From assembly GCA_051294905.1 (NCBI GenBank), contig CM119371.1, forward strand, positions 3,288,001 to 3,348,000: a stretch of 60,000 nt of DNA, written 5' to 3'. Position 1 is the first letter of the stretch; each line of letters opens with the position of its first letter. A model generated the notes under the pieces. The model saw nothing but the letters and a program-made list of their open reading frames with translations. It was not told the origin of the DNA and ran no database searches. The stretch is from Botryllus schlosseri (Eukaryota). Of this stretch, positions 1 through 60,000 are shown piece after piece. Made by a program: the position numbers and the translations under genes.

Positions 1-1814
1 TTACGTCATATGCGTAGTTGATTACTTTAGTAACGCTGAGATATGATTACGTCAATATTGCGTTGATCGCCTTTGTTATTGCAGTTGAAGCAAGTGCAAG
101 GCAATATATAACGTGTAATATTTATTACATGATTATTCGCTGTACGCTGTAGATTGAATGTGTGTAATAATATAAAAATTGGCTAAAATTGTGAATATCT
201 AATCATTGTGAAAATAGCAATTATCTCATGTTGTTGATGAAAATGATCAGCTTACGTTGTTATAAGCTCCAAAGCATGATTTAAATATTTTTTAAATATT
301 CCATTTTTTAAATAATAATACTTTGGTTCTAACTTTGGAATAATAATTATTGATAATATTTTCATTATTCATTGAAATCATTGTAGCTTATAACGGTGTA
401 CATCTTTTAAATATTATTGTAATGATATCAATTATTAACGAAAAAATATTATCAATAATCTTATTGATTTTTTAGTTAAATTATCGATTATCTTGTGTAG
501 TTGATAAATTAGTTTGTACAAAAGACGTTCACTGTTATAATCTACATGATTTCAATGATTATTAAAAAATAATTTTACTATTAAATCTAACAAAGTAACA
601 ATATAAAAAATTGGCTAATATTGTGAATATCGTATCATTGTGAAATTAGCAATTATCTCGTGTTGTTGATGAAAATAATCATCTTACGTTGTATTAGGAT
701 TAATTTTACAAAACTGTAGTGTAAAGGTTTTTAGTACTTTGGAAAAAGTAGTTTCTATCTACTTTACTAAATTTGATGTAAAGTGTTCGACGATTTAAAA
801 AATTGGTATTTATTTTACAAAATCCCCACTATAAAAGTTTTTATAAAATCGACTTGAGTAAGTACTGTCACTAGGCAAACGCTAGCAGAGTGTACTCTGA
901 TAAATGTAATAGTAGTAATCGATTATCGCGAAATAAATAGATAACATACAATATGTGCGTTGCTACGATGTCTCATAAATACTTTCATTTAATGTATACA
1001 AGTAGGTTATTTATACGTTAAGTAAAGAATAAAAAAATTAACGCTATCTCCGTAGAAAGATATGTAAATATACTAGAACGGTTACATCTGAACGCCTGCA
1101 AGTAAGAACGTAAGCTGATCATTTTCACCAACAACATGAGATAATTGCTAATTTCACAATGATTAGATATTCACAATATAAGCCAATTTCTATATTTTTA
1201 CTGATTATCTTATCATTGTGAGGTTTATTCAACTCTCATTAATTCAGGATTCTAGAACTACTGAAGTCTCATGGAATTATAAAATACCGTGCTTTGCAAA
1301 CAATGTAAAAATAATAGAAGCGAAGTTAGCTTGGTTCCCTGGGGACATCTATGCCTTTGTCAGGAATGTTCATCCAACGATTAGGTAATTGAATGCGCGC
1401 GCTTATCAATGCGTCTTGAAAAGCTGGTGGACGGGAAGTGAATACCCTAGACAAGTCCGAACCTGTATGTATTGCAGCATATTAGAGATAGCTTGTGCAA
1501 TAGCCCTAAATACAACAAAATGCGGAGAGCTGATATCGCAATAGGTGCGCGGTATTCGACAATAACAAAACGCAATTGTTCGAACTTAGTGCATCCCATA
1601 CCGCATTGTTAGCTCTAAATACTTATAACCGTTGAAAAATCTATTCCCCAATGAGTTAGACAGAAATGCGTTAGTCGTAGCGATTCAATCGTGTGCTCTA
1701 TAATAACAAAAACACAAATGACTTAGTGGATATCACTGCTAGCTCTAAATACCAGTTGCATAGCTGAGGCTAAATGCCGTAAATAACTACTGAGTTGGCC
1801 GAGTGGTGATGTAC

Positions 1815-2750
1815 TTGCTCGGAAATCGTCACTTCTTGCACTTTACTAAAAATTTGCTGCTACTAAAATGTTAAAATGTACTTTTTTCAATGGCCTTGAT
1901 GAGCAGCGTCAGTTTCATCTATATCCTATCATGCATTTTCGTACAGCAGAATGACTTATCGCATCGTAGAATAGCAAAAATACATCGAGAATCTGCAGAC
2001 TCTCACTGCGAAATATTTGAGTTTGACGAATTATCCTTCAAAGTGAGCTTACATATTGGATATCATCCAAACCCTCTCGATATGAAATAATTGATTATTT
2101 GGAGTACTCAAGTATAGGTTTCGCCTGCTTGGGCTATACTTAATCAAGCTACTATATGTTTAGACTAGAGTTTTCAGTTATGAGACAAATAATAACTTCA
2201 ATACTTACTTTTTTTAGTCACTCGGAAATCAACACACCATGTACTTTGGAAGAAATTTACTGGTAATAGAATGTTGAAATGTACTTTTCCATTGGCCTTG
2301 ATGAGCGGGCCCAGTTTCATCTATATCCTAGCATGCATTTTCGCACTTCAGAATGACTTATCACAATGAAAAATAGCACAAATACATCGAGAATTTGCGG
2401 AGTCTCACTGTACGATAATTGAGTTTTACCAATTACCCTTCGAAGTGAACCTACATGTTGGGTATTATCCAAAACCTCGTAGAATGTCGCTCCGAGCGAT
2501 AAATCCTTTGAATTAAGGTGGAAGCAGCTATTTCCGACTAAGTAAAATGTTAGTATTCTAGGTCTATTTCTGCTTAATTCTGAAACTATAATGGATTTGA
2601 AGCAGTAAAAATATGATAAACACTTGAGAGTATTTGGTACATGTACACTAAAAACTTACTTGAGTATACTCTGAAGAAGTCAACATTTACTTGTTTAGCC
2701 GCTCGGAAATCATCACTTCTTGTACTTTACTACAAATTCACTGCTGATGA
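1815..2750 (+). repeat. Diverged tandem units of ~400-490 bp (CTCGGAAATC...GTTTCATCTATATCCTA...GAATGACTTATC family)
   Basis: Units start at CTCGGAAATC (about 1818, 2221, 2702). Inverted homologues at about 4440-5300 and mirrored copies in the right arm. Confidence 0.8.
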
Positions 2751-3519
2751 ATGAGTAATCGACTTTAGTCGATATTCTCGTACTACGAAACTGAAGAATG
2801 AATAGACGCGTTTTCGAACTATAGAATGATATAGTCTCTACAAAATGTTTTTGACATCAAAATAACTTTTTTACATGAATGGTCACGTATCTTAATATTC
2901 AAATAACCCAACACAGAACTAGTATTACAATATTATCATAGTTCTTGTACCAAAGTTGTTTGTGCACAATATATGTTTAATGAAAGTCCTATACACATTC
3001 ATGATTTCGTCCGAGTTTGTATTTTAGAATATAATATACCGACATCGCGACATCTTTCAAAAACAAAACCATGATCACTGCTTGAGAGACCTATCAATGT
3101 CATCACAGTAATCTTGTAACTTTCACAAAAGAGTAGATATGTATTTGACTTTCGTTCCACAAAGCTAACGCGCAAACAGTTTACTTTACTAACGAGAAGT
3201 ATCGAGTTATCGAATGATTTTCCCTTACATCAAAACAAATAGAATGTAGATTGTAGAACTATATTTCTAACGTTCCTAACCCTTTGCACACCGCAGTTGT
3301 AAATCACACAAGCAACAAGTTTCGAGAAACGAGTTATTGAATAACGTGAAAGTGTTTTTCCAGTGTCAAGTCGTTATGTTGATTAAAGCATATAATGTAA
3401 TACCATGAAGTGAGACTTCGAAACTATCGTCAGTTCTCCATGAGCAAATATCGCGTTTTACAAGTGTTAAGATATTGTATTATGTAGCTAGTAATTGGTG
3501 CACGTAATCTCGGGATCGA

Positions 3520-3850
3520 ACCAACGTGTGTTAACTTGGGTTATTATGTACCTAGTAATTGGTGCGAGTAATGTCGCAACTGCTGTTGTTCAATGCATTT
3601 ACCATGTTCGTAGCAAGCATCTTAATAAGGATAGACAGCCCCAAGCAAATAATGTAAGTATGTATGTATGAATGATTGGTCTAATGGTGCTTAACGACAA
3701 AAGCTGGTCTTCTATTCTATATTCCGAAATAATCAAGTTGGTGATTTACCAACACCTCGCCTCATAGAAACTTGGTAGAATCACTTATAAATCCTCACGT
3801 TCACTTAACTAAATCTAATTTGATACTCGAGTACTGAACCTTAATTTTCC
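3520..3850 (+). repeat. ~330-bp dispersed repeat, direct copy at about 5910-6220
   Basis: Shared ATTATGTAnCTAGTAATT...GACAGnCCCAA...ATTCCGAAATAATCAAGTT...CCTCATAGAAACTT...CTAAATCTAATTTGATA. Confidence 0.8.
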
Positions 3851-6800
3851 AGCAGTGTGATAGACGCCGTCAGATGGTACTCAACATCGCATAATTCTGC
3901 TCGAATACAAGTAAAAGTACAGATTTCAAAGTAAGTAAGTAAGTAAGTAGGTAAGTAAGTGAGTAACTGGTTATGTTTGTAGACTATATCTCCACTTCTA
4001 CCTTTCAGACATGTTGAGCAGTGAAGTACATGTGTTTCTTCAAAGTAGTCAAGTAGGTTTTTGGCTACATGCACCAACTACTCAAGTGTTTATGATATAG
4101 GCCTGTTTCGAATTCAAGACAGTTTCAGTATTGAACAAAAATGGACCTTGAATACTAACTTTTTATAATGTGAAATTTTAAATGCATAAACGAAGAAACG
4201 TCACTTTTACAATGCTTCAGTATAATTTCTATATTATTCCACTCTCGTTATTGGACTGCGGTGTGACGGTGAGCTATATCTCGATGCCCGGGCTTCCGAA
4301 TTAATTTTTCGATTTATAGACCCTATGTAGATTTAACATAAGGAAGGTTATTTCACTCATAAAATTTGAAATACGTATTTGCTCGAGTTAAAGCCATAAC
4401 GCTTGCAGTGAAATTTTACGCGGTTTTCGTTAATATCCAACTTGGCTAATTCCGAAATGTGAATTGAAAAACTCAAATATCGTATAGTAGGACTTCGCAA
4501 TTTTCGATATAATTTTGCTATTTTTTCATGGTGATAAGTCATTTGGACGGTGAAATGCATTATAGGAAATAAATGAAACCGGTACAATTCATCAAGACCC
4601 CTGAAAAAAGTACATTACATTTCTACATTTTATTAGCAGGTAATCGAAATACCACAAACTGTGCTAACCTTCGGAGTTGTTAAGTAAAGAAGTACTCGTA
4701 CTTCTTCGGAGTACCCAAGTAGGTTTTTCGCCTACATGCACCAAATACTCTCAAATCCTTATGATATTGGAGTGCTTCAACTTCATGATAGTTATAGTAT
4801 TAAGCAGAAATATACCTGTAGTACTAACGTTTTACTTACTCGGAAATGACTACTTCTATCTTATTTTAAAGGATTCCTCGCTCGACGCGAAATTTTATTA
4901 GGTTTTGAATAATATCCAACATGTAGGTTCACTTTGAAGGGTACTTCGTAAAACTCAAATATTGCACAGTGAGAGTTCGCTAATTCTCGATGTATTTTTT
5001 GGTATTTTTATTGCGGTAAGTCATTCTGCAGCGCGAAAATGCATCATAGGATATAGATGAAACTGACAACGCTCACCAAGACCACCGGACCACTGAAAAA
5101 GTACGTTTCAATATTTTAGTAGCAGTAAATTCCTAGTAAAGTACAAGAAGTGATGATTTCCGAGTGAGTTAAAAAGTAAGTTTTGTAGGTATAGTTTGGT
5201 CGAAAACCGAAAACTCTGAAATAGAAGTAAATGCAGTGTAAAAAAGTTAATCACTTGATTAAGTATAGCACAAGCAGACCAAACCTATACTTGAGTACTT
5301 CAAAATGTACAAGTACTTCGCTATGGACTCCCTCCACGTAAAAAATGACTAGGTTTTAGACTACTTTATCGGTACTTGACAGTTTCAGTTTTAGATAAGA
5401 TTTGGAATATAAACTAGCTCATTCACCCACTTGGAAATCTCTTCTTTAACCTGTACTTGAGCGTAGCAAGTAAATCTCATTTAATATTAATTCTGCACGT
5501 ACACTTGACCATATTTTATGACTTACATAATTACTTTTCAATTATTTGAAGTCAAGTCTGTCAAATAGCAGTATATGTTACGATGAGCTTATATTCGTTC
5601 TGTTTGATCATCTTAACTAATGATATTCATTCGGCGAGCTCTCCAGTGATAGCCTTGGGACTTGGAACAGTGCTATATGACATCATAGCGATACGAGGTT
5701 ACGACAGTTTATAATTAGCTACCTTACGACACCAAATTTCGTTAGTTCATCTCCACCTTCAAATATCGTGTTATACAAATATTGTGTGTACGGAACAAAT
5801 ACATATATGGCTATGTTGTTGCAATCTGCAAAAAAGTACCCCCCTCAGTAACCAATTTCTGGTAGGCTATGCATACAAATGAGGACAGTTACATCAACGA
5901 GTCGTAACTTGTTGTATTATGTAGCTAGTAATTAGTGCAAGTAAGTCCGCAACTACTGTTCAAGACCTTTTCCGCGTTTTTTGTCAAGCATCCTCGTAAG
6001 GACAGACAGTCCCAATCAGCTAATGTAAGTGTGTATCTATGTACGAGGGGTCTTATGGCGGTTGACGAATGAAGTTGGTCGTCTGTTCTATTCCGAAATA
6101 ATCAAGTTAGTGATTTTTAACAGGACCTCACCTCATAGAAACTTCAGTGGAATAACTTACAACTCCTCACGTTTACTCAGCTAAATCTAATTTGATAATC
6201 AAGTACTGAATCTTAATTTTCAAACGAGTTCAAATTTTACTCTAACTTATGAGATTACATATAATAACTTTTCACGATGGAATGTATTTTACAGCATGAG
6301 CCAAGTGATTTCGTAATTAACACAAGATAATTAAATGAATTTCTAGAGTATTATAACATATTCGTCTCATCCTCCTTCGTGTATCATAAAAGAATATCTA
6401 CTGCAGTCGATTTGTAATTATTTGCGCTGTGTTTGATTAACTCAATCATTAACTCAATCAACACAGCGCAAATAATTACAAATCGACTGCAGTAGATATT
6501 CTTTTATGATACACGAAGGAGGATGAGACGAATATGTTATAATACTCTAGAAATTCATTTAATTATCTTGTGTTAATTACGAAATCACTTGGCTCATGCT
6601 GTAAAATACATTCCATCGTGAAAAGTTATTATATGTAATCTCATAAGTTAGAGTAAAATTTGAACTCGTTTGAAAATTAAGATTCAGTACTTGATTATCA
6701 AATTAGATTTAGCTGAGTAAACGTGAGGAGTTGTAAGTTATTCCACTGAAGTTTCTATGAGGTGAGGTCCTGTTAAAAATCACTAACTTGATTATTTCGG

Positions 6801-9800
6801 AATAGAACAGACGACCAACTTCATTCGTCAACCGCCATAAGACCCCTCGTACATAGATACACACTTACATTAGCTGATTGGGACTGTCTGTCCTTACGAG
6901 GATGCTTGACAAAAAACGCGGAAAAGGTCTTGAACAGTAGTTGCGGACTTACTTGCACTAATTACTAGCTACATAATACAACAAGTTACGACTCGTTGAT
7001 GTAACTGTCCTCATTTGTATGCATAGCCTACCAGAAATTGGTTACTGAGGGGGGTACTTTTTTGCAGATTGCAACAACATAGCCATATATGTATTTGTTC
7101 CGTACACACAATATTTGTATAACACGATATTTGAAGGTGGAGATGAACTAACGAAATTTGGTGTCGTAAGGTAGCTAATTATAAACTGTCGTAACCTCGT
7201 ATCGCTATGATGTCATATAGCACTGTTCCAAGTCCCAAGGCTATCACTGGAGAGCTCGCCGAATGAATATCATTAGTTAAGATGATCAAACAGAACGAAT
7301 ATAAGCTCATCGTAACATATACTGCTATTTGACAGACTTGACTTCAAATAATTGAAAAGTAATTATGTAAGTCATAAAATATGGTCAAGTGTACGTGCAG
7401 AATTAATATTAAATGAGATTTACTTGCTACGCTCAAGTACAGGTTAAAGAAGAGATTTCCAAGTGGGTGAATGAGCTAGTTTATATTCCAAATCTTATCT
7501 AAAACTGAAACTGTCAAGTACCGATAAAGTAGTCTAAAACCTAGTCATTTTTTACGTGGAGGGAGTCCATAGCGAAGTACTTGTACATTTTGAAGTACTC
7601 AAGTATAGGTTTGGTCTGCTTGTGCTATACTTAATCAAGTGATTAACTTTTTTACACTGCATTTACTTCTATTTCAGAGTTTTCGGTTTTCGACCAAACT
7701 ATACCTACAAAACTTACTTTTTAACTCACTCGGAAATCATCACTTCTTGTACTTTACTAGGAATTTACTGCTACTAAAATATTGAAACGTACTTTTTCAG
7801 TGGTCCGGTGGTCTTGGTGAGCGTTGTCAGTTTCATCTATATCCTATGATGCATTTTCGCGCTGCAGAATGACTTACCGCAATAAAAATACCAAAAAATA
7901 CATCGAGAATTAGCGAACTCTCACTGTGCAATATTTGAGTTTTACGAAGTACCCTTCAAAGTGAACCTACATGTTGGATATTATTCAAAACCTAATAAAA
8001 TTTCGCGTCGAGCGAGGAATCCTTTAAAATAAGATAGAAGTAGTCATTTCCGAGTAAGTAAAACGTTAGTACTACAGGTATATTTCTGCTTAATACTATA
8101 ACTATCATGAAGTTGAAGCACTCCAATATCATAAGGATTTGAGAGTATTTGGTGCATGTAGGCGAAAAACCTACTTGGGTACTCCGAAGAAGTACGAGTA
8201 CTTCTTTACTTAACAACTCCGAAGGTTAGCACAGTTTGTGGTATTTCGATTACCTGCTAATAAAATGTAGAAATGTAATGTACTTTTTTCAGGGGTCTTG
8301 ATGAATTGTACCGGTTTCATTTATTTCCTATAATGCATTTCACCGTCCAAATGACTTATCACCATGAAAAAATAGCAAAATTATATCGAAAATTGCGAAG
8401 TCCTACTATACGATATTTGAGTTTTTCAATTCACATTTCGGAATTAGCCAAGTTGGATATTAACGAAAACCGCGTAAAATTTCACTGCAAGCGTTATGGC
8501 TTTAACTCGAGCAAATACGTATTTCAAATTTTATGAGTGAAATAACCTTCCTTATGTTAAATCTACATAGGGTCTATAAATCGAAAAAATTAATTCGGAA
8601 GCCCGGGCATCGAGATATAGCTCACCGTCACACCGCAGTCCAATAACGGGAGTGGAATAATATAGAAATCATACTGAAGCATTGTAAAAGTGACGTTTCT
8701 TCGTTTATGCATTTAAAATTTCACATTATAAAAAGTTAGTATTCAAGGTCCATTTTTGTTCAATACTGAAACTGTCTTGAATTCGAAACAGGCCTATATC
8801 ATAAACACTTGAGTAGTTGGTGCATGTAGCCAAAAACCTACTTGACTACTTTGAAGAAACACATGTACTTCACTGCTCAACATCTCTGAAAGGTAGAAGT
8901 GGAGATATAGTCTACAAACATAACCAGTTACTCACTTACTTACCTACTTACTTACTTACTTACTTTGAAATCTGTACTTTTACTTGTATTCGAGCAGAAT
9001 TATGCGATGTTGAGTACCATCTGACGGCGTCTATCACACTGCTGGAAAATTAAGGTTCAGTACTCGAGTATCAAATTAGATTTAGTTAAGTGAACGTGAG
9101 GATTTATAAGTGATTCTACCAAGTTTCTATGAGGCGAGGTGTTGGTAAATCACCAACTTGATTATTTCGGAATATAGAATAGAAGACCAGCTTTTGTCGT
9201 TAAGCACCATTAGACCAATCATTCATACATACATACTTACATTATTTGCTTGGGGCTGTCTATCCTTATTAAGATGCTTGCTACGAACATGGTAAATGCA
9301 TTGAACAACAGCAGTTGCGACATTACTCGCACCAATTACTAGGTACATAATAACCCAAGTTAACACACGTTGGTTCGATCCCGAGATTACGTGCACCAAT
9401 TACTAGCTACATAATACAATATCTTAACACTTGTAAAACGCGATATTTGCTCATGGAGAACTGACGATAGTTTCGAAGTCTCACTTCATGGTATTACATT
9501 ATATGCTTTAATCAACATAACGACTTGACACTGGAAAAACACTTTCACGTTATTCAATAACTCGTTTCTCGAAACTTGTTGCTTGTGTGATTTACAACTG
9601 CGGTGTGCAAAGGGTTAGGAACGTTAGAAATATAGTTCTACAATCTACATTCTATTTGTTTTGATGTAAGGGAAAATCATTCGATAACTCGATACTTCTC
9701 GTTAGTAAAGTAAACTGTTTGCGCGTTAGCTTTGTGGAACGAAAGTCAAATACATATCTACTCTTTTGTGAAAGTTACAAGATTACTGTGATGACATTGA

Positions 9801-12800
9801 TAGGTCTCTCAAGCAGTGATCATGGTTTTGTTTTTGAAAGATGTCGCGATGTCGGTATATTATATTCTAAAATACAAACTCGGACGAAATCATGAATGTG
9901 TATAGGACTTTCATTAAACATATATTGTGCACAAACAACTTTGGTACAAGAACTATGATAATATTGTAATACTAGTTCTGTGTTGGGTTATTTGAATATT
10001 AAGATACGTGACCATTCATGTAAAAAAGTTATTTTGATGTCAAAAACATTTTGTAGAGACTATATCATTCTATAGTTCGAAAACGCGTCTATTCATTCTT
10101 CAGTTTCGTAGTACGAGAATATCGACTAAAGTCGATTACTCATTCATCAGCAGTGAATTTGTAGTAAAGTACAAGAAGTGATGATTTCCGAGCGGCTAAA
10201 CAAGTAAATGTTGACTTCTTCAGAGTATACTCAAGTAAGTTTTTAGTGTACATGTACCAAATACTCTCAAGTGTTTATCATATTTTTACTGCTTCAAATC
10301 CATTATAGTTTCAGAATTAAGCAGAAATAGACCTAGAATACTAACATTTTACTTAGTCGGAAATAGCTGCTTCCACCTTAATTCAAAGGATTTATCGCTC
10401 GGAGCGACATTCTACGAGGTTTTGGATAATACCCAACATGTAGGTTCACTTCGAAGGGTAATTGGTAAAACTCAATTATCGTACAGTGAGACTCCGCAAA
10501 TTCTCGATGTATTTGTGCTATTTTTCATTGTGATAAGTCATTCTGAAGTGCGAAAATGCATGCTAGGATATAGATGAAACTGGGCCCGCTCATCAAGGCC
10601 AATGGAAAAGTACATTTCAACATTCTATTACCAGTAAATTTCTTCCAAAGTACATGGTGTGTTGATTTCCGAGTGACTAAAAAAAGTAAGTATTGAAGTT
10701 ATTATTTGTCTCATTACTGAAAACTCTAGTCTAAACATATAGTAGCTTGATTAAGTATAGCCCAAGCAGGCGAAACCTATACTTGAGTACTCCAAATAAT
10801 CAATTATTTCATATCGAGAGGGTTTGGATGATATCCAATATGTAAGCTCACTTTGAAGGATAATTCGTCAAACTCAAATATTTCGCAGTGAGAGTCTGCA
10901 GATTCTCGATGTATTTTTGCTATTCTACGATGCGATAAGTCATTCTGCTGTACGAAAATGCATGATAGGATATAGATGAAACTGACGCTGCTCATCAAGG
11001 CCATTGAAAAAAGTACATTTTAACATTTTAGTAGCAGCAAATTTTTAGTAAAGTGCAAGAAGTGACGATTTCCGAGCAAGTACATCACCACTCGGCCAAC
11101 TCAGTAGTTATTTACGGCATTTAGCCTCAGCTATGCAACTGGTATTTAGAGCTAGCAGTGATATCCACTAAGTCATTTGTGTTTTTGTTATTATAGAGCA
11201 CACGATTGAATCGCTACGACTAACGCATTTCTGTCTAACTCATTGGGGAATAGATTTTTCAACGGTTATAAGTATTTAGAGCTAACAATGCGGTATGGGA
11301 TGCACTAAGTTCGAACAATTGCGTTTTGTTATTGTCGAATACCGCGCACCTATTGCGATATCAGCTCTCCGCATTTTGTTGTATTTAGGGCTATTGCACA
11401 AGCTATCTCTAATATGCTGCAATACATACAGGTTCGGACTTGTCTAGGGTATTCACTTCCCGTCCACCAGCTTTTCAAGACGCATTGATAAGCGCGCGCA
11501 TTCAATTACCTAATCGTTGGATGAACATTCCTGACAAAGGCATAGATGTCCCCAGGGAACCAAGCTAACTTCGCTTCTATTATTTTTACATTGTTTGCAA
11601 AGCACGGTATTTTATAATTCCATGAGACTTCAGTAGTTCTAGAATCCTGAATTAATGAGAGTTGAATAAACCTCACAATGATAAGATAATCAGTAAAAAT
11701 ATAGAAATTGGCTTATATTGTGAATATCTAATCATTGTGAAATTAGCAATTATCTCATGTTGTTGGTGAAAATGATCAGCTTACGTTCTTACTTGCAGGC
11801 GTTCAGATGTAACCGTTCTAGTATATTTACATATCTTTCTACGGAGATAGCGTTAATTTTTTTATTCTTTACTTAACGTATAAATAACCTACTTGTATAC
11901 ATTAAATGAAAGTATTTATGAGACATCGTAGCAACGCACATATTGTATGTTATCTATTTATTTCGCGATAATCGATTACTACTATTACATTTATCAGAGT
12001 ACACTCTGCTAGCGTTTGCCTAGTGACAGTACTTACTCAAGTCGATTTTATAAAAACTTTTATAGTGGGGATTTTGTAAAATAAATACCAATTTTTTAAA
12101 TCGTCGAACACTTTACATCAAATTTAGTAAAGTAGATAGAAACTACTTTTTCCAAAGTACTAAAAACCTTTACACTACAGTTTTGTAAAATTAATCCTAA
12201 TACAACGTAAGATGATTATTTTCATCAACAACACGAGATAATTGCTAATTTCACAATGATACGATATTCACAATATTAGCCAATTTTTTATATTGTTACT
12301 TTGTTAGATTTAATAGTAAAATTATTTTTTAATAATCATTGAAATCATGTAGATTATAACAGTGAACGTCTTTTGTACAAACTAATTTATCAACTACACA
12401 AGATAATCGATAATTTAACTAAAAAATCAATAAGATTATTGATAATATTTTTTCGTTAATAATTGATATCATTACAATAATATTTAAAAGATGTACACCG
12501 TTATAAGCTACAATGATTTCAATGAATAATGAAAATATTATCAATAATTATTATTCCAAAGTTAGAACCAAAGTATTATTATTTAAAAAATGGAATATTT
12601 AAAAAATATTTAAATCATGCTTTGGAGCTTATAACAACGTAAGCTGATCATTTTCATCAACAACATGAGATAATTGCTATTTTCACAATGATTAGATATT
12701 CACAATTTTAGCCAATTTTTATATTATTACACACATTCAATCTACAGCGTACAGCGAATAATCATGTAATAAATATTACACGTTATATATTGCCTTGCAC

Positions 12801-12840
12801 TTGCTTCAACTGCAATAACAAAGGCGATCAACGCAATATT

Positions 12841-14090
12841 GACGTAATCATATCTCAGCGTTACTAAAGTAATCAACTACGCATATGACGTAATCATTAC
12901 TGAACATGCTTCAACTGCAATACGCAATCATAATGACGTAAATATTTATCAGTGTTATTGGACTGGAAGTAACAAACACAGTAGCTGTAGCGTAACTGGT
13001 CTTATTCACAATATACATTTGAGTACACATTTAACACATTACTATAGTACAGGGTGGACAGATCTGCTTCATGCGCGACTAATGTAGTCGTTTCGAAAAC
13101 ATAGCATGCGCAACGGAATTGGTCGTTATGTTGAAATTAATAACATTGTTGCTTTGTGTATATCTTATTCATTTTTTAGGTAAATTATCAATTATCTTGC
13201 GTTGTTGATGAAAATAATTAGTTTGTACAAAAGACGTTCACTATTATAATGTGCACGATTTCAATGATTAATAAAAATAAGCTATTGCAAGTTTTCCAGA
13301 ATGCTGATGCTGGCTTTGCTATTGGAGCTTTTCCAAATAGCAATACGCAGTAGCATTATCGCAGGTGATGCTACTTGATTAGCTTTTGAGTGTAATTTAA
13401 CCCTTGAGTAGCCTCGATGATGATTTGTGCAAGTCAAAATTGACTTTTTATGAAATGAACGTTATAATGATACCGATTTCAGGTGCATCAAACTTGCAAA
13501 TCGCTCATACTTCCCATTTTGTTTTGTTTTATGACTCAGCGAAAACGGTTATTGCACAATTTATCTCTAATATGCTGCAATATACAGGTTCAGACTTGTC
13601 TATTCACTTCCGTCGACTGACTTTTATAATACATTTTACACAATCAAATACACATGTGCAGTTTATTTGAAGTAATAAACGATCGAGCACATTTACTAAT
13701 CGTTCAGAACACCGCGTAGAGCTCCCCTGAGATCCTGGGATAGTGACGGCTTAAATGTTAGTTTTCACTGGACTGGAACTAAGCAAAGCCGCTCTCGTAA
13801 TAACTAAAGTAATCAGCTACGCATATGACGTAATCATTACTGCACATGCTTCAACTGCACAATCATAATAACGTAAACATTTCTCAGCGTTATTAGACTG
13901 GAACTACACGCAATAATGACGTGATAATATCTCAGCGTTACTGGAACTAAGCAAAGTCGCTCTAGTAATAACTAAAGTAATCAACTACGCTTGTGACGTA
14001 ATCATGAATATGGTGCAATACGCAATCATAGGTAATCAACTTACGCAATGACGTAATAAATATCTCAGCGTTACTGGACTGGAACTATGC
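12841..14090 (+). repeat. Degenerate short-unit repeat rich in TGACGTAATC and TCTCAGCGTTACTGGACTGGAACT
   Basis: Recurring modules at 12841-12970 and 13765-14090 (AACTAAAGTAATCAACTACGC, TGACGTAATCA, GGACTGGAACT), mirrored at 1-120. Confidence 0.75.
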
Positions 14091-14119
14091 CATCTCTCCA
14101 ACAACCAAAACCTCTCTCG

Positions 14120-14215
14120 TATTGGAACCACACCTACATTGTTCTGCATTCTGATTGGCTAACAGATGTCACGTGATCAAATACTCGATGACTATTGGTC
14201 GGCGTATAAACCCGC
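14120..14215 (+). promoter_or_regulatory. Putative Pol II promoter (reverse CCAAT boxes, E-box, TATA)
   Basis: CTGATTGGCT at 14151, GTCACGTGA at 14168, ATTGG at 14194 and GTATAAA at 14204, in canonical order and spacing. Function is inferred only. Confidence 0.35.
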
Positions 14216-14616
14216 TGTATAATACTACTCGATTGTGCGTGCTTTAGTTTGATTTGACAGTAATGAATGAATGTATAAATGTGTATACTTGTGATTCTTG
14301 TTGTGGTTGTGAACAGCAGACTATTCTGTAGGTGCGAAACAGCGGTATACAAGGTGCGAATAATCCGATCTGAAAGTACTATTCAGGTTACGTAGAAATC
14401 AATAGACACAGCGCGAAAAGACTTGAGACGATCGGTCGTTTGTCACGACTAAACTACATCATATATAATAATTTACGATATACACATTAACAAAGGTACA
14501 TTCACATGACTATTCATCTGGTACATATTCAACACCGTGCCGCCGCGCCTATACCCACAACGTTAGTCAAATCATCTCTACCTGAAAGGATTACCGTGCG
14601 ACCACAAGACACAAAT

Positions 14617-15272
14617 AGCCGCATGCCACCCCCGCCATAAGACAAAAGAGCCGCTTGCCACCCCGGATTTCCCAGCCGCATGCGACCCCCGCCGTAAGAC
14701 ATAAGAGCCGCATGCCACCCCCGCCATAAGAATAACGATATATCATTGTCGTACTCACCGTAAACGTTGGGATTAACTCGAATCAGTCATATTTAATAAT
14801 TTGTAATGTACACATTAACTAAGAATCAATCACGTGACTATTTACTATTCCTGATACCTATTCAACACAGCGCGAGAGTTGACTAGACCCGAAAGGGCGA
14901 TTCATGACCGCACCCATAAGAACACATGGCGAATCACCAGAGACCCCGTAAGAATACATGACAGACACATCACCGACGCAGCCTATACCTGAAAGGGTGC
15001 TGTCACCAGAGATACCATAAGAGACAATGGCACATCACCAGAGATCCCGTAAGAATACATGACAGGCACATCACCGACACAGCCTATACCCGAAAATACG
15101 ACTCACCAACACGAGTTTTCACGGCACATCACTGACGCAGCCTATACCTGAAAGGGTACCATCACCAGAGATCCCATAAGAACCCATGGCACCTCACCAG
15201 CGGAAGGGGGGGTCAAAAGGGTGCCATCACCAACACGAGTTTCGCGGCACCTCACCAGCGGGCCCTATACTA
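14617..15272 (-). repeat. Modular ~26-36-nt tandem arrays in the putative retroelement 3' UTR
   Basis: About 4x AGCCGCATGCCACCCCCGCCATAAGAC (14617-14732). About 11 TCACC-anchored modules at 14934-15272 (types TCACCAGAGATCCCATAAGAA, TCACCGACGCAGCCTATACCTGAAAGGGT, TCACCAACACGAGTTT). Confidence 0.9.
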
Positions 15273-15330
15273 CCCCATGTTAAAAAGCGCGTCATGCGAG
15301 CGATCTACTATACTACTGGCATTCGCATTT

Positions 15331-18300
15331 CTATCCAATTCTTTGTTCTTCTTTGGACATGAAGGTAGATATTTTTTCAGTCCATTTCTTTATTTCTTTG
15401 TTCTTCTGGGTATTTTCGTGCAGCTTGAATCTCTGCAACAGTTTCCCCAGGATTTTCTTGATTGCGTTTCTTTTCCATTTCTTTTCTTCCTCCAAATACA
15501 CATTTTCGATGTCGAGGTGTTGTTTTTGTGTCAACACCGTTCTTTTGTAGATTGATAACAATGTCAAGCCATCTGAATTCAGCTTGTTCATTAATATCAT
15601 TTCTCTTTTTGCAGGTGACAACTCCAGGATTCTCTCTACGCCTCTCAGAACAGCTAACGTCACTTTGCACTCGGCGAATACGTGGTCTACCGTCTCCTCT
15701 TTTATTTTGCAGTATTTGCATTTGTGTTCTTCCATTTTCCCTTTTATTATTTTTAGCATTCCACGTCTTTTTTTGTTCGTTCCAAAGTTGTATCCGTCTT
15801 GTGCTATTCTGTAATTAATGATCTTTTCTTTGTTTGTTGGTTTTACCTCTCTGTTTTTCTTTGATTTTTTAAGTCCTAGCCAATTTGTGTTTGTGATCGT
15901 GTCTTCCTTTTCTTCACACATGTCTGTTAATGTGGTATATATTATTTTGAAGTCGGCTTCTTGAAGCTGTTCTCTTCCCCACTTCAGCTTTTTGTATCTT
16001 TTCAATGTTATGGCCCAATCTTTATTTGGTATATTTTTGTGCGGGGTGCTGTTGGTGTACAGTTCCGGATTGATTTGGTTGATTTTTGTTCCTAATTGAT
16101 ATAATGCATGTTTTTGCCAAAATTCTTCTGGTTTGTCAATATTAGCTAAGTCTCTCATCTTCATTATGTCGCTGGTAGTGTCTTTCCATATTGGGAATGG
16201 GATTGCCATGCCTCCCTTTTCTTTACTTGAGGCTATAGTTTATTCCTGGATATCGTTTCCATCTTTTCTGGATGATAAAGAAACTCAAAGAACAGTTTGT
16301 TTAGTTCTTTTGTTTGTTGTTTCCCAGGTGGATACACTCGCGCCACATACAGAATCTGCGAGGTTGCCAAGCTGTTAAGCACATTCTTTTTACCAATCCA
16401 GGTAAGGTCTCTTCCCTGCATAAGTTAAGTATGTTTTTAACTTTGGCTATTTTTCTCCTCCACATCTCTTCTTCGTTCTTCTCTCCTAGGAGGAGTCCCA
16501 GTACCTTAATTTGTTCATGGTAGAACTCGTTAATTTCTGGGTTTCTCCTCCTTTTCTTCGCTTCCTTATTTGTCGCAAGGATTTGTGTCTTTTTTTCGTT
16601 AACTTTCTGGCCCGTAGCCTTTTCAAAGTCCTGCAGATGTTGCAGGATTTTTATTATAGATTCCTCGTCTATTACTGTTGCTGTCAGGTCATCAGCGTAC
16701 TGCTGCATTTTCGTTTCACCTTGGTTGCCTATCGAAACACCTTTTATATTTTCGTCTTTTATTATTTTTCTAATCAAAGGGTCTGCCGCAATGGCGTACA
16801 GTGACATACTCATTGGGCAGCCCTGCCTTATTCCTCTCTTGATTTTAATTGTCTGCGATATCTTTCCATTTGCCACTATATTGCTGGTTGCTTTTTTATA
16901 TGTCGTTTCGATGTATCTGTGGAGTTTTGTTCCAAGATTCAATGTTTTAATCAATTTCATCAAATATTCATGATTTACCATATCGAAAGCCTTCTCTTGG
17001 TCAAAACTGGCTATGAATAAGGGCTTCTTCTTATACTTGGTGTAATCAATGGCTGCTTTAATGTTCAAGGTGGCATCGTGAATGTAGCGTTGGTTCACGC
17101 TGCATTTTTGGCTTTTGTAAATGATGTTAGGCATAATCTCTGACAGTCTTCTGTTAATTATTTTGGATAGGATCTTATAATCCGAGTTGAGCAGTGTCAA
17201 CGGGCGATAGTTTCTAAGTTCTTTGCTATCTCCTTTTTTGTAAATCATTTTAACTATGCCCTTTGTCCAAGATTCACATAGTTGATTAAACAAAAAGGCA
17301 TTGTTCATGACTTCTGTTAGTTCAGTCTTAATCAATTTCCAAAAGGTTTTATAAAATTCAGCATATAGTCCATCGCTGCCTGGCGATTTCCCACTCTGCA
17401 TTCTATCGATAGCCTCTTTTATTTCATCTTCAGAAATGGGACCGTTAAGGATATCCCGTTGTTCTTGTGTTATTCCCACATTCTTTACTTCTTCCACAAA
17501 TTGGCCTTGTTTGTGCCTATCTGTTGTTGGTTTTCTACCCCATAAATTTTGGTAGAAATTTGTTATTTCTCCCATTATTTCATTTTCATTGGTTAGCAAG
17601 TTTTGATCTTCGTCTACTAATTGTGCTATGTTTTGTTTCTCTATCTTGTATCTCAGTCTTTCAAAAAATTCTTTACTTGGTTTTTCGTTTATCTCCCTAT
17701 CATTATTACCTGCTTGTATTAATGATTTTTTGAAGTCTTCTTTCTCTAGATCTCCTAGTTCTGAAACTAATTCGTGAAATTCTGCCGAATTCCTTTCTAC
17801 GTTATTTATCTTGTTTGTTAGAATTCTCATTCTTTTTTTCCTTTCCTTGCTTAGTTCTTTTCCGTTTCTTAATAATACGTTCTTTATTTCTGTTTTTATT
17901 CCATCCCACCACTCAGTGATGTGACTGGTCGTTTTTTTCTGCTCTGCATATAACTCGTATATTTGTGTTATTTCAGACCTAACCGCTTTATTCTTGTATA
18001 ATTCCACATTATTTTTCCATATTCCTGGACCCCATTTGGTTGATTCGGGTTTCCTAATTGTCAAAATTCCCATGTATAAGTGGTCTGACATCAAATTAAT
18101 TTTATATTCAAATCCTTGTATTTCTTTTTGTACCTCTTTGGAGCAGTACACCCTGTCAATCCTTCTCTCTTGGTGGAATCTTTTAATTGTGTAAAGTTTT
18201 TTCATGGGGTGTCTGGTTCTGAAGACATCTATGAGGTTGTTTTCCCTACAAGTGTCCTTCCAACTTTTTGCTGCAGCGGTAGGTCTGTATTTGTCAACAA

Positions 18301-18793
18301 ATCGAGCATCTAGCTTGTGGCAGATCATGTTGAAGTCGCCACATATGACCTTTCTATTTATTTTAGTTTTCATTTTTCTATTAGGCACTTTAAAGAAATC
18401 TGTCTGTTGTTTGCCTACCTCTGCGGGGGCATACACGTTCCAGATCTCTATATTGTTGTCTTGGTTCTTTAAGCTTACTTTCTGTGCTCTATGCTTGACT
18501 ATTATTTTCTCTTCTATCTTGTATTTCTCTGCTAGCTTTTTTCTGACTAATATTGCTGTGCCTTGGTAGTACAGCTTTTTGTCATTTGGCAGAGCGATCC
18601 AAGTTTCTTTTTTATCTATGCAGTTAAAATATATTATGTAGTTCAATTTGTCGCATCCCTTTTTTATCAATTCCTTGTCTAATTTATGCGTTTCTTGTAT
18701 ACACAGTATGTCTAATTTCCTCTTTTCTAGTACTAATTTTAGCTTATTCCAACTTCTGTGCATACCATTTATGTTAATTGTTACGATCTTGAA
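15331..18793 (-). pseudogene. ORF2 pol: apurinic endonuclease + reverse transcriptase + C-terminal CCHC; two 1-nt frameshifts (about 16420 and 16237)
   Basis: APE motifs KIVTINING, LCIQETH, NVYAP, GDFN, RIDR, SDH, WGPGIWK. RT motifs KSPGSDG, YRPLTLLNSDYKI, DQEKAFD, GIRQGCPMS, QYADD. Continues as GRDLTWIGK, KEKGGMAIP and CKYC-x8-HVFAEC in the shifted frames. Confidence 0.93.
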
Positions 18794-18798
18794 TTTAT

Positions 18799-19890
18799 TT
18801 ATTTGATAAGAGGGGTGAATCTGTTCTGCGTTGGCGTTGTTTGACCTTGTTGTTTAAATTTCGGTTGCCGATTATTTCTGTTCCTGTTCTTCCTCGCTTT
18901 TGAGGTGGACTGTTGCCACCTCTGCAAGATTTTTTCTTTTTCTTCCACAGTGAATTGTTTCACCACGGGGCTGTCACACTCGTTTTCAGCCTGTTTACTT
19001 CCCTTTTCCTCCTTCTCTCCCTCATCTGAGTCTGTGCCATCAGAAGACAGGTTCGGCAAGTATTCTATTTCTACCTCCTCTACAATTGTCTTTTCTTGGG
19101 TTTCGTTATTTTCGCTGTGTTTGGGTGCTTGTTTGACCGAGTCATCATCACTCAATTCTTCATCTTCCTCGCTCGATGTACTCTCGTCATCTTCTGGTTT
19201 TTGTACTGTTCCAGCCTTTTCAAGGCTATTTTTTTTTACTTTTTCTGTGTTCGTTTCATTCAGACGTGGAAAGTCTTCGTTTTTTCTTTCACACTCATTT
19301 TGTTTGTGTCCTGGTTTTTTGCAGTACCAACAGACTATCTCGTTAGAGCAGTCTTTTGTGATGTGGTCTTTGCCGAAGCAAAGGTTGCAGAGTTTTTCCC
19401 TTCCCAAAGGTTGGAAGACTCTGCACTTCACACCATCCACTTCCAACATTTCAGGAATGTTTTCCTTTATTTCGTCTTCAAGCTCGACTCGCCTGAAGCC
19501 GTTGTATATCGTCGTGCCCTTGTGGTGCACTTTTTCAACTGTACCAACTTTTCCGCAGTTTAAGGCCGATAATATTTCTTTTATTTCACTGTTTTCAACC
19601 TCAGTGGGGACTGCCCTGATGTTTATTGTGTATTTCTGGTTTCTGGGTTTGTACAGCCACACTGTATAACCTTCCGTTTTGATCATTCCTTTTGTTTTTT
19701 CCATTATCTCTGTCCTTATTTCCTCCGTTTCATAAGTTAGGTTGTATGCACGTCTGCCGTTTTGGAACAAGCCTTCAAGTTGTGCAATATTTTCTTTCAG
19801 TTGTTTATTTTCTGTTACCAGCTGAATCGCTTGTTTCAGTTCTATTTCTTTACTGAAGATTAAGTCGATTGATCTAGTTCTCCCTTTCAT
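18799..19890 (-). CDS. ORF1 gag-like nucleic-acid chaperone (RRM-like region + 2 CCHC zinc knuckles + acidic tail), 363 aa
   Basis: CNLCFGKDHITKDC and CWYCKKPGHKQNEC. INIRAVP...IYNGFRRV segment typical of Tx1-like ORF1. Lies directly upstream of ORF2. Confidence 0.9.
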   Translation of the reverse strand: MKGRTRSIDLIFSKEIELKQAIQLVTENKQLKENIAQLEGLFQNGRRAYNLTYETEEIRTEIMEKTKGMIKTEGYTVWLYKPRNQKYTINIRAVPTEVENSEIKEILSALNCGKVGTVEKVHHKGTTIYNGFRRVELEDEIKENIPEMLEVDGVKCRVFQPLGREKLCNLCFGKDHITKDCSNEIVCWYCKKPGHKQNECERKNEDFPRLNETNTEKVKKNSLEKAGTVQKPEDDESTSSEEDEELSDDDSVKQAPKHSENNETQEKTIVEEVEIEYLPNLSSDGTDSDEGEKEEKGSKQAENECDSPVVKQFTVEEKEKILQRWQQSTSKARKNRNRNNRQPKFKQQGQTTPTQNRFTPLIK

Positions 19891-20291
19891 TCTTGTAGCC
19901 TCTGACCGCTCTGTGGCTAGTTATATCAACAATGCCGCTAGACAATCAAAAAATTGGGAGACAAAGGAGTCCTTTGTTCCGTCCGATTGTCTATCTAAGC
20001 GCGGATCTTCTGTCCGCAGCCTGGAATTTGTAGCGATATTTCTATTTTATTTGGTATTTATTGGTCTCCACAAACTGTATTACGCTCGTATGTTGTTTAC
20101 AAGCGTCTATTTATGCTTTCTACTGCCAATTTGTCCAATTCTTCCAATACTCTAATCTGAATATCGGCGATTTCTATGCCTATGTAGCTGTCTGCTGTTG
20201 ACTTTACAACTCAGTTCCCTTGTAATATAATCGAGATTATTGACGTTATTGAAACACGTTTCAGCACATATTAGACTTGTTCCGAGTGCAA

Positions 20292-20378
20292 GATTTGAAT
20301 AAAATAGTATTTGCGGTGAGCACAACTATAATAAATAAACAAAGAATCGGTCACCGTAAATACTATTTTATTCAAATC
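20292..20378. repeat. 28-bp inverted repeat hairpin (probable MITE remnant)
   Basis: GATTTGAATAAAATAGTATTTGCGGTGA ... TCACCGTAAATACTATTTTATTCAAATC (1 mismatch). Confidence 0.75.
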
Positions 20379-21444
20379 CAAATTTTTCGACGGCAATAAC
20401 TCCGCTTCCACAGGTTGGAATTGAACCAAATTTGGGGAGCATCGTTTCTATAGACAGCCTAACACTTTCATGGGGTGAACAGAAAATTTTCAAATTTTTT
20501 ATTGTTCAATTTTATATAATAAATAGAAACTTTTTTCTCCTGTAGCAAAGCGGTTACTGGCTGGAATTGAACCAAATTTTGTGTGTAGGCCTAAATTAGG
20601 TAACCTAACAATTTTATAAAGTAGCCAGTTCCATTTGAGAAAAAATGTCATTTTTGAAGAGCCCTAGTGTGCAAGACATAACCGTTGGCCTGAGCTATCG
20701 CATCTGACCTCGTACGCAAGATGTCGCGTCGCCAGCCTCGCATGCTTTGGCTGCTATCTACTATCGTATAGAGGCAATACCGTTACTTGTATAATGATTA
20801 GCAATCGCATCTGTAATAGGCCTTGTGCGCAAGACGTCGTGTCGCTAGCCCGAACTATCGCGTCGCCAGCTTTGGCTGCTCGGTACTATCGTTTCGAGAC
20901 AATGCAGCAGTGTTGGGATGACTCGAGTCATGACTTGACTCGAGTCAGACTCGAGTCAACTTTTTGGTATGACTTGACTTGACTCGAGTAACTTTGCAAA
21001 AATGACTTGACTCTACTCGGCGCTTCAAAATTGTGGATTGACTCGTGACTCGAAGCAAAATTGACGAGTCAATTTCAAGTCATCAACTACACGGTGTCGA
21101 TTAAATCTGATTGTACGTTTCATTGATCCTCCATTGTTACATCACATATAAACTGAGCGCAAAGGAAATGATCGCAGCTTGCGTTGTTGTGACAGTAGTA
21201 GTAGATTAATCTTAGCAACGTATCGCTGTTTGTTAGACGGCTCTGTCCTGACATTTCACAGCGGTCACCTTTATCAACCCTCTTGTATGATTTGAATCGA
21301 AAGAATATTGTTTATGCGTTTATATTGCCACGGTATGTGTAGAGATGGTAAGGGTGTTGTACGATATCAATTTCTTTCAACTTCTCGAGGCTCCGTATTC
21401 GATCCTCTATTTTGGCTGATAACAACAGATTGTAGCATGTAGCT

Positions 21445-21847
21445 CAGAGTTGTCAAACTTAACTGACGTCGCGGGCTGGATTCAAATATTCAGATCACTC
21501 GCGGCCGCACCAGTCAAATGATTCCAAAATATTACCAACTCTTAACTCAATATAAGCACTTTTTCGCATTCTCGGAATCGGATGTCAATGTCAGCGATTT
21601 GCTCTTGAGTCCTGACTATGACTAGAAATGACTGGAATAGAACTCCGCTGTCGGGTGGTTAAGATGTGGCCTATTAACAAATTGAACATACTCGACATTT
21701 TCTGTCTTCAAGTAAGATTTATCAGTGTTTCTTACTACAAATTCGAGAAGTGTCCTGGATAAAATACACGCATATATCAATCCATACTCAGAATTGCTCC
21801 GCGGGCCGGATGAAATCATTTGACGGGCCGTATGTTTGACACCCCTG
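21445..21847. mobile_element. hAT-type MITE
   Basis: Degenerate TIR CAGAGTTGTCAAAC/GTTTGACACCCCTG, subterminal CGGGCCG motifs, flanks ATGTAGCT/ATGTATAG (imperfect TSD). Confidence 0.6.
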
Positions 21848-22026
21848 ATGTATAGTTATACAGTTTCCGACGTATTTTATTAGCAGTTATACGTGTGTGT
21901 GAGCGATACAACGCATTTTGACATGTATGATTGTTTAACTTCATATTCGTTATTTGATTCAAGATAAATGGCCAATCAATCTGTCTTTAACACAGCTAAC
22001 ATTATGTAGTGACTTTGAATGATCAC

Positions 22027-23668
22027 TAGGGTTGTCCATAATTTGGAAAATCTTACGAATCCTCCGTTGTAATGTCTTATTCTATAGATTATTGATAAAA
22101 AACGACACTGAGCCCGAAAGAAGCTCACAGGAAGGCCGTTAAGATTTCGTGCAAAGCGTTTGAAAGTTGCTGCTGAAGAATGGGCGTGCCACTGACCATA
22201 GAACGGCGAGAAGACTAGCAATCACAAAACCACGGCTCTTGATTGGCTAATCTGCTATGCTTCAATGACCACTACAGCAGCAGCAGCTTACTGTGTAGGT
22301 GATCAAAGAGTCTACTACCGGCGGCGATTCTGAATGCGCATTGTATGTAGGTTGACAGATAATGATTTAGGATTGATTCAGGATATGTTGAGGTACGAAG
22401 TACATGATGAACAAACAACAGCTGCTTCACAAAACGTCTAAAGCCAGACCGCTTTATTGTGAAGAAAACTGCCGTAGCCTATATGCCTTGTTTTCAATGA
22501 GGGAAAGCATAGGCGCTTATGCAAATAGTGACAGATTGCTAGTTTCAGAAAGGTTATATCATCATTGAATACAAAGATAAAGCTTAACAATGACACTATA
22601 ATTTGTGTGATCTTATTGGGCTCCGGTTGTAGTACATAATTGAAGTTTTGAATGCTCTAGGGATCGACTGAATCAGACGGTTAGGCTTGGCACTTATCAG
22701 ATGTTAACAGCAAATTGAATTCACTTGTAAGTGTTTTCAAAGTCCCGAATGATGCCGCAGAAACGAGGTTTAAATGCAAGCACAGACTATGCTTGATATG
22801 TTGTACAAACTATGCTGGATGCTATGCACTATGCGGCATTGTCTGTGCCTACCTTTACACCCCCTTTCTGTGCGATTAATAAGGACTTTGATATATCATG
22901 TCCAGCATAGTATGTGCTTACTTTTACACCTCTTTTCTGCGTCATCATCAAGGACTTTGACAACACTTGCAAGTGAATACATTTTGATGCAAGCATCTGA
23001 AAGGTGCCTAGTATAACCCGCTGATTCAGTCGATCCTTGGAGCTTTAAAAACTTCAACTATGTACTACAACCTGAGCCCAATAAGATCACACAAATTATA
23101 GTGTGATTGTCGAGCTATATAGTTGTATTCAATAATGATATATTCTTTCTGGAACTAGGAATCCGTCTCTACTTGCATAAGCGCCTATGCTTTCTCTCGT
23201 TGAAAACAAGGCATATAGGCTATGGCGGTTCCCTTCACAATAAAGCGGTCTGGCTTCAGACGTTTTGGTGAAGCAGCTGTTGTTTGTTCATCATGTATTT
23301 CGTACCTTAACATACCCTGAATTAATCACAAATCATTATCTGTCAACCTACATTACATGCGCTTTCAGAATAGCCGCCGGTAGCAGACTTCTTCATCACC
23401 TACACAGCAAGCTGCTGCTGTCGTAGTCATTGAAGCATAGCCGATTAGCCAATCAAGAGCCGTGGTTTCGTGATTGCTAGTCTTCTTGCCGTTCTATGGT
23501 CGGTGGCACGCTCATTCTTCGGCAGCTACTTTCAAACGCTTTGCACGAAATCTTAACGGCCTTCCTGTGAGCTTCTTCCAGGCTCAGTGTCGTTTTTTAT
23601 CAATAATCTATAGAATAAGACATTACAACGGACGATTTGTAAGATTTTCCAAATTTTGGACAACCCTA
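22027..23668. mobile_element. Foldback-like non-autonomous DNA transposon with ~650-bp inverted arms
   Basis: Termini TAGGGTTGTCCA/TGGACAACCCTA; 8-bp TSD ATGATCAC (22019-22026, 23669-23676). Arms about 22027-22680 and 23017-23668; ~70-bp tandem duplication in the spacer. Confidence 0.9.
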
Positions 23669-23964
23669 ATGATCACTCATACTTCGGAAATTCAATTTGA
23701 CTTGAATTATTGTGACTTGACTCGTGACTTGACTTGACTTGACTTGACTCGAGTCACCTTCGAAAATCGATTGACTTGACTTGACTCGAGTCAAAATGTG
23801 CAATGACTCGAGATGACTCGTGGCTCGAAGGTAGTGACTTGATCCCAACACTGCAATGCAGTTAATTGCATAATGATTAGCGATGGTTATGGCATCATTG
23901 TTCGACAGTGACATCGCGAAACAGAACAACATCGCATACTAAAACACAGCTATTCATGTACTGA

Positions 23965-24072
23965 ATGCAGGGTGCGTACTATACATTGGTACAGGCTTTT
24001 TCCCAGAATTTGCATGCCATTTTAAGGGTGCGTATTATACATGGGGGCGTACTATACTTGGAAAATTACGGT
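23965..24072. mobile_element. Right end of a Tc1/mariner-pogo-like non-autonomous element
   Basis: 3x GGGTGCGTAyTATAC repeats ending in AAAATTACGG|TA; left end not found. Confidence 0.45.
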
Positions 24073-25269
24073 ATATCTGCATAAACAAGCATAGCCAACG
24101 CATACGTGTGAATCAATTTTTAAGCAACCGGAAATGTGTCACAATAAGCGTAAAAACTTTGGTAAAGGTAACCACTGTATATATATATCCAATTCATTTT
24201 AATAATATCGATCACACGAATAGCAGCAATTAAGGATAACCTTACCGGTAGCTACGGCTGACGACGATGAAGGCCCATCAGTGATACCAGAATCTTCACA
24301 TCGACGCCTTTTCGCCATGATAAGCCAACTATCAGTAAATATTAAATTGCTCCTGTATGAGAAAATACCTAAAATCCAAGAACAGTAGTTACGCTTTTCC
24401 AAGAACTTCATAAGCATAAAATGTGGAGACTCAAGTCAGCAACTGCAAACAGACACAAATTTACCAGTCCCATTATCCATGTGAAATTCAATCACCGTTA
24501 AGGAACAAATCGCATCAAGTATCCAAGAAGCAAACAAATTTTTATATGTTCATGTCATTTACCAGGAGTCCAACTCCAACCTAGCGATCAGTAACCGTAA
24601 CAACTAAGCTTCTAGTTCAGGATTAATATTCCCGTAAAATTTAATAATCCCGCCCTAAAACCCACGGAAGAACTTATAAAATACTGGAACTGAACTTCAA
24701 AACCTATTATTCTCAGTGAACAGTTCTAGATCTGAAACTGTTTCAATTTGAACGGGCATATGATCCATTACTGGCAACCTGTCATTCCTCCTATGACTCT
24801 AAATAGCACTCCTGAATGTCAAGCCATACCGTTGAAATAAATGCTGGAATAATTCGACCAATCCAAGTGTAACTGCCTTGCCAGTCTGTCTCAACGCTGA
24901 TCAATTCAGAAGGTTCTCGTTCAAACGAATCAGACTAATTCAGATAATTTATACCACTAAGAAGCTGGTGTTCAATGAATATTTCACAACGTAGTTCAAC
25001 ACCTTGCACTGTAAAATGCGCCGCTTGATTAGCGAATTAGGCAAGACTATGCAATGGTGAGCGACAATAACACGGGTGAGTCAAGTATACGATCAGAAAG
25101 GAGACAGTAAGCATTCAACATGCAACACAACGGGGATTCTCTCTGTTAACATTGAGTAGTTCACATCACGCTAATTGTTTGTTGATTAAAACAGTGTTTT
25201 GGGCTACATTGCTGCATTTCTTGATTATCTTTTACCACGCCTTATTGGAAGAAGGTTACTATTCATATT

Positions 25270-25400
25270 TGCAGGCATATGCAGTAGGGCTCTTCAGTGT
25301 GCATATGAGGTTAATTTTTCTGCGTCGAGGACTGAATGAATTCCAGCGAAGGTATTGGCCTGTGAATGTCGGTTTCCTGAAAACAGACGTTTCATATTTG
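25270..25400 (-). pseudogene. Penelope-like element RT C-terminal fragment
   Basis: TSVFRKPTFTGQYLRWNSFSPRRRKINLICTL fits the PLE motif VYRKPTxTxxYLxWxSxxPxxxK. Confidence 0.75.
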
Positions 25401-28400
25401 TTGATATTGGTGTACCTCATAGGCACACTCGTGCATAGAGCGTTGGTGATATGTTCGGGTAACAAACTGAGTTTAGAACTTGCGACATTGTCAAAATACC
25501 CATTTCAGTTGGTATGAGTCAAGATACTACATTCCAGTGGCGGCTCGTGACAATATCGGGTGGTGGGGCAAGGGCCGCAAGCGACTTGTTATCAATATGA
25601 CGTCACAGTAGCGTTTTTCAACGTTCATGATGGCCACATGAATTTCCCGTAAACAATGATTTTTAACGTAGGTGCCGCGAGAGGTTTGCCGGTGGCGTGA
25701 CTTGAAGTGCGGTGACAAATGTTTTATTCATTGTTTTTATTCAAATGAATATTTTACAAAATGTACGCGAACTAAGAATCGTTCCCATGCCACGAATCAA
25801 TCATCAGGTTATCCTTAGTAGCATGCGTTATGATTTCGTGGTAGAGATTACGCAAGCGCCGAGTAAGACTATACCAAAAATACACCGACCAACTACCTAC
25901 AAAGAGCATTCGCATGACACCTTGTGGTGTTTTAATCGTTCCATGCTCAGCAATTCTGTAAAGTGCTGCAGCGCCTCCGACCCGATTTGTATATGGTAGG
26001 ATTCTCGTCCCGAAAGCGAGTCAAATCGATTTGCCCTCGTTCTTCTAAGCCCGTCCGAAAGTGTTTGGTACACGATCCTGATGCGTTACGACCAGGGGAT
26101 AGGCAATCAAAGCGGTGGCACCCATAAACGTAAAACATTATAAAAATCCAGCTGTTATCCATGGAAGATTAATTACGAGTCTGCCTGCCATCATTCAAGC
26201 AGGAATCAAAGCATTGTGTTAAATTGAAATGCGAGCACGTATCGCATTAAACAATTTCATGAATAAATTATTTCATCTTGATGAATTTTTCACTTTTTTT
26301 CCATAGCCATAACAAAATATATCGGTAAATTAACTGTCAGTGTGCCTCGAGTAATAAGGATGAAAACCACTCACTTTTCCTTAGCCATAGACATGGTTGA
26401 GTTACCTGGGCTCACTTGATTGAAATTATTCGGAAAGAACATGATGTGTACAGTCGTCCGCCCACCAGCATCAATTTATGTCTTGTATAAGTATTGTGCG
26501 CGACGTGATTTCTTATTAGCAAAATGTTCAATAACGAGTTTATTGAAATCTGGAATTCCCAGAACCACGTCGTTGTGAATCGAGAGAACAGCCAACGCAT
26601 TAAGCCTATCTTGGCCCATCCTGTTTCTGAGAAAGGTCTTGATACGTTTCAATGTGCTGAAACTGCGCTCGGATTCCGCGGATGAAATCGGGGTGGTCAA
26701 AATGATATTCAGAAAGCTAGTTACTGTAGCAAAGTTGATCAAAAGCGAATTTTCAACTAGGAATTTTGAAAGTTCACTAGTGGTTTTAATTTCCGAAAAG
26801 GATGTGTTAGAATACAAACAAGTCAACTCGCTCTCCAACCGAGCAATGTCGATCATCGGGTAATAACGAGGCACGCTGCGCAGTAGTCCAGAAGGAAAAT
26901 GAATTTTGTAGGCAGGGAAATTTCTCGGATTTAACAGGGCGAAAGTAACCAACTGGTCACTATTCAGACGATGTTGGATTTGGGACATCAGTATATCGCA
27001 ACATTCGTAAGCCGCAACAAGCAGGTTTTGCACACTTATCCCACGACGTAAAAGCGCTGTGTCACCAGCGAAGTGTACATTCGCCCGGATATGCGAAATT
27101 GCCTCACAAAAATGTGCAATACACAATTGCGCAGTAGTACCATCGGCCTTACGCGACTGAAAAGTGCTGTACAGTGTATCGACGTGCATGAAGATGTCAC
27201 AAAAAAGCTTCAAAAAGAACAAAAATTCTTCGTCTTCCAGGAGTCGTTTAAGCCCGGCCGCTTCACGTATGGAAGTATCATCCCAGACAGGAGAGCTCTC
27301 AATCACTGAGAAGCATTCCAGAAGCTCCACCCTACTCTCTGACACTCGTTGCACAACTCTGGATTGGAAGTTCCACCGTGTTGATACGCATCTAGGTAAC
27401 CGGTGCTTGCATATGTCGCGCAATAGATCAGATCGCTTTGGCGAAACAGAGAAAAAGGAGGAGAACCCTGAAAGATTTGCAAAGAATATCTTGACAGAAG
27501 ATATTCCTAAGCACATTTTTTTCACTACAAGATTGAGCTGATGCGCGTAGCAATGCAAAAAATGCGCATGCGGGTAAACTTCTTTCATTAAAACTTGTAC
27601 GCTATGTCGCGATCCGCTCATGACTGCTGCGCCGTCGTAGGTTTGCGCAATAAGTTTCGACTCAACTGAATGGGGCTGTAATGTTTTTTTTTTAATACGT
27701 AAGAAATTCCGACAGCAGTGCGATCGTCAACAGCCACAAAGCTGTGGAATCGTTCGACTGGCATACCAAATTTCGTGAACCGAAAAATCACGACTAGTTG
27801 TGACAAACACGTAATGTCAGTTGTTTCGTCAGACTGAATAGATAGAAATTCAGCGTCAACAATCTCGGTAAACAAATGCTGTAGATAGATGTGATATATC
27901 GAATCAAGCACATCATTTTGAATAGTCTTTGAGGTACCCTTAGCTACTGTCGCGGTGTCGAGATGTTCGCGCAAAATGCTATCTATGGAAGCCGTGTATT
28001 TAATTAGATCCAAAAATACCCCCCTATTGAGAGAGCATTCCTTCTCATCGTGGCCTCGAAGGGGCCATTCATGAACTCCAATAAATTTAATGGCATCAAT
28101 CACCCGAGAGAGAACATGCCTATTCTTATCTACAAGCTCATTGTGCTTGCAGACTGATACGCGATAACTTTCATTGAGCTGCGACATTACATTTACTCTG
28201 CCAAACAATTTATATTTAACTGCACTAGCCACCCAGCAAACACAGAACCGTAAAAAAACCTTTCGGGATGGTTTCGAATGGTTATTTTAGGGTTTCGATT
28301 TTTATGTTTCAGAGGTATGTTTAAAAAACGTAGGAAAAATGATCTTCAGGATCAAATTATTCTGTATGAATTCGAATTTGGTGGTAAGTATTCTGATGTG

Positions 28401-29657
28401 GGAAGCTATTTGGAACCTGTAGATACCGTTGCGTTTTGATAGAGTGCTGCCATCAGTATAAATTCGTGTTACTTGGTCGAAAACCTTATTTTCTGATTGA
28501 CCGTCATCATTATATACAGCCTATATTCATTGTCTCGTGAGTCTCGTCTGTTTCGCTAGCTGAGCATGAATTCCAGTTTTATTCCGAGTAAATATAACTA
28601 AATAAGTCGAATGGGTGCACTTAACTGTACGTGGTTATCCGAGCGTGACTTCTAGATTATTCTGGAAATTTGAACCGCGCTTCGCGCTTCGTTCGCGGGA
28701 TGACTGTTTCGGAATGTGGTTGTAGTTGTGTATGTTAAATTCTGGAAGCTGGAATTGCGACTGGTACCGGATGTGGGTAAAAACTAGGTGTACGGTACAT
28801 AGTTGAGCGAGTAATATGCTATTTTGAAGGAATACCCTGTAGTTTATGACTCCGAGAGCTGTTTGACTTGCTGCAAACAGTTCGAAAATTACGTCTATTT
28901 CGGTGGCTGTAATAATAATAATACAAGCATTTTCAGCTATTTATAACATTATAATGTAGCATGTTATCAGGGACAATCACCGTACCGGACTGCATACTAT
29001 ATGGGTTGCTCAATGGCATGGTCGTCTGCAGTTATCCACGTAAGTTTCTAAAATTATGCTTACATGAGTCATTTTCGTATCATATTATGATAACATACCG
29101 TAACATGTAGGAGATTATATGACACGGCCTACTGGGTATAATCTTAGCGCTGGCGACCAGCTGTACCAACTACTTTTTCACTGATTCCTAAAATACTAAT
29201 TAAAATCTCGTCCGGGCACTGAAACCCCCTAAAATCTCCCACAAAGTTGGAAATTTTCATTTTACTGAACAATAGGGGCGCCCGAGCTGAATGCCGATTA
29301 ACATTTGGTACGCACGGTACCGATTGTGACGCCATGCCATTGAGCGTCTCGGCGAAGTCAAGCCGTGCTCCCGGTGAGGCCGTGACCCTCTGAGTATGTT
29401 GCTAGAGATTGATGTGATGCCAATATACGTCCTATTCGAGTAGTTTTAGTATTTCGCGTCGTAGCGCATTTACAAATATGAGAATACAAATGATAGCACT
29501 GAAGCCAACGCATATTGTAGAATTTACTATCAACATCAACGTGTAGGAAGCTAGCTGGCCTATTTACAAAACAATTATATAGTTCCATTCGGGTCTTGAT
29601 GGTTCCTAAATTTTATTTGAATTGGCAATATTGGAACGTAGTTTTAGGTGTTGCAAC

Positions 29658-29831
29658 CAATGTTCCCTGTAAGCTGCTCAAGTGTGCAATTGCGACATGC
29701 CGACACCGTATCTGGGCACAGAAAATTTAAGCTGCGCACAAAACATCAAAGTGATGACCTTTTTTTAGTCGCTACGCACTGTTGTCCAAGTTGAGTGCGT
29801 GCAGACTCTTGAAAAATTGGAGGGAACATTG
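29658..29831. mobile_element. hAT-type MITE (CAATGTTCCCT family)
   Basis: TIR CAATGTTCCCT/AGGGAACATTG; TSD GTTGCAAC/GTTGCAGC; inverted homologue of 39906-40099. Confidence 0.85.
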
Positions 29832-32541
29832 GTTGCAGCTACTTTGAGTTGGTTGCATCGCATCAATCGCTGTAAACGCGAATACGTCCTAAAATGCAAG
29901 TAGCCTACTTTCATATTTTTTGTCGCACATATAAAAATTTGGACAAATAGAAATGAGAACACACCAGTTATTCTCTGCGATTAACCGACTGATTAAAAAA
30001 ACGGCTCATTCTCATAATTCATTCAGCTAAGTCCTAAACGGCATCCCAACCAAACCAAAAATGGCATAAACAGTGGTGTGTGATCTAAGTGGTTTTTGGC
30101 CGCCATGTTTTGATCGGCGTCGCAGATATCGCAAATGTATGATTTCAAACTGCCGAACATCCCAATTATAGGTACAATTTATCTATCTATGATGCACTAT
30201 AAACACTGTTTCGTTAATTAGCCTGTTATGCGCAGAGAACACCTAGTGTGTTATCGCACTGGTGTCTCATTCACATTAGAACTATGTTATAATATTGTCA
30301 GATCCGATGAAATTTATGACCCACAAAGAGCCGAATGGATTCATCTGCTACGTGCAAGGAAGTACGCATCTATATCGAATTCCGCAGTGATATGCGTAGG
30401 TAGGCTGCATTTGTATAATCAAAATTCGTGGATGCGCGATGATGCGAATGCGATGCGACTCGACGTATTCGGGTCACATTGAATTATATGTCGCAAAATA
30501 CTCTGACAATCATGGGGAACACAGCTCGACTTTGCCGAGACGCTTGTTGGCGTCACAGTCGAAAAGAGACTTTATTCGACTATTGTCTACGGGCGATACA
30601 ATTGTTAGAAACAATGTAAATTCGGACATTGAGGGTTATTTTCGGGGGGTTCCAGTGGCCGGACCAAATTTTAATTTATAATTTCGAAATCAATGTGACA
30701 GTAGCTTTCGATTGAGACCGGTTAAACAAAATTTTGAGCTCGAGTTGCCAGCGCTAAGATTACCACCTACTGCTTTCGATTTCAGAAACAGCAGCACTGA
30801 TTTTTTTCGGAAGAGCAAGCAGATGCGTAAGAGCTGGCAAAATTGGTAAACTTCTTGACCGGAAAGTGAATTAAACTGTTCTACAAAAAGATTGTACCGC
30901 AGGTATGAGGCTGAATATTTCTAATACTTCTGAGACTTATGGCTAGCAAAACATGATATACAATTGCAGTTTAAAGTTCATCCAACGCAGAAGCAACTTC
31001 CCACTTGGCAGACCGGACTGTCACAATATCACACTGAGACGATCGCAAAAGTGGATTTACATACTTTCGTAGTATTCCCTCGGTATGTCTAGAATTTTTA
31101 ACCGGTATGACTTTGATAATTATAATGATATCAAAAACTCAATCTCAAACCAAGTATCAATGTTTGATTCGTGGATGTGAAGCAATAACTGCAACTGCTG
31201 TACCCAGAATCCGTCAATAGGGTTCTTTAGAGTAATGAGGTATCTTCAGTAACTTGAGACTATATTTTCATGCTTTGCGGGGATAGTTATGTGCACTAGA
31301 TTCATTTTAATATTCTGAAAACAATGTGGGGGTCGAATATCCGCATTTTAGTTTCATGACCAAAAGTATTTAAGAACCCCTGTAGATACGATACCGCCAT
31401 ATTGTATATTTTGACTCGCGTCAAGTCAGGTTAATCGATTTTCGAAGGTGACTCGAGTCGAATCACTCGATTTTTGTATGTGACTCGAGTTGAGTCAAAA
31501 TTCAAGTCAAGGCGCCTTTTCGTCGTATGAGGCATGATTATGTCATTGCATTTTGCTAGCTGTCTGAAACAGATTGAGCGGTAATTGACTCTGAGCCAAT
31601 GAACGAATATAGAGTTGAATATACGCGTAAGAAGACGCTGTATCGCTCACATATACGCAGAACTGTTAAACTGCGTAAGTAATTGCACAGCCTCAGTTTA
31701 TAGAACTTCTAGAACTGGTCACTTTACCAGCCAAAATAGAGAATAGAGAAATAAATTGATAAGATGCAATACATTACCCTTTTACAAACAAATATGATAC
31801 ACCATTCGTTAGTACAACGACGAAGCCGTTTCTGCTAGTGCGGAATAGTGTTGTTGCACACAGGCGAATAGCTTATTTTGAAAAAAAACAATAATTTGAA
31901 ACTGACATCAATTTCAGCATTCAACCGTCAGCCACGTGTTGCACATCTATCCGTAGATTAGTTATCAATACCTATATCTATAGCTACTGTTCGGTCAACT
32001 GGAAAGTTACACAGCACATTGCATTGAAATAGCAGTGACGTAACGTTAGCAGTCTTCTCACAACTTTTCTGCAATCCTAGTTAAAACTCCAGACTCAAAG
32101 CAAGAGGCTTGGATGCATGATTATGCATTTTTGTTTTACTTCTAATCCAATTCCTGGTTTTCCTGTAAAGGCGACTGTAGGCCTATTGTGTGAAACAAGC
32201 CAAGCTTGCTGTACGGTACAGACATTTGCTATTCTCATGTCCTTAATAAGAATGGACCATGATTTGGAACTTGATGCGATGTCAGAGTTTTCTCGAATTT
32301 AGTCATTTTAATCTAATTTGTATACAAACTGTAGCTATAATTCTAATTTAAATCCAATTTGCAGACAACTGCTGTGTAGCTATAATCCTTATTCTACTCT
32401 GATTCGGAAATATATCTAACTGTAATTCCAATCTAATCAGGAAAAGCTAAAATATTTCTAATTGTCCAAGTCTTTTTGTGAAGTCCTTGTCGGGTATGAT
32501 CGTTGCACTTGAATAATTCTGTTTGTATATTATGATTTCAG

Positions 32542-32703
32542 ATAGCTGGATTCAGCTCAGTTGGAGGCGACACAAATGGCCAATCTGTCAGATCCATCAT
32601 GAAAAAGGTCGCTACTACCCGTGTGTGGAGCAGTTACAGCCGTGTTGGAAAATCTGAGAAGGAGGCTTTTAACAAGCTCGCGTTGTACAAGATCATATAT
32701 ATA
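32542..32703 (+). CDS. Internal exon encoding a DUF4806-like (BEN-like) domain, probably the accessory gene of the EnSpm-like element
   Basis: TTTCAG| acceptor and |GTGAG donor; open phase-0 frame IAGFSSVGGDTNGQSVRSIMKKVATTRVWSSYSRVGKSEKEAFNKLALYKIIYI fits GG...VRxIM...YSxxGK..KxxFxxL. Confidence 0.62.
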
Positions 32704-32789
32704 GTGAGCAACATTTATGTTTACCTTCGAACCTATCTATATGTGTTCAGTAGCCTACCTTACACCCCATGTAAATGTTGAGCTAGCTC

Positions 32790-33699
32790 AGTGGTTCTCG
32801 AACTTTTTTGACAAGCTACCTTGACAATAGCTAAAATTTTCCCCACCACCCCTTTATCGTCATATCAAAAATATTAAAACGAGCAGCCAGAATATTAGCG
32901 ACCCCAACACATTGTTTGACGGCATGCAGGGTATTCTGGCTACACTATGTTGCCAGCCTGAACTATCGCGTCTCCAGCAGGACTGTCGTGTGTGCGCAGC
33001 GTGTGCGAATGTTAGCCTGACCGCGGACTTTAGGCTGTTGATGACTAAAATATCAGTTCCGACATGTTGGCGTAGCCAGGAGCCATCTTGGTATATGACC
33101 ATAAAGTAGAATATCTCGTAAAGGATTTATTTGTCTTGATATTTTTTTAACGCTGCGCTCGATTTATTGCCAATCGATTTCTTGCTTTTAGTATTGGTGT
33201 CTCCTCCTGAAACGTCTTATTTACGGAATTGATATTAGCTATATTGGCAATTATGCGAGAACGTGTCGTCCGACATACGACTTCGCGTCTGCACTCGCGA
33301 AAAGATCGTCGGCGATGAAACCTTTGCACAAAGTGATAGACGCACTTTCACTGAACTCTTCGATATTGATACGTCCAAGCGTTGATTAATCATGTCCTGG
33401 CCAAATGAGCCCAGCAGTTTACAGCGTCGACCCACAATATATGCAACTAACAATGTTTTATTGACCTAATTCTTTCATTAACTTTAATAATATTTTCGCG
33501 CTTTGCGCGACTAGGACATGTTTTCATGACATAATTGTTAACGATTTTGATGTGTGGTAATATGAGTCCTTTTTTACCGTTACCTATAATCCGGTTCGTT
33601 CCTATCGAACGACTAAAAAAGCACATCAACATTCAAGTGGCCCACGCAATGGTTTGGAAATCTCATGTGGCCCGTTGGCCGAAAAGGTTGGCCACCCCT
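32790..33699. mobile_element. hAT-type non-autonomous element(s); inverted partial copy at 33891-34155 and relative at 48885-49568
   Basis: End AAAAGGTTGGCCACCCCTG. 33260-33455 is inverted-homologous to 33950-34150, and 33020-33090 to 49370-49430. Left boundary uncertain. Confidence 0.6.
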
Positions 33700-36600
33700 G
33701 ATGTACGGTATCAATAAATTTTTGTCAATCATTATTCAATCGATTAACCAATTCAGTGTCATGGTTCAGTTATTCAAATGTAATACGATGTAATGTTATT
33801 CAACAGAATGTTATGTAATTTAACATTGCAAGTCTATTATGGTTAGTGCAGGGGCGGCCAATCGTTTTCAAAAGTCTATTATGGTTTGTGCAGGGGTGGC
33901 CAACCTTTTCAAATTTTTTCAAAGTTCACGAAACAATTGAGTCAATGAAATAATGTTAGTTGCATATATTGTGGGCCGTCGCTGTATACCGCTGGGCTTA
34001 TTTGACCAGGACATGATTAATCAACGCTTGGACATATCAATATCGAAGAGTTCAGTGAAAGCGCGTCTATCACTTTGTGCAAAGGTTTCATCGCAGATGA
34101 TCTCTTCGCGAGTGCAGGCGCGAAGTCGGATGTCGGACGACATGTTCTCGCATTCCATTTTGCTGGGTAAAAGACGGATTAATCGGTCATTTATCTTCAA
34201 TCAAATAATATAAAGTTAAATATAAATGCAAAAGGCGTTTTATCACTCACACGTAGAACTGCTAATAGCATATGTGAGTAACTTTATAGCTACACGCTAC
34301 GTTCTATTATCGGCCGAAATAGAGGATCGAATACGAAGCCTCGAGAAGTTGCAATAAATTGATAAGGGACAATATACTACCCTTCCGTGAGAATAGGGAC
34401 GCATAGACAATATTCGTTCGATTTAAATTATACAGGAGAGTTGGTAAAAGATAGCACCGCGCAATTTAACCACTGTGCTGTCTGAGAAACAATGATACCT
34501 TGCTAACAGAATAAACTACTACGACGACGACAACGCAAGCATAAGCTGTGACCGTTTCGTTTGCGGTCAATTAAATTATGATGTAACAACAGGATCAGTG
34601 AAAGGTGCGATCAGTGAATGGCTGTTTGGTGTTTGCTCTCACAAGTGATACCGGCATATCGCAAAAAATCCGAACGTACATAAGATATAGGGTGATTTAA
34701 TTGACACCGTTTACTTGATTACTTGAAATTGACTCGTGAATTTTACTCCGAGTCACGAGTCAATCCATATATCTCGAGCGCCGAGTCGAGTCAAGTCATT
34801 TTTGCAAAGTGACTCGAGTCATCCCAACACTGCGTAGTACTAAGAGCTATCTAAACAGGATCGAGCATGTCTTTAACATTCAATGTTGTTGTTTCTCTGT
34901 AGGGTTCTATGGGTAAAAAGGCAGAAAGCAGCGTCTTATCCTCGTCATCAGAAGATGAAGAAGACACATAATCAGTTGGCTTGATTATTTTTTCATTCGC
35001 TTCTTTGACATCGTTTCGTTCTGAATTATTTTCTTTGAGTTTCGTTGACACTGTTTTCTGTATGAATTATAAGTTCATCAAAGGCAATGTGTACTGTGAT
35101 ACGTGTATGTGTCCGCAGCCACCCTCAGGTATGCCTAAATATGGGAATACAGGGATGTTAGTATCTCAGGATGTTTTTCTGACCATCGATTGTACGTTCT
35201 AAAGCATTGTAGATACACAGTTTTATCTACGTTTTATTAACGATCCCGATTTGCGTGAAGAACGCGTTAAATTGAGTCGACACAAAAACCGACTTTAAAA
35301 TATCCTGCTAGTCTTCAATATGAACCAAATAAAAATGTTTTTTTAACCTCAATGGGCTGTTTCGTGTTTGCTGGGCATGTGCACTTGGGATTTTTGGTGC
35401 GTTTTCAGACGCTCTGACAAATGCTTCAGATCGCGATAACCAATTTTGTTCCAACAAGAGCCACTGCTTCCGGTACCGGCACTGTCGAATAAAAGACAGT
35501 AAAAGCAAAACAAGGCGTTTTTATCCTCGCCATAAGTAAGCCATTCATTTTTATCGAAATGCGCTGAAGAAAAGGCACGAGAGCGTTTTCCTCCGGCGTG
35601 CGATTGGATCAATGGGAATGGGCAATTTCTAGGCTGATACGGACCTAGTCGCTTTACCTCTAATTTTTGCTCTAAAGGCAGCTGGCTAAACGGCGTACGG
35701 AGCAAAGATTCAACACGATTCATGTTCGCACTTGACCTGACTACTTATCTGCAGAAATGGAAATGACTATAAATCGAGAGATTGCGTATGCCTAACTAGA
35801 AAGGTCAACGAGTTCGGACACATACGCAATTGTTATCTCATAGATTGGACAAGGAAATGTCATATTGAATCCAAAACATCATTCTGAAGAACTACGGATA
35901 GCAGCCTCGGAAATTCGGTCCCGGTACAGCTTGGGAGATTCTGGCCTTGAGGCTGGAGACTGTCACACGACACATACGGCTTACGGTCTATAGTGTCTAT
36001 ATGTCTGCTGCAAAATCGCCTTCGGAAAATATATTACCGAATAAATACGTGGATGAACGCCGAAAACTTGGTACACTGTTACATGAAATCATCGAGAAGT
36101 ATAGCGTCATGACCGTTTTCGGTATGGTACACTGTCAAAATTAATACGAACAGATCAACGCCGAATTTTGCGTAATATTTACTGAGGAATCGGCTGATCA
36201 AGCGATCAGCTGTTAGCCGCCATCGAAAACGAAACAGCTATCGCGCTTGACAGGGGTTGTAATTGTGAGCAAATGGCCCGAAGGCCACCATTCCACGGTG
36301 AAATTGACATTGGAGAATATAAAATAGTGTCAGATCAGCGCACATCTCTACCATACTCGAACTTAATAACGAAATTGCTGCCCTAATCATTGAGTGTCAA
36401 CCTTGAGACTTGGCACAGCGTTCGATACTAAAATCAAGACATACCATGTAAAAGTTCATGACGGATCTAGCTAAGGAGCATCGTTAAAATCAATGGAGAC
36501 CAATACCGGCTTTGCGTGAAATATGTTTGCGATACATGACCGATCAGCACACACTCGACTTTGGAAACGGAATTACTACCCTAAACTTTGAGTAGAAACC

Positions 36601-37803
36601 CTGAAACTTAGGACAGTGTTAAATACCACCATCACGACATGACATACCAAGTTTCAAGAATTATCATGGTGTGAAACACCATCAAAATCGACCTGTACCA
36701 GCAACGGTCGACTGAACGCATATCACGCTATCCGAGTTCAGATATAGATACGATTGTTACATCACACCTTAGGGGCGAGTAGGCATATTTGCCCCGGTTG
36801 CTCGGCCATTTTACGAATAGGAGAGAGTAAATCACCGTTTCTTTATTGTGCGCGGCTTTGAGAGAATAGATAGTGAAAGCTTGTTATGAGCGCTACCGGG
36901 GCAAGCCCCGGCTAGGCATTCACAAAGCGAAAACACAGAAGAGAATTCGATTTTCGCAGAGACTTCGCTATGTATGGGCGTTTGCAAGCGAAAGCACATA
37001 AGAAGAACGCGGGTTTCGCTGTGATCTCGATATATATTGAGCGCTGTGCGTCTATAAATGGTTAAATTGTTATTGAACAGAATTTTAGGTGGGGCAATGC
37101 CCCAGTTGCCCTATAGGACGAGCCGCCACTGCTACATTCATATTTCCCCCCGAGATCTTTCAAACATACGATTTTTAGCATCAATGTCATCATAACACTC
37201 CGGCACTAATTTGGGTCGCATAACCGTTATGCATAGCCTGTGCGGTTCCAATATCCTTTGCCGGATGAACCACTGTCAGGCAATTCACAATATTTAGAAC
37301 AACTGCATCAAAAATGTAGAAATTGCGAGGAAAAACGATTCCGCCGAATCCAAACCACCATTATCATATGTTGAAAGCTCCAATCTTTTTCAAAGGATTT
37401 CTTCGATTATTCAGTTCAGTTCCTATGCCAAATGAGTTCGTAGTGTATGACTTTGTCCTAATCGTCAATTAAGCTATCAACAATATACCAATGCATCTTG
37501 AAAAATATACAATATGATAAACAAAGCTCATAATACCAACAGCTTTCAGCTCTTCCCAGGTTAACGATCGGCAGCTAGGATGCTGGCCATCTGAATGTTT
37601 TGATACTCACGCTTCATCGTTCAGACATATGGCTCTTCTATTTATTGTATAAAATCAGCATTGCAGAGTGGTTATAGACAATTTTGAGCGAGTTTGAATG
37701 AACGAAAGCGTATGGGGGGTGACTTTATCAGAAAATGGGATATTTCAAATCGTATTTTAACATACTTCTAATTCGAAATCAGACAAGAGCAATACATTTT
37801 TGA

Positions 37804-37808
<5 letters not shown>

Positions 37809-37836
<28 letters not shown>
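37809..37836 (+). repeat. (CT)n microsatellite
   Basis: Run of about 13 CT units. Confidence 0.95.
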
Positions 37837-37840
<4 letters not shown>

Positions 37841-38571
37841 TTTAAGATTCTGCAGTAAAAAAAAGTTGCAAAATTTTGTGATTCCAGCTGCACCTTAGGG
37901 CCTTAAACTTATACGCTTCGTTACAACAACTGTTCTTAGACAAATATGACACATCGGCCTTCCATAACAATAATGTACCGCAGTAGTAATTGCGTTCCTA
38001 ATGAAAGATGTCGCGGGCAGGGCATGGTATGGTATGGTATGGAACGTGGATTTTCCATACTCCACACTTGCCTTACTCTCTCCATACCATAGTTGCAATT
38101 TTCCATACCATACCAACATTGTTCCATACCATATTTGATACATATATTCCATACTTTCAAATACTTCAATGTCATAGTAAAGTACCTTTCCTAGCACCTG
38201 TATTATGATATTTCGGGTGTAATTATTGCTTAAACCTGCCAAGATGCGAATCTAATTCCTGGTAATAGTTTTACAGAGTCTGTTTTGGTGAGGTTTAGAT
38301 CACGGTGGTGTGCCGTGTACGTCTACAGCAGTGGTTCCCAACGTGGGAGATTTGGCGGTCTAGTGGGGCGAAAATAACGAAGGGGCCGATAGGGGGGCGA
38401 AAACGGACGAAGTGGGCGATGGGGCGAAAACAATAAAGGGGGCGATGACGCGTTAAAACGGCTATGTTGGTGTCAGAACCGTAACTGCCGCACCCCAAAC
38501 CCCCAATTGGGGTTGGGGAGCCGAACTCGTAGGGGGCCCAAAATTATTTCGTGAATAAACATAAATGATAG

Positions 38572-41181
38572 CAGTGGCGGCTCGTCCTATAGGGCAACTG
38601 GGGCATTGCTCCACCTAAAATTCTGTTCAATAACAATTTAACCATTTATAGACGCACAGCGCTCAATATATATCGAGATCACAGCGAAACCCGCGTTCTT
38701 CTTGTGCTTTCGCTTGCAAACGCCCATACATAGCGAAGTCTCTGCGAAAATCGAATTCTCTTCTGTGTTTTCGCTTTGTGAATGCCTAGCCGGGGCTTGC
38801 CCCGGTAGCGCTCATAACAAGCTTTCACTATCTATTCTCTCAAAGCCGCGCACAATAAAGAAACGGTGATTTACTCTCTCCTATTCGTAAAATGGCCGAG
38901 CAACCGGGGCAAATATGCCTACTCGCCCCTAAGGTGTGATGTAACAATCGTATCTATATCTGAACTCGGATACCGTGATATGCGTTGAGTCGACCGTTGC
39001 TGGTACAGGTCGATTTTGATGGTGTTTCACACCATGATAATTCTTGAAACTTGGTATGTCATGTCGTGATGGTGGTATTTAACACTGTCCTAAGTTTCAG
39101 GGTTTCTACTCAAAGTTTAGGGTAGTAATTCCGTTTCCAAAGTCGAGTGTGTGCTGATCGGTCATGTATCGCAAACATATTTCACGCAAAGCCGGTATTG
39201 GTCTCCATTGATTTTAACGATGCTCCTTAGCTAGATCCGTCATGAACTTTTACATGGTATGTCTTGATTTTAGTATCGAACGCTGTGCCAAGTCTCAAGG
39301 TTGACACTCAATGATTAGGGCAGCAATTTCGTTATTAAGTTCGAGTATGGTAGAGATGTGCGCTGATCTGACACTTAGCCTACCTAACGCATTGCGGATT
39401 TCACGCAAAAGCCGGTGTATCTGTGTTCCATACTGAGATAGGTGATGAGATGATGATATCATGAAACAGTTTACTAACATCCTCGGTTTGCATTCAAATA
39501 TTTAGTTTTATTTTATATTCTCCAATGTCAATTTCACCGTGGAATGGTGGCCTTCGGGCCATTTGCTCACAATTACAACCCCTGTCAAGCGCGATAGCTG
39601 TTTCGTTTTCGATGGCGGCTAACAGCTGATCGCTTGATCAGCCGATTCCTCAGTAAATATTACGCAAAATTCGGCGTTGATCTGTTCGTATTAATTCAGA
39701 CAGTGTACCATACCGAAAACGGTCATGAGGCTATACTTCTCGATGATTTCATGTAACAGTGTACCAAGTTTTCGGCTTTCATCCACGTATTTATTCGGTA
39801 ATATATTTTCCGAAGGCGATTTTGCAGCAGACATATAGACACTATAGACCGTAAGCCGTATGTGTCGTGTGACAGTCTCCAGCCTCAAGGCCAGAATCTC
39901 CCAAGCAATGTTCCCTCTAATTTTATTCGAGTCTGCGCACACTCACTAACTCATTGCGCAGACTCTTGGACAACAGTGCGTAACGACTAAAAAAAAGGTC
40001 ATCATTTCAGATTTTCTGTGCGCAACTTAGATTTTCTGTGCGCAGAGACCGTGTCAGCACTGCGCATTTGCGCACGTGCGCAGCTTAGAGGGAACATTGC
40101 TCCCAAGCTGTACCGGGACCGAATTTCCGAGGCTGCTATCCGTAGTTCTTCAGAATGATGTTTTGGATTCAATATGACATTTCCTTGTCCAATCTATGAG
40201 ATAACAATTGCGTATGTGTCCGAACTCGTTGACCTTTCCAGTTAGGCATACGCAATCTCTTATACAAGACATAAATTAATGCTGGTTGGCGGACGACTGT
40301 ACACATCATGTTCTTTCCGAATAATTTCAATCAAGTGAGCCCAGGTAACTCAACCATGTCTATGGCTAAGGAAAAGTGAGTGGTTTTCATCCTTATTACT
40401 CGAGGCACACTGACAGTTAATTTACCGATATATTTTGTTATGGCAATGGAAAAAAAGTGAAAAATTCATCAAGATGAAATAATTTATTCATGAAATTGTT
40501 TAATGCGATATGTGCTCGCATTTCAATTTAACACAATGCTTTGATTCCTGCTTGAATGATGGCAGGCAGACTCGTAATTAATCTTCCATGGATAACAGCT
40601 GGCTTTTTATAATGTTTTACGTTTATGGGTGCCACCGCTTTGATTGCCTATCCCCTGGTCGTAACGCATCAGGATCGTGTACCAAACACTTTCGGACGGG
40701 CTTCGAAAAACGAGGGCAAATCGATTTGACTCGCTTTCGGGACGAGAATCCTACCATATACAAATCGGGTCGGAGGCGCTGCAGCACTTTACAGAATTGC
40801 TGAGCATGGAACGATTAAAACACCACAAGGTGTCATGCGAATGCTCTTTGTAGGTAGTTGGTCTGTGTATTTTTGGTATAGTCTTACTCGGCGCTTGCGT
40901 AATCTCTACCACGATTGATTCGTGGCATGGGAACGATTCTTAGTTCGCGTACATTTTGTAAAATAATCATTTGAATAAAAAACAATGAATAAAACATTTG
41001 TCACCGCACTTCAAGTCACGCCACCGGCAAACCTCTAGCGGCACCTACGTTAAAAATCATTGTTTACGGGAAATTCATGTGGCCATCATGAACGTTGAAA
41101 AACGCTACTGTGACGTCATATTGATAACAAGTCGCTTGCGGCCCTTGCCCCACCACCCGATATTGTCACGAGCCGCCACTG
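38572..41181 (+). mobile_element. Internal-deletion derivative of the 25535-37131 hAT, in opposite orientation
   Basis: Same TIRs; TSD AATGATAG (38564-38571, 41182-41189); near-identical ends. The junction at about 40260 (CGCAATCTCT|TATACAAGACATAA) deletes the transposase ORF. Confidence 0.95.
39906..40099. mobile_element. hAT-type MITE (194 bp)
   Basis: TIR CAATGTTCCCTCTAA/TTAGAGGGAACATTG; TSD CTCCCAAG; absent at the homologous site (about 35930) of the other hAT copy. Confidence 0.92.
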
Positions 41182-44074
41182 AATGATAGAGTAATGGGAT
41201 ACTTTAGCGTCGGCTAATACTGCACCACGACGCACCGAGATATATGAAGTTATATGCCATGTAACATGCGACTCCGAGAAGTGTGCCAGAACGATCGGCA
41301 GCGAGAAGACCTTGGCCGAAAAGGAATGCCCTTGTGCTGACCGAAAACTTCGATGAATATACTTATATGTTTAATTGTCCATAGGAGCCTCAATGGCTGA
41401 CATCGAATGTTCCTGTCTTGGCGATCTGAACCCTGCAGGACAGATGCCATCTCGCAGGGAAAAATTATTTGCCAGTTAAGAAATACCAATTTGAAATCAT
41501 GTGCGTCTTTTAGTTTGATACGTTTTGGCGATTTCCATATCTTCTGACGTAGCAGATATAGGAAGGAGGTCACGAAATAGCATCACGAAAGTCAATATAA
41601 CAACGGGTCCGCCCGAATATGTTCAATTGTTATTTATGAGTCCTACCTTTTCCAACACACCACACTCAGCTCCATGGGTAAATCAGATTACGTGAGCAGA
41701 GAGAGGATAAAAAATTGATAGCAATATATATGCAATTCCCGGCCATATTTACCGATTTAAACATGAATTATATAAATTTGTCGCGCTTCGCGCGTTTAGG
41801 CGAAATACGGTGTCTCACCAAACAAGTACATGAAATAGGGTATGTCTGATATGTAGCGAAAAAAATCCCACTGACAGAGATGGGTCTGGGGTTTGGTCGA
41901 GCCGAAAAGTTGACCTTTTTATTAGTCAATTCGCCGGTGATTCCAGTGTGTATGCCCACTTTTCGGTTCCCAATATTTGGGGGGCGATTATCGATATGTA
42001 GCTTCAAAAGGGGGCGATGAGTCGAAAAAGGTTGGGAACCACTGGTCTACAGCTTCCGCGAGCAAAATGAGATAGCCAGCGGATTGTTATCTAGGACCCT
42101 CCATAAGAATATCATCGCATTTCCGTCTTTCCGATACATTGGCATTAGGCACATGCAAGTTTGAAGTAAATATTCGCACAATAATTTATAATGTAGGCGC
42201 ACCCATAAAATATCCCAGCTGCAGGTGATCGATACTGCAGCTATCTGCGTGATTATTAGTACAGTATTTGGTTGAGGTTAGCGTGGCGAGAATTTCAAAC
42301 TATATCTACCCCACTCTCTGATCTATAATCCTGATGCGAAAGCGTTTGAAATGTGACCAATAAGGTATCTCGGTATGTAAATAGTGTAAATGTGGCGGAC
42401 AATGTTTCAGAATAAATGTAATTATCAACCACATTGAGCTATTAGTACATTGCAGCATGATTGCTAGTAAGCTGTCGTCACTCAAGGAATGAGATAGTTG
42501 GAGTAGCCTATTACCAATTATTGCGTCACATGATAGACTACGCTCGTAAACGCTGTGTCTAGTAAACTCAGTAGATAGGATCAACATTTTGTTGTCATTA
42601 TTGCATCACAAAATCATGTCATTCAAGGTGCTCCTAAAACCCTTGCATAAGCATAAGCGTGTATTTGTTCCTACACAGCGTTCATACATAACAAAGCGAT
42701 CGAATTCTGTGAACAGCGAACAATGTACGCTTGATGAAGCTTGCACAGATCACTATAAAATGCATAAAATACCGAAGTATGGAAGTATGGAAATGTCGTT
42801 CCATACCATAGATTAAAATCTTCCATTCCATACCATACTTGCATCGTTCCATATTCCATACCAAAATATCGATCCATACCATACCATACTTCCATACCAT
42901 ACCATACCATACCATGCCCTGCCTATGAAATATGAATATACGCCACTTTCTTGACTTCACATCAACTTGTTTCAGCTATCGCAAGAATAATGATTCAGGC
43001 CATTATGGAAGTCACGCTATATTACTAATAAATATCCATATCCACCGAATTAAAAATTCGTCGGAAAGGCAGTATCGTATCTCCAAAAGAGTCATATTGG
43101 CTAGCAAACGATAGACTTGCAGCACCTTGCCTATATAGTGAATGGGCTCATGATTCGAAACCCAAAATTTATTCGCGGAACACGGCAAGGCTCGCGCGTC
43201 GCGCCCTGAAAATAACCGTTCGCGCTTCCTCCTTGGGACGGAACCTCAGGTTAAGAATCGCACTAAGCTTATCTCTGAACTCTGTTGCCTATTCGATCAC
43301 TTCCAGCATGAAGGAATAATGTCACTACACTGACTGCGGTGTACAGACTATACATGTGATTCAGCTCAATGATATCACACCCGAACAATGTTGAGAATTC
43401 GATCATTGTTCTAATCGACGCAGCGTGTTTGATTTAGAGCTTTATGTCGACGCCTGAATAGAGATATCCGTTACGTAGCTATGGCTCCAACAATACCGCG
43501 CCCGTGAGGCAATTCAAGTCGTACATCGCTCGGTTTGGTCATTGTTGCAAAATAGTCATCGGTCAATATCTTTAAATTTCCTGTGTCCTGGTGGAATAGT
43601 CGTAATATATACAATTGATAGGTTCATAATCAAATTCCGACGAATAATACTACTAAATAAATACAGTCCATCCTCAAGATTACCGGACCACGACTAACCT
43701 ATCGAATCGATCTCGCTTCCCATCACATGCCGCCCTATTTATTGTCGCTTTCTTTGCTATACTATTTTCCTTACTTTTATTCAGTGTGTTGCCTCCTCTT
43801 TACATCGCCTAGGGCAGGCAACTTCTCCAGTCGGCGGGCCGGATATAGGAAAATCAAATACTTGGCGGGCCGGATTGCTGACTCGAAACATTATTTGCCC
43901 ATTTATCCACAATTGTGCCCTAGCTCAATACAGAAACCTTGAATTGTTGCAATATCACCAACACGGTTGGATGATATGGTTAACCTTTGAGTTATTGTGC
44001 TTTCTTATAGCTTGATCAGACAATAAGGATGTACGTGTAACCCTGATACAAATGTGCCACTGCAATATGTTTAC

Positions 44075-44969
44075 TAGCGATGATGTGAACCTCTGAAAGG
44101 TTCAGGTTCGTGTGAACGTGAACCTTTTTGAAAGGTTCTGTGTGAACACGAACTTGAACCTCATGACGTCACGTGACGTCATATTGCTAATTTAAATCCC
44201 ATATTTCAATTAGGTGATTGCCTATATTAATCTACTGTACACGATACCGAGCGACGACTCGGGGCTGCCAGCCACATAATAGCTCAGTACTCGAGTACAT
44301 ATAGACGTTTGAAACGTCGCCAAATGTATCAACTGTGGCTATCAAATGATATAATAATCCCATAAAATCAGTATCTTGTGTCGCTTTGCCAACAATTTCG
44401 ACCTGATCAGACAATGTATTCGGCGTCTAAGTATTGCCACATGGATATTGAGCAGAGTGTAAAATGGTTTTCAATACTTGCTACCGATTAACAAGTTATA
44501 CAGCAGTATTGCCAACACCAGTCGCACGGATTTGGTTTTTATGGTACAGTATACATAGCCTATGTAGTCAAGATTGACCCCGTACGCCTGCTAGATTTTT
44601 TATATCAGAAGACGATATCAATTTCATTGATTGGTTAAATAAGGATCATTTGCTGACAAAATACAGTGTATTTCGCTCTTGGTGTCATGTGATTGCGGGT
44701 CAAGCTCACAGCACAAAGACACTAAATATGCACAAACGGAAGGCTGTTCAGTGTTGAATGTTTATGCTGCCAGCCCCATGCATAGAGTGGCCCGCAGTTG
44801 AAAGTCAATAAATTTGAACCAAAGATGTTATAATGAAGTGAAAATTGCAACATATGAAAAAGGTTCACAGTGCAGAACCTACCAAGGTTCTGTTGTGAAC
44901 GCGAACCTCAAATTTTCCGAGGTTCACACACAGAACACAAACGTGAACCTCACGTTCACACCATCCCCG
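44075..44969. mobile_element. Non-autonomous hAT-type element with GTGAAC/GGTTC subterminal repeats
   Basis: Degenerate TIR TAGCGATGATGTGAAC/GTTCACACCATCCCCG; TSD ATGTTTAC on both sides. Confidence 0.8.
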
Positions 44970-45229
44970 ATGTTTACGTCGGACAGCAAACATTCAAAAC
45001 AGGAAAATATTTCAACAATTTCCCTGGAAACCTTGACATAGTCAGAGATGGGCAAAGAGAAAATGCCAGCCAAAATCTGACGATGATGGGGGTAAGAGAC
45101 TAGAGTAGATTGGAGCTTACATATGTTAGCTGACTATTGCTCAAGTATCAAACTAGACAACCTAAAGAAATATGTATTATTAGTGTCAATTGGAACCTTG
45201 AAACTCGCACTTTATTTGTCTTGTATACC

Positions 45230-47070
45230 AATAGTTCTCAACCATTTTCACCTCGCGTTTCGGTAAAATTTCAAAAAATGTCTGGTGGACCGGTGAACTT
45301 TCAGAATTGAATTGAAGCCAAAATGTAAAGCATGCAACCGTTTTTTGAAATTATATGGTGCTTTAGAGTAACATTTAGCACGTTTTGATTGTAATTAATT
45401 ATCTTCATGATGCCATCCATGTGATTTTATGGTAGTTAGTCTGCTGAGTCGATGTAAAATTCCCTTGTCCAGATGAACGTGCTACCGTCAAGAGTAGATT
45501 ACAGTCTTTCGCGCCGAAGGCAGTTGGTTTAACCGACCATACGACAACTCGAATTATATTCTTCTCTTCAAAAATATCGAGAAAAGAAGCGTTTCGGAGT
45601 CGAACCAAGCACCTTGTCGTGCTACCTTGCTCCTTGCCCACTGTCACCGGACGCATAGGCTACTCTGGCAACTACGAACACAATGCGTGACGAAAGAAAA
45701 CACCTTACAGCAACTATACCGGCAATATCTGCCAAAAAAGCACTTCGTCAGTCCAGCCCCAAAAGCGTTGGTCTCGGGTGACACATGGAAATAAGCCAAA
45801 CTTCTGGGGGATTCGCCCCAGACCGTACAGTTGGGGAATTTTTTCACCTGTACTTGTGAGCAAATTCATTGTACTCGGTGTATGCAAGGAGTTTGAGTAG
45901 CCTAATCGCGCCAATAGCGAAAATTTTCCATAATTCATGACTCAATCGGTTTCTTCGCTGCCGGATTTTTGGCACGCCTTTTGTAGTCCAATGTTTGCCT
46001 ATAATGTTCATTATTATGTGTTGGTACGTCATTGCGCGGAAATGGCTATTTCTATAAATCATGCGTATTTCTTCGGGAATGGCACCTAATAAGAAAAAAA
46101 TTTAGTGTCACTATAGCCTATCGTGCAAAGCACGGAAATAAATTGAAAAATGCTTGAAAAAGTAGCAGAAAATTACGCTATGATTTATGTTCATCGGGGT
46201 TGTAATGACTCGAGTCATTAAAAAAAAAGAAAAATGACTCGACTCGAATCGAGTCAATTTGCGCATTGACCCGACTTGTACTCGAGTCATTGCGCATGAC
46301 TCGGACCAAGTAATATGACTCGAGACTGGGTCTATCAAGACAGGCATTTCATTGTAATTTCGAAGAATAATAAAGTTATCACAGTGATATTATTTCGTCT
46401 ATCAGTACTGGCACTTGAAAATGCTACCTGGAACTGTCGAAAGTGAAGAAAATGAGGATATTATGAATAAGAAGCATTCAATATCACCGAGTAGAGTTGT
46501 GAAAAGTGGGCATCACATGACATTAACTCGAAACTGAACAGTCCACCCAATGACTTGGACTCGGACTTGACACGGTGGTGAATTGAAAATGACTATAATT
46601 GACTCGAGTAAAAACTATAAAAGTGGGATTGACTTGCGACTCGGAACCTTGTGACTTAGTTACAACCCTAATGTTCATTTGCAAAATAATTCCGGGCTCT
46701 TTTAAGCTCAGCCCCTCTCAAATTGGACAGTTTTGGATGCCCCGGCTATGGTCCTGCACAAAATGAATGGATCGAAGACGAATGCTCGCGCGAACTGTGC
46801 TGTTTAGCGATCAGTCAGCACGTACCTGTTCTGTACTTATGTCGCTCGCATGTCGTCAAATGACACGTTTTGAACTTTAAGTCAAATCGACCATGCTTCC
46901 AGCCCTAATGTTACCTCACGAAGTTCTGAATAAGTTTAAAATGTGATGTTTTATTTATTTTATCAACGGACAAGCCTTTTTCATTGCATCTTCAATTTAA
47001 GATATAAAATTGTGATATACTCGGCGGACTGGCAGGAATGTCGTCGCAGACCGGCGGTTGAGAACCACTG
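45230..47070 (-). mobile_element. Old Charlie-like hAT relic with possible decayed transposase N-terminus
   Basis: Termini CAATAGTTCTCAACC and GGTTGAGAACCACTG; weak TSD; minus-strand fragments EYNEF../TSTGEK/FPNCTVWGE across frames. Confidence 0.45.
46195..46670 (+). mobile_element. hAT-type MITE, CAGGGTTGTAA family with GACTCGAGTC repeats
   Basis: Termini CGGGGTTGTAA/TTACAACCCTA; TSD ATGTTCAT. Family copies at 50437-50698, 50881-51405 (inverted) and 55798-56342. Confidence 0.85.
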
Positions 47071-48807
47071 CTGTAGATGCAATATCAGTTTAGATCAGTG
47101 GTTCTCAACCGGTGTGCCGCGGCACACTAGTGTGCCAATTGGACTGCTCAGGTGTGCCGCGAGCAAATGTGGTAAACTATGTCTAAGTTTAACGAAAATC
47201 CCAATTGTGAGTGTGTCATTGTTGGTGGTTTTTCTATTGAATTTACCCGATCAAGACACGCGATGCACAATCCGATGCAGTGAACAGATATAATGATGCC
47301 GAGGCGACCGTATAGTCACGGTATCTCAATCTAGTATTTCAATCTGGCATCCCCATTATGTCATGGATTGGGTCTTTCTCTGGGCTTTTTATTGTAAAGA
47401 CGCTCTGAGCACAGCAACGTATAGGGACGGATAATCTAATAAATCTGCAACGCTTTGTAACTTGCTACTGCACTGCCATGAATCAAATTGGGGCATCCAT
47501 CGTCAATGGGTGTGTTATGCTAGTTTACCCACATAGTAGCATCAGTAGCATTTAGGACGGTGATAACTAAACTCGGGTAATAGGATATTATAGATTATTA
47601 ACCTACGACGACCTACTACGTAGGTTAGTAATCTATAGTGATATTGAGGTGTGGCCGAAGTGACTCCCATCATAACCATAGGTAGAACAGGGACATGACG
47701 CAGGTTGATGGCCTTTTTATGTTTCTAGTCGTATTCTTGCCATGTCTGCGTCATCGATTATGATTTTACACCATGCCGATATTACATATTTTGATTCCTG
47801 AGATGCCAACTTATAGCACGGCTCACTTTTTGTAAGACACTTTGCAGATCGGAGGACGAGTAGGAGCCTACATAAACCTCCAACACCTAGGAAGGCATTC
47901 TCACCATCGAGAAAGTAACTCATTTGAAAGTGATGTTCACGTTTAAAAATTAGAATTGTCAACATAGCCATTCACATTACGATTATTAGGTAGCGTGTCA
48001 GCAGTGCAGGTAAAATGAAGGCTCAGTGCGCAATGTTATGTTACCGGCGACAAATTCGAAATTTGATAAGTAAGGTTGATCAAATTATATCAGTTACAAA
48101 TTTCCCCGCCGCTGAGGTTTATTATTCCGATTTGTAGGAACTACAGGTGAACTCCGGGTGGCTGCCAGTAAGATTATTGAGGTATACTATCCTCACATGT
48201 GGTATTACACGATCTGCGTGGAAATGCGTTTGCCATCCATGTATATTGTATAAACACCTCTGTATTTGTTAGTGGCGATCGTGATGGACTCTTCGATGCG
48301 ATATGGGTAATTACATCGACAATGCGGTTAGTGGGCAGACTTTATTGTCAAGTCAATGTTATGGAATTAAGCTGAACCTGCAGTTCAAACGAGATCTCAG
48401 CAGGCCAGTTATGTGGTAACCAGGGCTTTGGAGCCGGAGCCGGAGCCGGAGCCGTGTATTTTTGCCGGAGCTGGAGCCGGAGCTCTACATAAAAGTCAGT
48501 CGGAGCCGGAGCCGGAGCCGGATCCCGTTATTTGAGTAGTAGCTCCAGCTCCGACGTATTTCATAAGATGCTATTATATGTGCAACAGCCACATCTGCTG
48601 ATTTATCATAATTGAACAGCAGGCCTGAATTTTAATGCTGTGCACAGCAATGGCAGAGAGTAAAGTGCGTTCTAGTGCAACTATGATGTTATCGACAATT
48701 GACAAGTATTCTTTATGACGCCAGAAGCAAGCACGGCGGAACCTATGCCTTTGTTGCTACATCGGATGTTACTGACGGCTGACAGACTCTAGATTACTAT
48801 AGATAAC

Positions 48808-48843
48808 CAGGGATATATAGAACTCTAATTCTATATATCGCTG
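48808..48843. mobile_element. 36-bp hairpin mini-element with 8-bp TSD
   Basis: TAGATAAC-[CAGGGATATATAGAA CTCTAA TTCTATATATCGCTG]-TAGATAAC. Confidence 0.7.
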
Positions 48844-48884
48844 TAGATAACTTACCTATGGGTAGATTAGTAATCTATATAGAC

Positions 48885-49568
48885 TACGAATGGCCAACCT
48901 TTTCGGCTAAATGGGCACATGCAATTGACGAACGAGTGCGCGGTCCACTAGCCGCGCCAAGCGGGTAAAATTTTCAAAGTTTATAAATAAACTAGGTCAG
49001 TAATATATTATCACTTGAGTATATTGCGGGCCTACTGTATACCGCCCATTAGGCTCAGTTTGCAATGACACGACTATTCGGCGTCTGGCCACATCGATAT
49101 CGAAGGTCTCCGATAAAATGCGACAATCATTTGGTGCCTACCCCTACATTTCACCGTCGACGATCTTTATGCGAGCGCAAACGCGAAAAGACTTTCTCCC
49201 GTAATTGCGAATACAATTAGACTCAATTGGGTAAATTAGGCGTTTTTTTCATTTTCAGTAGGCTGCCAAGCAAGAAATCGTGTGACAAACATGCGAAGCG
49301 TGAAGAAAAATTTCACTACTATTTTAGTTTATTGTAATGTACGACGATTTACTGAAAATGTGACTGGACCCTGGATCTGCCAATGCGTCGGAACTGATAT
49401 TTTAGTCATCAACATCCCAAGTGTCGCAGCTAGACTTGTAATTTTTGGTTGGCATCGCCAGTTCACAATCTGCGCAATTCATTTACGATAATATAATAGG
49501 AAATTACCTCGCGGGCCACGCAAAACCCTCTCGCGGGCAACATTTGGCCCGCAGGTTAGTCACCCCTG
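48885..49568. mobile_element. hAT-type MITE nested in the GGAGCC element
   Basis: Degenerate TIR ..TGGCCAACC/GGTTAGTCACCCCTG; TSD ATATAGAC/ATGTAGAC. Confidence 0.7.
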
Positions 49569-50436
49569 ATGTAGACAGGCCCATTCGATAATTTCAGAGC
49601 CGGAGCTGGAGCCGGAGCAGTGGTAATAATGCGGCTCCGGAGCTGGAGCCGGAGCTAATGTATGATAGAAGAAAGCTCCGGAGCCGGAGCTGGAGCAGTT
49701 TATATTTACGGCTGCTCCAAAGCCCTGGTGGTAACAGAGGTAATAGCTGATAATTCAAAACCTCACACGTAAACGGAGAAAGCTCTTCTTCCGGCCCGCA
49801 ATAAAATTGTAGAAAAATGTTTTGAAAACGATTCCCATGTCAAATGATACCATTCGTAGATGCATTTGTGAGATGTCCGCAGAGATAAAAGAAAACTCAC
49901 GCAGAGAAACGCCTACTTGAGTGCTCCGAAAAGGTAGCAGTACTTCGTCAATTGTCAGTGACCACCTCTGTAAAACGATGGTTGCTTCTATACGCATTCT
50001 GGTAGTTTGCCTGTGCCATAAGCCAAAAGAGTCCGGAACCACTGTGCTAGTGTGCCGCGAACTATTGTTAATTTTCGAAGTGTGCCGCGAGGTGAAAAAG
50101 GTTGAGAACCACTGGTTTAGATCAACCAAATAAAGCAGTGCAAATGTTTATTTGAAGTCTATTGATTTACATTCGACAGCTTGCGGTTTTTGAAACTTTT
50201 TAAACAATAAACTCGAAATAATAAAACTAGTGCTATTATGTGGGTTATGAGACAATGTGGTGGGTGTTTAACGCAAAAACCTGACGTGATAGAGAAAAAT
50301 GGAAGTCATTTCCTAATTCAGCGCCAAAAAGTCAAAATCAATTGTCAGATCAAAGTCACCAAAAATTGTGTTGACCTGTGTACGCAACCAAAGGTACGTG
50401 ACTAGCAATATATGGTAGCTACGTAAATGGATATGG

Positions 50437-50698
50437 CAGGATTGAAATGACTAGACTTAACTCGAGATTTTTTCTGTATGGAAAATGACTCGACTTTTAC
50501 TCGAGTCACTGTACATGACTCGACCAAGTCCTAAAAATTAAGATACGGACGGTTGAGACAAGCATATCATTGTAATTTAGAAAAGTAGTAATCTACCACA
50601 CAATGCAAGGTAATAAATCTCAACCAAACAGAGTTGTAAAAACGTTCTGACCATAAAAGTAGAACTGACTTGCGACACGAGACTTGATTACAACCCTG
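50437..50698 (+). mobile_element. hAT-type MITE, CAGGGTTGTAA family (internally deleted)
   Basis: Termini CAGGATTGAAA/TTACAACCCTG; TSD GGATATGG. Confidence 0.8.
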
Positions 50699-51555
50699 GG
50701 ATATGGTAATGTTTTAATGCTTGGACCCTAATGCAAAACTCATCAAAAGCAACCCTGAAAGCTGCTGCCGCGCTGATTTCGAAAATATACATAATAATCT
50801 GGTCAGCGAACTGCAACTCAAACCAAATTACCCTTACATTTTATAAATCGACCTGGTTTAGCACCAAGAAGCACGAATTACAGGGTAACAAAGTCACAAG
50901 ATTACGTGTCACATGTCAACCTTACATTTTTGTTTTTACTCGAGTCAAGTCGATTCATCCCATTGTCAAGTAAGGGTTCAAGTCGTGGTGTGGAGGGAGT
51001 AGTCGAAGTCATTGTGTTCAGTGATCGGCACCGAGTTCTAGTCAGGTTTAACCCTATTGTGTACAACTCTGCTTGGGTAGTAGACCTATCGAATGCCTCA
51101 TAATATGCCGATTATCATCATTCTTAACATTTTCTAGCGCAAATTTTTATGTAAGACTACTCACAGACAGAATACCTATATTATGGAACTTGATTACCCT
51201 TCAACATTACAATTAAATGCCTGTCTTGGCTCGCCGAATCATATGACGAGTCGGGTGCTATTAATCAAAAACAAGTCAAGTCCATACAGAATTAATTGAC
51301 TCAATTCGTGCAGAGTCATTTTCAGTATCGAATAAATGTGATTCGAGTAAGATCGAGTCACCTAAAAATCACGACTCAAGTCGGACTGGAGTCATTAGGA
51401 CCCTGCTGATTTCTTGACTTATATATCGTCCCACAATGCAGCCACTAGACATGTAACAGTAGGTTAGTTGTGTGTAGCGTCGGCATAAAAGAACAACTTC
51501 CAAATGCGATACGCTTCAAACACCGGTTAGCCTACGTTTTTTGATTCCAGCTTAC

Positions 51556-53913
51556 TGGAGAAGGCGTGAGCATGTTTGTAAACGAGATCGTCAAACACTC
51601 GCCTTTCTTTGCTATTTTGGGCCTCTACCCAGAATCCTGTATTTTCTTGTCCACCTTTTGCTATCGGTGCTTTCGTATGACGTTCCACTGCTCGGACTCA
51701 CTTTTGAGTTTCTGTGCTGGCGACTTTGCTGCAAAATCTTGCCCCGGTCTCTCGAACGGATGGTTGGATAATGGCAGTTTATTACGAGCAACTGTCGTGC
51801 AGTCGCTACCTACAATCGGGAGTCTTGTTGGATTTGATGAATCAGCAGATTGAGTCGTTTTCTTGTGTAGCATTCCAGAGTTTTGTAACGTTTTCTGTCT
51901 TTTCTCTTGAGCGATCGAATCTTCCGACGACTTTCTCTTGCAACGTTTTCGGGCTGGGTTCGATTCAGGATCTACATCATTTGACGAACCGATCTCCTCT
52001 TTAGCTTCTGCTTCGGGCGAAAATCTGCTTCACGCTGTTCGTTCATTTCGAGCGCTTTCCTGAAATGTAGGAATCGGTTGACCTGAGCGAGATAAATCGT
52101 CATTGTATCGCGTTAACTTGATATATTTCCAAAATTAGTAGGCTACGTATTAGTAGGGCTTGGCACAATGATTTGAGTTCTTGAGTCTGCATCGAGAATT
52201 GATTCCAAAGATTGGAATCGGAAAATGAAACCCGATTATTTCGAACACTGAAATGATAAGCTCGTTGCTATTAAGAGTTAATTTATCGTTGAAAATTGTA
52301 GTTTTGATGTTATTTCCATTGTGGAAGGCTGTATATATTGATCGATTGTGTCTCAGCATGCAAAACGTGCGACACAAGGCTACGAATGTTAGTGGAAATG
52401 AATTCAAAGAATAGGCTGCTCTAAAAACCAGAGTTGCTCAGTAACGTAGTACTTCTACTTGTCGTAGTACTTAGATTAATTAGATTTTTCCTACTTGTAC
52501 TACTTACTGAAGTGGTTATGATTTTAGACTACTTCTAATTGACAGTTTTCAGTTTGTTAGGCAAAGCTGGGCCTAGAACACTTACTCTTTCCTTTACTTG
52601 TAAGTCGCAATTTCTACCGTACTTCTATATATGAGTACCGACCGCGACTAGTTTGACCTGTGCCTGGAACACAATTTTTCTCAGCAAATATATTTTGTCG
52701 GCAATATACTGATGTTTTGCACCCGACTGTTATAAAATGCAGCCAGATTTCAACTATTCGGCTATGAAAACAGCCAAATGACATTGGCTATACTTAGCAG
52801 TAGCCCCGACGATTTCATCTTAAAGCTGCCTTTCATGGAACATAATTTACCATTAATAACATTGAACGACCGGAACAATTCCCCAAAATAGTAAAGACTG
52901 CTACTAATGAATAGGGCTGGGCATAATGATCATATTACTTGAATCCGAATCATGTATGAATTTTAATGATTCGAGTTGAGTAGTGAAATTATGCGAGCCT
53001 TGCCAATAGGGCTGTACAAAATCGATACCCTAGTCTTCTATTCGAGTATACGAGTATCACTTATTACGACAAAATAATAGTAAGTAAGATGTCAAAGTTC
53101 ATTTATACACCTTTTACGCTACTACAAATATTATAATGTCTGTACTTTGGTCTTTTTCGACAACACCGATCTCATTGCACTTTGTGACAATACTGTGGGT
53201 TGATTATGACTTCAGCAATATGTTAATCCCAATAACATTCGGAGCTTTGTACTACATGTTCCGTATGGCACGACACGGCCAACCAATGCTTCCAAATACT
53301 ATCGTAACTATAACTCCCGTTACTAAATTAACTTTCATTGACGGGCAATATATTCTTTTAGTTGCATGGAATGTTCATATTTGTACTTATCGCATTTTCC
53401 ATATAGTTTTTATCGACAAAAGACAGCGCATGTAATATGCAATCTAGTTGGTTGTACATCTTTCATTGCTGTAGTTCTATTTCTAGTTACGCATCTCGAA
53501 AAACCCAGCCGTTTGTGCAAGTTTGTTGGTATGTATTATTTTAGGAAGTCGGTGGAGTGTTATGCACATTGGCTGAATGATGCTGATCAAATTTTGTGAA
53601 GGGAAAATGATAACAGAAAATGAAATGGGAAACGAGAAAAGTTTATGTCATAGTCACAAAATGTCTACTTTACTTATGAATGTTTTACTTTTTTCCAGTG
53701 GAAGTCAACTAAGGGCTTCTTGATTGACCTGAAGACGCCAGGATTGTTATTAAAACGCTTCAGAGCTATCGAAGCATGCTCATGCCTGGTGAAGTTAATG
53801 AATGCGTATCAGAGTGGTTGTCCGACTCCATCTTTGCTGAAATTGTTCACAACTCACTCGGGATTCTGTGATAACTACGCCGCACGATCTTTGAATTGGG
53901 ACAAGAGAAGCTC
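51556..53913 (-). pseudogene. RBM28: RBM28/Nop4-like pseudogene: RRM4 exon (53913-53689) and C-terminal exon (52059-51556)
   Basis: AG/GT-bounded exons. [40 protein letters not shown], then KALEMNEQR and ..GRGPK, versus RBM28 as recalled: [44 protein letters not shown]...RGPK. Multiple stop codons. Confidence 0.82.
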
Positions 53914-54174
53914 CTGAAAATAGATTGGCATCAGTTTATCGAAGTATTCGTTGAGTAAACGTGTTTGTCACTAGCAAAGAAAATCTACACGGTAGATTCT
54001 AATACATTACTAATAAATACTTGTGCACAAAATGATCTGTACATTATTGTGCATTACTGCTGGAAGAACAAATCCGTTAAAACATGACCATCACACAAAA
54101 TATATCACTCTAAATAAGTATGACTTCTACTGTATGAGCTGTGTGTGTGTTTTAACTCGGAGACTTGCTCAGAG

Positions 54175-54534
54175 CAGACTTACACAACTAGATAATTAGA
54201 GTTGTCAAAATGGACTAATCTAAATAAAATAAAATTGGTGAAATGGGTCTTTATATCAATTATTATTCTTGTTTAATTTGAGAAATGTTTTCAAACTCAA
54301 ACTTAAGACAATCTAATTCCTGCTTTTCCCGAAAATGCTACAGGCGAACTTCATCGTGCGAAACGAGTCAAGATCGATTTTAATAATAATAATTTCAATT
54401 CTAATCTAATATAGACAAAACTATTCAGTTTTAATTCTAATTCTAGTCTAATTTGTAACAAAAACTCTCATATCTATCATTGTAATTCCAATCTAATTCG
54501 GAAAAGCTCAAAATGATGCAGTCGTCCAAGTCTG
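54175..54534. mobile_element. hAT-type MITE with CTAATT/TCTAAT repeats
   Basis: TIR CAGACTTACACAACT/AGTCGTCCAAGTCTG; TSD GCTCAGAG; related ends at about 32310-32473 and 57931-58000. Confidence 0.8.
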
Positions 54535-55797
54535 GCTCAGAGAACCTGTGGGGTTATCGTGCTACATCAGGTTAGGAACCACTGCTCGAAGGTCAGTTAT
54601 CTGCTTTCATTCCAACACAGAAACCGATATGTGGTGAATGTCGTCAGCATTGTAATTTTTTAGCACTTTCGACATGTCAATGGAAGGGGGAGGCCACTTA
54701 CGATGTTGCGTCAACGACTTGATCGATGTATTATCGGCATTGCTACATGTACTTAACCTTAATAAATTGACGGTACTTTGGTCAATTTAAATCGGCTCAT
54801 TTGTCAATTCTCACGTATTATGATGTCAGACATTTGTGACGTCATCGATCCCGCAAATAATAGTTAAGTGCCTATGGTAGAGACAGAGTTGTCGAGTCGG
54901 ACTCGAGTCATTATACTAAAAATGGAAAATGACTCCACCCGAGTCACTTCGTGTATTGAATCGACATCTGCTCAAGTCATTGAGCATGGCTCGGCCATCT
55001 CATGTGACTCAAGACATTCTTCTCGACTTGATTCAAGTCTCGCGTATTAGTACTTGAAAAATAGCCCCTGAACTGTGTTTTAGCCTATCCAGTTCAATAA
55101 GCATTTAACGAGTGTCAAACATGGGTATATTATGGTTGTTACTGGTAGTGGAGAGAAAATACTAAATATTTAGATCTGGAATCATTGATTTAATAAAAAA
55201 TCAAATTTATACTATACTCACTTTTAACCTACCCAGTATGTCTGTCGGACATTGATGATGTGAGTCAGATTTCAACTGACCGGTTGAGATTTGCATGCAA
55301 TTGGCTTTTATGATGAGCTTATGATGCATTGGAGGAGTAGACCTTTACATGACACGTTATGTGCGATCATCTTCGGCTTGCAATCCACTGGAAAAAAGTC
55401 AAGAGTGCTGGTGTGAGGTAGAATCAATGAACCTATGAATCTAGAACAGGCTTTTTGACCCAGGTATTCCTACCAGCAGATGCGGTATATAGAGAGTCCG
55501 TCAGATCAGAGTGCACGGATGTGAATCAAGTAGTAATTCTAATGAGAGTCGACTAATAAAATTATGTACGGTAGTCGTTCAATCATGACTTCACTAATAT
55601 GTCATTTCCACCAACATAGGTTTGAAGGACTATTTCGGTATGCTCTTAACAAGCCATCGAGAATCAAGGTTTCTGCAGTGTAAAAAATATTATGAAAACC
55701 ATAAGTTCTGTTGATAAATTAACTCCTACTGGTAACTAGTCCCGGACTAGTACGAGGTAATTTATCAAAAAATATTATTATTTTTACAATATTGTAC

Positions 55798-56342
55798 CAG
55801 GGTTGTGATGACGCGAGTCACACTTTTATTATGACTCGACTTGAACGAATCTTCTATCAAATTACGGAAATTACTCGACACGAGTCAATCTGTGTGTTGA
55901 CTCGACTTGGACTCGAGCCATTGCTCATGACTTGAAACTCAGATGGTCAAGACCGACATTTCATTGTAATTGCGAAGAATAGTAAAGAAACTACACTATT
56001 GGGACTTCGTATATTGGTACTGGACTGGTACTTGAAAATGCGACCAGAAAAAGCTAAAAGCAAGGAAAGTATATTATAAAGGCGAACTATTCAATACTAC
56101 CTAAGAGAGTTTAAAAAATGTTGATTGAATCAGATTTCAACTGGAAACTGAGCAGTCAACACAATGTCTTGGACTCGGACTCGGGTCATAATACCACGAC
56201 TCGGACTCGACCCCCCGCTCGATGACTTGGACACGGACATGACTTGGGGGTAAATAGAAAATGACTCGACTTGATACGACTCAAAACTATAAAAGTAAGA
56301 TTGTTTTGTGACTCGGAGCCTTGTGACTTGTTTACAACCCTG
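55798..56342 (+). mobile_element. hAT-type MITE, CAGGGTTGT family
   Basis: Termini CAGGGTTGTGA/TTACAACCCTG; homologous to 46195-46670; no clear TSD. Confidence 0.75.
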
Positions 56343-56388
56343 CCTCACAAGGTCTTTAATTATTGAATAGTACACAGACTTGTACAAG

Positions 56389-56696
56389 TCGAGACGACCG
56401 ATTTCGAATCGTAGGTCGAGGTCGTTCACAATTCCATTTGTGTGCCTTGGAATCAACTTTTATCAAAATACACCAACCAAAACTCTGTCAACAAAAGGAG
56501 TTCGTGTATCACCTAAAAATAGTACATTGAACGTTCTCTCATTCGAAATTTCATGCTGGTGACGTCATATTTTGTGATACGACTGTTGATATACAATGTT
56601 CTTTCCAATTCTCTACTAGTTGCTGACGATTACCCCTGACGAGTGTCAGCCGAAAATATTCGGGTTCATTTCAATATGAATATACTATTTAATTGT
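56389..56696 (+). mobile_element. 5'-truncated Penelope-like retroelement (GIY-YIG C-terminus + 3' pLTR)
   Basis: 13-bp direct repeat AGACTTGTACAAG at 56376-56388 and 56697-56709. Frame 56399-56530 reads RFRIVGRGRSQFHLCALESTFIKIHQPKLCQQKEFVYHLKIVH*, a typical PLE endonuclease end. Confidence 0.85.
56620..56667 (+). ncRNA. Minimal type I hammerhead ribozyme (Penelope-associated)
   Basis: ACCC-CUGACGA-GUGUCAGCC-GAAA-AUAU-UC-GGGU: core boxes, palindromic stem III AAUAUU, UUC cleavage triplet, stem I ACCC/GGGU; upstream GCUGAC complementary to GUCAGC. Confidence 0.72.
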
Positions 56697-56849
56697 AGAC
56701 TTGTACAAGCTTATAATCTAGTCAGTTGCCGGAAACTAACAACCGGTTTCTGAGTAGTTTCAATTTCCAGTTGCGGATTTTGAAAAGTGAGTCGTTTCAG
56801 TTCAAATAGCACATTCAAAATAAAAACAAAAATAAAAACTGGAAAATAC

Positions 56850-58538
56850 GTGCCATCGTTTGGCCCGAATCTTTCTTTTTTAAACACAAGATCGAGTTGT
56901 AGAGACAAATACGATTGGATTCTTCAGTTTGACCTGTTTTGCATTCTCGTTTTTTTCCAATTTCTTCAATTCTATTGTGCCGAGCTTCAGTGGCTTGCGT
57001 TCCTACACAGAAAACGACATATGGTCAATTACGTCAGCATTGAAATTTTGTAGAACTTTTGATAGGGCAATCAGAGCTGGGGTGGCCACTTACGAAGTTG
57101 CGTCATGTCTTAAGAAATATAATTCATGACACTAACACACAAAATGTATGAAGAATTTTCGAAAATATTTTCAATTCATATTATACAGGGGTATGTAATT
57201 TACTGAAATAAGTGATGCAACTTATCCCCAAACAGCTTTACACTTTTGAAAATCAAATTGTACAAGTAACTAGCTGGAAGTGGAATTCCTGTACAACAGC
57301 GATTCTTAACCGTGTCGCCTACGCCCTCTGGATGCGGTTTGTACTTTGAAGGCGGGGGGGCGACTCCGGGGTGATATAGTGGGCGCTGGAACATTGTGGG
57401 GCATTGAAAAAACGGTATAACAGTACAGATGATGTAAACAATTGAATAGTATATCCATATTAAAATGAACTACAAGTTGCTGACAAATACCTCTGACGAG
57501 GGCCAGCTGAAAATATTGGGGTTCATTTCAATATGAATACACCATCCAATTCTATATTGAGGCTCTGTACCTCAAAGTAACTCAACAGCTGGTGTAGTAG
57601 TTTTCATAGGGATACAAAGTTCGATAGTTCTATATCCTTGAGATTGGGTCATTCATTCCAATAATATACATCAATTTTCCAAAATTTACGCCATGCCTTT
57701 CGTAAAAATTAATGTTTCCACGAATGTAGTGTTTCCTATATTTGCTCTAACATGTGTTTTGGACTCTTCATTCTTGTATAAGCCAGTGCCCAACAGTTGC
57801 CGTAAGAACCTTGATTTGATCCTGAATATAGTACATACAATTATTAAATTGTCAATTAGTTGAGTGTACATTGGCTGTAATTCAGTCATGAAATATTTCC
57901 AACAGTCAAGTCCGAACTTGATTAAATCCACCGGACTTGGACCTCTACCCCCCATTTTCAACTTTTCTGAATTAGATTAGAATTAGAATTACTGATTTTG
58001 CAAAAATTGTCTATAGGCCTACACCAAGCTTGGCTCGTTTTTTTTACTATACCAGAAGCCACCGCAATTGCCGTCGATCTGATTTGAGATTTTGGAAGTA
58101 CGCGGAATAAATCATTTTGAAATGCTTAAATTGATTTCAGTTTTCAAATTATTATTGTTGTTGTTTCAAAATAAGCTATTCGCATGTGACCAACAATTCC
58201 ACACGAACTGAAACAGCTTCTGCGATGGCAACAGCATTCCATAGAGGGAGAGTCTGCTTATATTAATAAGCATATTGTCTTGACATGCAATGGCCAAGAC
58301 ACTGCCAAGACAAAGTGGCCCAGGACGTCCCCACAGGATCAATGTTTAGGATGAGACAGTCTTTCAGATTAGATTAAAATTAGATTACTGGCATCTGGCA
58401 GTTCACTCACTACTGCCTTGAAGTGACATTGATAGAGAAAACCCACTTCAAGTGTTTGGAAAGCAAAGTTTCTCTTTAAAAACCAGTTATCGCCTCTCTT
58501 TATGATTTTTTTGGACAGGCTTCTCTCATACCACTTTG
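56850..58538 (-). pseudogene. RBM28: RBM28-like decayed exons (RRM3 region to pre-RRM4): about 58538-58390, 57821-57690, 57002-56850
   Basis: GTQATE...KQVKLKNPIVFVSTTRSCV* versus RBM28 GTKAAE...KLKDQNIFVSRTRLCLHN; KRNFAFQTLE versus IRNLSFDSE; AG/GT boundaries. Confidence 0.65.
57470..57551 (+). ncRNA. Second, degenerate Penelope pLTR/hammerhead copy
   Basis: ~82-bp direct repeat of 56613-56694; CUGACGA-GGGCCAGCU-GAAA-AUAU-UG (G at the cleavage position). Confidence 0.55.
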
Positions 58539-58703
58539 CTGACACAAAATCAAAATGACAAAACCTTTTACCAGTGCTTCATCTTATATGTTACACCACA
58601 TTTGCAGGATGTTGTGGAAGTAAGATATTTTTGAATCGGGTAAAGTTCAGAGAAGGCGTGACGTAAAATTTCCGTTTAAACTGGATGACACATATCTTAT
58701 TAC

Positions 58704-60000
58704 CTTGTAAGGTCTTCTAAGATAACTGAAATTCAACAAACCTGTCAGGTATCATTCTGGTGGCCTGATTCGGGCACACAAGCCGGTATTTGCTATTCCG
58801 TCTTTTTTCTTGAGTGACCGAATCTTCCGACGAATATTATTTTGAAACGATGTCGGTTGGGATTCTATTGAGTATCGGAATCATTTGAGAAGTCATTTCG
58901 TTTTTTAGCTTCCGTTCTGTGAGAAATTCCGCTGTACGCTTTTCTTTGATTTCAGGAGCTATCCTAGAAGGTAGGAATCGGTTAATATGACCGAGAAATA
59001 CAGCCCTCGTATCCGATATCTTAATATATTTTCAGAAATAGCACCAAGGCTATTAGAGATGTCAATAGTTTGGAGCAGTGGTTCTCACAGGTTTTAGAGC
59101 GCGACCAGATTTTGTGTTACTTTACATTTCGCAACCCAAGACTCGCACACAGTAAAAATGCATTTCTGACACAAGTAAGCCCATGCAACTATTTTACGAG
59201 CATGTATGAATCAGACAAGGTACAGACAAAATGACGGTCGATATCAAAGTAGGCTACCTATACTTTTCCCGAGTACTCAAGTAGATTTCATTAGATCTGC
59301 TAACCATATTTAGGCAGAACCACTTACTTTTTCGACTTTGGATTTTGCAAACTAGAAGTTGGTTTTGAGATAGGTTCCGAGCACTTTCACGTATAACTTT
59401 CCATAACGGTGAAGTAGCGTCTGTATCACGGTCATCAAATTAATTTCCAAAAATAACACCAAGTATTGAAAATATTTCTTGGCTCATTTTCAATTCATCA
59501 TCAGTGCTGCTAATTAGCCACAATCGACAATACACGGCATGCGATTCAATTAGTTAGTTGCAGATCTTCAAATGTTGTGACTCTACTTCTAGTTGCACAT
59601 CTCAAAAATCCAGTGATTTGAACAAGTTTGCTGATTTACATTATTTTAAGAAGTGTGAAAGCCTATACCAGCGATTCTCATTGGCTGAAAGATGATTAAG
59701 TGACGGCAGAAAATAAAGCAGATGGTCAAATTTAATGTCGGATATAATATCGCAAATATCAGCATCAATAGGAATTTTACCTGTTTTCCAATGAAAATTC
59801 AACTCTTGGCCTGTGACTGGTCCAAAAAGGTCATGATTGATATCGATTGAACTTCTCAAAGCTTTCAAAGCGTGTTCGTTTGTTTGTGTGTGAAGTCGAT
59901 GAATGCGAATCAGAGCTATCTTCTAACTTCTAACATGTACGCTGGAATTCTTCAGATCTCGTATCGCTCGAGATTCCGTGATAACTACACCTCGCCGATC
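58704..60000 (-). pseudogene. RBM28: Second RBM28-like copy: RRM4 exon (60000-59781, continues off window) and truncated next exon (58963 to about 58704)
   Basis: [29 protein letters not shown]...DLFGPV..VEFSLENR|GT with frameshifts; 58790-59010 is paralogous to 51890-52110. Confidence 0.8.

What the first reader, a model, noticed from the sequence alone, without database searches (positions are those of the whole stretch)
1..12893. At least 12.9-kb near-perfect DNA palindrome running off the window edge
Seen: the ~6.4-kb arms are almost identical, with only a handful of differences noticed, several clustered near 4010-4310. Established: long palindromes with tiny spacers are unstable and arise from fold-back replication, breakage-fusion-bridge cycles or hairpin-ended DNA, but also from fold-back chimeric reads or MDA. 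Inference: either a recent real inverted duplication (possible long-dsRNA source or resolved hairpin end) or an assembly artefact. The few arm differences mildly favour a real structure.
Basis: partly seen in the sequence, partly recalled or inferred. Interest (0 to 1): 0.7.

Follow-up and report, generated by a model that had tools for sequence, protein, structure and literature searches.

The report
Gene-less giant palindromic transposon copy
This mirror-image stretch of animal DNA is most likely one copy of an abundant, gene-less mobile element that is a palindrome from end to end and probably borrows the enzymes of virus-like Maverick transposons, rather than a one-off rearrangement or an assembly error.

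Summary
Observation confirmed: arms 1-6433 and 6460-12893 differ at 5 places (4 within 295 bp) around a 26-nt spacer. The arms are non-coding and belong to a high-copy repeat family present in 4 of 4 public runs laid (3 samples, 3 studies). At 25 of 26 sites where this copy departs from the family majority, both arms carry the same rare letter, so one arm was copied from the other recently. To the right, two Maverick-type ends (ACTACT, at 14229 and 15317) would give a wholly palindromic element of 15.6 or 17.7 kb; the motif alone is weak, and the left end and target duplication lie outside the window. Position 1 is not the end of its genome piece. Best reading (0.7): a near loop-less copy of such a helper-dependent element, copied through a snap-back hairpin. 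The centre junction was not shown in independent data, so a local fold-back or an artefact remains possible.

The parts
1..6433 (+). Left arm, cut by the window edge; non-coding; holds degenerate internal sub-repeats in both orientations
   Evidence: sub-repeats 71-93% alike
6434..6459 (.). 26-nt AT-rich spacer with the 12-mer ATTAACTCAATC twice; the minus strand can pair almost to a 3-nt apex (G-T pairs, one bulge, one 1x1 loop), the plus strand leaves a more open loop
   Evidence: the fully paired form is only 5% of the predicted ensemble
6460..12893 (-). Right arm, mirror of 1-6433 (5 differences); high-copy family sequence
12894..14229 (-). Inferred continuation of the right arm (its mirror would lie before position 1); sub-repeats rich in TGACGTAA at 12831-14087, some matching sequence inside the visible arm
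   Evidence: 6 TGACGTAA in 12831-14229, 0 in 6460-12830; depth at arm level up to 14121
14222..14235 (-). Candidate right end B: AGTAGTAT on the minus strand ending at 14229, next 6 bases CGATTG (candidate target duplication); predicted element length 15,565
   Evidence: motif as in PMC8097293; partner end outside window
14230..15317 (.). 1.1-kb GC-richer segment with 32- and 101-bp tandem sub-repeats and far higher summed depth than the adjoining arm: either the element's own terminal repeat shared with other families, the end of a second element it is nested in, or the 3' UTR of the neighbouring LINE
15310..15323 (-). Candidate right end A: AGTAGTAT on the minus strand ending at 15317, next 6 bases GGCATT; predicted element length 17,741; 13 bases from the stop codon of the LINE ORF2

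Best explanation
The palindrome is the middle of one integrated copy of an abundant, gene-less mobile element that is a palindrome from end to end (15.6 or 17.7 kb, 26-nt spacer) and depends on autonomous Maverick/Polinton elements. Mechanism (inferred): a helper's protein-primed polymerase starts at the AGTAGT end; the displaced or nascent strand folds back at the centre into an 8-9 kb hairpin whose open end again looks like a normal Maverick end; copying round the hairpin (or mismatch repair inside it) makes the two arms alike and yields the open two-arm form, which the helper's integrase inserts with a 6-bp duplication. Shown here: palindrome, no genes, high-copy family, arms recently copied from each other, end motif on the right. 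Inferred or taken from unchecked scan notes: left end, target duplication, helper, replication route.
For: Arm is a repeat family: 30 of 30 bins of 6400-15300 covered in 4 of 4 runs (3 samples, 3 studies); 26,732 of 23.8 million X1 contigs lie on it, summed depth 1,758-63,222 over the arm bins against 8.5-20.5 for the shallowest listed X1 pieces (the tool warns this is no copy number). Arms homogenised: of 35 listed variant sites inside the arm, 26 have >=80% other letter in X1, and at 25 of these 26 the left arm shares the window's rare letter; the 26th (10715) is an arm difference where the left arm has the family letter in all 4 runs. No genes: longest stop-free frame 112 aa, reached by 34 of 200 shuffles; no codon bias among three sub-repeat copies (P=0.33); no Pfam hit for arm ORFs; 0 Rfam, 0 tRNA. 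(ACT)2 end motif in the right orientation at 14229 and 15317 (motif and 6-bp duplication defined in PMC8097293). Piece continues at least 15.7 kb before position 1 and the element noted there has no mirror image in this window, so the mirror symmetry stops within that distance. Lead, not proof: scan notes list gene-less whole-element palindromes of about 15, 15.5, 16, 17.0 and 17.2 kb with Maverick ends in this genome. Precedent for template-switch subgenomes of protein-primed replicons: phi29 (PMC4974454).
Against: The end motif alone is weak: AGTAGTAT occurs 3 times in the window against 2.0 expected (36 of 100 shuffles reach 3). No joint, loose end or contig across 6433-6460 or at 14229 is listed (tables cut: 15 of 128 joints, 24 of 1,698 loose ends, 32 of 33,864 pieces shown; the lay stopped at 15300). 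No sequence link to the elements in the scan notes: three sequence look-ups returned nothing. No autonomous Maverick in the window. The 14230-15317 segment may simply be the LINE's 3' UTR, since strand bias flips at the ORF2 stop. Shared rare letters are equally expected from a fresh local fold-back or a fold-back read. Only 40 of 490 variant rows were shown, chosen by the tool.
Confidence: 0.7

Rival explanations
1. A one-off, real, recent fold-back inverted duplication (intra-strand priming at the TGATT/AATCA micro-repeat, or end joining with a templated 12-mer) that happened to form inside ordinary repeat DNA or inside one arm of a larger element.
For: Short spacer with a tandem 12-mer and an imperfect stem; arms 99.9% alike and sharing rare letters.
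Against: The symmetry stops within 15.7 kb upstream and the piece continues on both sides; the whole arm is family sequence at similar depth up to the centre bin; predicted total length matches whole-element palindromes noted elsewhere (unchecked).
Confidence: 0.1
2. A real non-autonomous foldback transposon moved by a cut-and-paste transposase (Mutator, P or hAT type), with the ACTACT motifs being chance.
For: Long modular inverted arms, no ORF, high copy, as in foldback elements (PMC4079207); a small hAT-type foldback with an 8-bp duplication sits at 22027-23668 in this window; weak motif statistics.
Against: Tetris arms reach 1,735 bp round a middle domain, against >=6.4 kb and no middle domain here; cut-and-paste gives no obvious way to put the same rare letters in both arms, short of gene conversion.
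Confidence: 0.1
3. Assembly artefact: a fold-back read or mis-join mirrored one real arm.
For: Fold-back reads are 0.55-0.6% of ONT genomic reads and often have <=11 bp between segments (PMC12870357); junction not listed; at 12 listed sites no X1 contig carries the window's letter, and no run holds half or more of the words.
Against: Position 1 is inside a long piece and the mirror does not reach the element 15.7 kb upstream; 4 of 5 arm differences are substitutions and one of them restores the family letter; fold-backs are virtually absent from HiFi reads (this assembly's technology is unknown); spacer is not an adapter-like or homopolymer sequence (adapter sequence recalled).
Confidence: 0.08

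Closest known systems
Maverick/Polinton elements (PMC8097293 passages; PMC4196379 passages summarising Kapitonov and Jurka's model)
   Same: Size range 15-20 kb, (AGT)2//(ACT)2 end motif on the visible side, proposed single-stranded racket-like intermediate closed by the inverted repeats
   Different: No pPolB, integrase, capsid or any other gene; the inverted repeat is the whole element (>=6.4 kb per arm, 26-nt spacer) instead of 100-1,000 bp; 6-bp target duplication not visible here
Foldback transposons (FB, Galileo, Tetris; PMC4079207 passages)
   Same: Non-coding, long inverted arms with internal sub-repeats, non-autonomous
   Different: Arms several times longer, no middle domain, sub-repeats dispersed in both orientations; foldbacks mostly Mutator-type with 8-10 bp duplications
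Snap-back / template-switch subgenomes of DNA replicons (phi29 subgenomic DNA, PMC4974454 passage; AAV snapback genomes, 10.1101/2020.10.20.346957, search listing only; hairpin derivatives of yeast pGKL1 plasmid, recalled)
   Same: Palindromic molecule keeping only the replication end, dependent on a helper
   Different: Those are transient extrachromosomal or packaged molecules made of recognisable parental sequence; this one is chromosomal, high-copy and has no recognisable parental genes
Gene-less palindromic Maverick-ended families noted by this scan in the same genome (e.g. e1-7884688, e1-7884660, e1-7803412; unchecked notes)
   Same: Genome, architecture, length class, lack of genes, end motif
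   Different: Several noted families have a roughly 1-kb loop with a small gene; this copy has a 26-nt spacer. Sequence identity to any of them was not shown

Membership tests
Maverick/Polinton (autonomous) | pPolB, retroviral-like integrase, ATPase, protease, capsid genes | tested here: not met
   No ORF above 112 aa in 6460-14229 and no Pfam hit
Maverick/Polinton-dependent (non-autonomous) | 5'-(AGT)2 // (ACT)2-3' ends | tested here: inconclusive
   ACTACT at 14224-14229 and 15312-15317; frequency not above chance; left end outside window
Maverick/Polinton-dependent (non-autonomous) | 6-bp target-site duplication | not testable with these tools
   Left flank not in the window; no genome held. 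Predicted CGATTG or GGCATT
Maverick/Polinton-dependent (non-autonomous) | Terminal sequence shared with an autonomous Maverick of the same genome | not testable with these tools
   No helper sequence available; exact-pattern scans of viral and metagenome contigs gave nothing relevant
Mobile repeat family | Many dispersed similar copies | tested here: met
   30 of 30 bins covered in 4 of 4 runs, tens of thousands of variant contigs at 90-100%; dispersal itself not seen
Foldback transposon (Mutator/P type) | Long modular inverted arms, no ORF | tested here: met
Foldback transposon (Mutator/P type) | Middle domain between arms; 8-10 bp target duplication | tested here: inconclusive
   Middle domain absent (26 nt); duplication not visible
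Long-read fold-back artefact | Junction absent from independent data; symmetry ends with the read or contig | tested here: inconclusive
   Junction not listed but tables cut; piece continues upstream

The most novel reading that the evidence does not exclude
The 26-nt centre is a conserved, imperfectly paired hairpin end shared by a whole family, so the element is the integrated open dimer of an 8-9 kb linear replicon with a terminal-protein origin at one end and a closed hairpin at the other: a gene-less, self-correcting snap-back parasite of animal Mavericks and a chromosomal record of how Mavericks copy their DNA.
Probability: 0.35. Interest if true: 0.8.

Novelty: new variant of a known kind. 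Interest (0 to 1): 0.55.

Why it matters
If the reading holds, a long palindrome with a 26-nt spacer, normally unstable, persists because it is re-made at each round of copying. The single-stranded fold-back intermediate of Maverick replication is a model without direct evidence in the papers I read; an abundant loop-less satellite gives a concrete target (hairpin DNA of half the element's length with protein on one end). It also warns assemblers that such palindromes can be real repeats and should not be filtered as fold-back reads. As one more, incompletely visible copy, this window adds mainly the loop-less centre and the shared rare letters.

Tried and rejected
No whole genome held, so copies, left end and target duplication could not be counted. 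Exact-pattern scans: viral contigs 0 hits for both right-end candidates and 0 for a short centre pattern that is not identical to the window's own centre; metagenome contigs 0 for the centre, 1 for end A, a chance 21-nt match in a 57% GC bacterial contig, L001. Sequence look-ups in earlier findings 0 of 3, word look-up. No RNA holder listed; no RNA run was laid, so the dsRNA idea is untested. Hidden genes in the arm: rejected. A target duplication for the LINE that would fix its 3' end: only 8-10 nt matches, none convincing. LINE protein searches did not name the host (none; 52 relatives at 25-35%). My first idea that 25.5-41.2 kb is a second, older palindrome was rejected: two separate hAT copies, each with its own 8-bp duplication. 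Depth halving as an artefact test is unusable on a high-copy repeat. Literature: ten searches showed no paper on whole-element palindromic Mavericks; the library lacks most subscription papers and Repbase, where non-autonomous Polintons are described (recalled); no supplements were read, and bioRxiv supplements are closed.

Full report
Observation. The palindrome is there as described. Arms 1-6433 and 6460-12893 are reverse complements apart from four substitutions (2179/10715, 4010/8884, 4224/8670, 4245/8649) and a 1-base indel (4304/8589). Four of the five fall in 295 bp, more clustered than chance (P about 0.002, post hoc). The 26-nt spacer holds ATTAACTCAATC twice. Folded as DNA, the minus strand can pair almost to a 3-nt apex with G-T pairs and a bulge, while the plus strand leaves a more open loop; the fully paired form is only 5% of the ensemble.

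Context. The window is repeat-rich eukaryotic DNA (scan notes call the host an animal): an L1/Tx1-like LINE, hAT elements and MITEs, no tRNA or Rfam hit. The scan's index places another finding, a 12,858-letter element, 15,701 letters before the window on the same piece. So position 1 is not the end of the piece. That element has no mirror image in the right part of this window, so the symmetry stops within 15.7 kb upstream.

The arm is a high-copy, non-coding family. Of 24 runs listed for 6400-15300, 20 hold part of it (11 studies), none half of the words or more. I laid 4 of these (X1, X2, X4, X8: 3 samples, 3 studies; all contigs). All 30 of 30 bins are covered in each; in X1 26,732 of 23.8 million contigs lie on the stretch (6,372 at >=99%, 9,896 at 95-99%, 10,464 at 90-95%), with summed depth 1,758-63,222 over the arm bins against 8.5-20.5 for the shallowest listed pieces (not a copy number). 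The centre bin is at arm level (3,152 in X1). The longest stop-free frame in 6460-14229 is 112 aa, reached by 34 of 200 shuffles; three copies of the main internal sub-repeat show no codon-position bias (24/18/15, P=0.33); arm ORFs have no Pfam hit. The small loop gene and SSB-like gene that scan notes give for other families have no visible counterpart here.

The arms were copied from each other. One search shows 40 of 490 variant rows; I dropped the 5 outside the mirrored arm. Of the 35 left, 26 have another letter in at least 80% of X1 depth. At 25 of those 26 the left arm carries the same rare letter as the right; the exception, 10715, is one of the arm differences, and there the left arm has the family letter in all four runs. 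Arms ageing independently after insertion would not share rare letters. This fits arm-to-arm copying during propagation, but also a fresh local fold-back or a fold-back read; it does not separate these.

Ends. Vertebrate Mavericks end in (AGT)2//(ACT)2 with a 6-bp duplication (PMC8097293, passages). ACTACT occurs in the right orientation at 14224-14229 and 15312-15317, both as AGTAGTAT on the minus strand. With the centre fixed, these give elements of 15,565 or 17,741 bp and predict CGATTG or GGCATT before the left end. Against over-reading: the 8-mer is not above chance in the window (3 seen, 2.0 expected). The segment between the two candidates has tandem sub-repeats and summed depth of 41,000-153,000 in X1 against 600-8,500 in 12934-14121. 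It may be a terminal repeat shared with other families, the end of a second element in which ours is nested, or the LINE's 3' UTR, because strand bias flips right at the ORF2 stop. I cannot choose; the lay ended at 15300 and lists nothing at 14229.

What earlier notes added. My first reading was a one-off fold-back duplication (55%), artefact (35%), foldback transposon (10%). Look-ups then showed many notes on gene-less, Maverick-ended palindromes of 12-17 kb in this genome, some described as perfect palindromes of about 15, 15.5, 16 and 17 kb. They prompted the search for ends. They are unchecked AI notes; three sequence look-ups gave no link to them, and I could not count copies or see a target duplication myself.

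Mechanism (inferred). Polintons are proposed to replicate through a single-stranded racket closed by their inverted repeats (PMC4196379, passages; 10.64898/2026.07.28.741278, passages). An element that is all inverted repeat would snap back into an 8-9 kb hairpin whose open end is a normal origin. A helper's protein-primed polymerase copying round it, or repair within it, equalises the arms and gives the two-arm duplex for the helper's integrase. Template switching by a protein-primed polymerase yields 1-8 kb subgenomic DNA in phi29 (PMC4974454, passage); snapback genomes are reported for AAV (search listing); hairpin derivatives of pGKL1 and imperfect hairpin ends of pox- and parvoviruses are recalled only. 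None of these steps is shown for this element.

Rivals. Local fold-back (0.1): fits the spacer, but not easily the bounded symmetry. Cut-and-paste foldback transposon (0.1): fits the modular arms, but Tetris arms reach 1,735 bp, with a middle domain and 8-10 bp duplications (PMC4079207, passages). Artefact (0.08): fold-back reads are 0.55-0.6% of ONT genomic reads and virtually absent in HiFi (PMC12870357, abstract, Results, Discussion); the junction is not listed, whose tables are cut (15 of 128 joints, 24 of 1,698 loose ends, 32 of 33,864 pieces), so it is neither shown nor excluded.

Novelty. Not an autonomous Maverick (no genes). Membership of the Maverick-dependent class is likely but untested on its defining features. 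Ten literature searches and passages of PMC8097293, PMC6431247, PMC11071308 and 10.1101/2023.08.22.554363 showed no description of whole-element palindromic Mavericks; most subscription papers and Repbase were not searchable and no supplements were read. The scan has noted this kind of element before on other DNA of the same genome. Verdict: new variant of a known kind; interest 0.55.

Noticed in passing
window 25535-37131 and 38572-41181: Two copies of one hAT family in opposite orientation, 98-99% alike, ends CAGTGGCGGCTC: a long copy (8-bp duplication CTACATTC; transposase split over 26476-28286, minus strand, Pfam DUF4371 and hAT dimerisation) and a 2.6-kb internal-deletion copy (duplication AATGATAG), 1.4 kb apart; looks like a local hop.
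   Followed up: partly
window 22027-23668: Small foldback element: about 795-bp arms 88.6% alike, 77-bp spacer, ends TAGGGTTGTCC, 8-bp duplication ATGATCAC (hAT-type).
   Followed up: partly
window 15331-19920 (minus): L1/Tx1-like LINE: ORF1 with zinc knuckle-like motifs, ORF2 endonuclease-RT-zf-RVT broken into two frames near 16240-16300; nearest proteins only 25-35% identical; no poly-A tail or target duplication found.
   Followed up: partly
window 33253-34153: 243-bp inverted repeats, 90% alike, 415 bp apart: probable MITE.
   Followed up: no
window 46114-46389 (minus): Weak Pfam AAA_9 (dynein motor) hit, E 9e-4, below the curated cut-off; possibly a small exon or chance.
   Followed up: no
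window 4010-4304 / 8589-8884: Four of the five arm differences sit in 295 bp: may be a patch converted from another family copy, or polishing with reads of another copy.
   Followed up: partly
window 6785-13683: In run X4 the listed contigs match the outer arm (10745-13683) at about 99-100% but the inner arm (6785-10727) at only about 92-94%, suggesting a mosaic of sub-families (8 pieces shown).
   Followed up: no
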